Assembly (NCBI GenBank): GCA_044222065.1 | Contig: JBGAOA010000003.1 | Span: 40,302 to 104,301, forward strand | Reading direction: 5' to 3' | Source: Candidatus Eiseniibacteriota bacterium | GTDB lineage: Bacteria > Eisenbacteria > RBG-16-71-46 | DNA: 64,000 nt | Shown here: positions 1 through 64,000 of the stretch, piece by piece | Position numbering within the stretch: the stretch's first letter is position 1 | Layout of the letters: each line of letters opens with the position of its first letter | The notes under the pieces: generated by a model | Told to the model about the DNA's origin: nothing | What the model saw: only the letters and a program-made list of their open reading frames with translations | Databases searched by the model: none | Translations under genes and position numbers: made by a program

Positions 1-191
1 CGAACCGCGAGTACTTCGAGGCCGGCGTGAAGGACCTCGCGCAGTGCGAGGCGCAGTACCCGGGCTGGCTCGGCCGGCTGCTCACGCACCCCGTGCGCGG
101 GCTCGAGAACTGGAGGGCGCTGCTCCAGGCCCTTACGAACGGCGAGGGCGTGATCAAGGCCTACTGCGAAGTCGCCCCGCTCGAGGACTGA
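1..191 (+). CDS. 3' end of a zinc-dependent (MDR) dehydrogenase, glucose 1-dehydrogenase-like (partial)
   Basis: Frame from position 3 reads NREYFEAGVKDLAQCEAQYPGWLGRLLTHPVRGLEN...VIKAYCEV and stops at TGA 189-191; resembles the C-terminus of MDR glucose dehydrogenases. 5' part is outside the window. Confidence 0.6.
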   Translation, partial: NREYFEAGVKDLAQCEAQYPGWLGRLLTHPVRGLENWRALLQALTNGEGVIKAYCEVAPLED

Positions 192-233
192 CCCGCCGTT
201 GCGCGGACCGCCGCGCGCCGCGAGACTGCCGGC

Positions 234-602
234 GTGGACACGATCGTCGTGACGAAGGAGCTGTACGCGAGCCGCCTGCGCGCGCTGCTCGGGCCGGGCT
301 CGGCCGGAGGCCTGCCGCGCCGCCGGCGCGACCGCCTCATCCTGCTGCACGCCGTGTCGCGTCGGTTCGCGGCGTCGGACCGCCTGCGCGAGCGCGAGGC
401 GACCGGCCGCATCGAGGACTTCCTGCTCGGGCCCGGCCGTCACCTCGGCGTGGACGCCGTGACGTTGCGGCGCGCGCTCGTCGACGAGGGCTTCGTGGAC
501 CGCACGGACCGCGGCGAGGACTACCGCGCCTCGGACCGCCACGAGCGCCTCGTGCGCTTCGAGGGCGAGATGCCCGACGTCGAAGCGGTTCTCGGCGGCT
601 GA
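234..602 (+). CDS. DUF2087-like winged-helix protein
   Basis: LPRRRRDRLILL...EREAT..I...DAVTLRRALVDEGFVDR pattern typical of DUF2087. Confidence 0.7.
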   Translation: MDTIVVTKELYASRLRALLGPGSAGGLPRRRRDRLILLHAVSRRFAASDRLREREATGRIEDFLLGPGRHLGVDAVTLRRALVDEGFVDRTDRGEDYRASDRHERLVRFEGEMPDVEAVLGG

Positions 603-720
603 GTCGCGGACGCGCGCCTCGTCAACGGCGCGGAAGCGCGAAGGCGGGCGATGAGCGGACCGGAGCTGTGCCGCACACACACCCCGGGAGCATCACCGAC
701 CCGCCATTCGCAACCCGTGT

Positions 721-1851
721 TCAGCGCGATGCGAGCCGGATGCTCCCCGAGCCCGTGTCCACGACGACGAGGCCGCGGCCGTCGCCGACGCGTCCGCGCA
801 GCCAGTCGTGCTGGCGGCGCACTTCCGAGAGCGGCAGGTCGGAGTCGATGCCGCCGCTGCCGGTGGACAGGTTGAGCATCGCGCCGAAGCCGTCGGGGAC
901 GCGGAACGTCACGCTGCCCGAGCCGGTGTCGATCTTGACCTGGTCGGCGTCGGCGACGAGTTCGAGTTCCACCGAGCCGCTGCCCGTGTCGAGCAGGATG
1001 TCCACCGCGTCCACGGCGGAGAGTTCGATGCCGCCCGAGCCCGTGTCCACGTGCAGCGAGGCGGCGCTCACGCCCCGGCCCGACACTTCGCCCGAGCCGG
1101 TGTCCACGAGCAGGTTCTTGCCGCGCACGTCCGCGAGCCGGACTTCGCCCGAGCCCGTGTCCACGTTGAGGTCGCCGCGCATGCCGTCCACCGCCACCTC
1201 GCCCGAGCCGGTGTCCACGAGCAGGTTGCCGCGCGCGCCGTCCACCTTGACGCTCGCCGAGGCGCCGTCGAGCCGCACGTCGCCCTCGACGTTCTCGGCG
1301 GTGATCGTTCCGACGCCGAGGTAGATCGCGGCCTTCTGGCCCTTTGGCACCTCGATGCGCAGGTCGGCCCACGCTTCGAGTCCCGAACCCCGGCCGGTGA
1401 TCGTCACCGTGCGCGGGTCGAACAGGCCGTGGGACTTTCCGCCCCACGTGCCGTCCTCGCGCACGCGCATCTGCGTGCGGGAGCCCCAGCCCATGCGCGA
1501 ACCCGGATAGACGACGCGGTCCGAGGGCGAGATCACGCGCAGCGTCGCGCGGCCGCCGATCGGACCGGTCTCGAGGCGCAGGCGGTTCGCGTCCCGGCCG
1601 CCGCGCGTCACTTCGACGACCACGTCGGGACCGCTGCCGCCCACGACCGAGACCGTGCCCGCGACGTCGAACACCGCCACGTCCGCCCCCTTCACGACGA
1701 CGCGCTCCGAGGCGGAGGCGCTCAACGCGACGAGTGCGTTCGCGGCGAGCGCGAGCAGCACGATGGCGACGACGAACAGGATCGCCAGGAGTCCGCCCTG
1801 GGCGCGATCGCGATCGTGCGCGGGGTCGGACGTCGGAAGGGTCTTCGGCAT
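721..1851 (-). CDS. DUF4097 family beta-strand repeat protein, membrane-anchored or exported
   Basis: N-terminal hydrophobic segment (LLAILFVVAIVLLALAA) followed by about 8 (V/L/I)DTGSG repeats spaced ~19-20 aa; start placed at ATG 1851 (MPKTLP), start uncertain. Confidence 0.8.
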   Translation of the reverse strand: MPKTLPTSDPAHDRDRAQGGLLAILFVVAIVLLALAANALVALSASASERVVVKGADVAVFDVAGTVSVVGGSGPDVVVEVTRGGRDANRLRLETGPIGGRATLRVISPSDRVVYPGSRMGWGSRTQMRVREDGTWGGKSHGLFDPRTVTITGRGSGLEAWADLRIEVPKGQKAAIYLGVGTITAENVEGDVRLDGASASVKVDGARGNLLVDTGSGEVAVDGMRGDLNVDTGSGEVRLADVRGKNLLVDTGSGEVSGRGVSAASLHVDTGSGGIELSAVDAVDILLDTGSGSVELELVADADQVKIDTGSGSVTFRVPDGFGAMLNLSTGSGGIDSDLPLSEVRRQHDWLRGRVGDGRGLVVVDTGSGSIRLASR

Positions 1852-1895
1852 GACGGGAGTCTCCGGAAGGAAGGGCGGCACTGGATGGCGACAGC

Positions 1896-1958
1896 TACGC
1901 CTCGGCGCGCGCCCGGGTTTCACGCACGCTGTGACACGCCGAGTCGCGCGAAAGGTTG
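1896..1958 (-). promoter_or_regulatory. Two tandem ECF-sigma-type promoter candidates for the DUF4097 gene
   Basis: Minus strand: TGAAAC-N17-CGTA (1922-1896), matching the SigW-like consensus, and CAACC-N17-TGTC (1958-1933). Confidence 0.45.
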
Positions 1959-2104
1959 GCAGCGCTCGTTCCTCGGCCGCCGCCGCGCGCGCGGTTCCCT
2001 CGGCGGCGCGCACGCCGGCTGCGCGGATCCCGCGGCCCCGGCGGCCTCAGCGTCCCGCGTCCGGCGGACGAAGGTGGCTCCGCGCCTCCGCCTGATGCAC
2101 CTTT

Positions 2105-2130
2105 CAACCCTGCGCCGGCTCCGCCTGTCT
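2105..2130 (+). promoter_or_regulatory. Putative ECF autoregulatory promoter
   Basis: CAACC-N16-TGTCT directly upstream of the sigma start; same motif as the divergent 1958-1933 site. Confidence 0.4.
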
Positions 2131-2141
2131 GATCGGGAGCC

Positions 2142-2717
2142 ATGTCCACCGTGACCTGTGGGGCCATTCCTCTGGAAAACGCGGCGATCAGCACCCCGGC
2201 GGGAGCCGACGGAGCGGATGTCGAGGACGCGAAGGGGGGCGATGCCCGGGCCTTCGAGCGCCTCTATCGCCGTCACGTGCCGCGGGTGCACGCGCTCGCT
2301 CGCCGCATGATCGGCTACTCCGACGCCGACGAGGCGACGCAGGACGTGTTCGTCCGGGCGTGGCAGAAGCTCGGAACGTTCCGGGGCGAGGCGGCGTTCG
2401 GAACCTGGCTGCACCGGCTCGCGATCAACGTGCTGCTGTCCAAGCGCGCGGGCCTCGGGATCCTGCGGAGCCGGTTCCTCCCGGACGACGCCGCGCTCGA
2501 GACCCTGCCCGGCCGGCCGGCCGCTCGCGAGCAGCGCATGGACTTCGAGAGCGCGATCGCGAAGCTCCCGGACGGGGCCCGGGTCGTGTTCGTGCTGCAC
2601 GACGTGGAGGGGTACAAGCACGAAGAGATCGCCGGCCTGCTCGAAGTGACGACCGGTACGACCAAGGCCCAGCTCCACCGCGCGCGCATGATGCTTCGCC
2701 GCCACCTGGAGGCCTGA
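2142..2717 (+). CDS. ECF RNA polymerase sigma-70 factor
   Basis: Region 2 (AFERLYRRH...DADEATQDVFVRAWQKLGTFRGEAAFGTWLHRLAIN) and region 4 (LPDGARVVFVLHDVEGYKHEEIA...GTTKAQLHRAR). Confidence 0.95.
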   Translation: MSTVTCGAIPLENAAISTPAGADGADVEDAKGGDARAFERLYRRHVPRVHALARRMIGYSDADEATQDVFVRAWQKLGTFRGEAAFGTWLHRLAINVLLSKRAGLGILRSRFLPDDAALETLPGRPAAREQRMDFESAIAKLPDGARVVFVLHDVEGYKHEEIAGLLEVTTGTTKAQLHRARMMLRRHLEA

Positions 2718-2721
2718 CCCG

Positions 2722-3480
2722 ATGAACGCGCACTGGACCGACCGGCTGTCCGAATACCTCGACGGCGACCTCGACGGCGCCGAGCACGCCGCGTGCGAGT
2801 CGCACCTCGCGACGTGCGCCGAATGCGCGCGGACGCTCGAAGACCTGAAGGCGGTCGCCGGACAGGCGCGCGCGCTCGGCTCGATGGCGCCCGATCGGGA
2901 CCTGTGGCCCGCGATCGAGCGGCGCCTCGACGGTCCGCGCGCACTGACCTTCGGCGGGCTCGGACGCCGGCGCTGGACGCTCTCGCTGCCGCAGGCGCTC
3001 GCCGCGGCCGCGGCGCTCGTCGCCGTCACGGGCGCAATCACCTGGCTCGCGACCTCCGGGCGCCTGTCGCCCGCGGGCCGCTCCGCGACCGGCGACTCGC
3101 CGCTCGCGCGCGCGACCGCTCCGCCTCGCGCGTCCGCGCCCGCGCCCGGCGCCGCGACGAACGCCGCGCGCTCGCGTCCCGCGCGCGACGCCGAAGGCCA
3201 GATCGCCGCCGAGCCCGCCGACTTCGGCACCGCCGAATACGACGCCGCGATCGCCTCGCTCGAGGCCTCGCTGCGCCAGCATCGCGACCGGCTCGACCCG
3301 CGCACGGTCGAGGTGGTCGAACGCAATCTCGCCGTCATCGACGCCGCCATTCGTGAGGCGCGAGCCGCCCTCGCCTCGGACCCGGCGAGCCCGTACCTCA
3401 ACGCCCACCTCGCGAGCACGATGCGCCGCAAGGTCGAGCTGTTGAAGCGGGCCGCCAAATTCGCGGGCGACCGCATCTAG
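2722..3480 (+). CDS. Anti-sigma factor with zf-HC2 (ZAS) domain and one TM helix
   Basis: LSEYLDGDL...HLATCAEC (HxxxCxxC), TM ALAAAAALVAVTGAITWLA; directly follows the ECF sigma. Confidence 0.9.
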   Translation: MNAHWTDRLSEYLDGDLDGAEHAACESHLATCAECARTLEDLKAVAGQARALGSMAPDRDLWPAIERRLDGPRALTFGGLGRRRWTLSLPQALAAAAALVAVTGAITWLATSGRLSPAGRSATGDSPLARATAPPRASAPAPGAATNAARSRPARDAEGQIAAEPADFGTAEYDAAIASLEASLRQHRDRLDPRTVEVVERNLAVIDAAIREARAALASDPASPYLNAHLASTMRRKVELLKRAAKFAGDRI

Positions 3481-3489
3481 GAGAAGACC

Positions 3490-4500
3490 ATGACCCTGCT
3501 CACCGCCGGCCTCGTCGTGCTCGCGCTCGCCGCGCGCACGGACACCACGCTCAACGTGGCTCCGAGTTCGCGGCTCAAGCTCGAGAACTTCGGCGGCGAC
3601 ATCCAGGTCCAGACCTGGAGCCGCAACGCCGTCCGTATCGAGGCCGATCACGGCCGCCGGGTGGACGTGACGATCGATCGCTCGAGCGGCGAGCTCACGC
3701 TCGGGGCCGAGACCCGCTTCGGCGCGCCCGCGACCGTGGACTGGCGCCTCACCGTGCCGGCGACGCTGTCGCTCGAGCTGTCGGGCGTCTACAGCGACGT
3801 CCGCGTGGACGGCGTGTCGGGCGAGGTGCGCGTCGAGACCGTGCAGGGCGACGTCACGATCACGGGCAATCCGAAGGAAGTGTCGGCGTCGTCCGTGCAG
3901 GGCCAGGTCCGCATCGAGGGCGGGCACGGCCGGATCGAGGCGAGCAGCGTGAACGAGCGCGTGACGCTGCTGGATGCGAGCGGCGAGATCCAGGCCGAAT
4001 CCGTGAACGGCGACGTGCTGATCCGCGGCGGCGGTTCGGACCGCGTCGAGGCCAGCACCGTGAACGGCAACATCCTGTTCGAGGCCGCGTTCGCGAAGTC
4101 CGGCGAGTACAGCTTCAGCTCGCACGGGGGCGGGCTGTACGTCGCCGTGCCGCAGAGCGCCGACGTCGAGGTGTCGGTCTCGACCTACCAGGGCTCGTTC
4201 GAATCCACGTTCCCCTACACGAGCGACTCGCGCCGCAAGCGCGACTTCAGCTTCACGCTCGGCAGCGGCGACGCTCGGCTCGACCTCGAGTCGTTCCAGG
4301 GCGAGATCCGGCTCTTCCGGCCGGGCGAATCCGTTCCCGACCTGCCGGACTTCTTCGACCGCGAAGACTCCGCCGGCCACGGTGCGAAATCGAAGGCGAA
4401 GTCCGAGGTCAAGGCCAGCCTCAAGGACAAGAAGTCCGGCTCGAAGGACCCGCGCAACGGCGACGAGTCCGACGAGGAGTCCGAAGGGGAGGACGAGTGA
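3490..4500 (+). CDS. DUF4097 family beta-strand repeat protein, exported
   Basis: Signal peptide; repeated (T/S)V(Q/N)G(D/N)V-type strands; third gene of the sigma/anti-sigma operon. Confidence 0.85.
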   Translation: MTLLTAGLVVLALAARTDTTLNVAPSSRLKLENFGGDIQVQTWSRNAVRIEADHGRRVDVTIDRSSGELTLGAETRFGAPATVDWRLTVPATLSLELSGVYSDVRVDGVSGEVRVETVQGDVTITGNPKEVSASSVQGQVRIEGGHGRIEASSVNERVTLLDASGEIQAESVNGDVLIRGGGSDRVEASTVNGNILFEAAFAKSGEYSFSSHGGGLYVAVPQSADVEVSVSTYQGSFESTFPYTSDSRRKRDFSFTLGSGDARLDLESFQGEIRLFRPGESVPDLPDFFDREDSAGHGAKSKAKSEVKASLKDKKSGSKDPRNGDESDEESEGEDE

Positions 4501-4528
4501 GCTTCGCGGCGCCGTAGCGCCGCGCCGG

Positions 4529-4568
4529 GTGTCCGCTCGTGGGACGAGGCGATCCCACGAGCGGACAC
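4529..4568. promoter_or_regulatory. Perfect 16-bp inverted repeat; candidate upstream activator site (or terminator)
   Basis: GTGTCCGCTCGTGGGA-N8-TCCCACGAGCGGACAC, about 75 bp upstream of a sigma54-like promoter. Confidence 0.55.
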
Positions 4569-4642
4569 TTCCACTCGTACCCGCGGCGGGCGCGGCCCCG
4601 GCGCCCGGTTCGCGCGCAACGAGTTGCGGCGTTCCGAGCGAC

Positions 4643-4658
4643 TGGAACGGTTCTTCCA
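4643..4658 (+). promoter_or_regulatory. sigma54-like -24/-12 promoter (variant -12)
   Basis: TGGAACG-GTTC-TTCCA versus consensus TGGCACG-N4-TTGCA; IHF-core-like CAA-N4-TTG at 4617-4626; operon ends in a sigma54 activator. Confidence 0.4.
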
Positions 4659-4692
4659 GTGCGATCCGGTCCACGCACTCCGGAGGCGGTCC

Positions 4693-5934
4693 TTGGACGT
4701 TCCTCGCGCACGCAAGCCGAATCGGGCTCCGTTCATCATCGGCGGGGTCGCCGGCGCCGTGATCCTCACGACGCTCGGTCTCTCGCAGCTGCGCCCCGCG
4801 GCGCCGACCGTGGAGCGCGCCGCGCTCTACTTCGACACCGTGAAGCGCGGCGACGTCGTGCGCGAAGTGCGCGGCAACGGTTCGCTCGTGCCCGAGGACC
4901 AGCGCATCGTCTCGGCGCTCGTCTCGGGACGCGTGGACCTCGTGCGCGTGCGCGCCGGCGAGCGCGTGGACGCGCAGACCGTGCTCGTCGAGATGAGCAA
5001 CCCGGACGTGCAGCTCGAGTCGCTCGACGCCGAGCGGCAGGTGAAGCTCGCGGAAGCCGATCTCGCGAGCCTGCGCGCCGCGCTCGAGACCCAGCGGCTC
5101 GCCGCGCAGTCCGCGCTCGCCTCGGCGACGCGCGAATCGCGCGACGCCGAGCGCGCGGTCAAGGTCGCCGAGCGGCTGATGAGCGAAGGCCTGAGTTCCG
5201 AATTCGAGGTCGAGCGCGCCCGCGACGCCGCCGAGGACGCGCGCGTCCGGCTCGCGAGCGAGCGCGACCACCTGAAGGTGACGACGGAGTCGCTCGACGC
5301 GCAGCTCGTGCTTCGCCGCTCCGAGGTCGAGCGGCTGCGCGCGATCGCGTCGTTCCAGCGCGAACGCGTGTCGTCGCTGCGCGTGCGCGCCGGCGCCGCC
5401 GGCGTGCTGCAGGAGATGGCGCTCGAGCCGGGACAGTGGGTGCAGTCGGGCCAGCGACTCGCGCGCGTGGCCGGCACCGGGCGGCTCAAGGCCGTCATCC
5501 GCGTCCCCGACACGCAGGCGAAGGACCTCGCGGTCGGACTCGAGGCGGTCGTGGACACGCACGACGGCGTCGTCCAGGGACGCGTGAGCCGCGTGGACCC
5601 CGCCTCGCAGGGCGGCACCGTCACCGTGGACGTCGCGCTTCCGGACACGCTGCCGAAGGGCGCGCGCCCGGACCTCGGCGTGGACGCGAACATCCGCATC
5701 GACCGGCTTCGGAACGTGCTGTACGTCGGCCGCCCGATGGACGGCTCCGCCGAGTCCACGGCCGAGCTGTTCCGCGTCGAGAAGGGCGGCGGCTCGGCCG
5801 AGCGCGTCGTCGTGAAGCTCGGTCGCGGTTCGTCGAACGCCGTCGAAGTGCTCGAGGGCCTCCAGGAAGGCGACCAACTCATCCTGTCCGACATGTCCCG
5901 CTGGGCGACGGCGCAGCGCGTCCGCCTCAAGTGA
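4693..5934 (+). CDS. Efflux periplasmic adaptor subunit (HlyD/MacA-like)
   Basis: TTG start after GGAGG (MDVPR...), N-terminal TM, VKRGDVVREVRGNGSLVP, coiled coil, VEVLEGLQEGDQLILSD. Confidence 0.9.
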   Translation: MDVPRARKPNRAPFIIGGVAGAVILTTLGLSQLRPAAPTVERAALYFDTVKRGDVVREVRGNGSLVPEDQRIVSALVSGRVDLVRVRAGERVDAQTVLVEMSNPDVQLESLDAERQVKLAEADLASLRAALETQRLAAQSALASATRESRDAERAVKVAERLMSEGLSSEFEVERARDAAEDARVRLASERDHLKVTTESLDAQLVLRRSEVERLRAIASFQRERVSSLRVRAGAAGVLQEMALEPGQWVQSGQRLARVAGTGRLKAVIRVPDTQAKDLAVGLEAVVDTHDGVVQGRVSRVDPASQGGTVTVDVALPDTLPKGARPDLGVDANIRIDRLRNVLYVGRPMDGSAESTAELFRVEKGGGSAERVVVKLGRGSSNAVEVLEGLQEGDQLILSDMSRWATAQRVRLK

Positions 5935-5963
5935 ACCCCGCTCCCGACCCGAAGGAGAAACCC

Positions 5964-6710
5964 ATGACCGCGACGCTCGCTCCCGCGCCCCGCAGCACGT
6001 CTGCGAACGGCGCCCGCGAAACGGCCACGAGCCTCATCCGACTCGACAACATCCAGAAGGTCTTCTACACGGACGAAGTCGAGACCCACGCGCTCTCGGG
6101 CATCCACCTCGAGATCCGACGCGGCGAGTTCCTGTCGATCGCCGGACCGTCGGGGTGCGGCAAGTCCACGCTGCTCTCGCTCATCGGCCTGCTCGACGCG
6201 CCGACGGCGGGCCAGTACTGGCTCGACAACCGCGCCGTCGAGAGCCTGTCGTTCGCCGAGCGCGCGCGCATCCGGAACCGGCAGATCGGGTTCATCTTCC
6301 AGAGCTTCAACCTGATCGGCGACCTGACCGTCGAGGAGAACGTCGAGCTGCCGCTGACGTACCGCGGCATGCCAGCGGGCGAGCGCAAGCGCGCGGTGTC
6401 GGAGTCGCTCGAACGCGTGAACATGGCGCATCGCGCGCGTCACCTGCCGAGCCAGCTCTCGGGCGGCCAGCAGCAGCGCGTCGCCGTCGCTCGCGCGCTC
6501 GCGGGCAGCCCGCTCATCCTGCTCGCGGACGAGCCGACCGGAAACCTCGACTCGTCGAACGGCGAGTCGGTGATGAGCCTGCTGCGCGAACTGCACGCGC
6601 AGGGCGCGACGATCTGCATGGTCACGCACGACCCGCGGTTCTCGCGCTACGCCGACCGCACCGTGCAGCTCTTCGACGGCCGCATCGTGGACGAGAACCG
6701 GGGGGCGTGA
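5964..6710 (+). CDS. ABC transporter ATP-binding protein (MacB/LolD-like)
   Basis: Walker A GPSGCGKS, signature LSGGQQQR, Walker [13 protein letters not shown]; AAGGAG RBS. Confidence 0.95.
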
Positions 6711-9130
6711 TGGACGGCTGGCTCCAGGATCTGCGCTTCGCGGCGCGCTCGCTGCGCCGCACGCCGGGCTACACGGCCGTCGTCGTCGCCGTCATGGCGC
6801 TCGGCATCGGCATCAACACGATGGTGTTCGCGATGGTGTACGGCGTGCTCTACCGGCCGCTGCCGCTGCCGCAGGCGGAACGCCTGACCGCGATCCGCAG
6901 CAGCGATCCGCGCAAGCCGAAGGAACGCTACGAAGTCTCGTTCATGAACCTGCGCGACTACCGCGGAATGAAGTCGTTCGAATCCGTCGGCGGGTACTGG
7001 GACCACAACGCTCTCGTGAACTTCGGCCAGGACACCGAACGCCTGTACGCCTCGACGGTGACCTACGACCTGTTCGACGCGCTCGGCGTGAAGCCGATCC
7101 TCGGGCACGCGTTCCGGGCCGAAGAGGAGCCGATCGGCCAGAACTGGACTTCGATCGTCATCAGCGAGCGCATCTGGAAGTCGCGATTCGGCGGCACGCC
7201 CGATGTGCTCGGCAAGACGGTTCGCATGAACGGGCGCACGCGCACGATCGTCGGCGTGATGCCGGCGGGATTCCGCTGGCCCGAGATCGCCGACTTCTGG
7301 ATCCCGATGGGCTTCGATCCGAAGGACGAGAAGCGCAATTCGTTCGGCATCCAGGCGGTCGGCCGGCTCAAGCCCGGCACGACGGCGGCGCAGGCGGACG
7401 CCGAGATGCGCGTGCTCATGGCGAGCCTCGAGAAGCAGTACCCGCGCGAGCTGAAGAACGTCAGCGCGGTCGTGATGCCGATTCGCGATTCGTTCAACGG
7501 CGACGACTTGAAGCTGATGATGCTCATGCTCCAGACGTCCGTCGCGTTCGTGCTGCTGATCGCGTGCGCGAACGTCGCGAACCTCATGCTCGCGCGCGCC
7601 GCCGGCCGCCGCCGCGAGATCAGCCTGCGCCTCGCGCTCGGCGCGTCCCGCGCGCAGGTCATCCGCCAGCTCCTGATCGAGGGCATCGTCGTGTCGCTCG
7701 CGGGCGCAGCGATCGGCGTGCTGCTCGCGATGTGGGGCCAGCGCCTGTGGCTCTCGATGATCCCGCTCGAACTGCCCATGTTCCTGAGCTTCCCGATGGA
7801 CGCTCCGGTGCTGCTGTTCACCGTCGGCGTGTCGGTGCTCTCGGGCCTGCTGTTCGCGCTCGCTCCGGCGCTGCACGCGAGCGACGAGCGGCTCAGCGAG
7901 GCGCTGCGCGACGGCGCGTCGCAGGCGGGATCGTCGCGCGGACGCAACCGGCTCCGCTCGGGACTCGTCGTCGCGGAGATCGCGCTGTCGCTCGTGCTGC
8001 TCGTCGGCGCCGGACTCATGCTGAAGAGCTTCACGAACCGCGCCCAGCTCCAGAAGAACCTGCGCATCGACGGCGTGTCCACGGGCGGCGTGCTGATGCC
8101 GGTCGCGACCTATCCCGAGAACCGCCAGAAGATCGAGTTCGTGCACGGCCTGCTCGCCGACCTGCGCGGAACGCCCGGCGTCTCCGAGGTCGCGCTCGCG
8201 CAGACGCTGCCGCTCGGACGCAACGGCTGGGGGCGCGGGCTCATCACGCCCGAGATGAAGGACCAGGATCCGTCGAACGCCCCGCACGTCCGCTACGGCA
8301 TCGTGACGCCCGGCTACTTCCGCGCGCTCGGCATCCCGATCGTCGCGGGCCGCGACTTCAACGAGCAGGACACGCCGACCTCGCAGCGCGTCGTGATCGT
8401 GAGCCGTGCGCTCGTGCAGAAGCACTGGCCCGGCCAGGACGCGGTCGGCCGCCGGCTCAAGTTCGCGGGCGAGCCCGACTCGCTCGGCTGGGCGACGGTC
8501 GTCGGCGTCGTCGGCGACGTGCTGCAGAACATCGAGGACGACGACAAGCGGCTCGAGCAGGCGTACGCGCCGCACGACCAGGACCCGGTGCAGATGATGT
8601 GGATGGCCGTGCGCTCCGACCGTCCGAGCGCCGAGGTCATGGGCCGGATGCGCGAACTCGTGCGCGGCCGGGATGCCGACCTTCCGCTGCTCGAGCCGCG
8701 CACGTTCCGCGAGCACGTGCGCTTCTCGATGTGGACGCACCGGCTGTTCACGAGCCTGTTCGGCACGTTCGCGGTGCTCGCCCTGCTGATCGCCGGCATC
8801 GGCATCTACGGCGTGATGTCCTACTCGGTCGGCCAGCGAACGCAGGAGATCGGCGTGCGCATGGCGCTCGGCGCGGACCCCGCGGCCGTCGTGCGGATGG
8901 TGACGCTGCAAGCCGTGCGTCTCACGCTGCTCGGCATCGCCCTCGGACTCGCGGGAGCCTTCGGGCTCACGCGCTTCATGGCGACGATGCTCTTCCAGGT
9001 GAGCCCGACCGATCCGCCGACGTTCACGATCGTGTGCGTGCTGCTCGCGCTGTCGGGCATCGTGGCCGCGTGGCTGCCCGCGCTGCGCGCCTCGCGCGTG
9101 GACCCGATGGTGGCGCTGCGTTACGAGTAG
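6710..9130 (+). CDS. ABC permease, duplicated MacB/FtsX type (ADOP-like)
   Basis: QDLRFAARSLRRTPG start, LLIACANVANLMLARA..RRREI, QRTQEIGVRMALGA, terminal PALRASRVDPMVALRYE. Confidence 0.93.
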   Translation: MDGWLQDLRFAARSLRRTPGYTAVVVAVMALGIGINTMVFAMVYGVLYRPLPLPQAERLTAIRSSDPRKPKERYEVSFMNLRDYRGMKSFESVGGYWDHNALVNFGQDTERLYASTVTYDLFDALGVKPILGHAFRAEEEPIGQNWTSIVISERIWKSRFGGTPDVLGKTVRMNGRTRTIVGVMPAGFRWPEIADFWIPMGFDPKDEKRNSFGIQAVGRLKPGTTAAQADAEMRVLMASLEKQYPRELKNVSAVVMPIRDSFNGDDLKLMMLMLQTSVAFVLLIACANVANLMLARAAGRRREISLRLALGASRAQVIRQLLIEGIVVSLAGAAIGVLLAMWGQRLWLSMIPLELPMFLSFPMDAPVLLFTVGVSVLSGLLFALAPALHASDERLSEALRDGASQAGSSRGRNRLRSGLVVAEIALSLVLLVGAGLMLKSFTNRAQLQKNLRIDGVSTGGVLMPVATYPENRQKIEFVHGLLADLRGTPGVSEVALAQTLPLGRNGWGRGLITPEMKDQDPSNAPHVRYGIVTPGYFRALGIPIVAGRDFNEQDTPTSQRVVIVSRALVQKHWPGQDAVGRRLKFAGEPDSLGWATVVGVVGDVLQNIEDDDKRLEQAYAPHDQDPVQMMWMAVRSDRPSAEVMGRMRELVRGRDADLPLLEPRTFREHVRFSMWTHRLFTSLFGTFAVLALLIAGIGIYGVMSYSVGQRTQEIGVRMALGADPAAVVRMVTLQAVRLTLLGIALGLAGAFGLTRFMATMLFQVSPTDPPTFTIVCVLLALSGIVAAWLPALRASRVDPMVALRYE

Positions 9131-9423
9131 TCGAAGGAATGCCGCGGGGGACGGTCCGACCGGGAGCGGTCCCCTGACGGCGGCGCGCGGGGAAGCATGG
9201 GCCTCGCGCGCGAAAACGGATCCGCCCGGATCGTGGGTGGAGCCCCCCCGGGGCGCGCGGCCGTCGCCGCGCGCCCTCTTCCTTCGATCGCCGCGGGCGG
9301 CGCCCGTCGCTTCGTCCGCAACTCCTTCGCGCGCCGCCGCGCCGCGACGTGCCCGACCCGACGCGTGCTAATGTGCGGATCACTCCGGCTCGCGCCTCGA
9401 CGGCGCGGCGGAGGACGCCCGCG

Positions 9424-10794
9424 ATGACCGACGACGCGACCGCACTCCGAATCCTCGTCGCCGACGACGACACCGACGTGCTCGCCGCGCTCCAACTGCT
9501 GCTCCGGGGCGAGGGCTGGCAGGTCGAGACCGCGACGTCGCCGGCGCTCGCGCTCGCGGCCCGCGAGTCCCGCGACTACGACGTCGCGCAGCTCGACCTG
9601 AAAAACGCGCGCGACACGACGACCGGGCAGGAGGGCCTGCAGCTCATCGAGCGGCTGCGCGCGCTCGACTCCACGCTGCCCGTGGTCGTGATGACCGCGT
9701 GGGGGAGCGTCGAGGGCGCGGTCGAGGCGGTGCGGCGCGGCGCGCGCGACTACGTGCAGAAGCCGTGGGACAACGCGCGCCTCGTGACGACGCTCCGCAG
9801 CCAGGCCGAACTCGGACAGGCGCTGCGCTCGGGGAGGCGGCTCGAATGGGAGAACCGCCTGCTGCGGCGCGACGGCGCTCCCGAGATGATCGCCGACGCT
9901 CCGGCGATGCGCGCGGTCCTCGACCTCGTGGCGCGCGTCGGGCCGTCCGACGCGCACGTGCTCGTCACCGGCGAGCACGGCACCGGCAAGGAGCTCGTCG
10001 CGCGGCTCCTGCACGCCGCCTCGCCGCGCGCGCACCGCCCGCTCGTCACCGTGAACATGGGCGGCCTGCCCGAGAGCGTGTTCGAGAGCGAGATGTTCGG
10101 TCACGTGAAGGGCGCCTTCACGGGCGCGAACGCCGATCGCGCGGGACGCTTCGAGCTCGCCGACGGCGGCACGCTGTTCCTGGACGAGATCGCGAACGTC
10201 CCGCTCGCCCAGCAGGCGAAGCTGCTGCGCGTGCTCCAGACCGGGGAGTTCGAGCGCGTCGGGTCGTCGCGCACGCGCCGCGTCGAAGTGCGCTTCATCT
10301 CGGCGACGAACGCCGACCTGCGCGAGGAAGCGCGGCTGGGGCGGTTCCGCGAGGACCTGCTGTTCCGCATCAACACGGTCGAGATCCACCTGCCGCCGCT
10401 GCGCGACCGGCGCGAGGACGTGCCCGGTCTCGCGCGCCACTTCCTGGATCTCCACGCGCGGCGCTACCGCAAGTCGCTCTCGGGATTCGACGCGGGCGCG
10501 ATGGAGGCGCTGCTCCACCACCCGTGGCCGGGCAACGTGCGCGAGCTGGACCACGTGATCGAGCGCGCCGTGCTGCTCGCGCGCGGCACGGAACTCGGCG
10601 GCGCGGACCTCGGACTCAGGCCCGCGGGGGCCGGCGGCGCGGCCGCGCTCGAACAGCTCACGCTGGACGAGGCCGAGCGCGTGCTCATCCAGCGCGCGCT
10701 CCAGCGCGCGAGCGGCAACGTGAGCGACGCGGCGAAGCTGCTCGGGCTCTCGCGCAGCGCGCTCTACCGGCGGCTCGAGCGGCACGGGCTGTGA
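9424..10794 (+). CDS. sigma54-dependent response regulator (NtrC family)
   Basis: REC domain, [14 protein letters not shown] loop, [17 protein letters not shown], Fis-type HTH. Confidence 0.95.
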
Positions 10795-12146
10795 CGCCGA
10801 AGCGCGCGCGCCGCCGGAGCGGCCCCGTGCTCGAGGCGCGCCTCGCGCTCACGGCGATCGCGGGCGGCGTGCCGGCGCTCGCGCTCCTCGGCTGGGCGCT
10901 CGTGCGCGCGCGCGCCGACGGACTCGTCGTGGCGACCGCGTTCACGATCGCGGGCCTCGCGTGGCTCGCGGCGGCGATCGCGATCCACGAGCAGCTCGAG
11001 CGGCCGCTGCGCACGCTGTCGAACATGCTCGCCGCGATCCGCGAGGGCGACTACTCGATCCGCGCGCGCGGCGCCGATCCGCGCGGCGCGCTCGGGCTCG
11101 CGCTGCACGAAGTGAACGCGCTCGCGGACGGCCTGCGGCTGCACCGGCTCGAAGTCACCGAAGCGGCGGCGCTGCTGCGGCACGTCATGGACTCGATCGA
11201 GGTCGCGGTGCTGGCGTTCGACGACGCGCAGCGGCTGCGGCTCGTGAACCGCGAGGGCGAGGCGCTGCTCGGCCAGCCGGCCGAGCGCGCGCTCGGCGCG
11301 AGCGCCGCGGAACTCGGGCTCGGCGCCGCGCTCGAGGGCGACTCGCCCCGCATCGTGGAGCTGCCGGGCGCGGCGCGCGGCGGGCGCTACGAGCTGCGCC
11401 GCGGCGAGTACCGTCACGAGGGGCGGCCGCACGCGCTCGTCGTGCTGTCCGACGTCACGCGCGAGCTGCGCGCCGAGGAGCGCGCCGCGTGGCTGCGCCT
11501 CGTGCGCGTGCTGAGCCACGAGATCAACAACTCGCTCGCGCCGATCCAGTCCATCGCCGGCAGCGTCACCGCGCTGCTCTCGCGCCCGTCGCCCGACGCT
11601 GCTTCGCTCGCCGATGCGCGGCACGGCCTCGAGGTGGTGGAGGCGCGCGCGAAGAGCCTCGGCCGCTTCATGCACCACTACGCGCAGCTCGCGCGGCTCC
11701 CGGCGCCCGTGCTCGGCAGCGTGGACGTCGAGCCGTGGGTGCGGCGCGTCGCGGCGCTCGAGACGCGGCTCCCGGTCGCGGTCGAGGGCGGCCCGCGCGC
11801 CGTCGTGAGCGCCGACGGCGACCAGCTCGACGCGCTGCTCATCAATCTCGTGCGCAACGCGGCCGACGCCGCGCTCGAGACTTCGGGCGGCGTGCGCGTG
11901 CGCTGGCGGATCGACGCGGAATCGCTCGTGGTCGAGGTCGAAGACGACGGCGCCGGGCTCGCCGACACGGTCAACCTGTTCGTGCCGTTCTTCACGACCA
12001 AGCCCGACGGCTCGGGGATCGGCCTCGCCCTGTGCCGCCAGATCGCCGAGGCGCACGGCGGCCGGGTCGCGCTCGAGAACCGCCCGGGCGGCCGCGGCGC
12101 GCTCGCGACCGCACGCCTGCCGAGGCACGCCTCGACCGCGGGCTGA
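10791..12146 (+). CDS. Sensor histidine kinase (2 TM, HAMP/PAS-like, HisKA, HATPase)
   Basis: GTG overlapping the upstream stop; LSHEINNSLAPI H-box, INLVRNA N-box, DDGAG, FFTTKPDGSGIGL. Confidence 0.93.
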   Translation: MTPKRARRRSGPVLEARLALTAIAGGVPALALLGWALVRARADGLVVATAFTIAGLAWLAAAIAIHEQLERPLRTLSNMLAAIREGDYSIRARGADPRGALGLALHEVNALADGLRLHRLEVTEAAALLRHVMDSIEVAVLAFDDAQRLRLVNREGEALLGQPAERALGASAAELGLGAALEGDSPRIVELPGAARGGRYELRRGEYRHEGRPHALVVLSDVTRELRAEERAAWLRLVRVLSHEINNSLAPIQSIAGSVTALLSRPSPDAASLADARHGLEVVEARAKSLGRFMHHYAQLARLPAPVLGSVDVEPWVRRVAALETRLPVAVEGGPRAVVSADGDQLDALLINLVRNAADAALETSGGVRVRWRIDAESLVVEVEDDGAGLADTVNLFVPFFTTKPDGSGIGLALCRQIAEAHGGRVALENRPGGRGALATARLPRHASTAG

Positions 12147-12252
12147 GCCGGGCCGGCCCGGGTCCGCGGCGCCACGTGTCCCCTCGCACGGCCCGATTGC
12201 GTTCGGGGAGGGGAAGCGCCGTTCCCGCCGCCCGTCCGTTTGCGAGGCCCTC

Positions 12253-14694
12253 ATGCTCCAACGCATCGCTCCGCGCCGCGCGCGTTCGCTGCCCGTCCTC
12301 GGTGGGGCAGCGTGGATCGCGCTGGCCCTCGTTTCCCCGGCGCGCGCGATCGAGACCGTGCGCCCCGACCTGTGGGTCGCGAACGGCTCCGTGCTCGCGA
12401 TGGCGCGCAGCGGGAACACACTGTTCCTCGGCGGCTCGTTCGACCACGTGGGGCCCGCGACCGGCTGCTTCGCGTGGGTGGACACGTCGAGCGGCGCGCC
12501 CACGACGCCGACGGACCGCGTGCTCGCGAACCTCGGCGCCGACTACGGCGTGCTCGCTATGACCGACGACGGCGCCGGCGGCTGGTATCTCGGCGGTCGC
12601 TTCTCGCACGCGGGAGGCGTCGCGCAGACGAACCTCACGCACCTGCTCGCGGGCGGCGCGCGCGATGCGTCGTTCAACGTGGCCGCGAACGGCATCGTGC
12701 GCGCGGTGAGGCGCGTCGGCACGACGCTCTACGTCGGCGGCGAGTTCACGACGCTCGGCGGGCTCGCGCGCAACCGGCTCGGCGCGATCGACCTGACGAC
12801 CGGCGCCGTGACGGCGTGGAACCCCGCTCCGAACGCGGTCGTGCGCGCGCTCGAGGCGGGCCCCGAGTACCTGTACGTCGGCGGCGACTTCACGTCGATC
12901 GCGGGGCAGACGCGGCGCGCGCTCGTGGCGTTCTCGCTCGCGAGCGGCGCGCTCGCCGCCTGGAATCCGGGCTCGGACGGCCGCGTGTGGGCGCTGCATC
13001 TCGCCGGGCCCACGCTGTACGCGGGCGGCGGCTTCGGATCGCTCGGGGGCGCGCTGCGCAACAACGTCGCGGCGGTGGACACGGGCACGGCGCTCGCGCT
13101 CGCGAGCTGGAACCCGAACGCGAACGGCAACGTGCTGTGTCTCTCGCGCGCCGGGACCACGCTGTACGCCGGCGGACAGTTCACCGCGATCGGCGGTGCG
13201 AGCCGCAACTACGTCGCGGCGCTCGACGCGGGGAACTTCGGCGCGGCGAAGCCATGGAACCCGTCGCCCGACGCGAGCGTGAACGCCGTTGCCGCGACGG
13301 CGACGCGCGTCGCCGTCGGCGGGTCTTTCTCGAGCGTGGGCGGCGGCACGGGACGCCGTTTCTTCGCCGCCTTCGACGCGGCGAGCGGCGCGGTGCTCGA
13401 CTGGGGCGGGGGCGCGGGCGCGACCGTGCACGCGATCACGGCGTCCGGCGGATCGTTCTTCGTGGGCGGCGACTTCCGCAGCCTCGGCGGCATGCTGCGC
13501 TCGCGACTCGCGAGCCTCGACCTCGTGAGCGGCGCCGCGACCGCGTGGAATCCCGGCGCGAACAACGCCGTACAGGCGCTGTGCGCCGCCGGCGACACGC
13601 TGTACGCCGGCGGCGCGTTCTCGACCACGGGCGCGCAGGCGCGCGCCTCGCTCGCGTCCTATCGCATCTCGACCGGCGCGCTCACGGCGTGGAATCCCGG
13701 CACGAACAGCATCGTGTACGCGCTGTCCGCGGGCGGCGACCGGCTGCACGTCGGCGGCGCGTTCACGACGATCGCGGGACAGCCGCGCAATCGCGCCGCC
13801 GCGTTCACGCGCTCGAGCGGCGCGCTCGAGGCGTTCGATCCGAACGCGAACGGCATCGTGTACGCGTTCGCCGACGCCGGCGGCGCGCTGTTCGTGGGCG
13901 GCGCGTTCACGACGCTCGGCGGCCAGCCGCGCAGCCGGCTCGCGCGCCTCGATCCCGCGACGGGCGGCTCGGCGCCGTGGGGCGCGACGCTGAACGGCGA
14001 CGTGTACGCGCTCGCGCGCAAGGGCGGCGTGCTCTACGCGGGCGGCGGGTTCACGTCGGTCAACACCACGTTCACGGGCTGCACGGCGGCGTTCGACACG
14101 TCCGGCACGCCGCTGCCGTGGACGACGCTCGTCGGGAACACCGTGTACGCGGTCGCGAACGCGGGCGCGTCGCTCTACGCGGGCGGCGGCTTCACGAGCG
14201 CGAGCGGGGGACAGCAGCGCTTCTACCTCTGCGCCGCCGATGCCGCGGGCGGCGCGCTCCTCGGCTGGAATCCCGCGGCGGGCGCCGCGGTGCGCTGCCT
14301 CCTCGCGGAGCCCGGACGCGTGTGGGTCGGCGGCGACTTCCCGTACGTGTCGCTCGCGCCCCACAGCGGAATCGCCGAAATCGCCGACCCCTCGACCGCG
14401 GGGGTGGACGACGCGCCGCCGCTGCGGGCGCAGGCCCTCGCGCTCGCCGCGGCGCCGACGCCGGCGCGCGGCGCGACGACGCTGCGCTTCGCGCTGCCGG
14501 TCCCGGCGCGCGTGACGCTGCGCGTGTTCGACGTCGCGGGCCGCGAGGTCGCGCGCCCGCTCGACCGCGCGCCGCTCGCGGCCGGCGCGCACGCGGTGCC
14601 GCTCGCGCTGGCCGCGCTCCGCCCCGGGCTCTACGGGTGCGGGCTCGAGGCGGACGGAGCGCGCGGGGCCGCTCGACTCGTCGTCACGCGCTGA
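12253..14694 (+). CDS. Secreted beta-propeller repeat protein with C-terminal FlgD-Ig/T9SS-like domain
   Basis: Signal peptide; about 12 repeats of WNP..N..V.A.....TLY(V/A)GG.FT..GG..R; C-terminal PTPARGATTLRFAL...LRVFDVAGREV. Confidence 0.8.
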   Translation: MLQRIAPRRARSLPVLGGAAWIALALVSPARAIETVRPDLWVANGSVLAMARSGNTLFLGGSFDHVGPATGCFAWVDTSSGAPTTPTDRVLANLGADYGVLAMTDDGAGGWYLGGRFSHAGGVAQTNLTHLLAGGARDASFNVAANGIVRAVRRVGTTLYVGGEFTTLGGLARNRLGAIDLTTGAVTAWNPAPNAVVRALEAGPEYLYVGGDFTSIAGQTRRALVAFSLASGALAAWNPGSDGRVWALHLAGPTLYAGGGFGSLGGALRNNVAAVDTGTALALASWNPNANGNVLCLSRAGTTLYAGGQFTAIGGASRNYVAALDAGNFGAAKPWNPSPDASVNAVAATATRVAVGGSFSSVGGGTGRRFFAAFDAASGAVLDWGGGAGATVHAITASGGSFFVGGDFRSLGGMLRSRLASLDLVSGAATAWNPGANNAVQALCAAGDTLYAGGAFSTTGAQARASLASYRISTGALTAWNPGTNSIVYALSAGGDRLHVGGAFTTIAGQPRNRAAAFTRSSGALEAFDPNANGIVYAFADAGGALFVGGAFTTLGGQPRSRLARLDPATGGSAPWGATLNGDVYALARKGGVLYAGGGFTSVNTTFTGCTAAFDTSGTPLPWTTLVGNTVYAVANAGASLYAGGGFTSASGGQQRFYLCAADAAGGALLGWNPAAGAAVRCLLAEPGRVWVGGDFPYVSLAPHSGIAEIADPSTAGVDDAPPLRAQALALAAAPTPARGATTLRFALPVPARVTLRVFDVAGREVARPLDRAPLAAGAHAVPLALAALRPGLYGCGLEADGARGAARLVVTR

Positions 14695-14696
14695 AG

Positions 14697-14733
14697 GCGC
14701 CGTCCCGTCGCGGGCCGCGCGACGGGACGGCGC
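14697..14733. terminator. Perfect 16-bp stem hairpin between convergent genes
   Basis: GCGCCGTCCCGTCGCG-GGCCG-CGCGACGGGACGGCGC; no U-tract. Confidence 0.55.
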
Positions 14734-14739
14734 GCGCGG

Positions 14740-16080
14740 TCAGCGGGCCGCGCCCGTGAGGTCCGCGGGCAGGCGCGGCGAGGCGAGCAGCGTCTCGTAG
14801 AGCGACCAGCGCCGGTCGGGATGCGCCTCGTCGCCGCCGTTCGCCGCGAGCCAGTCGTTCACGATCTTGCGGCCGAGCCAGTAGTTCACGACGTACGTGC
14901 GGTAGCGCCCGGCGAAGCTCAGGTCCTTCTCGGCGCGCTCCTTCGTGCGCAGCCCGAGCGTCGTCGCGCGCTCGATCGCCTGCTCGCGCGTGAGGTGGCC
15001 GTCCAGCCACTGGCGCGCGTTCTCGGTGCCGAAGCCCGCGAGTCCCTCGAGAGCCTCGCGCACGCGCGCGTAGCGGTCGTACTCGCGCGGATCGAGCCCG
15101 GCGAGCGGGAACAGCGTGCCCTTCTCGAACGCCGTCCGCTCCTCGCCCGGGAACGCGATCTCGGGCGCGACCACCGCCGTGCCCTCGGCGATCAGCGACT
15201 GCGGCGAATAGAGCGGATAGATCTGGAACTCGCGCCAGCCGCGCTCGCGCGCGAGCGCGCGCTCGAGCAGCAGGTTGTAGACGTGATGGCCGGGGTAGCC
15301 CTCGTGGCACGCGAGGTCGATCGCGCGGTCGATGTAGATCGGCAGGTCGGTGTTCACCTGGATCAGGCTGCGCGCGCCGCCCTGGTACCAGTTGTAGCCG
15401 CTCCACGGCTGGTCCTTCACGTACTCGACCGTGAACGTCTCGGAGTCGGGCAGCGCGAGGTGTGCCTTCGTGCGCCGGCGCGCCTCCGCGATCGCGGCGT
15501 CGAACACCGCCGCGAACTTCTTCGGCGGGATCACGAAGCGCCGGCGGTAGGCCTCGAGCCGCGCCGTGAGCGGACCCGGTCCGGGCAGCAGCGAGTCGAG
15601 CGCCGCGAGCGCGGGCGCGAGCGTCGAATCCTCGACGGGCGGCGCGACGACGTCCGACAGCGCCTTCGACTCCGCATCGAAGCCCGGCTTCTCACCCTCG
15701 AGCATGCGGGTGCGGAACGACAGCGCGGCGAGCTGCGCGCGCACGTAGCGGTGGCGGAGCGGCCACAGCGAGTCCGGGCTCGCGGCGGGCGCGCCCGCGA
15801 GTGCCCCCACGATCGAGTCCGCTTCGGCGCGGATGCGCGCGAGCGAGATCGAGTCGTGATCGGCCTCGACCTTCCACTCGGGCGGCCCGTAGTAGGCGTC
15901 CACGTAGTCCGGGTCGTGGCGCCCGAGCGCGAGCGCGAGCTTCACGTAGCGCTCGGCGGCGCGCTCGAGCACGGCGGGGTCGGGCGACTTCGCGGCGGGC
16001 GCGCAGCCAGCGAGCGCCCCGAACGCGATGAGGGCGATTGCGGCGAACGGGCGTCTCGAGGATCGGATCACGTCGGTCAT
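14740..16080 (-). CDS. Lipoprotein, DUF885-like putative zinc metallopeptidase
   Basis: Lipobox LAGC; HEGYPGHH motif and downstream AEG. Confidence 0.7.
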   Translation of the reverse strand: MTDVIRSSRRPFAAIALIAFGALAGCAPAAKSPDPAVLERAAERYVKLALALGRHDPDYVDAYYGPPEWKVEADHDSISLARIRAEADSIVGALAGAPAASPDSLWPLRHRYVRAQLAALSFRTRMLEGEKPGFDAESKALSDVVAPPVEDSTLAPALAALDSLLPGPGPLTARLEAYRRRFVIPPKKFAAVFDAAIAEARRRTKAHLALPDSETFTVEYVKDQPWSGYNWYQGGARSLIQVNTDLPIYIDRAIDLACHEGYPGHHVYNLLLERALARERGWREFQIYPLYSPQSLIAEGTAVVAPEIAFPGEERTAFEKGTLFPLAGLDPREYDRYARVREALEGLAGFGTENARQWLDGHLTREQAIERATTLGLRTKERAEKDLSFAGRYRTYVVNYWLGRKIVNDWLAANGGDEAHPDRRWSLYETLLASPRLPADLTGAAR

Positions 16081-16263
16081 GCGGGCTCCTTCGGTGGGAA
16101 TCGGGGCACGCTAGCACGGCGACGCGAAGCCGCGAGCGCTGCATACCCCGCGGCGTGACCACCGCCGGCGCCCGGCCGACGGGCGCGCGAGCCCGGGAGT
16201 CTCCGGCGCGTGCGGTATCCTGCGGCTCCCGAGCGTTCGCACGCACACACGACGAGGTCCGAC

Positions 16264-16770
16264 ATGTCGCACGAATACCAGGTGTTCCTCGACACCCTCG
16301 ATGCGGAGGCGCCCCGCACGATCGCGCTGCTCAAGGCGCTGCCCGAGTCGCAGTACGACTTCCGTCCCGACCCGGCGCTGCGCTCCGTCGGCGAGCTGGC
16401 GTGGCACCTCGCCGAGATCGAGGCGCTGATGGCGCACGGCATCACGAAAGGCGCCTTCGCGCTCGGCGACCGTCCCGCGGGCAGCGAGCGTCCGCGCACG
16501 ATCGCGGAACTCGCGCCGGGCTTCGAGCGCGTGCACGCCGACGCGATGGCGAAACTGCGCGCGCTCGCCGGCCTCGACTTCGACCGACCGCTGACGTTCT
16601 TCGGCGGCCGCACGATGCCGATCCGCCGCATCCTGTGGGACGCGATGCTGCACCATCAGCTCCATCATCGCGGCCAGCTCGCGCTGCTCTGCCGGCTCGC
16701 GGGCGGCGTGCCGCCCGGGCTCTACGGCCCGACGCGCGAGGAGATGGCCGCGCTGCGCGCGAAGGGCTGA
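16264..16770 (+). CDS. DinB family protein
   Basis: [10 protein letters not shown] and [10 protein letters not shown] motifs, PPGLYGP tail. Confidence 0.88.
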
Positions 16771-16897
16771 TCCGATCGGCGCCGCCGCGCGCGGCGGTGG
16801 CCGTTCGCGCGCCCGCTGCACTATCCTGCCGGGCCATCGTCCGCGCCGCGGACGGTGGCCCTGCCGTTCGCGCGCACTCCACCGGGACCGACGCCGC

Positions 16898-18505
16898 ATG
16901 GAATTGATCGAGTCGCACCTCGACACGAAGAGCGAGGAGTTCCAGACCAACGCCGCGCACCACCGGGCGCTCGCCGCCGACCTCAAGGCGCGGCTCGCCG
17001 CGGTGAAGCAGGGCGGCGGCCCCGAGCTGGTGAAGCGCCACACCTCGCGCGGCAAGTTGTTCGTGCGCGAGCGCATCGAGCGCCTGCTCGATCCCGGCAC
17101 CGCGTTCCTCGAGCTGTCGCCGCTCGCCGCGAACGGGCTCTACGAGGGCGAGGCTCCGAGCGCCGGCATCGTCACCGGCATCGGCGTCGTGAAGGGCCGC
17201 ACCGTGCTCGTCGTGGCGAACGACGCGACCGTGAAGGGCGGCAGCTACCTCCCGATGACCGTGAAGAAGCACGTGCGCGCTCAGGAGATCGCGCTCGAGA
17301 ACCGGCTGCCGTGCGTGTACCTCGTGGACTCCGGCGGCGCGTTCCTGCCGCTCCAGGCCGACGTGTTCCCCGACCGCGACCACTTCGGGCGCATCTTCTA
17401 CAACCAGGCGCGCATGTCGGCGCAGGGCATCGCGCAGGTCGCGATCGTCATGGGCTCGTGCACCGCGGGCGGCGCGTACGTGCCGGCGATGAGCGACGAG
17501 GCCGTGATCGTGAAGAACCAGGGCACGATCTTCCTCGGCGGCCCGCCGCTCGTGAAGGCCGCGACGGGGGAAGAGGTGACGGCCGAGGAGCTGGGCGGCG
17601 GCGACGTGCACACGCGCATCTCGGGCGTGGCCGATCACCTCGCCGACGACGACGCGCACGCGCTCGAGATCGCGCGCGACATCATTTCGCACCTCGGCGC
17701 GGTGCCGCGCGCCGCACTCGACCTCGCCGCGCCCGAGCCGCCGAAGTACGACCCGGCCGAGATCTACGGCCTGCTGCCGACCGAGCTGCGCAAGCCGGTG
17801 GACATGCACGAACTGATCGCGCGGCTCGTGGACGGCTCGCGCTTCCACGAGTTCAAGGCGCGCTACGGCACGACGCTCGTCACCGGCTTCGCGCACCTGA
17901 ACGGCGTGCCGGTCGCGATCCTCGCGAACCAGGGCGTGTTGTTCAGCGACAGCGCGCTCAAGGCGACGCACTTCATCGAACTCGCGAGCCAGCGCGGCAC
18001 GCCGCTCCTGTTCCTGCAGAACGTCAGCGGCTACATCGTCGGCAAGCAGTACGAGCACGGCGGGATCGCGAAGGACGGCGCGAAGATGGTGCACGCGGTC
18101 GCGAACGCGCCGGTGCCGAAGCTCACGGTGATCGTCGGCGGCAGCTTCGGCGCCGGCAACTACGGCATGTGCGGGCGCGCCTACCAGCCGCGCTTCCTCT
18201 TCATGTGGCCCGGCAGCCGCATCAGCGTGATGGGCGGCGAGCAGGCCGCGAGCGTGCTCGCGCAGGTGAAGTCGGCGCAGCTCGAGGCGGCGGGGAAGTC
18301 GCTCTCGGCCGACGAGGAGCGCGCGATCAAGCAGCCCGTGCTCGAGAAGTACGAGACCGAGGGCAGCCCGTACTACTCGACCGCGCGCCTCTGGGACGAC
18401 GGCGTGATCGATCCGGCCGAGACGCGCACGGTGCTGTCGCTCGCGCTCGCCGCGGCGCTCAACGCGCCGATCCCGCCCGCGAAGTTCGGCGTGTTCCGGA
18501 TGTAG
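16898..18505 (+). CDS. liuB: Methylcrotonoyl-CoA carboxylase beta (carboxyltransferase) subunit
   Basis: [53 protein letters not shown], terminal FGVFRM. Confidence 0.9.
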
Positions 18506-18516
18506 GAGGGGGGAAC

Positions 18517-19326
18517 GTGCGCGCGATCGAAACGCGGACGATCCAGAGCTGGTCCCACCTGCAGGACGAGCTGTTCCTCGACGCGCTGGACCAGCGACTG
18601 GACCGCTTCCGTTCGCCGTTCCTGTTCCGCGGCATGGATCGCGCGACGTGGAACCTCGCGACGACGCTCATGCGGCTCGGCGGCGAATTCGCGCGGCTCG
18701 AGCGTCCGATGCTGCGCAACTTCCGAAAGTACGCGCCCAACGCCGTCGTCGAGCAGGACACGGTGTGGAACTGGCTCGCGCTGGCACAGCACCACGGACT
18801 TCCCACGCGGCTCCTCGACTGGACGTTCTCGCCGCTCGTCGCCGTGCACTTCGCCGTGTGGAAGGACGAGCACATGAAGGAGCCCGGCGCGATCTGGATG
18901 GTCGACTCCTGGGACGTGCGTCGGTACTACCCGGAACGAGTCGAGAAGGTGGCGCGTCGCGAGTACGCGGCCGGACTGGACGTCCACATGCTCTCGGAGG
19001 TGTTCCAGTCGCTCGACCAGCTCGACGAGTTCGGCGACCCGCCGATCGCTCTGTTCTTCGAGCCGCCCTCGATCGACGACCGCATCGCGAATCAGGCCGG
19101 AGTGCTCTCGGTGCTGTCGGACCCGGGGATCGCGATGGACGACTGGCTCGTCACGCGTGACGTGCGAACGATCAAGCTCGTGATCCCGCCCGAGCGGAAG
19201 TGGGAGATCCGCGACAAGCTCGACCACTGCAACATCAACGAGCGGGTGCTGTTCCCGGGGCTCGACGGCCTCAGTCAGTGGCTGAAGCGCTACTACAGCC
19301 CGGGTGCTGGGCGGGGAAAGCCGTGA
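18517..19326 (+). CDS. FRG domain-containing protein
   Basis: GTG after AGGAGG; FLFRG, AQHHGLPTRLLDWTFSPLVAVHFA, RIANQAG, LFPGLDGL. Confidence 0.88.
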   Translation: MRAIETRTIQSWSHLQDELFLDALDQRLDRFRSPFLFRGMDRATWNLATTLMRLGGEFARLERPMLRNFRKYAPNAVVEQDTVWNWLALAQHHGLPTRLLDWTFSPLVAVHFAVWKDEHMKEPGAIWMVDSWDVRRYYPERVEKVARREYAAGLDVHMLSEVFQSLDQLDEFGDPPIALFFEPPSIDDRIANQAGVLSVLSDPGIAMDDWLVTRDVRTIKLVIPPERKWEIRDKLDHCNINERVLFPGLDGLSQWLKRYYSPGAGRGKP

Positions 19327-19503
19327 GCCCTGCGCCGCAAGGCGCCTTGTAACTCCTTCCGCGCCGGCCGCCCGATTCCACAATCCACACGCCGCGCCTC
19401 GCCGGCCGGCCCGCGAAGCCGTTGCGCCGCACCGTGCCGCTTCCCGGCACGCCGCTCGCTGGCCTTGGACTCCGGCTCCCAACGGCCGCGAGAGGAGGTC
19501 CCG

Positions 19504-20073
19504 ATGACCGCGTTCACGATCCCACCCGGAGTCCGCTTCGTCCGCCGCGTGCTGGCCGGCGGCCTCGTGCTCCTGATCGCGCTGCTCGTCGGCGTCGCGA
19601 TCGCGCGCGCCGGCGAGATCGTCCCGTCGGTCGGGCTCACGCGCCCGGTGCACGGCGACGAGACCAAGACGTACGTCGGACTCGCGCTGCGCGGAAACCT
19701 CGTGCCGGTCGTGCAGACCGAGGTCGCGATCGCGCTCCGGGGCGAGGATCGCTTCGGCGACGCGGGCTCGGTGAAGCTGTGGCCCGTCACGGCGTCGCTG
19801 TGGCTGACGCCGGTGCCGACGCTCTACGCAGGCGCAGGCGTGGGCTGGTATCACACGACGGTCGAGTCCCCGCTGCCCGGCGGCTCGAGCTCGACCGACG
19901 AGCAGTTCGGCGTCCACGTCGGCGGCGGCTTCAAGGTGCCGGTCGCGCCCGCGGCGGCGATCGACCTCGGCGGGCGCTACGTGATGATGCGCGAGCAGTC
20001 GGCGCGCCTCGTGCCCGAGCGCTTCGACCCCGACTTCTGGACTCTGTCCGCAGGCCTCGCGGTGCGCTTCTAG
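19504..20073 (+). CDS. Small outer-membrane beta-barrel protein
   Basis: Signal peptide, alternating beta-strands (LYAGAGVGWY, FGVHVGGGF), C-terminal Phe (GLAVRF). Confidence 0.8.
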   Translation: MTAFTIPPGVRFVRRVLAGGLVLLIALLVGVAIARAGEIVPSVGLTRPVHGDETKTYVGLALRGNLVPVVQTEVAIALRGEDRFGDAGSVKLWPVTASLWLTPVPTLYAGAGVGWYHTTVESPLPGGSSSTDEQFGVHVGGGFKVPVAPAAAIDLGGRYVMMREQSARLVPERFDPDFWTLSAGLAVRF

Positions 20074-20098
20074 TCGCCCCTTCCCCCGACGCACCGCC

Positions 20099-20138
20099 GC
20101 GCGCCGCCCTTCAGTGACCGGGGGCGGCGCGCCCTTTT
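20099..20138 (+). terminator. Rho-independent terminator
   Basis: GCGCGCCGCCC / GGGCGGCGCGC 11-bp stem followed by CCTTTT. Confidence 0.65.
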
Positions 20139-20169
20139 GGCCCCCGCGACGCCCGGCCGAAATTCCCTC

Positions 20170-20215
20170 TTGACGAAGTTTGACCCGAGGTTCAAATTTC
20201 GACGCGACGTTCAAG
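20170..20215 (+). promoter_or_regulatory. sigma70-like promoter overlapped by two tandem 18-bp operator-like sites
   Basis: TTGACG (20170-20175)-N17-CAAATT; TTTGACCCGAGGTTCAAA (20179-20196, imperfect palindrome) and TTCGACGCGACGTTCAAG (20198-20215), 14/18 identical. Confidence 0.55.
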
Positions 20216-20233
20216 TTCGTCCGGAGGTTCGTC

Positions 20234-20917
20234 GTGTCGCCTGGCCGATCCACCGTCGCGAAGTCCCCGCACGTGCGCGCGAAGCGCGAGCGCCGCCGCG
20301 AGGAGATCCTGCACGCCGCGCTGCGCGCGTTCCGCGAGCGCGGCTACCACGCGACGACGCTCGACCACATCGCCGAGCGGCTCGGCGTGCGGAAGACGGC
20401 GCTCTACCACTACTTCCCGGACAAGGAAGCGATCCTCCACGAGTGCCACCAGGATTCGCTCGTCCAGCTCGAGCGCATCCTCGAGGCGTCGCGCGCGCTG
20501 CGCTCCCCGCGCGAGCGGCTCCGCTACCTGATCCGCGAGCACGTGCGCGTCATGACCGACACGCTGCGCGGCTCGCCGCTCGCCTTCGAAGTGCAGGCGT
20601 TCTCGGAGGAGCGCCGCACCGAGATGATCGCCGGGCGCGACGCCTACGAGCGCGAATTGCGCCGCACGATCGAGCGCGGCGTGCGCGCCGGCGAGTTCCG
20701 GCCCGTGGATCCCAAGCTCGCCGTGTTCGCGATCCTCGGCGCGATCAACTGGATCGCGCGCTGGTACCGCCCCGAGGGCGAGCTGCAGGCCGACACGATC
20801 GGCGACGCGTTCGCCGACCACCTCATGACCGGACTCGGCCCCGCGCCGCGGCTGTCGCTCGCCCGGCGCCCGCGCGCGGCCGCGCCGGCCGCAACCCGGA
20901 AGAGAACGACGCGATGA
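20234..20917 (+). CDS. TetR/AcrR family regulator (KstR2-like C-terminus)
   Basis: GTG after GGAGG; GYHATTLDHIAERLGVRKTALYHYFPDKEAIL HTH; ILGAINWIARWYRPEG. Confidence 0.9.
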   Translation: MSPGRSTVAKSPHVRAKRERRREEILHAALRAFRERGYHATTLDHIAERLGVRKTALYHYFPDKEAILHECHQDSLVQLERILEASRALRSPRERLRYLIREHVRVMTDTLRGSPLAFEVQAFSEERRTEMIAGRDAYERELRRTIERGVRAGEFRPVDPKLAVFAILGAINWIARWYRPEGELQADTIGDAFADHLMTGLGPAPRLSLARRPRAAAPAATRKRTTR

Positions 20918-21966
20918 AAGCGATTCGGCTGCTCGAAGGAGGCGCGCCGCTCGAAGTGCGCGACGTGCCCGATCCCGTGTGTGGCGACGACGACGTCGTG
21001 GTGCGCGTCGCGGGCTGCGGGGTGTGCCACACCGACATCGGCTTCTGGAAGGACGGCGTGCCGACGCGCAAGAGCCTGCCGCTCACGCTCGGGCACGAAG
21101 TGAGCGGCGTCGTCGAGTCCGCGGGCGCGGCGCACGCGGCGCTCGTGGGCCGCGAAGTGATCGTGCCGGCCGTCATTCCGTGCGGCGACTGCGACCTGTG
21201 CCGCGCCGGCCGCGGGAACGCGTGCCGCCGCCAGATCATGCCGGGCAACGACCTCGACGGCGGCTTCGCCGAGCGGCTCGCGGTGCCCGCGCGCGGCCTG
21301 TGCGTCGTGAAGGAGCGCGCCGGCTACGACCTCGCCGAGCTCAGCGTGATCGCCGACGCCGTCACGACGCCGTACCAGGCGGTCGTCCGCAGCGGGCTTC
21401 AGCCGAACGACCTCGCGATCGTAATCGGCGCCGGCGGCGTCGGCGGCTACGCGGTGCAGGTCGCGGCCGCACTCGGCGGGAAGGTGGTCGCGGTGGACGT
21501 GGACGACGCGAAGCTCGCGCTGATCGCGGAGCACGGCGCGTCGGCGACGTTCAATTCGCGCACGACGGACTTCAAGACGCTCAAGAAGGAGATCGGCGCG
21601 AAGGCGGCGGCGTGGGGCTGCCCGCCAATCGGCTGGAAGGTGTTCGAGTGCTCGGGCTCGACCGCGGGGCAGGAGACGGCGTTCGGACTGCTCGGGCACG
21701 CGGGCACGCTGCTGGTCGTGGGCTTCACGCTCGGCAAGATCGAGGTGCGGCTCAGCAACCTCATGGCGTTCGACGCCACCGTGCAGGGCACGTGGGGCTG
21801 CCGCACCGAGCTCTACCGCGAGGCCGTCCAGCTCGTCACGAGCGGGCGCGTCACCTTGAAGCCGTTCATCGAACGGCACCCGATGAGCCGCGGTCCGGAA
21901 GTGATCCGGCGCGTGGCGGACCACGAGATCACGAAGCGGGCGATCCTCGAGCCCGACTGGAGCTAG
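20914..21966 (+). CDS. had: 6-hydroxycyclohex-1-ene-1-carbonyl-CoA dehydrogenase
   Basis: MDR motifs GCGVCHTD, GHE, CxxCxxC; Had-type VPAVIPCG, QIMPGND, ADAVTTPYQA, RLSNLMAFDA, GTWGC; pathway context. Confidence 0.88.
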   Translation: MKAIRLLEGGAPLEVRDVPDPVCGDDDVVVRVAGCGVCHTDIGFWKDGVPTRKSLPLTLGHEVSGVVESAGAAHAALVGREVIVPAVIPCGDCDLCRAGRGNACRRQIMPGNDLDGGFAERLAVPARGLCVVKERAGYDLAELSVIADAVTTPYQAVVRSGLQPNDLAIVIGAGGVGGYAVQVAAALGGKVVAVDVDDAKLALIAEHGASATFNSRTTDFKTLKKEIGAKAAAWGCPPIGWKVFECSGSTAGQETAFGLLGHAGTLLVVGFTLGKIEVRLSNLMAFDATVQGTWGCRTELYREAVQLVTSGRVTLKPFIERHPMSRGPEVIRRVADHEITKRAILEPDWS

Positions 21967-21970
21967 GACC

Positions 21971-23074
21971 ATGCTGAAAGTCCACACGCTGATCGAGAAC
22001 TGGAAGCCGCAGCACATCCGCTACGAACTGAAACCCGCGCGCGACCCGAAGGGCAACGCGGTGGACGGGCTCTTCAACGCCTGGATCGTGATCGACAATC
22101 CGCCGCAGCTGAACAGCTACACGACCGAGATCGCGCGCGAGATCGTGCTCGCGTTCCGCGAGGCGAGCATGGACCGGCGCGTCGTGGCGGTCGTGTTCAC
22201 GGCGACCGGCGACAAGGCGTTCTGCACCGGCGGGAACACGAAGGAGTACGCCGAGTACTACGCGGGCAATCCGCAGGAATACAAGCAGTACATGCGCGTC
22301 TTCAACGACATGATCGACGCGATCCTGCGCTGCGACAAACCCGTCATCAACCGCGTGAACGGCATGCGCGTCGCGGGCGGCCAGGAGATCGGCATGGCGT
22401 GCGACTTCAGCATCGCCGTGGACACCGCGCGCTTCGGACAGGCGGGGCCGAAGCACGGCTCCGCGCCCGACGGCGGCTCGACGGACTTCCTGCCGCTCTA
22501 CGTCGGCTTCGGTCACGCGATGGAGAGCGCCGTGCTGTGCCAGCTCTGGAGCGCGCACAAGGCCGCGTTCCTCGGGCTCATCAACGAAGTCGTGCCGGTG
22601 CTGAAGGTGGACGGGCGGTTCGTTCCGAACCCGCTCGTCGTGACGGATCGATTCGTGGACGAGTGGGGCCGCATCGTCTACGGCGACTTCCGCACCGGCC
22701 CCGATGCCGAGGCCGCGAAGGCGACCCTCGCGAAGGCGACGACCGACCTGTCGAAGCTCGACGAAGCGGTCGAACGCGCGTGCACGCAGCTCCTGATGCT
22801 CATGCCCGACTGCGTGTCGAAGACCGTGAACAGCGTGCGCAAGCACAAGCAGCGTCACTGGGACCAGAACAGCATCACGAATCGCGAGTGGCTCGCGCTC
22901 AACATGATGACCGAGGGCCGCGCCGGCTTCCGCGCGTTCAACGAAGGTCCGAAGGACCGCCGCGAGGTGGACTTCATCAAGCTGCGCCAGCTGCTCGCGC
23001 AGGGCCATCCGTGGGACGACGAGCTCTATCGCGCGATCTCGCCCCAGTGTCAGACCGAGGGCGCGCCGCGCTGA
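21971..23074 (+). CDS. oah: 6-oxocyclohex-1-ene-1-carbonyl-CoA hydrolase (Oah/BamA/BzdY)
   Basis: DNPPQLNSYTT, AFCTGGNTKEYAEYYAGNPQEYKQYMR, QAGPKHGSAPDGGSTDFLP, WLALNMMTE. Confidence 0.95.
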   Translation: MLKVHTLIENWKPQHIRYELKPARDPKGNAVDGLFNAWIVIDNPPQLNSYTTEIAREIVLAFREASMDRRVVAVVFTATGDKAFCTGGNTKEYAEYYAGNPQEYKQYMRVFNDMIDAILRCDKPVINRVNGMRVAGGQEIGMACDFSIAVDTARFGQAGPKHGSAPDGGSTDFLPLYVGFGHAMESAVLCQLWSAHKAAFLGLINEVVPVLKVDGRFVPNPLVVTDRFVDEWGRIVYGDFRTGPDAEAAKATLAKATTDLSKLDEAVERACTQLLMLMPDCVSKTVNSVRKHKQRHWDQNSITNREWLALNMMTEGRAGFRAFNEGPKDRREVDFIKLRQLLAQGHPWDDELYRAISPQCQTEGAPR

Positions 23075-23102
23075 GCCGCGGCGCCGAAGGGAGCGGGCGG
23101 CG

Positions 23103-23852
23103 GTGGATCTGGGACTGAAGGGCCGGGCGGCGATCGTCACGGGCGGCGCGTCGGGGATCGGCGCGGCGGTCGCGGCCGAACTCGCGCGCGAGGGCTGCGA
23201 CGTCGCGATCGTGGACCTGAAGGCGCCCGCGCCGGACTCGCCGCCGATGCGCGCGATCGCCGACGCCGGGCGGCGCGCGCTCGCGTTCGCCGCCGACGTG
23301 CGCGACTTCGCGCTCGCCGAGCGTACGGTGAAGGACATCGCCGCCGCGTTCGGCCGCCTCGACGTGCTCGTGTGCTCGGCCGGCATCACCGACGACGCGC
23401 TGTCGTGGAAGATGGACGAGGCGCAGTGGGACCGCGTGCTCGCCGTGAACCTGAAGGGCTGCTTCAACTGGTCGCGCGCCGCCGCGGCGATCCTGAAGGA
23501 GCGGCGCTTCGGCCGCATCGTGAACGTCGCCTCGATCAACGGCCTGCGCGGCAAGTTCGGTCAGGCAAACTACGCGGCGTCCAAGGGCGGCGTGATCGCG
23601 CTGTCGAAGACACTCGCGCGCGAGCTCGGCAAGTTCGGCGTCACCGTGAACGTCGTCGCGCCCGGCATGGTGCGCACCGAGATGGCGTCGTCGCTGCCGC
23701 CGGACGTGATCGAGAAGGCCGTGGACGAGACGGTCGTCGGCCGCATCGCGAGTCCCGAGGACTGCGCGGCGGCGGTCGCGTTCCTGTGCTCGGAGCGCGC
23801 CGCGCACCTGACCGGGCAGATCGTGAAGGTGGACGGTGGCCAGTACCTGTGA
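23103..23852 (+). CDS. SDR oxidoreductase (3-oxoacyl/3-hydroxyacyl-CoA dehydrogenase, FabG-like)
   Basis: TGGASGIG, YAASK, GQANY, TGQIVKVDGG. Confidence 0.9.
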   Translation: MDLGLKGRAAIVTGGASGIGAAVAAELAREGCDVAIVDLKAPAPDSPPMRAIADAGRRALAFAADVRDFALAERTVKDIAAAFGRLDVLVCSAGITDDALSWKMDEAQWDRVLAVNLKGCFNWSRAAAAILKERRFGRIVNVASINGLRGKFGQANYAASKGGVIALSKTLARELGKFGVTVNVVAPGMVRTEMASSLPPDVIEKAVDETVVGRIASPEDCAAAVAFLCSERAAHLTGQIVKVDGGQYL

Positions 23853-23873
23853 GCGCGGCGTGAGGGGCGCGCG

Positions 23874-25028
23874 ATGAGCCGCGTCGCGGTCGTCGGCATC
23901 GGGCACACGGCGTTCGGCCGCCGCGCCGACGCGAGCGTGCAGGAACTCGCGTGCGAGGCGTTCCGCGAAGCGCTCTCCGACGCGGGCCTCGAGCGCGACG
24001 CGATCGAAGCCACGGTCGTCGGCTCGGTGCCCGAGTACCACAAGCAGCGTTCGCTCGCGGGCGTCGTGAACGAGTACCTCGGACTCGCGCCGCGCCCCAC
24101 GTGGCTGACCGAAGCGGCGTGCGCGTCGGGGAGCGCCGCAATCCGCACCGCGTGGACGCAGATCCGCGCCGGGGTGCACGACGTGGTCGCGGTGATCGGC
24201 TGCCAGAAGATGACCGAGCTTCCGACCGCCGACATCCTCGCCCTGATGGGCCGCGTGGGCGAGGTGCAGTGGGAGTCCGTGTTCGGCACGACGTTCCCCG
24301 GCTACTACGCGATGTTCGCGCGCCGTCACATGCACGAGTTCGGCACGACGCGCGAGCAGCTCACGGCGGTCGCGGTCAAGAACCACCACTACGGCGCGCT
24401 CAACCCGCTCGCGATGTTCCGCAAGGAAGTGACGGCCGAGAAGGCGCGAGCGTCCGAAGAGGTCGCCGCCCCGTTCAACGTGTACGACTGCTGCGCGAAC
24501 GCCGACGGCGCCGCGTGCGTGATCCTCGCGTCCGAGCCGCGCGCGCGTTCGCTGGCGAAGCCGCCGGTGTGGCTCGCGGGACTGGGTGCTGCGAGCGCGA
24601 GCATGAGCGTGCTGCGCCGGCCATCGCTCGCGGGGCTGCCGAGCGCCGAGCGCGCCGCCGCCGACGCGTACGCGATGGCGGGCGTGCACGCGAAGCGCGT
24701 GCGCGTCGCCGACGTGCACGACTGCTTCACGATCGCCGAGATCCTCGCCTACGAAGACCTGGGCTTCTGCGCGCGCGGCGAGGGCGGACGTCTCGCCGAG
24801 TCGCGCGCGACGTGGATCGGCGGGCCCGTGGCCGTGAACGTGGACGGTGGCCTCAAGGCGAAGGGCCACCCGATCGGCGCGACGGGCGTCTCGATGACGT
24901 GCGAGATCGTGAAGCAGCTGCGCGGCGAGGCGGGCGAGCGGCAGGTGCCGAACGCCGACGTCGGGCTCACGCACAACGTCGGCGGCATCGGGCAGTACTG
25001 CTTCGTGCACGTGCTCACGCGGGAGTGA
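23874..25028 (+). CDS. Thiolase, SCP-x/archaeal type
   Basis: EAACASG catalytic Cys, HDCFTIAE, GHPIGATG, HNVGG. Confidence 0.9.
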   Translation: MSRVAVVGIGHTAFGRRADASVQELACEAFREALSDAGLERDAIEATVVGSVPEYHKQRSLAGVVNEYLGLAPRPTWLTEAACASGSAAIRTAWTQIRAGVHDVVAVIGCQKMTELPTADILALMGRVGEVQWESVFGTTFPGYYAMFARRHMHEFGTTREQLTAVAVKNHHYGALNPLAMFRKEVTAEKARASEEVAAPFNVYDCCANADGAACVILASEPRARSLAKPPVWLAGLGAASASMSVLRRPSLAGLPSAERAAADAYAMAGVHAKRVRVADVHDCFTIAEILAYEDLGFCARGEGGRLAESRATWIGGPVAVNVDGGLKAKGHPIGATGVSMTCEIVKQLRGEAGERQVPNADVGLTHNVGGIGQYCFVHVLTRE

Positions 25029-25032
25029 CGCG

Positions 25033-25500
25033 ATGTTCAAGTGGTTCGGGATCGTCAGCTTCACGCCGCACACGAAGGTCGCGGCGTTCGCCGAACACCT
25101 GAAGGACGGGCGCATCGTGGGCTCGCGCTGCACGGCGTGCGGTGAGCGTAGTTTCCCGCCGCGCGCCGACTGCGAGCGCTGCCTGTCGCCGGCGTTCGAG
25201 TTCGTCCCGATCGCGCCGCGCGGGCGACTGCTCACGTGGACGCGCATCCACGCCGCGCCGACGGGGTTCGAAGCGCTCGCGCCGTACGCGCTCGGCGTCG
25301 TGGACCTGGAAGACGGCGGCCGCGCGCTGGCGCCGTTCGGCTCGAGTGTGACGCCCGACCTGATTCGAATCGGAATGGAACTGGACCTCGTGCCGCGCCT
25401 GCACGAGGAGATCGAGGACATCCGGGTGGACTACACGCTCGAGCGGCCGGGCGCCGGATCGGGCGCGGCGGCGGGCACGGCCCCGCCGGGGAGGAGTTGA
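25033..25500 (+). CDS. DUF35 Zn-ribbon/OB-fold thiolase partner
   Basis: CTACG...FPPRADCERC, GRLLTWT, PYALGVVDLEDG; follows the thiolase. Confidence 0.9.
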   Translation: MFKWFGIVSFTPHTKVAAFAEHLKDGRIVGSRCTACGERSFPPRADCERCLSPAFEFVPIAPRGRLLTWTRIHAAPTGFEALAPYALGVVDLEDGGRALAPFGSSVTPDLIRIGMELDLVPRLHEEIEDIRVDYTLERPGAGSGAAAGTAPPGRS

Positions 25501-25503
25501 ACG

Positions 25504-26262
25504 ATGGCGTTCCAGCACACGATCGAAGACGGCGTCGCGACGCTGACGCTCGCGAGCCCGCCGCTCAACATCCTCACGCGCGCCGCACTCGCCGAACTGC
25601 GTGCCGCGCTCGAGGCGCTCGCGCGCGAGCCGGGGCTGCGCGTCGTGCGGCTCGTCGCCGCGGGGAACCACTTCTCGGCCGGCGCCGACGTCGGTGAGCA
25701 CCTGGCGCCACAATACCGCGAGCTGATCCCCGAGTTCGCGAGCACGATCGAAGCGCTCGCCGCGTTCCCGCTGCCCGTGATCGCGGCGGTGCGCGGGCGC
25801 TGCCTCGGCGGCGGCTTCGAGCTCGTGCAGGCGGCCGACGTGATCGTGGCGGGCGAGGGCGCGTCGTTCGGCCAGCCCGAGATCCTGCTCGGCGTCACGG
25901 CGCCCGCGGCGTGCGTGCTGCTGCCTCGGCTCGGCTCGCGCGGCGCGGCGGCGGAGCTGCTCTTCACGGGCGATCCGATCCCGGCGAAGCGCGCGCTCGA
26001 ACTCGGATTCGTGCAGCGCGTCGTCGAGGACGCCCGCGTCGAGGACGAAGCGCTCGCGCTCGCGAAGCGGATGAGCCGCCACAGCGCCGTCGCGCTCGAG
26101 TTCACGAAGCGCACGCTGAACGAGACCGCGCCGCTCGCGCGCGGTGCGGCGCTCGGCGTGGCCGCGTCGATGTACGTGAACGAACTCATGAACGCCGCCG
26201 ACCCGAACGAGGGCCTGCGCGCGTTCCTCGACAAGCGCCCGGCCGAGTGGAGGCACGCATGA
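25504..26262 (+). CDS. dch: Cyclohexa-1,5-diene-1-carbonyl-CoA hydratase (crotonase family)
   Basis: PPLNIL, HFSAGADVGEHL, VRGRCLGGGFEL, GQPEILLG, EGLRAFLDKR; directly upstream of bcrC. Confidence 0.8.
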   Translation: MAFQHTIEDGVATLTLASPPLNILTRAALAELRAALEALAREPGLRVVRLVAAGNHFSAGADVGEHLAPQYRELIPEFASTIEALAAFPLPVIAAVRGRCLGGGFELVQAADVIVAGEGASFGQPEILLGVTAPAACVLLPRLGSRGAAAELLFTGDPIPAKRALELGFVQRVVEDARVEDEALALAKRMSRHSAVALEFTKRTLNETAPLARGAALGVAASMYVNELMNAADPNEGLRAFLDKRPAEWRHA

Positions 26263-27428
26263 ACGCGGTGCGCGTGTTCCCCGAGTGGCGCGGCCTCGAG
26301 CTCGACGACACGCTGCGCGCGTGCGTGGACCTGCTCGAGGACACCGACTTCCCGACCGCGAAGCGCTGGCGCGAGGCGGGCGGCAAGATCGTCGGGCACT
26401 TCCAGGTGTACTTCCCCGAAGAGATCGCGCACGCGGCCGGCATGTTGCCGTTCAAGATGCGCGGCGCGCCGATCGAGCCCAAGCGCGCCGACTCGCGCTT
26501 CGGCTCGTACCTGTGCTCGATCCTCAAGACCTCGCTCGAACTCGCGCTCTCGAACCGCGTCGAGCTGGAACTGTTCGTCACGCACCCGATCTGCGACGCG
26601 GCGCGCAACCTCGCCGCCGTGTTCGGGCGCAACTTCCCGTACCCGTGCCAGATCCTCTACCTGCCGCAGAACGCGGCGTCGCCCGCGGCCCGCACGTACC
26701 TGCGCGGCGAATACGACCGCGTGCGCGAGCTGTGCGGCACGATCGCGGGTCGGCCGGTCACCGACGACGCGCTGCGCGCCTCGATCGCCGTGTTCGACCG
26801 CAATCGCGCGCTGCTCCGCGAGCTGTACGCGATCAAGCGCGAGACGCCGTGGCTCGTCGCCGCGCACGAGGCGTACGCGCTCGTCGCGCTCGGCGGACTG
26901 ATGCCGCGCGAGGAGCACAACGAGCTGCTCGAACACGTGCTGCCGCGGCTGCGCGCCCGCGGCCTCAAGCCGCAGGACCGCGTGCGCATCGTGTTCGAGG
27001 GCGGCTTCTGCGAACAGCCGCCGTTCGAGCTGATCCGCTCGATCGGGCGCTCGTGCTACGTCGTGGACGACGACCTGCTGATCGGCCTGCGCTGGATCCT
27101 CGAGGACGTCGGCGCGTCGGGCGATCCGCTCGACGCGCTCGCGCACGCCTACCTCGACCGCTCGAGCTACAGCCCGGTGCAGCACGACCCGAGGAAGCCC
27201 AAGGAGGCGATGCTGCTCGAACGCGTGCGCCGCTCGAATGCCCAGGCCGTGATCCTCGCCGCGGCGAAGATGTGCGAGCCCGGGCTCGAGGAGCAGGTCG
27301 CGTACGTGCACGCGCTCGAAGAGGCGAAGCTGCCGTACTTCGTGACCGAGTTCGAAGAGAACATGACGAGCTTCGACACGCTCGAGATCCAGCTCGAGAC
27401 GTTCGTCGAGAACCTGCTGTTCGTGTGA
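26259..27428 (+). CDS. bcrC: Class I benzoyl-CoA reductase subunit C
   Basis: VYFPEEIAHAAGMLP, SYLC, PICD..RNL, TDDALRASI, FCEQPP, KMCEP; these blocks match my recollection of Thauera BcrC. Confidence 0.85.
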   Translation: MNAVRVFPEWRGLELDDTLRACVDLLEDTDFPTAKRWREAGGKIVGHFQVYFPEEIAHAAGMLPFKMRGAPIEPKRADSRFGSYLCSILKTSLELALSNRVELELFVTHPICDAARNLAAVFGRNFPYPCQILYLPQNAASPAARTYLRGEYDRVRELCGTIAGRPVTDDALRASIAVFDRNRALLRELYAIKRETPWLVAAHEAYALVALGGLMPREEHNELLEHVLPRLRARGLKPQDRVRIVFEGGFCEQPPFELIRSIGRSCYVVDDDLLIGLRWILEDVGASGDPLDALAHAYLDRSSYSPVQHDPRKPKEAMLLERVRRSNAQAVILAAAKMCEPGLEEQVAYVHALEEAKLPYFVTEFEENMTSFDTLEIQLETFVENLLFV

Positions 27429-27438
27429 GGGAGGGGAG

Positions 27439-28734
27439 ATGAACGGAGCGAACGAGACGAACGGCCTCGTGGGGCGCGCGAACCGCGAAGGCGCGCGGCT
27501 GTTCCGCGAGTGGTTCGACGGACTCGGGCAGGCGGCCGAGGAGGGACGGGGCGGAGCGTACGTGTTCGTCATGGGCAGCCTCGGCGAGCTGCTCACGACG
27601 TTCGACCTGCCGCTCGTGTTCCCCGAGATCAACTCGCTGCAGACCGCGGTGCGGCGCCAGGCGCACGACTACCTGAACGAGGCCGAGGACGTCGGCTACT
27701 CGCCCGACATCTGCGGCTACGTGAAGGCCGACGTCGCGACGCAGCGGCGCGGTGGCGCGCTGCCGATGGGGCGCATCCCGAAGCCGTCGATCGCGGTGCT
27801 CACGAACGCGTGCAACACGTACATCAAGTGGGCCGAGATCTGGGAGCGCATGTACGGCATGCCGTCGTACGTCCTCGACGTGCCCGCCTCGCGCCAGGAC
27901 GGCCAGCCGGTGCGGCGCGGCGCGATGGGCTTCGAGCGCGACCGCGCGTACGTCGCGGCGCAGCTCAAGGAGCTGATCGCGGTGCTCGAGGACGTCACGA
28001 AGAAGCGCTTCGACATCGACCGGCTGCGCGAGGCGATGGGCCACGCGAACGCGATGAGCCGCGCGTGGAAGCGCGTGCTCGAGCTGAACCGCAGCCGGCC
28101 GTCGCTGTTCAACGCGCTCTCGGACGGCACGATCTACCTGGGCGTGTGCAACGGCTTCCGCGGCAAGGCCGAGGGTGCGCGCTACTTCGAGGACCTCGTC
28201 GAAGAGATGGAGTTCAAGCGCGCGAACGCGATCGGCACGCTCGTGGACGAACGCTTCCGGCTCGTGTTCGTCGGCGTGCCGTGCTACCCGATCTTCCGCC
28301 GCTTCACCGAGCTGTTCTCGGAACACGGCGGCACGTTCGTCAGCTCGACCTACCTGTGGTTCGCCTCGGGCGGCACGAACCTCGGCTTCGAGTACGACCT
28401 GAAGGACCCGATCGAGAGCCTCGCCGAGGGCGTGCTCGTGGGCGTGAGCGACGCGATGGACAGCATGTTCTTCCAGACCGACGCCCTCGCCTCGATCGTG
28501 GACGAGTTCGGCGTGGACGGCGTCGTCTACCACCCGATCAAGAGCTGCCGCACGACGTCCACCGGCCTCGCCGACAACCGGCGCGCGCTGATGGAGCGCC
28601 GCGACGTGCCGAGCCTCTTCATCGAGTCGGACATGATGGACCGGCGCGTCGTCTCGGAAGCGCAGCTCAAGAACCGTATCGACGCGTTCTTCGAAGGCCT
28701 GCAGTCGCGCCGGAACCAGGCCGCGGCCGTCTAG
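27439..28734 (+). CDS. bcrB: Class I benzoyl-CoA reductase subunit B
   Basis: PEINSLQ, DICGYVKAD, NACNTYIKW, KRFDIDRLRE, IKSCR, KNRIDAFF: three Fe-S Cys in BcrB positions. Confidence 0.85.
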   Translation: MNGANETNGLVGRANREGARLFREWFDGLGQAAEEGRGGAYVFVMGSLGELLTTFDLPLVFPEINSLQTAVRRQAHDYLNEAEDVGYSPDICGYVKADVATQRRGGALPMGRIPKPSIAVLTNACNTYIKWAEIWERMYGMPSYVLDVPASRQDGQPVRRGAMGFERDRAYVAAQLKELIAVLEDVTKKRFDIDRLREAMGHANAMSRAWKRVLELNRSRPSLFNALSDGTIYLGVCNGFRGKAEGARYFEDLVEEMEFKRANAIGTLVDERFRLVFVGVPCYPIFRRFTELFSEHGGTFVSSTYLWFASGGTNLGFEYDLKDPIESLAEGVLVGVSDAMDSMFFQTDALASIVDEFGVDGVVYHPIKSCRTTSTGLADNRRALMERRDVPSLFIESDMMDRRVVSEAQLKNRIDAFFEGLQSRRNQAAAV

Positions 28735-28749
28735 GGAAAGGGCATCGCG

Positions 28750-29571
28750 ATGGCGTACGCAGCGGGCGTGGACGTCGGCTCCACGCAGACGAAGGCGGTG
28801 GTGGTGAACGAGCGCGGCGCGATCGTCGGCCGCGCGCTCACGATGACCGGCGCGAACGTGACGCAGGCGGCCGAAGAGGCATTCGCCGCATCACTCGCGA
28901 ACGGCGACGTGCGCGAGGAAGAGGTCGAGTACGTGATCGGCACCGGCTACGGCCGCTACAAGGTCACGTTCGGGAACACGCAGGTCACCGAGATCAGCTG
29001 CCACGGGCGCGGCGCGGTGCACATGTTCCCGGGCACGCGCACGGTCGTGGACATGGGCGGCCAGGACACGAAGGCGATCCGCGTCTCCGAGCGCGGCGAG
29101 ATCGTGGACTTCTGCATGAACGACAAGTGCGCGGCGGGCACCGGGCGCTTCCTCGGCGCGGCGTCGTCGGCGCTCGACATCCCGCTCGACCAGCTCGGCG
29201 CGACCGCGCTCCGGGGCGAGCGGCCGGTGAAGATCTCGACCACGTGCACCGTGTTCGCCGAGTCCGAGGTGCTGTCGTGGCTCGGCAAGGGCAAGAAGAT
29301 CGAGGACATCCTGCTCGGCGTGCACCAGAGCATCGCCGGCCGCTCGACCGGTCTGCTGTGGCGCGTCGGCATCGAGCCCGAGGTGACGTTCACGGGCGGC
29401 GTGGCGAAGAACGTCGCGATGATCGAGTCGCTCGAGAAGTCCATCGGCGCGAAGGTGAACGTGAGCCCGGACTCGCACTTCATGGGCGCGCTCGGCGCCG
29501 CGCTGTTCGCGCTCGACCACATCCGCGCGAGCCGCACGCCCGCGGGCCTCAAATCGGGGGTGGCGTCGTGA
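28750..29571 (+). CDS. bcrA: Benzoyl-CoA reductase ATPase/electron-activation subunit (short BcrA/BzdQ-like)
   Basis: ASKHA motifs [48 protein letters not shown]. Confidence 0.75.
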
Positions 29572-30389
29572 GGATGACGGCCGGCATCGACGTGGGTTCG
29601 ACGTACACGAAGGCCGTGGTCGTGGACGAGTACGGCGCGATCGCGGGCCGCGCGATGGAGCCGACCGGCTTCCGGCTCACCGAGGTCGCGAACCGCACGC
29701 TCGAGGCGGCGGCCGCGAAGGCCGGCTGCCGGCGCGAGCACGTCGCGTACGTCGTCGCGACCGGCTTCGGGCGGCACCAGGCGACGTTCGCGGACATCCA
29801 CGTGACCGACCTGACGGCCGCGGCGCGCGGCGCGTCGAAGCTGTTCCCGCTCACGCGCACGATCCTCGACGTCGGTGGCCAGACGATGAAGGCGACGAAG
29901 CTCACCGAGGACGCGAAGGTCCACTCGTTCCGGCTCAACGACAAGTGCGCCGCGGGCACGGGGGCGTTCCTCGAAAAGACCGCGCGCTACATGGGCTACG
30001 CGACCGAGGAGATCGGGCCGCTCGTCGAGACGTCGAAGGGCACGACGAGCATCTCGGGCGTGTGCGCCGTGTTCGCCGAGTCCGAGGTCATCAACCACCT
30101 CTCGCAGGGCGTGGCGCCCGCGGACATCATGCACGGCGCGATCGTGTCGCTCGTCGGCCGCTCGGTGCAGCTCATGAAGCGCGTGAAGGCCGAGCCCGAG
30201 TACACGCTCGTCGGCGGCATCCTGCGATTCGAAGCGATGGGGCGCGTCGTGCAGGAGGCGATCAAGACCGAAGTGAACGTGCCCGCGGGCGACCTCGTGC
30301 AGTTCGTCGCCGCGTACGGCGCGGGGCTGCTCGCGCAGCGCCGGCTCGACGTGCGCTCGGCCGGGGGCGCACGCGCGACGAGCGCGTGA
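29568..30389 (+). CDS. bcrD: Benzoyl-CoA reductase second ATPase subunit (BcrD/BzdP-like)
   Basis: GTG overlapping the upstream stop; [41 protein letters not shown]. Confidence 0.75.
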
Positions 30390-30721
30390 GCGTCGGCATG
30401 GGCAACGCCCCGGAATCGGACGCGAAGGACGAGCGCGCGCAGCGCTCGCTCGCGAACCTCGTGCGCGCCGAGGCGCTGCGGGCGGATGCCGAGGAGCGCA
30501 TCCGCCCCGATCCCGCGCGGCTCGAGCAGGGCTGGACGTTCCGCTTCGCGATCGAGTCGTCGCGCGCATCGGATCTCGTGACGCTCTACGAGTCGAGCGG
30601 CTTCGAGGTGATCGCCGATCCCGTGAAGGTCGAGCAGGTCGGCGACGAGTGCGCCGACTGCCGACTGATGCTGCAGCGCACGTACGTCGCGATCTACACG
30701 CGGACGCGCGAAGCGGGCTGA
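30386..30721 (+). CDS. Small hypothetical protein with CxxC
   Basis: GTG overlaps the bcrD stop (alternative ATG 30398); GWTFRF...LYESSGFEV...ECADC...YVAIYTR; GC3-rich codon usage. Confidence 0.75.
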   Translation: MSVGMGNAPESDAKDERAQRSLANLVRAEALRADAEERIRPDPARLEQGWTFRFAIESSRASDLVTLYESSGFEVIADPVKVEQVGDECADCRLMLQRTYVAIYTRTREAG

Positions 30722-30725
30722 GCCC

Positions 30726-32849
30726 CTACCCCCGCTCGATCAGCTCCCGGAGCATCGCGGGGTCCACGGGCTTCGTCAGGTGGTGGTCGAAGCCGGCGTC
30801 CTTCGCGCGCCTTCGATCCTCTTCCTGACCGAGACCCGTCAGCGCGATCAGGCGCGGGCCGTCGCCGTTCCGCTCGCGCAGCGCGCGCGCGACCTCGTAG
30901 CCGCTCATCCCCGGCAGCCCGATGTCGAGCAGCACGACCTTCGGGTTCCCGAGCCCGAACAGCTCGATCGCCGCGGGGCCGTCGTGCGCGACCTCGACGT
31001 CGTGACCCCAGAGCCGCAGCAGTTCGGCGAGGCTCTCGGCCGAATCGCGGTTGTCGTCCACGACGAGGATGCGCATCGCGTCGGCCGCGGGTCCCGTCGC
31101 GGCGGAAACACGCGCGCCGCGCTTCACGCGCTCGGCCGCGTCGGCGGGGGCCGCGACGCGCGTGAGCCGCAGCGTGAACGTGCTGCCCTTGCCCGTCCCG
31201 CCGCTCTCGGCGCGGATGCCGCCGCCGTGCATCTCGGTGAGCCGCTTCGCGAGCGACAGTCCGATGCCGAGCCCGCCCTGCGCGCGCGTCACCGTGGGAT
31301 CGAGCTGCGTGAACGGCTCGAACACCCGCTGCAGCATCTCCTTCGGAATCCCGACGCCGTCGTCGCTCACGCGCACGATCGCGTCGCTCGACGACGTGCT
31401 CAGCGCCAGGTCGATGCGCCCGCCGTCGCGCCCGTACTTGACCGCGTTCGAGAGCAGGTTGCCGAGGATCTGCGCGATGCGCGTTGGGTCGGCGTGCACC
31501 CACACGGGCTGCGCGGACGGGGTCAGGCGCAGCGACTGGCTTCGGGCGCGCGCGAGCGGCTCGGCGTCCTCGGCCGCCTCGGCGACGAGCGCGTTCAGCT
31601 CGACGGGCTCGCGGCGCAGCACGATCTTGCCCTGGCTGATGCGCGACGTGTCGAGCAGGTCGTCCACGAGCCGCGACATGTTCTGCACCTGCCGCCGCAT
31701 CATCGCGTGCGCCTGACGCTCCTCGGGCGGCGTGCCCTCGGCGCGCGCCTCGAGCACGTGCAGTGCGTTGCTGAGCGGCGCGAGCGGGTTGCGCAGCTCG
31801 TGCGCGAGCACGCTCAGGAACTCGTCCTTGCGCTCGTGCGCGATGGACAGCTCGCGCATGCGCTCGTCCATGCGCTGCTCGGCGGCGACGACGCTGCGCG
31901 TCACGGGCAGCGCGGTGCTGCCGCCCACGATGATGCCGGCGACGAGCATGACGAGGACCGCGATCAGGCCCACGCGGATCGCGCGGCGCGCCGCGTGCTG
32001 GGCCTCGACGACGTCCGTGCTCGACAGGCTCTGGATGCCGTCGGCGATCAGCAGCTCGAGACGCTTCGACACGTCGAGGAAGCGGTCGAGCGTGCGGTTC
32101 ATGCGCTCCCCGGCATCGAACGCCGCGTGGCCGCGCGCGACCACCTCGTCGAAGCCGGGCTGAAGGTGCGAGAGCGCCTCGAGTTCCTCGGGGCCGAGCT
32201 TCATCTCGTGGTAGCGCGCGAGCCGCTGCTGGAAGTCGAGCGCGATGGTCTGGATGCGGCCGCGCGGCTCGGGCTCGCGCAGTCGCAGCGCGACGCCGAG
32301 CGTGCGCGACAGCGCCGCCGCGTCCGCTTCGAGTGCTGCGGCCTCGCCGATCTTGCGCGGGCCCTCCTTGCCCTTGCCGTCGAGGAGCGGCACGAGGTCC
32401 TTGCGGAACACTTCCTCGAGCGCCTCCGAGGCGCGCGCGAAGTCCGACACGAGCGCGCGCCGCGCGTCGCTCTGCGTGAGCAGCGAATCCGCGAGCGCCG
32501 CAAACCCCGCGTGCGCTTCGACCATGCGGCGACCGATCGCGCGCGAGGAGTCCGTGCGCGCGATCGTCGCGTAGCGCCCGACGAGGCTGCGGAACGCGCC
32601 GTAGCGCGCGACGATGCTCGAGTAGTCGGCGTTGCGCGCCGTCGTCAGCTCGCGCAGCACGGCCGCGCGCGTGTCGCTCACGTTGAGCGCCAGCTCGAAC
32701 GACTGCGACGTCGGCGGGTCCTGCACCGCCATGATCGTCGTGAGCGCGCGGTCGATGAGCGCGAGGCGGTGCGCGACGAACAGGCCGATGCCGACGAGCA
32801 GCAGCAGCAGCAGTCCGAAGCCGAGTCCGAGCTTGGTCGCGGTGTTCAT
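30726..32849 (-). CDS. Hybrid sensor histidine kinase (2 TM, HisKA, HATPase, REC)
   Basis: KDEFLSVLAHELRNPLAP, NLLSNAVKY, DDGVGI, GGLGIGL; REC VLLDIGLPGMSG...HLTKPVD. Confidence 0.95.
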   Translation of the reverse strand: MNTATKLGLGFGLLLLLLVGIGLFVAHRLALIDRALTTIMAVQDPPTSQSFELALNVSDTRAAVLRELTTARNADYSSIVARYGAFRSLVGRYATIARTDSSRAIGRRMVEAHAGFAALADSLLTQSDARRALVSDFARASEALEEVFRKDLVPLLDGKGKEGPRKIGEAAALEADAAALSRTLGVALRLREPEPRGRIQTIALDFQQRLARYHEMKLGPEELEALSHLQPGFDEVVARGHAAFDAGERMNRTLDRFLDVSKRLELLIADGIQSLSSTDVVEAQHAARRAIRVGLIAVLVMLVAGIIVGGSTALPVTRSVVAAEQRMDERMRELSIAHERKDEFLSVLAHELRNPLAPLSNALHVLEARAEGTPPEERQAHAMMRRQVQNMSRLVDDLLDTSRISQGKIVLRREPVELNALVAEAAEDAEPLARARSQSLRLTPSAQPVWVHADPTRIAQILGNLLSNAVKYGRDGGRIDLALSTSSSDAIVRVSDDGVGIPKEMLQRVFEPFTQLDPTVTRAQGGLGIGLSLAKRLTEMHGGGIRAESGGTGKGSTFTLRLTRVAAPADAAERVKRGARVSAATGPAADAMRILVVDDNRDSAESLAELLRLWGHDVEVAHDGPAAIELFGLGNPKVVLLDIGLPGMSGYEVARALRERNGDGPRLIALTGLGQEEDRRRAKDAGFDHHLTKPVDPAMLRELIERG

Positions 32850-33001
32850 GGGCGCGGCAGTATAGCGCCCGGACCCGCGCCGGACGCGGTCCGCGCCGTC
32901 CCCGCAGCGCGCGGGTGACGCGCCCGCCGCACTTGCCCGCGGGCCGCCGCGGCAGGCATCTTTGCGGCCCCCGCAGGACCCGCGATGACCCCGGAGCGCC
33001 C

Positions 33002-33628
33002 ATGTCCCACGATCCGCTGCGCCGCGACTTGTACCTGCGCACCCTCGCGCGGCTGCGCCGGAGCCTCGATCACGAGCTGCGCTCGCACGCGGGCAGCGTG
33101 TCGCTGCAGCTCGACCTGATGAGCGAACTCGTCGCGCGCGGCGTTGCCGACGGCGCGAAGCTCGAGACGCCGATCCAGCGCGCGAAGACCGGGCTCGAGC
33201 GGCTGCGGAAGACGGCGGCGGCCGTGGTCGAGGCGACCGACGTCGAGCGTGGACGAAATGGCGCGGACCTGGGCGCGGTGCTGCGGGGTATCGAGGGGCT
33301 GCTCGCGCCGCGCGCGCGCGAGCTCGGGGTGACGTGGGCGGCCGTGGCGCCGCTCGAGCCGGTGCCGCTCGCGGGCGATGGCGACGCGGTGCGCGAGGCG
33401 CTCACGATCGCCGCCGTCGAATCGCTGGAGGCGCTGCCGAACGGTGCGCGCCTCACGCTCGCGGCCGCGGTGGACGGCGGACGCGCGGCGGTCGCGCTCG
33501 AAGGCGCGATCGCCGATCCCTCGAGCCCGACGCTCGCGCTCGTGCGCGCCGCGATCGCCTCCGCCGGCGGCGAGGCCGTCGCGGGCGACGACGGCGCGCC
33601 GCGCTTCACGCTGCCGCTCGCCACCTGA
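33002..33628 (+). CDS. Degenerate histidine-kinase-fold protein (possible phosphotransferase)
   Basis: H-box-like LDHELRS, followed by a HATPase-like region ending RFTLPL that lacks N, G1 and G2 boxes. Confidence 0.6.
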   Translation: MSHDPLRRDLYLRTLARLRRSLDHELRSHAGSVSLQLDLMSELVARGVADGAKLETPIQRAKTGLERLRKTAAAVVEATDVERGRNGADLGAVLRGIEGLLAPRARELGVTWAAVAPLEPVPLAGDGDAVREALTIAAVESLEALPNGARLTLAAAVDGGRAAVALEGAIADPSSPTLALVRAAIASAGGEAVAGDDGAPRFTLPLAT

Positions 33629-33642
33629 TCGAAAGAGGAGCC

Positions 33643-35004
33643 ATGGTGCCGCTCGCACTGGTCGTGGACGACGACGCCGAACTGAGGGCGGCACTCGCCG
33701 ACATCTGCCGGCTCGAGGGCTTCGACACGGCCGAGGCCGGCTCGCTCGCCGAAGCGCGCGCCGCGCTCGCGCGCCGCACGCCCGACGTCGTGCTCACCGA
33801 CCTCGTGCTGCCGGACGGCAGCGGCACCGACCTCGTGCCGGCCGCGACCGACGCGCCGCGCCCCGAGATCGTGCTCGTCACCGGTCACGCGAGCGTCGAG
33901 TCCGCGATCGCCGCGATCCGCATCGGCGCGCTCGACTACCTCGTCAAGCCGCTCGACGTGCAGCGACTCAAGTCCATCCTCGCGAAGGTGACGCCGGCGC
34001 GCGCGCGCAAGGCCGAGATCGCCTCGCTGCGCGGCGCCTCGAAGCAGGACGGGCGCTTCGGCCCGCTGATCGGCTCGTCGCCCGCGATGCAGCACGTCTA
34101 CGACCTGATCGCGCGCGTCGCGCCGACGAGCGCCACGGTGCTCGTCACGGGCGAGAGCGGCACGGGCAAGGAACTCGTCGCGCACACGGTCCACGAGCTG
34201 AGCCCGCGTCGCGAGCGTCCGTTCGTCGCCGCGAACTGCGGCGCGTTCCCCGCGAACCTCATCGAAAGCGCGCTGTTCGGCCACGAGCGCGGCAGCTTCA
34301 CGGGCGCCACGCAGCAGCGGCGCGGGCTGTTCGAGCAGGCCGACGGCGGCACGCTGTTCCTGGACGAGATCACCGAGATGCCGGTCGAGCTGCAGCCCAA
34401 GCTGCTGCGCGTGCTCGAGACCGGGCGGCTCACGCGCATTGGCGGCGAGGGCGAGTTCCCGGTGGACGTGCGCGTCGTCGCGGCGACGAACCGCGCGCCC
34501 GCCGACGCCGTGCAGAAGGGCCGCCTGCGCGAGGACCTCTACTACCGACTCAATGTGTTCCCGATCGAGATGCCGCCGCTGCGCGCGCGCGGCGACGACG
34601 TCGCGCGCCTCGCGCAGCACTTCCTCGACGCCGTCGGCCGCGGCGCCGGCGAGCCGTACCGCTTCGGCGCCGACGCGCGCGCCGCGTTCCGCTCGCACAG
34701 CTGGCCCGGCAACGTGCGCGAACTCAAGAACTGGGTCGAGCGCTGCGCGATCCTCGGCCGCGACGTGGTCGAATTCGGCCGCACCGCCACACCCGCGAGC
34801 GGGCCGGCCGCAGCGGGCGGCGCGTTCACGAACCTGCGCGTCGGCATGACGCTCGACGAGATCGAGCGCGTCGTGATCCTCGCCACGCTCGAGCACTGCG
34901 AGGGCGACAAGCGCCGCGCCGCCGAGACGCTCGGCATCAGCCTCAAGACGCTCTACAACCGGCTCAACGAGTACGAGGCGCGCAGCAGCTCGTCGCCGGA
35001 CTGA
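33643..35004 (+). CDS. sigma54-dependent response regulator (NtrC family)
   Basis: REC (VLTDLVLPDGSG), [43 protein letters not shown]. Confidence 0.95.
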   Translation: MVPLALVVDDDAELRAALADICRLEGFDTAEAGSLAEARAALARRTPDVVLTDLVLPDGSGTDLVPAATDAPRPEIVLVTGHASVESAIAAIRIGALDYLVKPLDVQRLKSILAKVTPARARKAEIASLRGASKQDGRFGPLIGSSPAMQHVYDLIARVAPTSATVLVTGESGTGKELVAHTVHELSPRRERPFVAANCGAFPANLIESALFGHERGSFTGATQQRRGLFEQADGGTLFLDEITEMPVELQPKLLRVLETGRLTRIGGEGEFPVDVRVVAATNRAPADAVQKGRLREDLYYRLNVFPIEMPPLRARGDDVARLAQHFLDAVGRGAGEPYRFGADARAAFRSHSWPGNVRELKNWVERCAILGRDVVEFGRTATPASGPAAAGGAFTNLRVGMTLDEIERVVILATLEHCEGDKRRAAETLGISLKTLYNRLNEYEARSSSSPD

Positions 35005-35039
35005 GGCTGGAGGTCGCGCTCGCCGCGGCTCGCCTCGCA

Positions 35040-35052
35040 TGTAGGGCCTACA
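35040..35052. promoter_or_regulatory. Palindromic upstream activator site candidate
   Basis: Perfect palindrome TGTAGG-G-CCTACA about 85 bp upstream of a sigma54 promoter. Confidence 0.55.
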
Positions 35053-35135
35053 AAGGGCGCGGCACCTCTTACACCGTGGACGCCCCGCCGGCGGATCCGC
35101 GACGCACTTCCAAGCACTTGCGCCGCGAAACCGGA

Positions 35136-35151
35136 TGGCACGCACGCTGCA
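35136..35151 (+). promoter_or_regulatory. sigma54 -24/-12 promoter
   Basis: TGGCACG-CACG-CTGCA with exact GG-N10-GC spacing; IHF-core-like CAA-N4-TTG at 35111-35120. Confidence 0.7.
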
Positions 35152-35290
35152 AAGCGTCGCGAGCGAGGTCCTCGGTCGCGGGGTGGAACTGGAGAGCAAC
35201 CGCGCTTCCGAGCCTCAGCCAAAGGTGCTCCGGGATCCGAAAGCACGTGGGGAGCGGCCAAGGTCCCGGAGCGCCAGGAGGTTTGAACCC

Positions 35291-35455
35291 TTGCGGTGGT
35301 CGCTGAGTTCACTGGCGATCGTGCTGTGGCTGATGGGCATGGTGACGGGCTACACGCTGCGTGGCTACGTGCACCTGCTGCCGCTGATCGCGATCGGAAT
35401 CGTCTTCACCGCGCGTCGCCGCGATGCGCGGCTCCATCGAAGAAGCGCGTACTGA
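35291..35455 (+). CDS. lmo0937-like small membrane protein
   Basis: TTG 9 nt after AGGAGG; LAIVLWLMGMVTGYTLRGYVHLLPLIAI resembles the lmo0937 family pattern (LWLLG..T.YT.GG.IH.L). Confidence 0.65.
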   Translation: MRWSLSSLAIVLWLMGMVTGYTLRGYVHLLPLIAIGIVFTARRRDARLHRRSAY

Positions 35456-35750
35456 ATCACTCCGGCATCGACGGAAGAGCCCGGGCGCACGACAACCGGG
35501 AACCGACTACGAACCTCGGGTTCTTCTGAAGGTGCCGGGTTCCTCGGCGAAGGCACGGCGTTTCGCATCTCGATGAGTCGAATCGCCGCCGCGCCGATCA
35601 CGAGGATTCGGACGGGGCTCGGCCGGGTGCGGCCCCCGGCTAACACCGATCCGAATGACACGCCGGGTGCGAGGCGATCCGCAAGGACCGCTCTTTCGCC
35701 CGGCGATGTCGTTTGGGGGCGGGAGTCCGTGCGCCTATCCTCGCGCGCCC

Positions 35751-36620
35751 ATGACCGCGCTCACGCTCGTGCTCGTCCTCGCCTCGGCGGCGATCCATGC
35801 GACGTGGAACCTGTGGACGAAGCAGATCGGCCACACCGCACGCTCGGGCACGCTCATGTGGGCGTTCACGGCGATCTCGTCCGTGCTCTATGCGCCGTTC
35901 GCGCTCGCGCTCGCGGCGCGCACGGGCTGGCGGCCCGATGCCGCATCGTTCGGCTGGATCGCGGGCAGCGGCGCGATCCACGTCGTCTACTTCCTGCTGC
36001 TGATCCGCGGCTATCGCGCGAGCGACCTCTCGATCGTCTATCCGGTCGCGCGGGGCACCGGGCCGCTGCTGTCGGCGGCGGCCGCGATCGCGATCTTCGC
36101 CGAGCGGCCGACGGCGCTTTCGGTCGCGGGCGCGCTGCTCATCGTGCTCGGCGTGCTCGCGCTCACGGCGCGCGTGCCGGGCGCGGACGGCGGACGCGCG
36201 GCCGCGGGACTCCGTTACGGGCTCGCAGTCGGCGGGCTCATCGCCGTCTACACGCTGTGGGACGGCTGGGCCGTGAAGCGCGCCGGCATCCCGCCGCTGC
36301 TCTTCTACTGGGGCGGTGAGATCACGCGCGTGCTGCTCTTCACGCCGGCGGCGATCGCCGACCGCGGCGGGCTCGTGAAGCTCCTCCGCGCGCACGGGCC
36401 GCGCGTGTTCGGCGTCGCGGCGCTGAGCCCGCTGAGCTACATCCTCGTGCTGATCGCGCTCACGATGGGCGCCGTCAGCCACATCGCGCCCGCGCGCGAG
36501 CTGAGCATCCTGATCGGCACCTGGCTCGGCGGCCGCGTGCTGAGCGAGGGCGAACGGGGCCGGCGCCTCGTCGCGGCCGCGGCGTTCGTCGCGGGCGTCG
36601 TCGCGCTCGCGTTCGCGTGA
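35751..36620 (+). CDS. EamA/DMT family transporter
   Basis: SAAIHATWN, SDLSIVYPVARGTGP, IAVYTLWDG, APARELSI; about 10 TM. Confidence 0.9.
   Translation: MTALTLVLVLASAAIHATWNLWTKQIGHTARSGTLMWAFTAISSVLYAPFALALAARTGWRPDAASFGWIAGSGAIHVVYFLLLIRGYRASDLSIVYPVARGTGPLLSAAAAIAIFAERPTALSVAGALLIVLGVLALTARVPGADGGRAAAGLRYGLAVGGLIAVYTLWDGWAVKRAGIPPLLFYWGGEITRVLLFTPAAIADRGGLVKLLRAHGPRVFGVAALSPLSYILVLIALTMGAVSHIAPARELSILIGTWLGGRVLSEGERGRRLVAAAAFVAGVVALAFA
36541..36620 (+). repeat. 80-bp direct repeat, copy 1 (3' end of EamA gene)
   Basis: 76/80 identical to 38347-38426. Confidence 0.95.
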
Positions 36621-36624
36621 TGAG

Positions 36625-38349
36625 ATGAGCGGTCTCGCGGCACCTCGGATCCCAGCGGGAGGCCGGCGCGCGCCGCGCGGCGCCGGGCGGCCTGCCGGGC
36701 CGCCGGCCGCACCGCGCGATCCCGCGCTCCTCGCTGGCGCACTCGCCGCCGTCGTGACGGCGATCGCGCTCTGGATCTTCCGCCGCGCGCTCGACGGCTA
36801 CTTCTCGCCCGACGAGTTCATCTTCCTCGAGCGCGCACGAGGACTCGCCACGTGGGCCGCGACGCCGTGGCGCGCGCTCTCGGGGCCGGCCTACTGGAAT
36901 GCCGCGCTGCGCCTCTTCGGCACCGACCCCGCGCCGTACCACGCGGTCGTGTGGACGCTCCACGGGCTCAACGTTCTGCTGCTGTTCTCGCTCGCGCGCC
37001 GCCTCGGCTCCTCGCTCGCGGTCGCGACACTCGCGGCCGGTCTCTTCGGCGCCACCCGGCTCTCGTACGTCGCGGTCTACCTCTCGGCCTCGGTCGGCGA
37101 GCTGGCATCGCTCGCGCTCGCGCTCGGCGCGCTGCTCGTGGCTCTCGGGCGGCTGCGCACGCGGGCGCCGATCGCGGCGGCGATGTTCGCGTGCGCGCTG
37201 CTCTGCAAGGAGAGCGTCGCGCCGCTTCCGCTCGTGCTGCTCTTCGTACGGGCGCACGGGACGTCGCCGGCGGATGCCGTCGGGGCCCGCCTGCGAGCGC
37301 GCTTCGCCGTCGTACTGCCGCTCCTCGTCGTGAACCTCGCCTTCGCCGCGCTCCTGTTCGCGTTCGATCGCACGCCGGGCGGGCTCGGCGGACCGGCCTA
37401 CGCCTGGCGTCTCGGTTCGAACCTGGTCCTGAATCTCGGCGACTATGCGGCCGCCGCACTCGACCTCGCCACGCCGGCGCCCGACCCGGCGCTCGCGCTC
37501 CACACGGTGGCGGGTCTCGTCGCGCTCGCGCTGCTCGCGATCGCCGCGTCAGTCGTCTGGCGCCGCTCGCGTCTCCCCGCGCTCGGCCTCGCGGGCTTCG
37601 TGCTCGGGCTCGCGACCGTGCTGCCGCTCGTCACGACGCGGAACCTCCACTACCTGTACTCGCCGACCGCGTTCCTCGCGCTCGCCGTCGCGTCGCTCGC
37701 GTTCTCGCCGCTCGAAGCGGCGTGGTCGGCGCCGGCGGCCGCACGCCGCGCGGCGATCGTCGCCGCGCTCGTGCTCGTCTCCGCGCACGCCGCGCTCACC
37801 GAGTCGCGCCTGGCCGCGCGCCACGCGGCACGCACCGCGACGCCGCCGCTCGCGCAGGACAACCTGCTCCGCCGCTGGGAATTCGCGCGCAACGTCGTCG
37901 AATCCCTGCGCCGACAATTCCCGCGCGACACCGTGCGCCTCGGCTGGATTCGCCCCGAGGGCACGACCGTCGAGCTGAGCGCGCGAACGGGCGAGGGGCT
38001 CGCAGGCGCGCCGGCGGCCCGGGCGCCGCGCGTCGATTTCGCCGATGCCGTGCTCGATCACGGTCGCGCGATTCCTGCGATGCTCCCGAACGTGCGCGAC
38101 GTGCTCATGACGCGCGGCTGGGAAGCGGCGCTCGCGGGTCGCGTCCTTTTCACGAACGAGCCGAGCGGGAGGCCCGTCGTGCTCGGCCGCGCCCCGCGCG
38201 CTCATCGGCTCGTCGCGCGGCTCTGGGAGCGGAACGCCCGGCGCGAAGAGGCGATCCGCTACCTCGAAGGCGCCATCGCTGCGGGCGAGGGGGGCGCGGA
38301 GGTCGAGTCGACGCTCGCGGGACTGCGCGCTCGCGCCGGCGCGCGCTGA
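36625..38349 (+). CDS. Polytopic membrane protein, possibly GT-C-fold glycosyltransferase-like
   Basis: DE motif after TM1 (SPDEFIFL), YH....LHGLN, ALLCKES, ~11 TM, helical TPR-like C-terminus. Confidence 0.6.
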   Translation: MSGLAAPRIPAGGRRAPRGAGRPAGPPAAPRDPALLAGALAAVVTAIALWIFRRALDGYFSPDEFIFLERARGLATWAATPWRALSGPAYWNAALRLFGTDPAPYHAVVWTLHGLNVLLLFSLARRLGSSLAVATLAAGLFGATRLSYVAVYLSASVGELASLALALGALLVALGRLRTRAPIAAAMFACALLCKESVAPLPLVLLFVRAHGTSPADAVGARLRARFAVVLPLLVVNLAFAALLFAFDRTPGGLGGPAYAWRLGSNLVLNLGDYAAAALDLATPAPDPALALHTVAGLVALALLAIAASVVWRRSRLPALGLAGFVLGLATVLPLVTTRNLHYLYSPTAFLALAVASLAFSPLEAAWSAPAAARRAAIVAALVLVSAHAALTESRLAARHAARTATPPLAQDNLLRRWEFARNVVESLRRQFPRDTVRLGWIRPEGTTVELSARTGEGLAGAPAARAPRVDFADAVLDHGRAIPAMLPNVRDVLMTRGWEAALAGRVLFTNEPSGRPVVLGRAPRAHRLVARLWERNARREEAIRYLEGAIAAGEGGAEVESTLAGLRARAGAR

Positions 38350-38426
38350 GCGCGGGCGAACGGGGCCGGCGCCTCGTCGCGGCCGCGGCGTTCGTGGCGG
38401 GCGTCGTCGCGCTGGCGTTTGCGTGA
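38347..38426 (+). repeat. 80-bp direct repeat, copy 2 (orphan EamA 3' end)
   Basis: Encodes (L)SAGERGRRLVAAAAFVAGVVALAFA*, 1806 bp downstream of copy 1. Confidence 0.95.
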
Positions 38427-38436
38427 AGTCCCGCCG

Positions 38437-39111
38437 TCAGGCGCCCCGTCTGGAAATCACGACGTGCGTCGCCTTCTCGGACGCCGCGCGCTCCGTCACC
38501 TCGTAGCCCAGGGCCGCGAGGTCGAGGCCTTCGAACAGCGGCTCGCCGCTTCCGAGCAGCACGGGCGCGATCGCGAGGTGCATCTCATCCACGAGCCGCG
38601 CCTTCAGGTACTGGCGGATCGTGCTTGCGCCGCCGCCGAGCCGCACGTCGCGCGCGCCCGCGGCCGCCTTCGCACGCGCGAGCGCCGCTTCGATGCCGTC
38701 CGTGACGAAATGGAACGTCGTGCCGCCCTTCATCTCGAGCGGCGGACGCGCGTGGTGCGTCAGCACGAACACCGGCACGTGATAGGGCGGCGTCTCGCCC
38801 CACCAGCCGCGCCACGAGTGGTCCGGCCACGGGCCGCGCACGGGGCCGAACATGTTCCGGCCGAGGATCCACGCGCCGAGGTTCTCGACGCCGCGCGCCG
38901 CCCACGCGTCGTCGAGGCCGGTCGCGCCGCTCGCGGCCGCGGGATCCGCTCCGGTCATCTCGGCGTGCATGCGCTGGAACGTGCGCGTCGGAAAGACCCA
39001 CTCGTGGAGCGCCATGCCGCCGGCTCCCATCGGCTGATCGAGGCGCTGGTCGCGCCCCGCGCCGAAACCGTCGAGGGACACGCTGAATGCCTGCACGCGG
39101 AGTCGCGACAT
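38437..39111 (-). CDS. Dihydrofolate reductase / RibD C-terminal family protein
   Basis: SVSLDGFGAG, ILGRNMFGP, GWWGETPPYHVPVFVLTH, VRLGGGASTIRQYL, PVLLGSGEPLF. Confidence 0.9.
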   Translation of the reverse strand: MSRLRVQAFSVSLDGFGAGRDQRLDQPMGAGGMALHEWVFPTRTFQRMHAEMTGADPAAASGATGLDDAWAARGVENLGAWILGRNMFGPVRGPWPDHSWRGWWGETPPYHVPVFVLTHHARPPLEMKGGTTFHFVTDGIEAALARAKAAAGARDVRLGGGASTIRQYLKARLVDEMHLAIAPVLLGSGEPLFEGLDLAALGYEVTERAASEKATHVVISRRGA

Positions 39112-39180
39112 GCTCCGTTCCTTTCGTTGCGGGTCCGGGACGGCCGCGGCGTCCGCACCGCGGGCGTGCACGTTCGATCG

Positions 39181-39597
39181 TTACTCGCTCGCCGCGAGGC
39201 GCTCGACGTCGGCGAGCACGCGATGGAGCCGTGCGCTCACTTCGTTCGCGATCTCGGCGATGCCGGGCGCGTCCACGATCTGGCTCATCACCTTCGGCTC
39301 CATCGCCGTCACGACGCGGTGCGTGCCCTCGTCCCACACGACGACGTTGCACGGCAGCAGCACGCCGACGTGCGGCTCGGCCTCGAGCGCGCGGTGCGCG
39401 AACGGCGGATTGCAGGCGCCGAGGATCTTGTAGGCCTTCGTCTCGATGCCGAGTTTCTTCTGCAGCGTCTGCTTCACGTCGATCTCGGTCAGCACGCCGA
39501 AGCCTTCGCGCTGCAGCGCCTCGGTCGCGAGCCGGATCGCGTCTTCGTAGCTCGCCTTCGTCGTGATCTCGAAAGCGTACGTGCCGGTCGTCTTCAT
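39181..39597 (-). CDS. DUF302 domain protein
   Basis: EGFGVLTEIDV, YKILGACNP, GVLLPCNVVV. Confidence 0.92.
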   Translation of the reverse strand: MKTTGTYAFEITTKASYEDAIRLATEALQREGFGVLTEIDVKQTLQKKLGIETKAYKILGACNPPFAHRALEAEPHVGVLLPCNVVVWDEGTHRVVTAMEPKVMSQIVDAPGIAEIANEVSARLHRVLADVERLAASE

Positions 39598-39756
39598 CGC
39601 CGTCCTCTCGTGTCGAACGTTGGGGCCGGACGGGCCCACGGGGGTCGTCGCGGCCGGAGACTCGCGCGCCGCGGGCCGTTCCGCAAGCCGCGCCGCGTCT
39701 GCTAAGGTGCGCCCCGGCCCGCGTTCCGAGCGGTCGGAACGCCCCCGGAGACCCTG

Positions 39757-40557
39757 ATGAGCCCGCTCGTCGAAGTCGTTCGCGACCGCGCGGTCGCGCG
39801 CGTGTGGTTCAACCGCCCCGAAGTGCACAACGCGCTCTCGGCCGAACTCGGCGGCGCGCTCGCGGACGCGCTGCACGCGCTCGCGAGCGACGCCGCGGTG
39901 CGCGTCGTCGTGCTCGGCGGCCGCGGGCCGTCGTTCTGCGCCGGCGCCGACATCGGCGCGATGAAGGCGTCGGCCTCGATGTCGTTCGAGGCGAACTTCG
40001 CCGAGGCGCAGAAGCTCGGCGGCGTGTTCGCGGCGCTCGCCGACTTTCCGAAGCCGGTCGTCGGCCGCGTGCACGGCGGCGTGTACGGCGGCGGCGTCGG
40101 GTTCTGCTGCGCGTGCGACCTCGCGATCGCGAGCGACGACGCGAAGTTCGGACTCACCGAGGTGCGGCTCGGCATCGTGCCCGCGCTCATCAGCCCGTAC
40201 GTGATCCGCCGCCTCGGCGACCGGCGCGCGCGCGAGGCGATGCTCACGGGCGAGCGCTTCGGCGCCGCGCGCGCGCTGGAGCTCGGCATCGTGAATGCGG
40301 TCGTGCCCGCCGCCGGGCTCGACGCGGCGGTGGACGAGCGCGTCGCGGCGCTGCTCGAGGGCGGCCCCGAGGCGCAGAAGCGCATCAAGGCGCTGCTCGA
40401 CCGCTGGGCCGATTCGACGTGGGAGGAGTACCGCTCGTCGCTGCCGCGCACGCTCGCCGAAGTGCGTTCGGGCGACGAAGCGAAGGAAGGGCTGTCGGCG
40501 TTCTTCGAGAAGCGCAAGCCGAAGTGGACCGAGGGATCGGAGGGAACCGCATCATGA
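39757..40557 (+). CDS. liuC: Enoyl-CoA hydratase, probably methylglutaconyl-CoA hydratase
   Basis: NRPEVHNA, SFCAGAD, GGGVG, LTEVRLGIVPALISPYV; linked to the biotin carboxylase. Confidence 0.75.
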   Translation: MSPLVEVVRDRAVARVWFNRPEVHNALSAELGGALADALHALASDAAVRVVVLGGRGPSFCAGADIGAMKASASMSFEANFAEAQKLGGVFAALADFPKPVVGRVHGGVYGGGVGFCCACDLAIASDDAKFGLTEVRLGIVPALISPYVIRRLGDRRAREAMLTGERFGAARALELGIVNAVVPAAGLDAAVDERVAALLEGGPEAQKRIKALLDRWADSTWEEYRSSLPRTLAEVRSGDEAKEGLSAFFEKRKPKWTEGSEGTAS

Positions 40558-41396
40558 CGAAACGGATCTTCGGAGCCTCCGCGATCGGAACGCTCGCGCT
40601 GCTCGCGACGCTCGCGGGCTGCGGCGGCGGCGGCAGCGGCGATGCGCCGACCGGGCCCGTGCTGCCGCCGAGCGGCACCGCGCAGGACCTCGCGAACATG
40701 ATCTCGGGCTCGTTCGTCGCCGGCGCCGTGCTGCCGACGAACGTGGACACGACCGCGAGCCTGCTCGCGACGATGAACGTGAACGGCCTGCGCGCGGGGC
40801 TCGTGCTGCTGCTGTCGCCGACGACGGGACTGCAGGACGGCGGCGCGATCTCGCTGCGCACCGGGCTCGCGGGCTCGACGAGCGAGACCGCGCTCGACAA
40901 GCTCCAGCTGCGAGTCTCCGGCCTGATCCAGACCGTGTACACGACGCTGCCGAGCCACCCGCTCGGCGTCGTGCTGCCGTTCGACGCCACGACGCACCAC
41001 CGCTTCACGGTGCCGGGTGGCACGGGCGTCACGGCGTTCGAGGACAGCGTGCTGTCGGTGACGTTGCCCGCGATCGCGTCGCCCGCGGCGAGCGCGACCG
41101 TGAGCCGCGCGGCGGATCTCGTCGTGAGCTGGTCCAATGCCGGCGCCGACACGACCGTTTACTGCCTCGCGCTCGTGCGGTCGCAGGTGGACACGACGAT
41201 GGGCGCGATCAGCGCGCTCGTGCGCGACCCGGACGCGCAGACGACGATCACGACCGCGCGGCTCTCCACGCTGCCCGCGGGTGCGGCGCGCCTCGCGCTC
41301 GCCCGCTTCCGGCTCGTCCACCACTCGGTCGCGGGCGGCCGCAAGGCCGACCTCGTGAGCGAGGCGGTCGAGACGCGCTCGATCACGCTCAACTAG
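40554..41396 (+). CDS. Hypothetical lipoprotein
   Basis: ATGA overlap with the upstream gene; lipobox LAGC followed by GGGGSG; beta-rich. Confidence 0.75.
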   Translation: MTKRIFGASAIGTLALLATLAGCGGGGSGDAPTGPVLPPSGTAQDLANMISGSFVAGAVLPTNVDTTASLLATMNVNGLRAGLVLLLSPTTGLQDGGAISLRTGLAGSTSETALDKLQLRVSGLIQTVYTTLPSHPLGVVLPFDATTHHRFTVPGGTGVTAFEDSVLSVTLPAIASPAASATVSRAADLVVSWSNAGADTTVYCLALVRSQVDTTMGAISALVRDPDAQTTITTARLSTLPAGAARLALARFRLVHHSVAGGRKADLVSEAVETRSITLN

Positions 41397-41412
41397 GGAC
41401 GATGCCACCACC

Positions 41413-42921
41413 ATGTTCCGCAAGGTGCTGATCGCGAACCGCGGCGAGATCGCGTGCCGCGTCGCGGGGTCGCTGCGCGAGATGGGCGTCTCGCCCGTCG
41501 CGGTGTACTCCGCGGCCGACCGCGAGGCGCTGCACGTGCGCGTCGTGGACGAGGCGGTCGAGCTCGGCGCCGCCGAGCCGCGCGCGTCGTACCTGAACGT
41601 CGAGGCGATCGTCGCCGCCGCGAAGCGCGTCGGCGCCGAGGCGATCCACCCGGGCTACGGGTTCCTGTCCGAGAACGCGGCGTTCGCCGAAGCGGTCGAG
41701 GCGGCCGGGCTCACGTTCATCGGGCCGACGCCGGAGCAGATCCGCGCGATGGGGGACAAGCGCGCGGCGCGCGCGCTCGCCGTGAAGGCGAAGGTGCCCG
41801 TCGTGCCCGGCGCCGAGAGCGGCGATCCCGCCGTGCTCGCGAAGGAAGCGGCGAAGATCGGCTTCCCGGTGCTCGTGAAGGCGGCGCTCGGCGGCGGCGG
41901 CAAGGGCATGCGCGTCGTCGAGAACGCGCGCGAACTCGCCGAGGCGATCGAGAGCGCGCAGCGCGTCGCGGCCTCGGCGTTCGGCGACGCCGCGGTGTTC
42001 GTCGAGAAGCGCGTCGAGCGCGCGCGCCACGTCGAGGTGCAGGTGCTCGGCGACGGGCACGGCAACGTCGTGCACCTCGGCGAACGCGAGTGCTCGCTCC
42101 AGCGCCGGCACCAGAAAGTGATCGAGGAGTGCCCGTCGCCGGCCGTGGACGCGAAGCTGCGCGAGAAGCTCACGACCGCGGCGCTCGCGCTCGCGCGTTC
42201 CGTGAAGTACCGCGGCGCCGGCACGCTCGAGTTCCTGCTCGCCGAAGACGGCGCGTTCTACTTCCTCGAGATGAACACGCGGCTCCAGGTCGAGCACCCG
42301 GTCACGGAACTCGTCACCGGCATCGACCTCGCGCGCTCGCAGGTCCGCGTCGCCGCGGAAGGGAAGCTGCCGTTCGCGCAGGACGAGGTCGTGCTGCACG
42401 GCTCGGCGATCGAGGCGCGCGTCTACGCCGAGGACGCGGCGCGCGGCTTCCTGCCGCAGGCGGGGCAGGCGCTGCGCGTCCACTGGCCGCGCATGCCGTT
42501 CGTGCGCGTGGACGCCGGCATCGAGACCGGCGACCACGTGCCGGTGCACTACGACCCGATCCTCGGCAAGGTGATCGCGCACGGGCGCGCGCGCCCGCAG
42601 GCGCTCGCGCGTCTCGGCGCGGCCCTGGATCGCGTGCGCATCCACGGTGTCGTGACGAACCTGCCGTTCCTGCGCGCACTCGCGCACTCGCCCGCGGTCG
42701 AGCGCGCGGCGTTCGACACCGAGTGGATCGAGCGCGAGTTCCTCGCCGGCTTCACGGCGCTCGCGAACGCGCCCGCGCCGGAACTCGCGCTCGCCGCGGC
42801 GGCGCTCGCCGAGCTGCTCGGCGTGTCGCGCGCGCCGGGTGTGACGCCGATCGAGCGCGGCGCGTCGCCCGCCGAGGCGTTCCGCACGACGGGACACTGG
42901 CGCCAGCCGGGGCTCGCGTGA
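41413..42921 (+). CDS. liuD: Biotin carboxylase subunit (MCC alpha, N-terminal part)
   Basis: KVLIANRGEIA, HPGYGFLSEN, GGGGKGMR, RECSLQRRHQK, EMNTRLQVEHPVTE. Confidence 0.8.
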   Translation: MFRKVLIANRGEIACRVAGSLREMGVSPVAVYSAADREALHVRVVDEAVELGAAEPRASYLNVEAIVAAAKRVGAEAIHPGYGFLSENAAFAEAVEAAGLTFIGPTPEQIRAMGDKRAARALAVKAKVPVVPGAESGDPAVLAKEAAKIGFPVLVKAALGGGGKGMRVVENARELAEAIESAQRVAASAFGDAAVFVEKRVERARHVEVQVLGDGHGNVVHLGERECSLQRRHQKVIEECPSPAVDAKLREKLTTAALALARSVKYRGAGTLEFLLAEDGAFYFLEMNTRLQVEHPVTELVTGIDLARSQVRVAAEGKLPFAQDEVVLHGSAIEARVYAEDAARGFLPQAGQALRVHWPRMPFVRVDAGIETGDHVPVHYDPILGKVIAHGRARPQALARLGAALDRVRIHGVVTNLPFLRALAHSPAVERAAFDTEWIEREFLAGFTALANAPAPELALAAAALAELLGVSRAPGVTPIERGASPAEAFRTTGHWRQPGLA

Positions 42922-42922
42922 C

Positions 42923-43420
42923 GTGAAGAGCCTGTGGAAGGACGGCGACCGCACGCGCGAGGTCGAGATCGAGGCGCAGGGCTCGGGCTGCTGGCGCGTG
43001 AAGGTGGACGGCGTCGCGCTCGAGCTGTGCGTGGAGACGCTTCCGAACGGCGACCTCAGGCTCGCCGAACCCGAGCGCGGCCGCGTGACGATGGCCGAGG
43101 TGACGGCCGCGGGCGCGCGGCGCTTCGTGCACCTCGCCGGCGCGGACTACGTGATCGAGCGCGAGTCGGGCGGGCGGCCGCGCGGGCGCGCGGGCAGCGG
43201 CAGCCTCGAGGCGCCCATGCCGGGCGTCGTCACGCGCGTGATGGTCGCGGCCGGCGATGACGTGAAGCAGGGGCAGCCGCTCGTCGCGATCGAGGCGATG
43301 AAGATGGAGCACGTGATCCGCGCGCCGCGCGACGGACGAGTGAAGAGCGTCGCCGCGCGCACGGGTGAGATGGTCAATCCGGGCCTCGCGCTCGTCGAAC
43401 TAGAACCCGAGGCGGTCTGA
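42923..43420 (+). CDS. Biotin carboxyl carrier protein
   Basis: APMPG, EAMKME biotinylation motif. Confidence 0.92.
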   Translation: MKSLWKDGDRTREVEIEAQGSGCWRVKVDGVALELCVETLPNGDLRLAEPERGRVTMAEVTAAGARRFVHLAGADYVIERESGGRPRGRAGSGSLEAPMPGVVTRVMVAAGDDVKQGQPLVAIEAMKMEHVIRAPRDGRVKSVAARTGEMVNPGLALVELEPEAV

Positions 43421-43582
43421 GCGACCCGAGGTGCGGGCGACATTCGCCGCGTCCCCCGGATTTCGCCTCACCGGCCCGCACGAACCGGGCGTAAACTTCC
43501 GCCCGAGTCCCCGCTCCGGCCGCGGAGATCGCGGTCGCTTCCGGGCGCCGTGCCGCTGCCACGCCGCCTCTCGGAGTTCGTC

Positions 43583-46123
43583 ATGACCCGCGTCCCGATT
43601 CCGGGCGCGCGCCCCTCGCCGTCGCTCGCGGAACCTCGCACCGCGAGTCCCGGCCCGATCGGTCGTGCGTTCGCGCTCGCCCTCGCCGCGCTCGCGCTGT
43701 TCGCGATGCCCTCGTTCACTCGCGCCGAGATCGTCTTCGACTCGCGCTTCCGCCTCGCCGATCTCGCCGCCCAGCCCCGCGGCCTCGCGACCGGCGACTT
43801 CAACGGTGACGGCCGCGCCGACGCCTGCGTCGCGACCGGGCTCGGTCCGTCGTACATCGAGATCGTGCTCGCGGGCCCCGACGGCGCACCGCTCGTGCCG
43901 TGGCGCATCACGCCCGGGCTCGGCGCCTCCGAGGTCGCGGTCGGCGACGTGAACGAGGACGGCCTGCTCGATGCGATCGCCGGGTCGACCGCGGGATTCA
44001 GCGTGCTGTTCGGCAACGGCGACGGCACGCTCGTCGACGGTCCGACGGTCGCGCACGGGCTCCAGCCCTCACTCGGCCTCGTGCTCGCGGACGTCAACGG
44101 CGACGGGCACCGCGACGTCGTGTCGGTCGCGGTGAGCTCGAGCGAGCTCCGGACGTTCTTCGGCGTCGGCGACGGGACGTTCCAGGCGCCGGTGCCCGAC
44201 ACGCTGTTCGGCTCCATTCGCGGGCTCGCGAGCGGACGACTGAACGGCGACGCGCGCGACGATCTCGCGTGCCTCGTGGGCGGCATCGTCGGCTACTGGC
44301 AGGCGACGGCGCTGCTCGGGCGCGCGGACGGTCACTTCGACTTGTCGGACGACTTCCCGTTCTCGTACGGAACGTCCGATCCCGGCCCGATCGGACTGCT
44401 CGCGGACCTCGACGGCGACACCGATCTCGACTACCTGTGCGGACGCGACTGGTTCGCGCAGGTCCCGGGTTCGGACGGGCGCCCGATCTTCACCTGGAGT
44501 TTCGTCCTCGGCGTGACGGGGGACCTGCAGGGCTGCGCGGACGCGAACGACGACGGCTACCCGGACGTGTTCGACGCGAACGCCGTCACGAGCTACGGCT
44601 TCGAGCGTTACCCCGTCGCTCCGACGCCGCAGCCGCCGAGCTTCCACGTGTCGGTCGAGTCCATCGAGCGTCTCGCGCTCGGCGACGTGAACGGCGATAC
44701 GTTCCCGGACGTCGTCGTCGCCGGCCAGGGGGGCGCCCACATCGCGTTCCATCGCAACGACGGCGAGGGCGGATTCGGCGATGGCATCCCGACGACGATC
44801 TTCGGCGGCGCGCCCGCGCCGCTCGAATACGTGGACGTGACGGGCGACGGCGTGCGCGATGCCGTATTCGCGAACGTGACGAACCCGAACGCGCTGAACG
44901 TGCTCCCGGGCACGGCCGGCGGCGGGTGGGGCGTGCCCTACGCGTACGGACCGATCCCGACGTTCAAGGCGTTCGCGCTCGGCGACCTCGACGGCGACGG
45001 CGACCTCGACGCCGTGTTCACGCACCCGGCCGCGAATCGCGTGTCGTGGTGCTACAACGGCGGCGGCGCGTTCGGCCCGCGCGACTCGATCGCGGTCGCG
45101 AACGGTCCGTACGCGGTCGCGCTCGGCGACGTGACGAACGACGGCGCCCTCGACGCCGTCGTGACGTGCTCGGGCTTCAACCAGATCGCGCTGCTGCGCA
45201 GCACGGGCACGGCGCCGAACGGCGTCGTCGGCTACTTCACGGCCGGCAACAACCCGGTCGCGATCACGCTCGGCGACCTCACGGGCGACGGGCGGCTCGA
45301 CGCGTTCGTGCTGTATCGCTCCACCGCGTCCTCGTGTCAGCTCGCGCTGCTGCGCGGCAACGCGGTCTCGACGTTCCTCGCGCCACAGAACTTCACCGTG
45401 AACGGCGCCTCGAAGCCCGTCGGCGTCCGGCTCGCCGAGGTCACGGGCGACACGATCCCGGACGTCATCGCGCTGACCGAGGCCTCCGCCGCCGTCTACC
45501 CGGGACTCGCGACGAACACGCTCGGCGCGCGCGTGTCGCCGACGTCGCCCGTGCGCGGCGTCTCGATGGACGGCACGCCGACGTTCGCGATCGCGGACTT
45601 CGATCGCGACGGCGCGCTCGACCTCGCGATCCCCGATGCGGGCGGCAACGGCGTCGAGATCCTGCGCGGACTCGGCAACGGCACGTTCGAGCCCGAGCGC
45701 GGCTTCGGCGTGGGGCGCGGCGCGCGCGGCTGCGTCGCGCACGACCTCGATGAGAACGGAACGCCCGATCTGCTCGTGGCGCTCGCGAGCGAAGGCGCGA
45801 TCGCGACCGTGATGAACCGCACGCCGCCGCTGAGCGCCGCGCCCGAGTCCGGCGTTGTCGCGTCCGCGCCGGTCCTGCGCGTGACGCCGAATCCGTCGCG
45901 CGGTCCCGTCGCGCTCGAATTCGCGACGGCGGAGACGTCGCCCGTGCGCTTCGAGTGCTTCGACGTCGCCGGCCGGCGCGTGTGGTTCCAGGTCGTGACG
46001 CCCGCGGGCGGCCGCGCGCGCGCCGAGTGGCGGCCCGGCGAGTCGCTCGCCGACGGCCTCGTGTTCGCGCGTGCGACGCAGTCCGGTCGTTCGGCGGCGG
46101 CGCGCATCGCGCGCGTGCGCTGA
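43583..46123 (+). CDS. Secreted FG-GAP/VCBS repeat protein with C-terminal FlgD-Ig/T9SS-like domain
   Basis: About 13 (G/A)DxNGDGxxD repeats; C-terminal PNPSRG...FDVAGRRV; start uncertain (43550 or 43583). Confidence 0.82.
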   Translation: MTRVPIPGARPSPSLAEPRTASPGPIGRAFALALAALALFAMPSFTRAEIVFDSRFRLADLAAQPRGLATGDFNGDGRADACVATGLGPSYIEIVLAGPDGAPLVPWRITPGLGASEVAVGDVNEDGLLDAIAGSTAGFSVLFGNGDGTLVDGPTVAHGLQPSLGLVLADVNGDGHRDVVSVAVSSSELRTFFGVGDGTFQAPVPDTLFGSIRGLASGRLNGDARDDLACLVGGIVGYWQATALLGRADGHFDLSDDFPFSYGTSDPGPIGLLADLDGDTDLDYLCGRDWFAQVPGSDGRPIFTWSFVLGVTGDLQGCADANDDGYPDVFDANAVTSYGFERYPVAPTPQPPSFHVSVESIERLALGDVNGDTFPDVVVAGQGGAHIAFHRNDGEGGFGDGIPTTIFGGAPAPLEYVDVTGDGVRDAVFANVTNPNALNVLPGTAGGGWGVPYAYGPIPTFKAFALGDLDGDGDLDAVFTHPAANRVSWCYNGGGAFGPRDSIAVANGPYAVALGDVTNDGALDAVVTCSGFNQIALLRSTGTAPNGVVGYFTAGNNPVAITLGDLTGDGRLDAFVLYRSTASSCQLALLRGNAVSTFLAPQNFTVNGASKPVGVRLAEVTGDTIPDVIALTEASAAVYPGLATNTLGARVSPTSPVRGVSMDGTPTFAIADFDRDGALDLAIPDAGGNGVEILRGLGNGTFEPERGFGVGRGARGCVAHDLDENGTPDLLVALASEGAIATVMNRTPPLSAAPESGVVASAPVLRVTPNPSRGPVALEFATAETSPVRFECFDVAGRRVWFQVVTPAGGRARAEWRPGESLADGLVFARATQSGRSAAARIARVR

Positions 46124-46329
46124 GCGGTCTCGGCCGGGACGCTCCCCAGTGGATCGGAGGAGCGCCCGGCCGCACGCGCGTCGCCACGAGCAGCACCGGT
46201 CGGTCCGGGCTCCGCAAACTCGCGCTCAGGCCGCGCGGGCGGACGGCCGATACCCCCGCTGACCCGCGACAAATGCGGGGAAAACGGTGGAAGTCGCCAG
46301 GAATCCTGTGCTACGGTCCCGCGCGTCGC

Positions 46330-46500
46330 GAGCCCCCGGGCCACGCGACCCGATCCGGAGGTCACCCTTCGGTTGAGCATCCCTGGATCGCCAAGGATTG
46401 AGCCCAAACAGCGCATTGCGACGCACAACTCCGACGCTCTTGGCCAGGTCCCGCCAGGGACCGACTCGGTCAAGAGTTTTGCGCTTTCTAGGCCCTAGGG
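46330..46500 (+). ncRNA. Candidate structured RNA or long 5' leader (rod-like)
   Basis: Nested pairings TCCCTGG/CCAGGGA, GCCAAG/CTTGGC, GGGCC/GGCCC in a lower-GC 390-bp intergenic gap; no family recognised. Confidence 0.25.
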
Positions 46501-46513
46501 AGATCTCCCTGCC

Positions 46514-47587
46514 GTGATGGTCAAAAAGTTTCCCGTCGAGCACCTCGAGCCCCTCGCGCTCCTGGGTCACAACGACTCGAACCTCCGCCAGATCGAATCC
46601 GAACTCCCGGTGCGCATCACGCTCCGCGACGGCACCATTTCGATCGCCGGCGACGAGAAGGCCGTGGCGCACGCCTCGCGCGTGTTCCACGAACTCGTCG
46701 AGCTCGTCGAACGCGGCAAGGTCGTCGAAGAGGCCGACGTCGCGACCGCGCTCGGCGCGACGCGCCGCAACGGCAATGGCAACGGCCACGGCAACGGGCA
46801 CGGCTCGACGCTGGCCGAGGCGTACGAAGGCGCGCCCGGATTCCACTTCGAGCGCAAGGCGGTCAAGCCGCGCACGCCGAAGCAGGCCGAGTACCTGAAG
46901 GCGATCGAGGAGCACGACGTCGTGTTCGGCATCGGCCCCGCGGGCACGGGCAAGACGTACCTCGCGGTGACCGCTGCCGTGCACGCGCTGCGCACGAAGC
47001 GCGTGGACCGCATCATCCTCGTGCGTCCCGCGGTCGAAGCGGGCGAGAGCCTGGGCTTCCTGCCCGGCGACATGCAGGAGAAGGTGGATCCGTACCTGCG
47101 CCCGATGTACGACGCGCTCGCCGACCTGATGTCGTACGAGAAGATGCGCCGCTTCATCGAAATGGGCGTGATCGAAATCGCGCCGCTCGCGTTCATGCGC
47201 GGCCGCACGCTGCACAGCTCGTTCGTCATCCTCGACGAGGCTCAGAACACGACCGTGCGCCAGATGAAGATGTTCCTGACCCGCCTCGGCGTGAACTCGA
47301 AGGCGGTCATCACGGGCGACGTCACGCAGATCGACCTCAAGGACCCGACCGCGTCGGGGCTCGTCAAGATCCAGAGCATCCTCGGGGGCCTGCGCGGCGT
47401 GAACTTCGTCTACTTCCATCCGGAGGACGTGGTCCGGCACCGCCTCGTGCGCGACATCATCCGCGCCTTCGACGACTTCCACGCCCGCGGCGAGGGCATC
47501 GACGACGACGGCGTCGGCACGAGCCTCGATCCCGACTCGCCGCCGGCCGCGTCCGCGCCGGGCGACGACCCGGACACGGCGCGCTGA
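46514..47587 (+). CDS. phoH: PhoH family ATPase
   Basis: GPAGTGKTYLA, RPAVEAGESLGFLPGD, IAPLAFMRGRTL, DEAQN, DVVRHRLV. Confidence 0.95.
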   Translation: MMVKKFPVEHLEPLALLGHNDSNLRQIESELPVRITLRDGTISIAGDEKAVAHASRVFHELVELVERGKVVEEADVATALGATRRNGNGNGHGNGHGSTLAEAYEGAPGFHFERKAVKPRTPKQAEYLKAIEEHDVVFGIGPAGTGKTYLAVTAAVHALRTKRVDRIILVRPAVEAGESLGFLPGDMQEKVDPYLRPMYDALADLMSYEKMRRFIEMGVIEIAPLAFMRGRTLHSSFVILDEAQNTTVRQMKMFLTRLGVNSKAVITGDVTQIDLKDPTASGLVKIQSILGGLRGVNFVYFHPEDVVRHRLVRDIIRAFDDFHARGEGIDDDGVGTSLDPDSPPAASAPGDDPDTAR

Positions 47588-47622
47588 TCCGGGCCCGGGG
47601 GGACTCACCCCCGGGCGCACGA

Positions 47623-49845
47623 ATGAGCGAGATCCAGGGCCTCACGCTTCCCGCGCTTCCCGACCGTCAGCGGAGCTTCCGCTGGCGCTATTACCTCGTG
47701 CGCGGCGTGCTCGTGCTCGTGCTGCTCGCGTTCGCGGCGCTGCTGCCGCGCAGCGACGCCGAGCGCGAGCGCTACCGCTACCGCGAAGGCGACATCGCGC
47801 GCGAGCGCGTCGTCGCGCCGTTCGACTTCCGCGTCGAGAAGGACGAGGTCGTGCTGCGCCGCGAGCAGCAGTCGGCCGCGGCCGCGGTGACGCCCGTGTA
47901 CATGCTCGACGCGCGCGTCTCGACCGAGATGCAGACGCGCTACGCGCTGTTCCAGCAGAAGGCGCTCGAGGTCGCGCTCGACCCGGCGGTGCGCGCCGCG
48001 GACCGCACGCAGCGCCTGCGGGCGCTCGGCGTGCCGCTCGGCGAGGAGAGCGCGACCGCGCTCGCCGCGCCCGGCCGCGCGCGCCGCGTGCTCGAAGGGC
48101 TCGGCGTGTGGCTGCGCGAGGTGTACGACGCCGGCATCGCCGCCGAGAAGCGCGGCGACCTGCTGCAGGGGTACCGCACGGTGAGCCTGCGGACCGGGGA
48201 CACCGAGGCGCCGCACGCGGCGAGCCTGTTCCTCGACCGTCGCGAGGCGCTCGCGCTCATCGACCGGCGCGCCCGTCCGATGTTCGACGGCGACGAGCGC
48301 GGCCAGCGGCTCGTCGCGGAACTCGCGAGTGCGTTCGTCCAGCCGAACATCGTCTACGACCGCGCCGAGACCGAGTGGCGCCGCGTGCAGGCGCAGAGCG
48401 TCGTGCCGTCCACGATCAGCACGGTGAAGAAGGACGAGCTCGTCGTGGACGCGAACCAGCGCATCTCGCGCGACGCGCTCCTCAAGCTCCGGTCGCTGTC
48501 GAACGTGCTCTCGGCGCGCCGCAGCCGCACCGAGTTCCTGTACCCGCCGGTCGCGCGCATGCTGCTCATGCTGCTGTTCATCGCGGTGTTCGCGGCCTAC
48601 CTGCGCGTCGAGCTGCCCGCCGTGTACCGCGACAACTCGATGCTGACCATGTTCACGATGCTGTCGGCGATCGTGATGCTGTGCGCGGAGCTGCTCGTCG
48701 GCCAGCTCGGTTACTCCGAGTTCGTCGTGCCGCTCGCGCTCGCGCCGCTCGTCGTCGGCTCGCTGCTCGAGAAGCGTCCGGCGCTCGTCTTCACGCTCGT
48801 GCTCGCGGTGACGATCTCGTCGGTGATGGAGCTGCGCGCGCCGTTCATGCCGGTCGCGGTCATGGGCGGCCTCACCGCGGTGTACTCGGTGTCGCGCCTG
48901 CGCCACCGCCTGCACTTCGTGCGCGCGACGCTCGTGATCGCGGCCGCGAACGTCGCCGCGATCCTCGCGTGGGACCTCGCGCGCGCCTCGTCGGCGACGG
49001 TGCTGCTGCGCGATCTCGGATGGGGCGGCCTCAACGCGGCGCTCGCGACGTCGCTCGCGTTCCTCGTGCTGCCGCTCGTGGAACTCGCGTTCCGCATGAC
49101 GAGCGACATCACGCTGCTCGAGCTGTCGGACCTGAACCGCCCGATCCTCAAGCGCATGCAGCTCGAGGCGCCCGGCACGTACCACCACAGCATGGTCGTC
49201 GGCTCGCTCGCCGAGGCGGCCGCCGAGGCGATCGGGGCGAATTCGCTGCTCGCGCGCGTCGCCGCGTACTACCACGACATCGGCAAGCTCGCGAAGCCCG
49301 AGTACTACGCCGAGAACGAGCCGGCGTCGTCGCGTTCGCGCCACGAGAAGCTGACGCCGAGCATGAGCGCGCTCGTCGTGAAGTCGCACATCACGGAAGG
49401 CCTCGAGATCGCGCGCAAGGAGCGCCTGCCGCGCGCCGTGCGCGACGCGATCCCCGAGCACCACGGCACGATGGTGATGGCGTTCTTCTATCACAAGGCG
49501 CTCGAGGCCGACGAAGGCGCGCGGCGCGAGGACTACAGCTACCCCGGGCCGAAGCCGCGCTCGCGCGAGACCGCGATCCTCATGCTCGCGGACGGCGTCG
49601 AAGGCGCCTCGCGCGCGCTCGCCGAGCCGACGCCGAGCCGCATCCGCGGGCTCGTGCAGCGCATCATCGACGAACGCGTGCGCGACGGTCAGCTCGACGA
49701 CTGCGATCTCACGCTGCAGGAGCTGGCGAAGATCCGCGAGGCGTTCATCCCGGTGCTGACCGCGATCTTCCACGTGCGCGCGCCCTACCCGACGTTCAAC
49801 GTGCCGAAGCGCGCCGATGCCGATCTCCGTCGCAGCGCCGACTGA
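47623..49845 (+). CDS. 7TM-HD (HDIG) phosphohydrolase, PgpH-like
   Basis: Large extracellular domain, 7 TM, EAPGTYHHS, YYHDIGK, EHHGT, YPGPKP, MLAD. Confidence 0.92.
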   Translation: MSEIQGLTLPALPDRQRSFRWRYYLVRGVLVLVLLAFAALLPRSDAERERYRYREGDIARERVVAPFDFRVEKDEVVLRREQQSAAAAVTPVYMLDARVSTEMQTRYALFQQKALEVALDPAVRAADRTQRLRALGVPLGEESATALAAPGRARRVLEGLGVWLREVYDAGIAAEKRGDLLQGYRTVSLRTGDTEAPHAASLFLDRREALALIDRRARPMFDGDERGQRLVAELASAFVQPNIVYDRAETEWRRVQAQSVVPSTISTVKKDELVVDANQRISRDALLKLRSLSNVLSARRSRTEFLYPPVARMLLMLLFIAVFAAYLRVELPAVYRDNSMLTMFTMLSAIVMLCAELLVGQLGYSEFVVPLALAPLVVGSLLEKRPALVFTLVLAVTISSVMELRAPFMPVAVMGGLTAVYSVSRLRHRLHFVRATLVIAAANVAAILAWDLARASSATVLLRDLGWGGLNAALATSLAFLVLPLVELAFRMTSDITLLELSDLNRPILKRMQLEAPGTYHHSMVVGSLAEAAAEAIGANSLLARVAAYYHDIGKLAKPEYYAENEPASSRSRHEKLTPSMSALVVKSHITEGLEIARKERLPRAVRDAIPEHHGTMVMAFFYHKALEADEGARREDYSYPGPKPRSRETAILMLADGVEGASRALAEPTPSRIRGLVQRIIDERVRDGQLDDCDLTLQELAKIREAFIPVLTAIFHVRAPYPTFNVPKRADADLRRSAD

Positions 49846-50569
49846 GCGGCGCGCCGTCGCAACGCCGCTGCGCGCGATCGTGCGCGCCGTGCTGGCGGGC
49901 GAGTCGCGGCGCGCGGACGAGGTCGCGGTCGTGATCGCCGACGACGCGCGGCTGCGCGAACTGAACCGGCGCTGGCGCGGGATCGACCGCGCGACCGACG
50001 TGCTCAGCTTCAACTACGACGAGGGCGAACGCGGCTGGCGCGAAGCCCCGATCCGCGGCGACCTCGTCGTCTCGATGGACCGCGTGTTCGCGCAGGCGAA
50101 ACGCTACCGCGTGACGCCGGGCAAGGAACTCGCGCGGCTCGTCGTCCACGGCGCGCTGCACCTGTGCGGGCACGACCACCACGCGGCGGGCGAGCGGCGC
50201 GTGATGCGCGCGCGCGAGCAGGCGGCGCTGCGCTCGCTCGGCGGCGCGATCCGCCGGCTCGACGGAGCGCTGCGATGCGCGCCCGCGCGCCGCGCCTCGC
50301 GCGCGCGTTCCGCGCCGCCGCCGCGCTGCTCGCGCTCGCGGCGCTCGCGGGCGGCTGCGCGGGCGGCCGGCCGCGCATCGAGCGCGACTTCCTCGACACG
50401 ATCAAGCACGCCGAACGCGTCACGGTCTCGCGCTGCGAGTTCCCCGATCCGACCGAAACCGAGGGCGAAGCGGTCGCGAAGTCGCCCGACGATCCGTTCC
50501 CCGACCTCGTGCGCGTCGCGAGTGCCACGCCGGACGCGCGCTGGACGGCGCGCGCCGCGGGCAAGCTGA
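49817..50569 (+). CDS. ybeY: rRNA maturation endoribonuclease YbeY (homology ends near 50278; frame reads on)
   Basis: LNRRWRGIDRATDVLSF, GDLVVS, HGALHLCGHDH. Confidence 0.88.
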   Translation: MPISVAAPTERRAVATPLRAIVRAVLAGESRRADEVAVVIADDARLRELNRRWRGIDRATDVLSFNYDEGERGWREAPIRGDLVVSMDRVFAQAKRYRVTPGKELARLVVHGALHLCGHDHHAAGERRVMRAREQAALRSLGGAIRRLDGALRCAPARRASRARSAPPPRCSRSRRSRAAARAAGRASSATSSTRSSTPNASRSRAASSPIRPKPRAKRSRSRPTIRSPTSCASRVPRRTRAGRRAPRAS

Positions 50570-51153
50570 TCGGCAGCCTCGAGTACGCCCCCGATCCGTA
50601 CGCGCCGTGCCGCTCGTGCCCGCTCGAAGCGGTGTTCGAGCTGCGCTTCGAGCGCGCCGGACGCGTCGCGCGCGCGTTCGTCTTCCCGGCGCGCCACGAG
50701 GTGCGGCTCTATTCGGCGACCTTCCCGCAGGTCTGGCGCCCGCGCCCGGACCGCGTGCCGCACCTGCTCGCGCTCGTGCGCGAGGCGCTCGCCGCCGACC
50801 CGCTCACGATCTCGATGGACGCGAAGGGCCACCTCGATGCCGACGGCTTCCGCCGTGCGCATCCGTCCATGAACTTCTTCGAGGTCCTGCCCGAACTGCT
50901 CGTCGCACCGGACTCGATCGCGCCGCACTACCCCGAATCCGCGCGCGCGGCCGGCATCGAGGGCATGGTCCTCCTGAGCGTGCACGTCACGGCCGAGGGC
51001 GCGGTGGACAGCGCGCGCGTCGTGCGTTCGATCCCCGAGCTGGACGCGGCCGCGATCGAGTCGGCGTACCGGATGCGGTTCCGCCCCGCGCGCTCGTTCG
51101 GCGAGCCCGCCGCGACGTGGATCGCGGTGCCGGTGAGCTTCAAGCTCCGCTGA
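50275..51153 (+). CDS. Lipoprotein with C-terminal TonB_C domain
   Basis: Lipobox-like LAGGC; PHYPESARAAGIEGMVLLSVHVTAEG...LDAAAIES...FRPA...VPVSFKL. Confidence 0.8.
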   Translation: MRARAPRLARAFRAAAALLALAALAGGCAGGRPRIERDFLDTIKHAERVTVSRCEFPDPTETEGEAVAKSPDDPFPDLVRVASATPDARWTARAAGKLIGSLEYAPDPYAPCRSCPLEAVFELRFERAGRVARAFVFPARHEVRLYSATFPQVWRPRPDRVPHLLALVREALAADPLTISMDAKGHLDADGFRRAHPSMNFFEVLPELLVAPDSIAPHYPESARAAGIEGMVLLSVHVTAEGAVDSARVVRSIPELDAAAIESAYRMRFRPARSFGEPAATWIAVPVSFKLR

Positions 51154-51262
51154 GCGCAACGCGCGCGCCGCCGCGTGACCGCGCGCGCGCGAATCGCTAG
51201 AGTCCCCGCCGCACGCTTCATTTCGTCCACGCCGGACCCGCAGCGTCCCCGGACACGAGACC

Positions 51263-51874
51263 ATGGGCCGAATCCGCAACTACCTCCTCACCGGACTCAT
51301 CGTGCTCGCCCCGACCGCGATCACGATCACGGTCTTCTACCGGCTCCTGAACTGGGTCGACAACCTGCTCGGGCGCTACCTGCGCTTCGAGGCGCTCGAC
51401 TACCACCGCATCCCCGGGCTCGGCCTGCTCGCGACGCTGCTGCTGCTCGTGATCGTCGGCTTCGTCGCGTCGCGCATCGGCGCGCGCCCGCTGCTGCGCG
51501 TCTGGGACCAGCTGCTCATGCGCATCCCCGGCGTCGGCATCGTCTACGGCTCGACGAAGTCGCTCGGCGAGGCGTTCCTGAACAAGAAGGAGCAGGCGTT
51601 CAAGCAGGTCGTGCTCGTGCCGTGGCCGCGCGAGAACGTGTGGCGCGTCGGCTTCCTCACCGGCCGCGCGAACTCCGACGTGCGCGAGAAGCTCGGCGGC
51701 GACGTCGAGGTCGTGTTCGTCCCGCACACGCCGAACCCGGCCTCGGGCTTCGTGCACTACTTCCCGAAGAAGGACGTCGTGTACCTCGACTGGCCGATCG
51801 AGGACGGGCTCAAGGTGATCGTGTCGGGCGGCGTCGTGCAGCCCGACGTCGCGGCGCCGCGCGCGGGCGCCTGA
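51263..51874 (+). CDS. DUF502 membrane protein
   Basis: LTGLIVLAP, FKQVVLVPWPR, VFVPHTPNPASGF, IVSGG. Confidence 0.92.
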   Translation: MGRIRNYLLTGLIVLAPTAITITVFYRLLNWVDNLLGRYLRFEALDYHRIPGLGLLATLLLLVIVGFVASRIGARPLLRVWDQLLMRIPGVGIVYGSTKSLGEAFLNKKEQAFKQVVLVPWPRENVWRVGFLTGRANSDVREKLGGDVEVVFVPHTPNPASGFVHYFPKKDVVYLDWPIEDGLKVIVSGGVVQPDVAAPRAGA

Positions 51875-51907
51875 GCCCGCGCCGGGTCGCGGGGGAACGG
51901 ATCCGCC

Positions 51908-52687
51908 GTGGCGCTCGTGACGAGCGAAGGCATCGTCCTCAAGATCCAGGCGCTCGGCGACACGAGCCGCATCGTCACCGTCTACACGCGCGATCACGGC
52001 CTGCGGAAGTTCGTCGCGAAGGGCGCGCGCAAGACGCCCGCGCGTTTCGGTTTCGCGCTCGAGCCGCTGTCGCGCGCGCGCTACGTCTTCTACCTGAAGC
52101 CCGACCGCGACCTGCACCTGCTGTCGCAGGCCGAGGTGCTCGACGCCTACGGCAGCCGCGTGACGAGCCTGCGCCGGCTCGCCCACGCGCAGGCGGCGCT
52201 CGAGCTGCTCGACCGGCTCGTGTGGGGCGAGGAGCCGCACTCCGAGCTGTTCGAGCTGCTGCGCGACACGCTCGCGGCACTCGCCGCGGCGCCCGACCGC
52301 GCGCTCGCGACGATCACGATCGCCTACCAGCTCCAGGTCGCGGGGCTGCTCGGCTACCGCCCGCGGCTCGACGCCTGCGCGCACTGCGGCGGGCCTCTCT
52401 CGCCGCGGCGCGTGTTCTCGGCCGCGCGCGGCGGGCTGCTGTGCGACGCCGACGCCGCGCGCGAGGCGGGCACGGTCGTGCTCAGCGCGGACGCGCTCGG
52501 CGGGCTGTCGCTGCTGCTCACGCGCCCCGTCGGCGAGGCCGGCGACTACGTCGAGCTGAAGAACGCGGGCGAGATCCTGCGCGTCGTCGAGCTGTTCCTG
52601 CGCGAGCACTTCCTGCGCTTCCGCGGCCTGCGCTCGCTCGAGGTGCTGAAGTCGCTGCCGGGGGAGGACGCCGCGCCGCGCGGCTGA
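51908..52687 (+). CDS. recO: DNA repair protein RecO
   Basis: EGIVLK...[42 protein letters not shown]. Confidence 0.93.
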
Positions 52688-52781
52688 GCCGCGCCGCCGC
52701 CTTCGGCTCGACGTTCGTGAATGCGTCAGGCTAGACTGCCGCGCTTCCGACCGCGATCCACTCCTTCCGAGACGCCGCGCC

Positions 52782-53783
52782 ATGTCCGCTCCCGATCCCC
52801 GCCAGTCCCTGCAGGCGATGATGCTCGCGCTCGAGACCTACTGGGCCGAGCGGGGCTGCGTGATCCAGCAGCCGTATCCGTCCGAGGTCGGCGCCGGCAC
52901 GTTCAACCCCGCGACGTTCCTGCGCTCGCTCGGCCCCGAACCGTGGCGCGTCGCGTACGTCGAGCCGTCGCGGCGGCCGAAGGACGGGCGCTACGGCGAG
53001 AACCCGAACCGCTTCCAGCAGTTCTTCCAGTACCAGGTGCTGCTCAAGCCCTCGCCCGGTGACGTCGTGGACCAGTACTTCGACTCGCTGCGCGCGATCG
53101 GCATCGAGCCGCGCGAACACGACCTGCGCCTCGTCGAGGACGACTGGGAGTCGCCGACGCTCGGCGCGGCCGGGCTCGGCTGGCAGGTGTGGATGGACGG
53201 CACCGAGATCTCGCAGTTCACGTACTTCCAGCAGTGCGGCGGACTCGAGCTGCCGGTCGTGTCGGCCGAGCTGACGTACGGCCTCGACCGCATCGGGATG
53301 ATGCTGCAGAAGAGGGACCGCGTTCAGGACCTCGCGTGGGCGCCCGGCGTCACGTGGGGCGACCTGTGGGTGCGCAACGAGTGGGAGTGGTCGCACTACA
53401 ACTTCGAACAGGCGCCGGTCGAGGCGCTGTTCGAGATGTTCCGCGTGTGGGAGACGGAAGCCTCGCGGCTCCTCGACCTGAAGCTCGTGGCACCCGGCTA
53501 CGACGCCGTCATCAAGTGCTCGCACGTCTTCAACCTGCTCGATGCGCGCGGCGCGATCTCGGTGAGCGAGCGCGTCGGCTACATCGGGCGCGTGCGGAAG
53601 ATCGCGCGCCAGGCGGCGCTCGCGCATCACCACCTGCGCGCCGAGCTCGGCTACCCGCTCATCCCGGATCCGGCCGAGCGCCAGCGCTGGCTCGACGCCT
53701 ACGCCGCGCAGCAGGAGAAGGCGAAGGGCGCGAAGAAGGCCGGCGAGGCGAAGGCCGCGAAGAAAGCCGGGGCGGACGCGTGA
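52782..53783 (+). CDS. glyQ: Glycine--tRNA ligase alpha subunit
   Basis: [60 protein letters not shown]. Confidence 0.97.
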
Positions 53784-55921
53784 GCCGCGACCTGCTGTTC
53801 GAGATCGGCGTCGAAGAGGTTCCGGCCGGTTACATCCCGCCGGCGCTCGACCAGCTCGAGGCCGGCGCGCGCGCGCTGCTCGCGGATCTTCGGCTCGCGC
53901 ACGGCGACGTGCGCGTGAGCGGCACGCCGCGGCGGCTCGCGCTCGAGGTCGCGGGGGTCGCCGAGCGCCAGCCCGATGCGACCGAGGAGGCGATGGGGCC
54001 CGCGGTGAAGGCGGCGTACGACGCGAGCGGCCAGCCGACGAAGGCGCTGCTCGGCTTCTGTCAGGGGCGCGGCGTCGAGCTGTCGGCCGTACGGCGCGTC
54101 GAGACGCCGAAGGGCGAGTACGTGGCCGTGACGGTGCAGCGTGTCGGCAAGCCCGCGGCCGAAGTGCTCGGCGTCGGGCTCGCGACGCTCGCGACGAAGC
54201 TGCAGTTCCCGAAGAGCATGCGCTGGCTCGACGACGACACGCGCTTCGCCCGGCCGGTGCGCTGGCTCGTCGCGCTGTTCGGCGCCGACGTGATCCCGGT
54301 GCGCGCGTTCCAGCTCGACGCGGGCCGCGTCACGCGCGGCCACCGCTTCCTCGCGCCCGGACCGCTGGAAGTTCCTGACGCCGCGGCGTACGCCGCGGCG
54401 CTCGCTTCGCGCGACGTGACCGCGGATCCGGCCGCGCGCGCGGCCGACATCGAGGCGCAGCTCGCGCGCGAGGCGCAGGCCGCCGGCGGCCGCGTCGTCG
54501 CCGACGCCGAGCTCGTCGAGATCAACAACTTCATGGTCGAGCGGCCGACGGTCGTGCGCGGCGCGTTCGACGCGCGCTACCTCGACCTGCCGCGCGAGGT
54601 GATCGTGACGGCGCTGCGCGAGCACCAGAAGTTCTTCGCGGTCGAGGACGCGTCGGGCGCGCTCCAGCCCGCGTTCCTCGCGGTCCGCAACGGCGACGAT
54701 CGCGGTCTCGATCTCGTGCGCAAGGGCAACCAGGACGTGCTCGTCGCGCGGCTCGAGGACGCGAAGTTCTACTGGGACACCGACCTCAAGACCGCGCCCG
54801 CGGCGGCGGTCGAGAAGCTCGGCGCGGTCGTGTGGATGGAAGGGCTCGGGAGCCTGCGCGAGAAGGCGGCGCGGCTCGAGTCGCTCGGCGGCTGGCTCGC
54901 CGAGCGGCTCGCGCCCGCGGACGCCGCGCACGTGCGGCGCGCCGCGCTCCTCTGCAAGACCGATCTGCTCGGCGAGATGATCGGCAGCGGCAAGGAGTAC
55001 GCGGTGCTCGAAGGCGTGATGGGCGGCCACTACGCGCGGCGCGCGGGCGAGCCCGAGGCCGTCTGTGTCGCGATCGCCGAGCACTACCGGCCGCGCGGCG
55101 CGAGCGACGCCTGCCCGGCCTCGGCCGCGGGCTCGCTGCTCGCGCTCGCCGACAAGCTCGACCACGTCGCCGGCGCGTTCGTCGGCGGCAAGATCCCGTC
55201 GGGCTCGGAAGACCCGTACGGCGTGCGGCGCGCGGGCAACGGCGTCGTGCGCATCCTGATCGAGCAGGACCGCCGCCTCGACCTGCGCGATGCGACGATG
55301 GAGAGCACCCGCACGTTCTTCGCCGCGAACCCCGAGCTGCCGCAGGCCGACGTCGTGAAAAAGCTCGGCGAGTTCTGGCGCGGCCGCGTGGACGTGGCGC
55401 TCGAAGACCGCGGCGTGCCGTACGACGTGCGCGAGGCCGCGCTCGAAGCGCGCCTGCCGATGGAGGGCGCGGGACGCAGCCGCCCCGGCTGGATCGACCC
55501 CGCCGACGCGCTCGCGCGCGCGCGCACGCTCGTCGAGTTCCGCGGCGACCGGCGCTTCGAGCCGCTCGTCGTGCTGTTCAAGCGCGTCGCGAACATCCTC
55601 GCCAAGTCGTCCGACGCGCTGCCCGCGGCGCTCGACCGCGCGCGGCTCGGCGAAGCGGCCGAGCGCGACCTCGCGGGCGCGCTCGACGCCGCGCGCGCGG
55701 CGTCGGCGCCGCTCTGGGAAGCGCGCGACTACGCGCGCGTGCTGCCCGCGCTGCTCGCGATGGAGCAGCCGATCCACGCGTTCTTCGACGCCGTCATGGT
55801 CAACGTCGAGGACGCGCCGACGCGTACGAACCGCCTGCGGCTGCTCGCCGACGTGCGCGAGCTGTTCCTGCGCGGCTGGGACCTCTCGAAGATCGTCGTC
55901 GAGGGCGAGAAGGGCGCGTAG
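53780..55921 (+). CDS. glyS: Glycine--tRNA ligase beta subunit
   Basis: GTG overlapping the glyQ stop; [49 protein letters not shown]. Confidence 0.96.
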
Positions 55922-55970
55922 CGGCGCGCGCGTCCGCGGCCGGACGGCGCGGTCGTGCGGAGTGCGAGCC

Positions 55971-57802
<1,832 letters not shown>

Positions 57803-57861
57803 CTCGGGCGCGGACCGTAGCACAGGCGCACGCGGCGGCGGCCGCGCGCGCCGCAGGCGCG

Positions 57862-57893
57862 ACGGCGGACGGCGCGCGAGCACCGTCCGCCGT
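57862..57893. terminator. GC hairpin downstream of the large secreted-protein gene
   Basis: ACGGCGGACGG-N10-CCGTCCGCCGT perfect 11-bp stem; no U-tract. Confidence 0.4.
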
Positions 57894-57935
57894 GCGATGC
57901 CGGGCGCCGGGGAGACGGCGTGCCCGGCGGTTCGA

Positions 57936-60900
57936 TCACTTCAGCCACACGAACGTGTGCCGCCGCTCCTCGCCGTCCACGCGCAGCTTCGCGAAGTACA
58001 CGCCGGCACGCGCACGGGCGGAACCGTCCGCCGCGCCGTCCCACTTCGCCGCGTGCCAGCCGGCCTCGAGCACGCCGTCCGCGAGCGTCTTCACCCGGCG
58101 GCCGGCGACGTCGTAGAGGTCGAGCCGCACGCGGGCGCGGCGCGGCAGGCCGAAGCGCAGCGTCGCCGCGCCGCGCGCCGGATTCGGCATCACGGGCGCG
58201 AGTTCGAGCGCGAGCGGCGCCGGCTCGACGTCGGTGCTGCCGAGGACCGCGAACGGCTCGCTCATCGCGAGCACGCCCTCGACCTGGAGCGGCGCGTCCA
58301 CGATCGCGAGCGTCGAGTCGGGCGTGAGCTGGTTCTCGACCCAAACGATGGCGACGCGCACGCCCTCGCCGATGCGGGCGGGCGCCGTCCACGTGTAGCG
58401 GCCGTCGTTCGCGACGTGGTCGGCGTCGAGCGTCCACAGCGAGTCCCCGGGGAACTGGTGCAGCACCGCGACCCAGTTCACGTGGAGGTCGCGCGGCGTC
58501 TCCCAGTCCATGTCGGCCCGCTCGCCCGGGTGCAGGTCGCGCGGCGGAACGGGGCAGTGGACGCGGCCGTACTTCACGCGGATCGTGTCGCAGCCGGCGA
58601 AGCGCAGGCCGGACACGAGCCCGGTGACGCACACCTCGACGCTGTCGCCCGGCGCGACCGCGAGCATCACGGCGCGGCGGTCGAATTTCACCGTCAGCGT
58701 GCTCTCGTTGCAGTCCGGCGTGCCGTCCTCGTCGTCGTCGCGATCGTCGCCGTCGCCGTGGCCGTGGCCGCCGCCGTTCGCATCGTCACCCGCGCCGGCG
58801 TAGCCCGAGTCGTCGCCGTGGCCGTGATGGTGCGTCGTGTCGGCCGGCACCACGCCGTTGAGCCGCAGGCTCGCGAGGTCCACGTCGCACGCGCGGTACG
58901 GCGCCGGCAGCGTGATCTCGCCCGTCACCCAGCGGCCGACCGAGCGGATGTTGAGCGTGCTCGGACGGAACTCGAAGTCCACGGGAACGACCGGCAGCGC
59001 GTCCGGCGTGCCGATCACGCGCACGGTGCCGTCGCCCGAGTTCACGACGTACAGGCGCACGAGTCCGAGCGGATTCACCGCGAGCGCCGTCGGCGCCGGA
59101 CCGGTGGGGATCGTGCGTTCGAGCGTGAGCGACACCGGAGCGACCGGCAGCACCGTCGAGGCGCCGCTGCCGGCGCCCGTGCCGATCACGTAGACGAGCA
59201 CGACGTTCTGGTCGTAGTCGGTGACGAACGCGCGCGTGCCGTCGGCGCTGATCGCGACGGCGGTGCCGCCGCCCGAGCCCGTGTTCACGGTCGTCACGAC
59301 TTTGTACTGGTTCGTGCCCGGCGCGAGCTGGATCACGAACAGCTGGCCCGCGGCGTTGAGCGCGACCGCCATCGTGCCGTCGGCGCTGATCGCGACCGCG
59401 GTGCCGCCGCCCGAGCCCGTGTTCACGGTCGTCACGACGCGCTGCGTGCGCAGGTCGATGATCACGACGCCCGACGCGCACGCGACGAGCGCGAGCGTGC
59501 CGTCGGCGCTGATCGCGACGGCGGTGCCGCCGCCCGAGCCGGTGTTCACGGTCGTCACGACCTGGTCGAACGTCGCGTTGCCCGGATTCGCGTCGATGAC
59601 GCTCAGGTCGTTCGTGCCGGAGTTGAGCACGAACACCTTCGGGCCCGCCGCCGACACGACGATGTCCACCGGCGCCTCGCCGACCGGGATGCTCTGGATC
59701 ACGCGATGGTAGTCGGGAGAGGCGGGATCCACGTCCACGACGCTCACGCTGTTGCTGCCGGTGTTCGCGACGTACGCGCGCAGCGGCGCGGGCAGGATCG
59801 CGACCGACTGCGGCCTCAGGCCGACCGTCACGCTCGTGATGGACGTCGCGGCGACGAGGTCGAGCGCCGTGAGCGTATTGAGCGACGGGTTCGTGACGTA
59901 GCCGCGCTTGCCGTCCGGGGTGATCGCGAGGTCGCGGATGCCCTGGCTCGCGTCGAGGTCGCCGACCGCGCCGCCGAGCGTGGGGTTCGGCGGCAGCACG
60001 ATGAAGTTGACGCCCGGGCTCGTCGCCGCGTTCGCGGTCACGGTCACGGGACCGCTCGTCGCGGCGAGCGGCACGACGCTCGTGATCGAGCCCGGTTCGG
60101 CGCCCGTCACGGGTCCGGCCGTGCCGTTGAACGTCACGACGTTCTGCGCGGCGATCGCGTCGAAGCCCTCGCCCGCGATCGCGACCGCGGCGCCGACGGG
60201 GCCCGCGGGCGGCTGGATCGCGGCGATGCGCACGGCCGGCGGCGCCTGCACGGTGAACGACGACGTCGCGCCCGAGGCGAGCGGCTGCCCGTCCGTGTCG
60301 CGCGCGCCCGGCTGCACGGTGATGACGCAGTTCGCCGAGTACGGCAGCCGCTGGGAGGGCTGGAAGACGAGGAAGCGGCCTTCGTCCTCCGCCCGCCACG
60401 TGCCCGCCACGGACGCGCCGTTCGCGCTCAGGCCGATGGCGCTCGTCGCGTTCGCCGCCATCTTCTGCGTGAAGCGCACGGCGATCGGCGTCGTTGCGTT
60501 CAGGTTCGTCGCGCCGTCGGGCGGCGAGATCGCGGTGATCTCGGGCGCGATCTCGGCGTCGCTCAGCACGACGTGCGCGGTGAGCGTCGCGTGCGCGGGC
60601 TCGACGCCGAGCACGCGCGCGTTCAGGTACGCGTTCGCGCCCGACGCGGGCAGCGTCCACGGCACCGACGCTTCGCCGTTCGAGTCCGTCGTGCGCACGA
60701 GCAGCGTCGTGTTCGCGCCGGGGAACGAGCCGCTGCCGGACGTGAGCGCGAACTCGACGAGCGCGCCCGGAGCGGGCTGGCCCTGCGGACCGGTCGCGCG
60801 CACGCGCGCGGCCTGCGGCAGCGTCGTTCCGGGCGGCCCCGACTGCTGGTCGCCGGCGACGACGGCGAGCTGCGTCGCCTCGGTCGTCGTGACCGTGCGG

Positions 60901-63900
60901 ATGCGCGCGGTCGCGCCGAAGCCGCTCGCGGTTTCGAGCGTCGTGACGAACAGCGTGCGGCCGTCCGCCGTGCGCTCGACCGCGTGCGTCCGTTCGCCGA
61001 ACGGGAAGGACGTCGCGCGGAGCGGGCTCGCCGAGGCGTCGAAGCGGTAGAGCGAGTCGCCGTTCGAGACGACGTAGAAGTCCTCGAGGCCGCTGCCCGG
61101 CACTGCGCCGAAGTAGCGCTGGACGGGGGCGCCCGCCGGGAGCCCCGCGAACAGCACCTGCCCGACGGGACCCGCGGCCGGGTCCATGTTCCACACCACG
61201 AACGACTCGACGCCGGTCGTGTAGATGCCGAGCGCGCGACGCCCGTCGGCCGAGAAGCGGATCTGGCTGAAGATGCCGCCGCTCGGGACGCCGGGATGAT
61301 GCGCGAACGAACTCGCGACGCGCGCCCCGGTCGTCATGTCGAGGATGCGAACGCTGTCGTACGCCGCGATGAGCCAGCGGCCGTCGGGCGAGATGCCGAT
61401 CGCGCTGACCTGCGCGACGGGCGACCAGGGCAGGAGCGTCGGCGACCCGTCCGGCTTGTAGAGGCCGAGGCCCGACAGGCTGCCCGTCGTCGAGCCGAGC
61501 GCGACGTAGCGGCCGAGCGGATCCACGGCGATCGCGCGCACGAGGAAGTGCTCGGTCAGTCCGAAGGTGCCGACGAGCTGCCCGAACGTCGGGCTCGCCG
61601 GATCGGTGTCCACGACCCGCGCGCCGAAATTGCGGGTCGCGACGTACGCGCGGCGGCCGTCGGGCGAGAACTCGGGGCCGCGGATCGGATCGAGCGCGAC
61701 GCTCGCGTCGTCCACGTCCACGCGGCCGAGCACGGTGCCGAAGTTCTGGCTGCCGTTGCGCGAGACGTCGTAGAGGTCGAGGAACACGCCGACGTTTCCG
61801 GTCTGGCGCAGGATCGCGAGCGTGCGGCCGTCGGGCGAGAGCCGCGCGCTGCTCAGGAACCCGACGTACGGATCGGGTCCCGGCTGGATCGTGTCGCGGA
61901 CCGGCAGCGTGCCGACGACGCGCGGCTGGAAGTTCGCGAGCGCGTCCACGACGCGGAACGGCAGCCCGTAGCTGCGCTGGCCGTCGCCGCGCTGGACGAC
62001 CGCCTGCGTCTCGGCCGCGGGCAGGCCCGGCACGCGCGCGCCGACGCCGTCGCTGCCGGCGAAGAGCGCGGCCGCGTTCGCGAGGCCGAAGTCCACGGTC
62101 GTGCCGGCGCCGAACGCCGACGACGAGTCGCCCTGCACCGCGACCACCTGGCCGGGGATCGCGACGTCCGGGACGACGCGCGCGATCGGGGGCGCGCTGC
62201 CGAGCACCTGGTAGATCGAGAGCGAGCGGCCGCCGCGGTTCGCCACCGCGACGATCGTGCCGTTCGCTCCGAGCGACACGGCGACCGGGTGCAGGCCGCT
62301 CGGCACGTTCGCGACCGAGCGCCCGAACAGCGCGCCGGTCGCGGGCCCGAGGCTCACGACGTCGAGCTGGCTCACCGATTCGTTGACGACGTAGGCGGCC
62401 TGGCCCTGCGGCGTCACGACCACGTCGCGCGCCGAGCCGTCGAACGCGAACGGCCCGCCGTTGATCGCGAAGCCGCCGGTCCCGCCGCAGGTGAGCGCGT
62501 TCGTGCCGTCGAGGCCGATCGAGATGCCGCCGCGCACCGGCGTCGGGAAGATGGGCGAGGGATCCGCCGAGCGAATTGCGTTCGCCCACACGCCGGTCGG
62601 CGTGCCGAGCAGCAGCGCGTTGCCGCGCGGATCCACGGTGAGCGAAACGAACGCGCCCTGGCCGCGATCGAAGCCGTGGTTCGCGACGACGCGGTAGAGC
62701 GTCGAGCCGGAGGCGAGGTCGACTTCGTAGATCGCCGAGTCGTTCGCCACGGTGACGAACGCGCGCCGGCCGTCCGGCGAGAGCGCGACCTGGTCGGGCG
62801 CGCCGTCGATCGGGATGGACGCGATCGCGCTGCCGAACGTGCCGAGCGCCGGGTTCGCCTGGAACACGACGACCGCGGAATCGGCCGGCGCGGTGACGAC
62901 CGCGCGCGCGCCGTCGGGCGTGATCGCGATCGACTTCGCGGGGCGGGCGGAGCGCGACACGGGCGTGCGCAGCGGCCCGCCCGAGGCCGAGGCGAGGTTC
63001 ACGGTCGCGACGCCGCCGTCGCCGACGACGAACGCGACGTCGCCCGCGGGAGCGAGCGCGACGTCCTGGGGCGCCCAGCCGAGCGCGATCTCGCCGCCCT
63101 GCGGCGACGGCGACGGCAGCGACGCGGGCGCGAGCACGGTGATGGAAAGCGGGTTGCTCACCTCGCTCGGGTCGGCCTGCGCGCGCTCGCGGGCGGCCTT
63201 GCTGGGCCCGGCCGTCGGGAACTGCTCCACCACGACGAGCGTCGAGCCGGGCGGCAGTCCCTGCGGGACCTGGACCACGATGCTGCTCGGCGAAATGAGC
63301 AGCGGCGAGACTTCGATCGGCGAGCCGCCCGAGGGATAGAACGCGACGAGCGTCGCGACGATCGCGGACTGGGGCGTGTAGCCCGAGCCGGTGAGGGTGA
63401 TGTAGGCGCCGGCGGGCGCCGTGCGCGGTTCGATGTTCGCGATCGAGACGGGCGGCTCGGGCATCGTCGTGAACGCCGTCACGAACGGCCCCGCGAGGTG
63501 CACGCCGTTGCGGTCCGCGAGCGCGGTGCCGATCTCGAGCTCGTAGGTGGCGTCGAACGACAGCGGATCGGACGGCGTGAAGACGAACGTGCGCCCGAAG
63601 TTCGACAGGATGCCCGACCCCGCGAGCGAACTCGTGAGCCCCTGCACGCGGAGCTTGAACGCGTTCTGAAGCGTGGCGGCGTCGATCGGCTCGCTGAACG
63701 TCACCTGGAGCGCGCCGTCGATCTCGATGCCCGTCGCGCCGTCGGCGGGACTCGCCGACAGCACCGTCGGCGCCGTCGTGTCGAGGTTCGTCACGACGTC
63801 CACGCCGGCGAGCGCCGCACCGGCCGTGACCGCGAGCGTGCGCTTCGAGGCCGGATCGTCGGAGGCGGTCTCGACGTCGCTCGCCCACTCGGGCTCGAAC

Positions 63901-64000
63901 GTGCGCGCCGAAGCGATGTCGAGCAGCCGCTGGCTGATGTAGATCGGCGTGAGGCCGTCGAGCACGGAGCCGTCGAGCGCCTGCACGTGCACGCCGTAGT
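57936..64000 (-). CDS. Very large secreted protein: Ig-like (Big_5) and IPT/TIG domains, YVTN-type beta-propellers, C-terminal FlgD-Ig/T9SS-like domain (5' partial)
   Basis: DTTAPTVLSASPADGAT..VTFSEPID, repeated A(I/L)(T/S)PDG..AYV.N, C-terminal PNPARG...LYDVAGRRVKTL..WDG..GVYF; open frame runs past the window end. Confidence 0.88.
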   Translation of the reverse strand, partial: YGVHVQALDGSVLDGLTPIYISQRLLDIASARTFEPEWASDVETASDDPASKRTLAVTAGAALAGVDVVTNLDTTAPTVLSASPADGATGIEIDGALQVTFSEPIDAATLQNAFKLRVQGLTSSLAGSGILSNFGRTFVFTPSDPLSFDATYELEIGTALADRNGVHLAGPFVTAFTTMPEPPVSIANIEPRTAPAGAYITLTGSGYTPQSAIVATLVAFYPSGGSPIEVSPLLISPSSIVVQVPQGLPPGSTLVVVEQFPTAGPSKAARERAQADPSEVSNPLSITVLAPASLPSPSPQGGEIALGWAPQDVALAPAGDVAFVVGDGGVATVNLASASGGPLRTPVSRSARPAKSIAITPDGARAVVTAPADSAVVVFQANPALGTFGSAIASIPIDGAPDQVALSPDGRRAFVTVANDSAIYEVDLASGSTLYRVVANHGFDRGQGAFVSLTVDPRGNALLLGTPTGVWANAIRSADPSPIFPTPVRGGISIGLDGTNALTCGGTGGFAINGGPFAFDGSARDVVVTPQGQAAYVVNESVSQLDVVSLGPATGALFGRSVANVPSGLHPVAVSLGANGTIVAVANRGGRSLSIYQVLGSAPPIARVVPDVAIPGQVVAVQGDSSSAFGAGTTVDFGLANAAALFAGSDGVGARVPGLPAAETQAVVQRGDGQRSYGLPFRVVDALANFQPRVVGTLPVRDTIQPGPDPYVGFLSSARLSPDGRTLAILRQTGNVGVFLDLYDVSRNGSQNFGTVLGRVDVDDASVALDPIRGPEFSPDGRRAYVATRNFGARVVDTDPASPTFGQLVGTFGLTEHFLVRAIAVDPLGRYVALGSTTGSLSGLGLYKPDGSPTLLPWSPVAQVSAIGISPDGRWLIAAYDSVRILDMTTGARVASSFAHHPGVPSGGIFSQIRFSADGRRALGIYTTGVESFVVWNMDPAAGPVGQVLFAGLPAGAPVQRYFGAVPGSGLEDFYVVSNGDSLYRFDASASPLRATSFPFGERTHAVERTADGRTLFVTTLETASGFGATARIRTVTTTEATQLAVVAGDQQSGPPGTTLPQAARVRATGPQGQPAPGALVEFALTSGSGSFPGANTTLLVRTTDSNGEASVPWTLPASGANAYLNARVLGVEPAHATLTAHVVLSDAEIAPEITAISPPDGATNLNATTPIAVRFTQKMAANATSAIGLSANGASVAGTWRAEDEGRFLVFQPSQRLPYSANCVITVQPGARDTDGQPLASGATSSFTVQAPPAVRIAAIQPPAGPVGAAVAIAGEGFDAIAAQNVVTFNGTAGPVTGAEPGSITSVVPLAATSGPVTVTANAATSPGVNFIVLPPNPTLGGAVGDLDASQGIRDLAITPDGKRGYVTNPSLNTLTALDLVAATSITSVTVGLRPQSVAILPAPLRAYVANTGSNSVSVVDVDPASPDYHRVIQSIPVGEAPVDIVVSAAGPKVFVLNSGTNDLSVIDANPGNATFDQVVTTVNTGSGGGTAVAISADGTLALVACASGVVIIDLRTQRVVTTVNTGSGGGTAVAISADGTMAVALNAAGQLFVIQLAPGTNQYKVVTTVNTGSGGGTAVAISADGTRAFVTDYDQNVVLVYVIGTGAGSGASTVLPVAPVSLTLERTIPTGPAPTALAVNPLGLVRLYVVNSGDGTVRVIGTPDALPVVPVDFEFRPSTLNIRSVGRWVTGEITLPAPYRACDVDLASLRLNGVVPADTTHHHGHGDDSGYAGAGDDANGGGHGHGDGDDRDDDEDGTPDCNESTLTVKFDRRAVMLAVAPGDSVEVCVTGLVSGLRFAGCDTIRVKYGRVHCPVPPRDLHPGERADMDWETPRDLHVNWVAVLHQFPGDSLWTLDADHVANDGRYTWTAPARIGEGVRVAIVWVENQLTPDSTLAIVDAPLQVEGVLAMSEPFAVLGSTDVEPAPLALELAPVMPNPARGAATLRFGLPRRARVRLDLYDVAGRRVKTLADGVLEAGWHAAKWDGAADGSARARAGVYFAKLRVDGEERRHTFVWLK
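59235..59561 (-). repeat. Three near-identical in-frame 66-bp repeats (VVTTVNTGSGGGTAVAISADGT)
   Basis: Copies at 59235-59300, 59373-59438 and 59496-59561; copies 2 and 3 each differ from copy 1 by one synonymous base. Confidence 0.93.

Follow-up and report, generated by a model that had tools for sequence, protein, structure and literature searches.

We find that an uncultured Candidatus Eisenbacteria bacterium carries a predicted operon that probably uses ATP to dearomatise benzoyl-CoA, or a closely similar ring-substituted compound, and then opens the ring. Judged from its sequence, the reductase is of the MBR (MbdONQP) type, the third known class I benzoyl-CoA reductase type. The reductase itself is therefore of known type, and the new element is a small gene at the end of the operon.

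The host genome is a 94%-complete MAG of Candidatus Eisenbacteria from sludge, and the window is the whole 64-kb stretch of its DNA that was analysed. GC3 frame analysis and family scans place twelve genes on the + strand at window positions 20234-30721, with intergenic distances of -4 (an overlap) to +28 nt; the Pfam scan covered the window's ORFs outside about 12146-14740, 55921-57936 and the 2018-aa ORF at 57936-63992. The operon ends at 30721, since the next gene, a hybrid histidine kinase at 30726-32849, is on the opposite strand. Each of the twelve frames is open and has a GC3 of 0.91-0.97, similar to the flanks; the operon is real and intact. A sequence-only reading of the same DNA had the coordinates and gene list right, and its guess of an uncultured FCB-related host agrees with the closest loci and proteins, which are named Candidatus Eisenbacteria. 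In order, the features are:

20170-20214, + strand: promoter/operator-like region, with TTGACG at 20170 and GTTCAA half-sites at 20190 and 20209
20234-20917, + strand: tetR, TetR-family regulator (TetR_N and TetR_C_24; PF00440 68.5 bits, PF17932 117.3 bits)
20914-21966, + strand: had, 6-hydroxycyclohex-1-ene-1-carbonyl-CoA dehydrogenase of the Zn-ADH family (TIGR03201)
21971-23074, + strand: oah, ring-opening 6-oxocyclohex-1-ene-1-carbonyl-CoA hydrolase (TIGR03200)
23103-23852, + strand: SDR, short-chain dehydrogenase (adh_short_C2, 206 bits)
23874-25028, + strand: thiolase, SCP-x/archaeal-type (NF004720, 476.6 bits, cut-off 420)
25033-25500, + strand: DUF35/ChsH2-type OB-fold and zinc-ribbon thiolase partner (PF01796 53.7 bits, PF12172 48.4 bits)
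25504-26262, + strand: dch-like crotonase-family hydratase, putative dienoyl-CoA hydratase (TIGR03189)
26259-27428, + strand: N, MbdN-like gamma subunit, 389 aa (BcrC in the sequence-only reading)
27439-28734, + strand: O, MbdO-like beta, substrate-binding subunit, 431 aa (there BcrB)
28750-29571, + strand: Q, MbdQ-like ATPase alpha subunit, 273 aa (there BcrA)
29574-30389, + strand: P, MbdP-like ATPase delta subunit, 271 aa (there BcrD)
30398-30721, + strand: conserved 107-aa protein, fifth gene of the reductase block, with CxxC (Cys85, Cys88), GWERRF and YTR motifs

Two HGD-D catalytic subunits (PF06050; N 197.9 bits, O 222 bits) are encoded together with two different BcrAD_BadFG ATPase subunits (PF01869; Q 215.9 bits, P 161.4 bits), and the latter also exceed the TIGR00241 cut-off of 125.4 (Q 255.2, P 198.7 bits). 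In a search of the PDB, each subunit had its own counterpart in MbdONQP (PDB 9g87, 9gai, 9gal, 9gba) as best match. N matched MbdN (9g87_B) at 528.9 bits, against 117.3 for HadC and 104.8 for BzdN, and O matched MbdO (9g87_A) at 516.4 bits, against 114.4 for HadB and 87.5 for BzdO. Q matched MbdQ (9gai_D) at 416.3 bits, followed by a HadI-type activator at 213.4, and P matched MbdP (9gai_C) at 280.4 bits, followed by MbdQ at 186.2; across the four subunits, the next unrelated chains, dehydratase or Bzd, scored 87-213 bits. N is ~59% identical to MbdN (229/385, counted on the HMMER midline), with no gap over 385 residues, and O is ~54% identical to MbdO (230/425, counted on the alignment). The subunits also agree in number and length, with Mbd chains of 388, 445, 269 and 273 aa against 389, 431, 273 and 271 aa here.

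The models of other enzyme types fell short of their cut-offs. For the BCR type (NCBIfam TIGR02259/60/61/63), scores were 214.5 vs 578 for A, 214.3 vs 486.55 for B, 265.3 vs 421.15 for C (TIGR02263) and 123.4 vs 312.85 for D; Bcr models were the best NCBIfam matches for N (265.3 bits) and O (214.3 bits), yet remained below cut-off. For the BZD type (TIGR03190/91/92) they were 106.2 vs 453.8 for N, 86.7 vs 448.6 for O and 190.1 vs 380.2 for Q, and for 2-hydroxyacyl-CoA dehydratases (HadBC/HgdAB) 142.1 vs 750 for HadB and 140.2 vs 700 for HadC. As the Bcr and Bzd cut-offs failed and the Mbd chains are the best solved relatives, we assign the enzyme to the MBR type, with the order N-O-Q-P rather than BcrCBAD. 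A tree of 48 rows unites the 31 reductase-like ones in a single clade (SH-aLRT 100), separate from the dehydratase-like rows, and the two rows that pass the TIGR02260 cut-off (P0146 and P0152, 36-40% identical to the window's O) are sister to the remaining reductase-like rows. The sequence-only reading had proposed a class I operon with Dch, Had and Oah steps; its ATP-dependent class I aryl-CoA reductase stands, while the BcrCBAD identity gives way to MbdN/O/Q/P-like subunits. The grouping of the B and C subunits with 2-hydroxyacyl-CoA dehydratases, which it had named as a refuting outcome, was not seen, and the operon type that it considered distinct has an enzyme matching the MBR type, already isolated and solved.

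The source organism of the MBR type is Thauera chlorobenzoica 3CB-1, and both the BCR and MBR types are described as heterotetramers, with which the two different ATPase genes fit (PMC11971306). Compared with MbdONQP, whose chains and structures were the material of our comparison, the operon here has the gene order N-O-Q-P, lies in a different host phylum, has no ferredoxin gene and has the 107-aa gene after P. The Thauera aromatica BcrCBAD and the Rhodopseudomonas palustris BadDEFG belong to the same enzyme class with the same heterotetramer logic, in the sister clade; Q, at 273 aa, aligns to no more than positions 213-432 of the BcrA model, which has 432 positions. The enzyme BzdNOPQ of Aromatoleum sp. 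CIB (PDB 8s02) is similar in its ATPase subunits of about 270-290 aa, and the three Cys that bind its catalytic [4Fe-4S] stand at aligned positions, but BZD-type dimers are described as associating no more than transiently, in contrast to the stable tetramer of the MBR type (PMC11971306). HadBC and HadI (PDB 3o3m, 4eht) share the BCR/HAD radical enzyme superfamily, the HGD-D fold family and the ATPase type. HadBC systems have one activator gene, however, whereas this operon has two different ATPase genes with ring-opening enzymes alongside, and the dehydratases are described as using ATP catalytically, not stoichiometrically (PMC11971306).

We then examined the cluster-binding residues. In the ATPase subunits, Cys127 and Cys166 of Q are invariant in 69/69 relatives, as are Cys125 and Cys164 of P in 43/43. 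These two Cys per subunit are the putative ligand positions of a bridging [4Fe-4S], as in the HgdC structure. In O, Cys92, Cys125 and Cys370 are invariant in 81/81 relatives and align with Cys95, Cys128 and Cys380 of BzdO, described as the three ligands of its catalytic [4Fe-4S] (PMC11971306); by this alignment, the three ligands for the catalytic cluster are in place in O, whose conserved Cys are all matched by Cys in MbdO. BzdN is described as holding an [8Fe-9S] cluster with six Cys (BzdNOPQ, PDB 8s02; PMC11971306). N has six conserved Cys, of which Cys86, Cys112, Cys251 and Cys339 are kept in 72/72 relatives, Cys130 in 70/72 and Cys266 in 69/72; 6/6 align with Cys of MbdN and 3/6 with Cys of BzdN. 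The position of BzdO His131, which is in contact with the catalytic water, is occupied by Tyr128 in O and by Phe in MbdO, so protons may be delivered in a somewhat different way than in the solved Bzd enzyme.

The genes upstream of the reductase are consistent with processing of its product. Had (TIGR03201, 452.6 bits, cut-off 338.65; ADH_N and ADH_zinc_N domains), whose ATG overlaps the tetR stop, and Oah (TIGR03200, 557.8 bits, cut-off 464.45) both score above their cut-offs. The hydratase scores 171.2 bits on TIGR03189, below the cut-off of 292.5, with EchA19 close at 161.9; since TIGR03189 is nevertheless the top NCBIfam match, we filed the gene as dch-like, by position and best match only, and the plain dch label of the sequence-only reading is softened to that extent. 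The SDR is FabG-like (NF009466, 236.2 bits, cut-off 222) and, from its gene position, may be a 3-hydroxypimeloyl-CoA dehydrogenase. The thiolase may act on 3-oxopimeloyl-CoA; it scores 184.7 bits against BbsB (cut-off 750), and its DUF35 partner 40.4 bits against BbsA (cut-off 250). Of the 44 loci whose sequence extends 6.5 kb or more upstream of N, 11 have a thiolase gene.

Together, these assignments suggest the following pathway. Q and P would form an ATPase dimer sharing one [4Fe-4S] cluster, which would accept an electron from a low-potential donor whose gene lies elsewhere and, with ATP hydrolysis, pass it to N. From N the electron would reach the [4Fe-4S] of O, where the aromatic ring would be reduced to a cyclic 1,5-dienoyl-CoA, a chemistry that we infer from the solved Bzd-type enzyme as described in PMC11971306. 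The dch-like hydratase would then add water to the dienoyl-CoA, Had would oxidise the alcohol and Oah would open the ring to give 3-hydroxypimeloyl-CoA, which the SDR and the thiolase/DUF35 pair would probably shorten to glutaryl-CoA and acetyl-CoA.

The small gene had been noticed in the sequence-only reading, and we confirm it at the same position; its conservation had gone unremarked. It follows P in 65/67 loci (60 by tblastn and 5 divergent copies read by eye), and its CxxC pair (Cys85, Cys88) is invariant. The protein is sometimes fused to a hemerythrin domain. Among 206 Eisenbacteria genomes, 44 carry the gene, and 43 of these 44 also carry O of the close type. The 107-aa protein matched no Pfam family and no PDB sequence better than E 0.0028, its neighbours in the Atlas are all 'hypothetical', Foldseek gave no match at E <= 0.001, and the best VIA result had Z 4.1; its AF2 model has a pLDDT of 87.5. 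In proteobacterial operons, a ferredoxin gene stands at the place that the small gene occupies here. We tentatively propose, as a possibility short of even odds, that the protein is a dedicated fifth component of the reductase. In one form, it would be a homodimer with an Fe-S cluster or metal between its two CxxC pairs, feeding electrons into the ATPase module or gating their flow; alternatively, it would protect or repair the oxygen-labile clusters, together with the hemerythrin domain. If true, either form would help explain how an oxygen-sensitive reductase has spread in phyla of soil and sludge that are for the most part considered aerobes.

The close form of the reductase occurs in 46/206 Eisenbacteria genomes, and the best 80 of at least 519 related loci, at 69-86% identity, fall in ten named phyla, mostly Gemmatimonadota. 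The lineage is thus not the unexpected one it had first been taken for. N-O-Q-P synteny with tetR, had, oah, SDR and dch upstream is conserved across phyla, and no ferredoxin gene is conserved in the operon among related loci. Aromatic-pathway neighbours in other phyla include HcrA/B-like genes (L059), AMP ligase, TRAP and Fnr-like genes (L080), CoA-transferase, 4HBT and PaaX genes (L016, L065) and IorAB-like genes (L019, L021).

When the whole genome was searched with TIGR02262 and TIGR03710, nothing on the window's contig (C126) matched, and the CxxCxxCxxxCP motif is absent from every frame of the window, in keeping with the earlier statement that the cluster is without a benzoate-CoA ligase, ferredoxin and 2-oxoglutarate:ferredoxin oxidoreductase. 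In the genome, nothing exceeded the TIGR02262 cut-off (the best score, 194.6 bits, is an acetyl-CoA synthetase), PaaK and NarG were not found, and a route to benzoyl-CoA was not found, the genome being 94% complete. The genome does encode an HcrCAB-like enzyme (HcrA-like gene on C58, 836.5 bits, below the cut-off of 994.55), at least three OFOR sets and an Rnf operon as sources of reduced ferredoxin, and a clade II NosZ (855.9 bits, cut-off 625) as an anaerobic electron acceptor route.

If the same machinery is at work, its physiological substrate might still not be benzoyl-CoA but an analogue substituted on the ring (methyl-, hydroxy-, halo- or amino-benzoyl-CoA). Among solved proteins, the nearest relative was deposited under the name 3-methylbenzoyl-CoA reductase, the hydratase lies under the Dch cut-off as a substituted-dienoyl-CoA hydratase might, and the HcrCAB-like enzyme points the same way. 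On the other hand, the cut-offs that Had and Oah exceed were built on the unsubstituted pathway, no gene that would deal with a methyl-branched or halogenated product is seen in the operon, and ~54% identity is uninformative on substrate range. We regard a substituted substrate in place of benzoyl-CoA as unlikely, though a reading to be kept in mind. The two readings also overlap, because the Thauera enzyme reduces benzoyl-CoA itself too; reportedly, in work of Tiedt et al. 2018, the Thauera chlorobenzoica enzyme takes many analogues.

Two other readings dispute that the operon encodes a working aryl-CoA reductase at all. That N and O are in Pfam HGD-D, that the HadC and HadB models give them 140-142 bits, that NCBI names relatives '2-hydroxyacyl-CoA dehydratase family protein' and that all Bcr/Bzd equivalog cut-offs were missed could suggest a dehydratase with its activator. 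We disfavour this as very improbable: in the PDB search HadB and HadC reach 114-117 bits against 516-529 for MbdO and MbdN, the tree sets the clade apart, the ATPase genes are two and distinct, JGI names these relatives benzoyl-CoA reductase subunit B, and the genes share one operon with Had and Oah, both above cut-off. An acquired operon that is now silent or decaying and serves no function in the host would fit the route to benzoyl-CoA not being found, the patchy occurrence in the phylum and the near-identical operons in other phyla, which point to lateral spread. Against it stand the twelve open frames, their flank-like GC3, the invariant cluster ligands and the 69-92% protein identity across phyla, and thus strong purifying selection. 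Short RNA-library contigs, from one sludge sample only, also match the genes, which counts only weakly against silence; they match the neighbouring kinase gene too. We give this explanation hardly any chance, and retain a functional benzoyl-CoA or analogue reductase as the preferred reading.

Finally, the operon's TetR protein is likely its repressor, and a tetR gene lies upstream in 32 of the 44 loci that extend 6.5 kb or more upstream of N. Repression would probably be exerted at a palindromic operator and end when the protein binds an aryl-CoA or acyl-CoA. The regulator is not MbdR-like: MbdR (4uds) scores 42.9 bits at rank 26, whereas the closest solved relatives, 3vpr and 3dcf, score 117.9 and 114.5 bits. 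Its start is a GTG with GGAGG 6 nt upstream (at 20223), and an alternative longer start, TTG at 20180, would fall within the promoter/operator-like region. A generic sigma-70 scan detected no promoter at 20170-20214. Of 35 related loci, 17 have a strict palindrome, TTGAA(C/T)-N3-5-(A/G)(A/T)TCAA, and 23 have TTGAC around the tetR start inferred for them.

The window has a G+C content of 72% and its raw ORF lists are crowded; we settled the reading frames by third-position G+C (GC3) together with family matches. Both lines of evidence bear out the gene list and coordinates that a sequence-only reading had assigned to 20234-30721, with 12 genes on the + strand whose neighbours overlap by 4 nt or are spaced by no more than 28 nt. 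The four reductase genes are called N, O, Q and P after their counterparts MbdN, MbdO, MbdQ and MbdP.

The operon and the gene that ends its block
20234-30721, + strand: tetR, had, oah, SDR, thiolase, DUF35 partner, crotonase (dch-like), N-O-Q-P, 107-aa gene
30398-30721, + strand: the 107-aa CxxC-protein gene, directly after P
30726-32849, opposite strand: hybrid histidine kinase

This is a real, intact class I benzoyl-CoA reductase operon of the MBR type; the kind of enzyme is known, and the form of the operon is new and very widespread. PMC11971306 divides class I enzymes into the BCR, MBR and BZD types. Had and Oah pass their NCBI equivalog models (TIGR03201, 452.6 bits against a cut-off of 338.65, and TIGR03200, 557.8 against 464.45), while the dch-like hydratase stays below its own (TIGR03189, 171.2 against 292.5). 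N, O, Q and P fall below all Bcr-type and Bzd-type NCBIfam cut-offs because they match Mbd chains: in a search of solved structures, their best matches are the four chains of 3-methylbenzoyl-CoA reductase.

Top solved-structure matches of the reductase subunits (PDB 9g87/9gai)
N: MbdN, 528.9 bits
O: MbdO, 516.4 bits
Q: MbdQ, 416.3 bits
P: MbdP, 280.4 bits

In the same search, HadB/HadC (114-117 bits) and BzdO/BzdN (87-105 bits) scored far under the Mbd chains. Counted on the HMMER midline, MbdO is about 54% identical to the window's O (230/425) and MbdN about 59% identical to its N (229/385). Judged by sequence, then, the type is MBR, in the order N-O-Q-P.

The cofactor sites were compared residue by residue. 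Cys92, Cys125 and Cys370 of O, kept in 81/81 relatives, align with the three catalytic-cluster ligands of BzdO, as these are identified in an excerpt of PMC11971306. His131 of BzdO is replaced by Tyr128 in the window's O and by Phe in MbdO. Glu63 of O (motif FPEINSLQT) is common to MbdO, aligns with a Glu of HadB, and may be the equivalent of BzdO Glu65. Six Cys of N are conserved, each in 69-72 of 72 relatives; every one of them aligns with a Cys of MbdN, whereas BzdN has Cys at just three of these positions. Q and P have two conserved Cys apiece.

The alternative that the sequence-only reading had raised is that the subunits group with 2-hydroxyacyl-CoA dehydratases. In a library of representatives at 50% identity, O has 1638 relatives at E <= 0.001. 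We scanned the 91 full-length proteins among the best 150 with NCBIfam models: two exceed the TIGR02260 cut-off and one exceeds that of the HadB model. We built a quick IQ-TREE of 48 rows, comprising the window, 15 hand-picked loci spanning phyla, and 14 reductase-like and 18 dehydratase-like representatives, with the remaining representatives left out. The tree is without an MbdO or BzdO sequence; the plasmid collection held relatives of at most 27% identity only, and the representative P0121 was rejected as MbdO (479.6 bits). All 31 reductase-like rows form one clade (SH-aLRT 100), separate from the dehydratase-like rows; within it, the Bcr-type rows branch as the sister group of all others. 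The window belongs to a tight clade whose 16 rows represent nine named phyla and have end branches of 0.12-0.27. The long branches of P0140 and P0199 join each other, and their placement is unsure.

To our knowledge, work on class I benzoyl-CoA reductases has so far been almost confined to a few Proteobacteria. Taking one genome per species, at least 519 of 598 candidates listed are stretches that encode relatives, and the best 80 of these, at 69-86% identity, are spread over many phyla.

Phyla of the best 80 of at least 519 related loci
Gemmatimonadota: 42
Acidobacteriota: 9
Eisenbacteria: 7
Chloroflexota: 5
Planctomycetota: 3
Pseudomonadota: 2
Actinomycetota: 2
Verrucomicrobiota: 1
Bacteroidota: 1
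Elusimicrobiota: 1
Phylum unnamed: 7

The MBR type is thus the form present in many uncultured bacteria of soil, groundwater and sludge, among them Gemmatimonadota, Acidobacteriota, Eisenbacteria and Chloroflexota, and the high identity between phyla points to lateral spread of the whole, self-contained operon. Among Eisenbacteria, 62/206 genomes match O at E <= 1e-60; 46 do so at >=72% identity (the close type) and 16 have only a paralogue of 34-41%. In a 401-genome sample of the class to which the Acidiferrobacteraceae locus L080 belongs, which included no Thauera-like genome, the close type was found nowhere but in L080's own genome. Near-identical DNA is present in 16 metagenome runs from activated sludge, bioreactor, wastewater and biofilm. 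Contigs from RNA libraries fit the operon genes and cover the neighbouring kinase gene too; as assembled contigs, with DNA possibly present and the kinase gene also covered, they cannot show transcription, and the parts of the stretch left uncovered in these runs carry no meaning.

The best 120 protein clusters, at 78-100% identity, bear the NCBI name 'MAG: Candidatus Eisenbacteria ... 2-hydroxyacyl-CoA dehydratase family protein', and JGI names the same family 'benzoyl-CoA reductase subunit B', a clash seen for P0024, P0047, P0014 and others. The dehydratase label, and with it the clash, arises because the proteins fail the TIGR02260 and TIGR03191 cut-offs. As the NCBI pipeline names these genes dehydratases, name-based surveys will undercount anaerobic aromatic degradation. 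Benzoyl-CoA genes in MAGs of Eisenbacteria or Gemmatimonadota are mentioned briefly, and without a type, in excerpts of two reports (10.1101/2025.11.25.690425; PMC10581226).

The order N-O-Q-P is kept in every locus long enough to show it. Upstream genes were counted in the 44 loci with >=6.5 kb upstream of N.

Genes upstream of N in 44 loci
tetR: 32/44
had: 28/44
oah: 27/44
SDR: 26/44
dch-like: 25/44
thiolase/DUF35: 11/44

Upstream of tetR, window 20170-20214 contains a TTGACG element together with a pair of GTTCAA half-sites that lie 19 nt apart, a degenerate copy of a motif whose strict GTTCAA-type palindrome is present in 17/35 related loci. Across phyla, the conserved, promoter/operator-like pattern before tetR reads TTGAC(A/G), about 17 nt, then GTTCAAA(A/T)TTTGAAC-N4-GTTCAAA (L011, L014, L021, L030, L045, L070 and others). 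The arrangement fits a putative TetR operator overlapping a promoter ahead of tetR. A generic scan for sigma-70 promoters and terminators found no promoter and one terminator-like site, which falls within gene P on the minus strand; shuffled sequences give more such sites. By solved-structure search the TetR is not MbdR-like, and we rejected it as an MbdR orthologue.

Feeder genes next to the same reductase block differ by phylum: an IorAB-like oxidoreductase in Gemmatimonadota (L019:14672-16990, L021:17259-19565), an HcrA/B-like Mo enzyme in Acidobacteriota (L059:944-4488), a CoA-transferase with a 4HBT thioesterase and PaaX in Chloroflexota (L016:3562-7471), and an AMP ligase with a TRAP binding protein and an Fnr-like regulator in Acidiferrobacteraceae (L080:88-2946, 9346-10101). 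In some Gemmatimonadota loci, such as L015 and L019, another N/O/Q/Q-like set, only distantly related (26-41% identity), lies immediately upstream of the operon together with a protein of 855 aa that combines Fer2_4, Fer4_20 and Pyr_redox_2 domains (L019:6052-8619).

The 107-aa gene behaves as a fifth member of the reductase block. By tblastn it lies directly after P in 60/67 loci, and a divergent copy was read by eye in five of the other seven; L035 and L037 have none by either approach. It is present, as a single copy each, in 44/206 Eisenbacteria genomes, 43 of which also have a close-type O, and in none of the 16 with just the distant O paralogue. Four genomes depart from this pairing: G197 has the small gene without a close-type O, and G043, G031 and G083 have O without the small gene; in them, either the contigs carrying the gene are short or the genome is incomplete. 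Twelve residues are invariant in 43 sequences of the protein (G45, W46, R49, L63, Y64, G68, E70, C85, C88, Y100, T101, R102). AF2 models the protein with confidence (pLDDT 87.5) as a long N-terminal helix leading into a small strand-helix-strand-helix-strand domain, whose last helix is immediately preceded by the CxxC. Against the PDB, Foldseek gave no match at E <= 0.001; a wide VIA-align search had no standout (best Z 4.1), and the best profile match to PDB sequences was an unrelated dynein-docking protein (E 0.0028). Family scans matched nothing known, and its Atlas neighbours are 'hypothetical protein' clusters only. A complex prediction of Q, P, one 4Fe-4S and the small protein, run without controls, gave scores of 0.01 and 0.11 against a mark of 0.32 and is uninformative either way.

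In L016 and in protein P0271 the small protein is joined to a hemerythrin domain (PF01814) in a single chain, and hemerythrin is fused to it or encoded right after it at L016:13038-13880, L053:13340-13891 and L072:5142-5954. Of the best 80 loci, 12 have a hemerythrin-like gene in the neighbourhood of the operon; none was found in the window's own genome. The ferredoxin motif CxxCxxCxxxCP occurs in 13 of the best 80 loci and in no frame of the 64-kb window. The conserved fifth gene and the absent ferredoxin gene pose a concrete, testable question of how this reductase receives its electrons or is protected.

The rest of the window's genome, which is 94% complete, was searched for supporting functions. 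It contains no benzoate-CoA ligase over cut-off, and neither PaaK nor NarG was found in it. An AMP ligase on contig C41 was rejected as a benzoate-CoA ligase, as it is an acetyl-CoA synthetase (TIGR02188, 895.6 bits against 724.95). OFOR sets lie on contigs C89, C41, C12 and C32, an Rnf operon is also present, and clade II NosZ is encoded elsewhere. A three-subunit, HcrCAB-like Mo enzyme close in sequence to 4-hydroxybenzoyl-CoA reductase, with XdhC and MobA, lies at C58:19727-22764; its alpha subunit is below cut-off (836.5 bits against 994.55). Given the OFOR sets, Rnf, the HcrCAB-like enzyme and NosZ, it is plausible that this bacterium lives as a facultative anaerobe and has a supply of ferredoxin.

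The stretch C41:20001-42187 (L091, L092, L082) is a candidate reduced-ferredoxin hub. It holds one two-subunit and one three-subunit OFOR, ApbE with RnfC/D/G, two Rnf-Nqr-family membrane subunits, a phosphofructokinase, an MFS transporter and the acetyl-CoA synthetase. At C32:46530-48733, an IorAB-like pair adjoins an ADP-forming acyl-CoA synthetase.

Within the window, the operon lies between the two parts of an acyl-CoA carboxylase set (16898-18505 and 39757-43420). The upstream carboxyltransferase is mmdA-like (319.4 bits against 998.8), and 9 kb downstream lie an enoyl-CoA hydratase, a 280-aa family-less protein, a biotin carboxylase and a biotin carrier. The carboxyltransferase is separated from a gene for an outer-membrane barrel by one for an FRG-domain protein (PF08867, 95.8 bits; 18517-19326). 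On the - strand, 57936-63992 is a 2018-aa open frame of coding-type GC3 (0.96) that runs past the window end.
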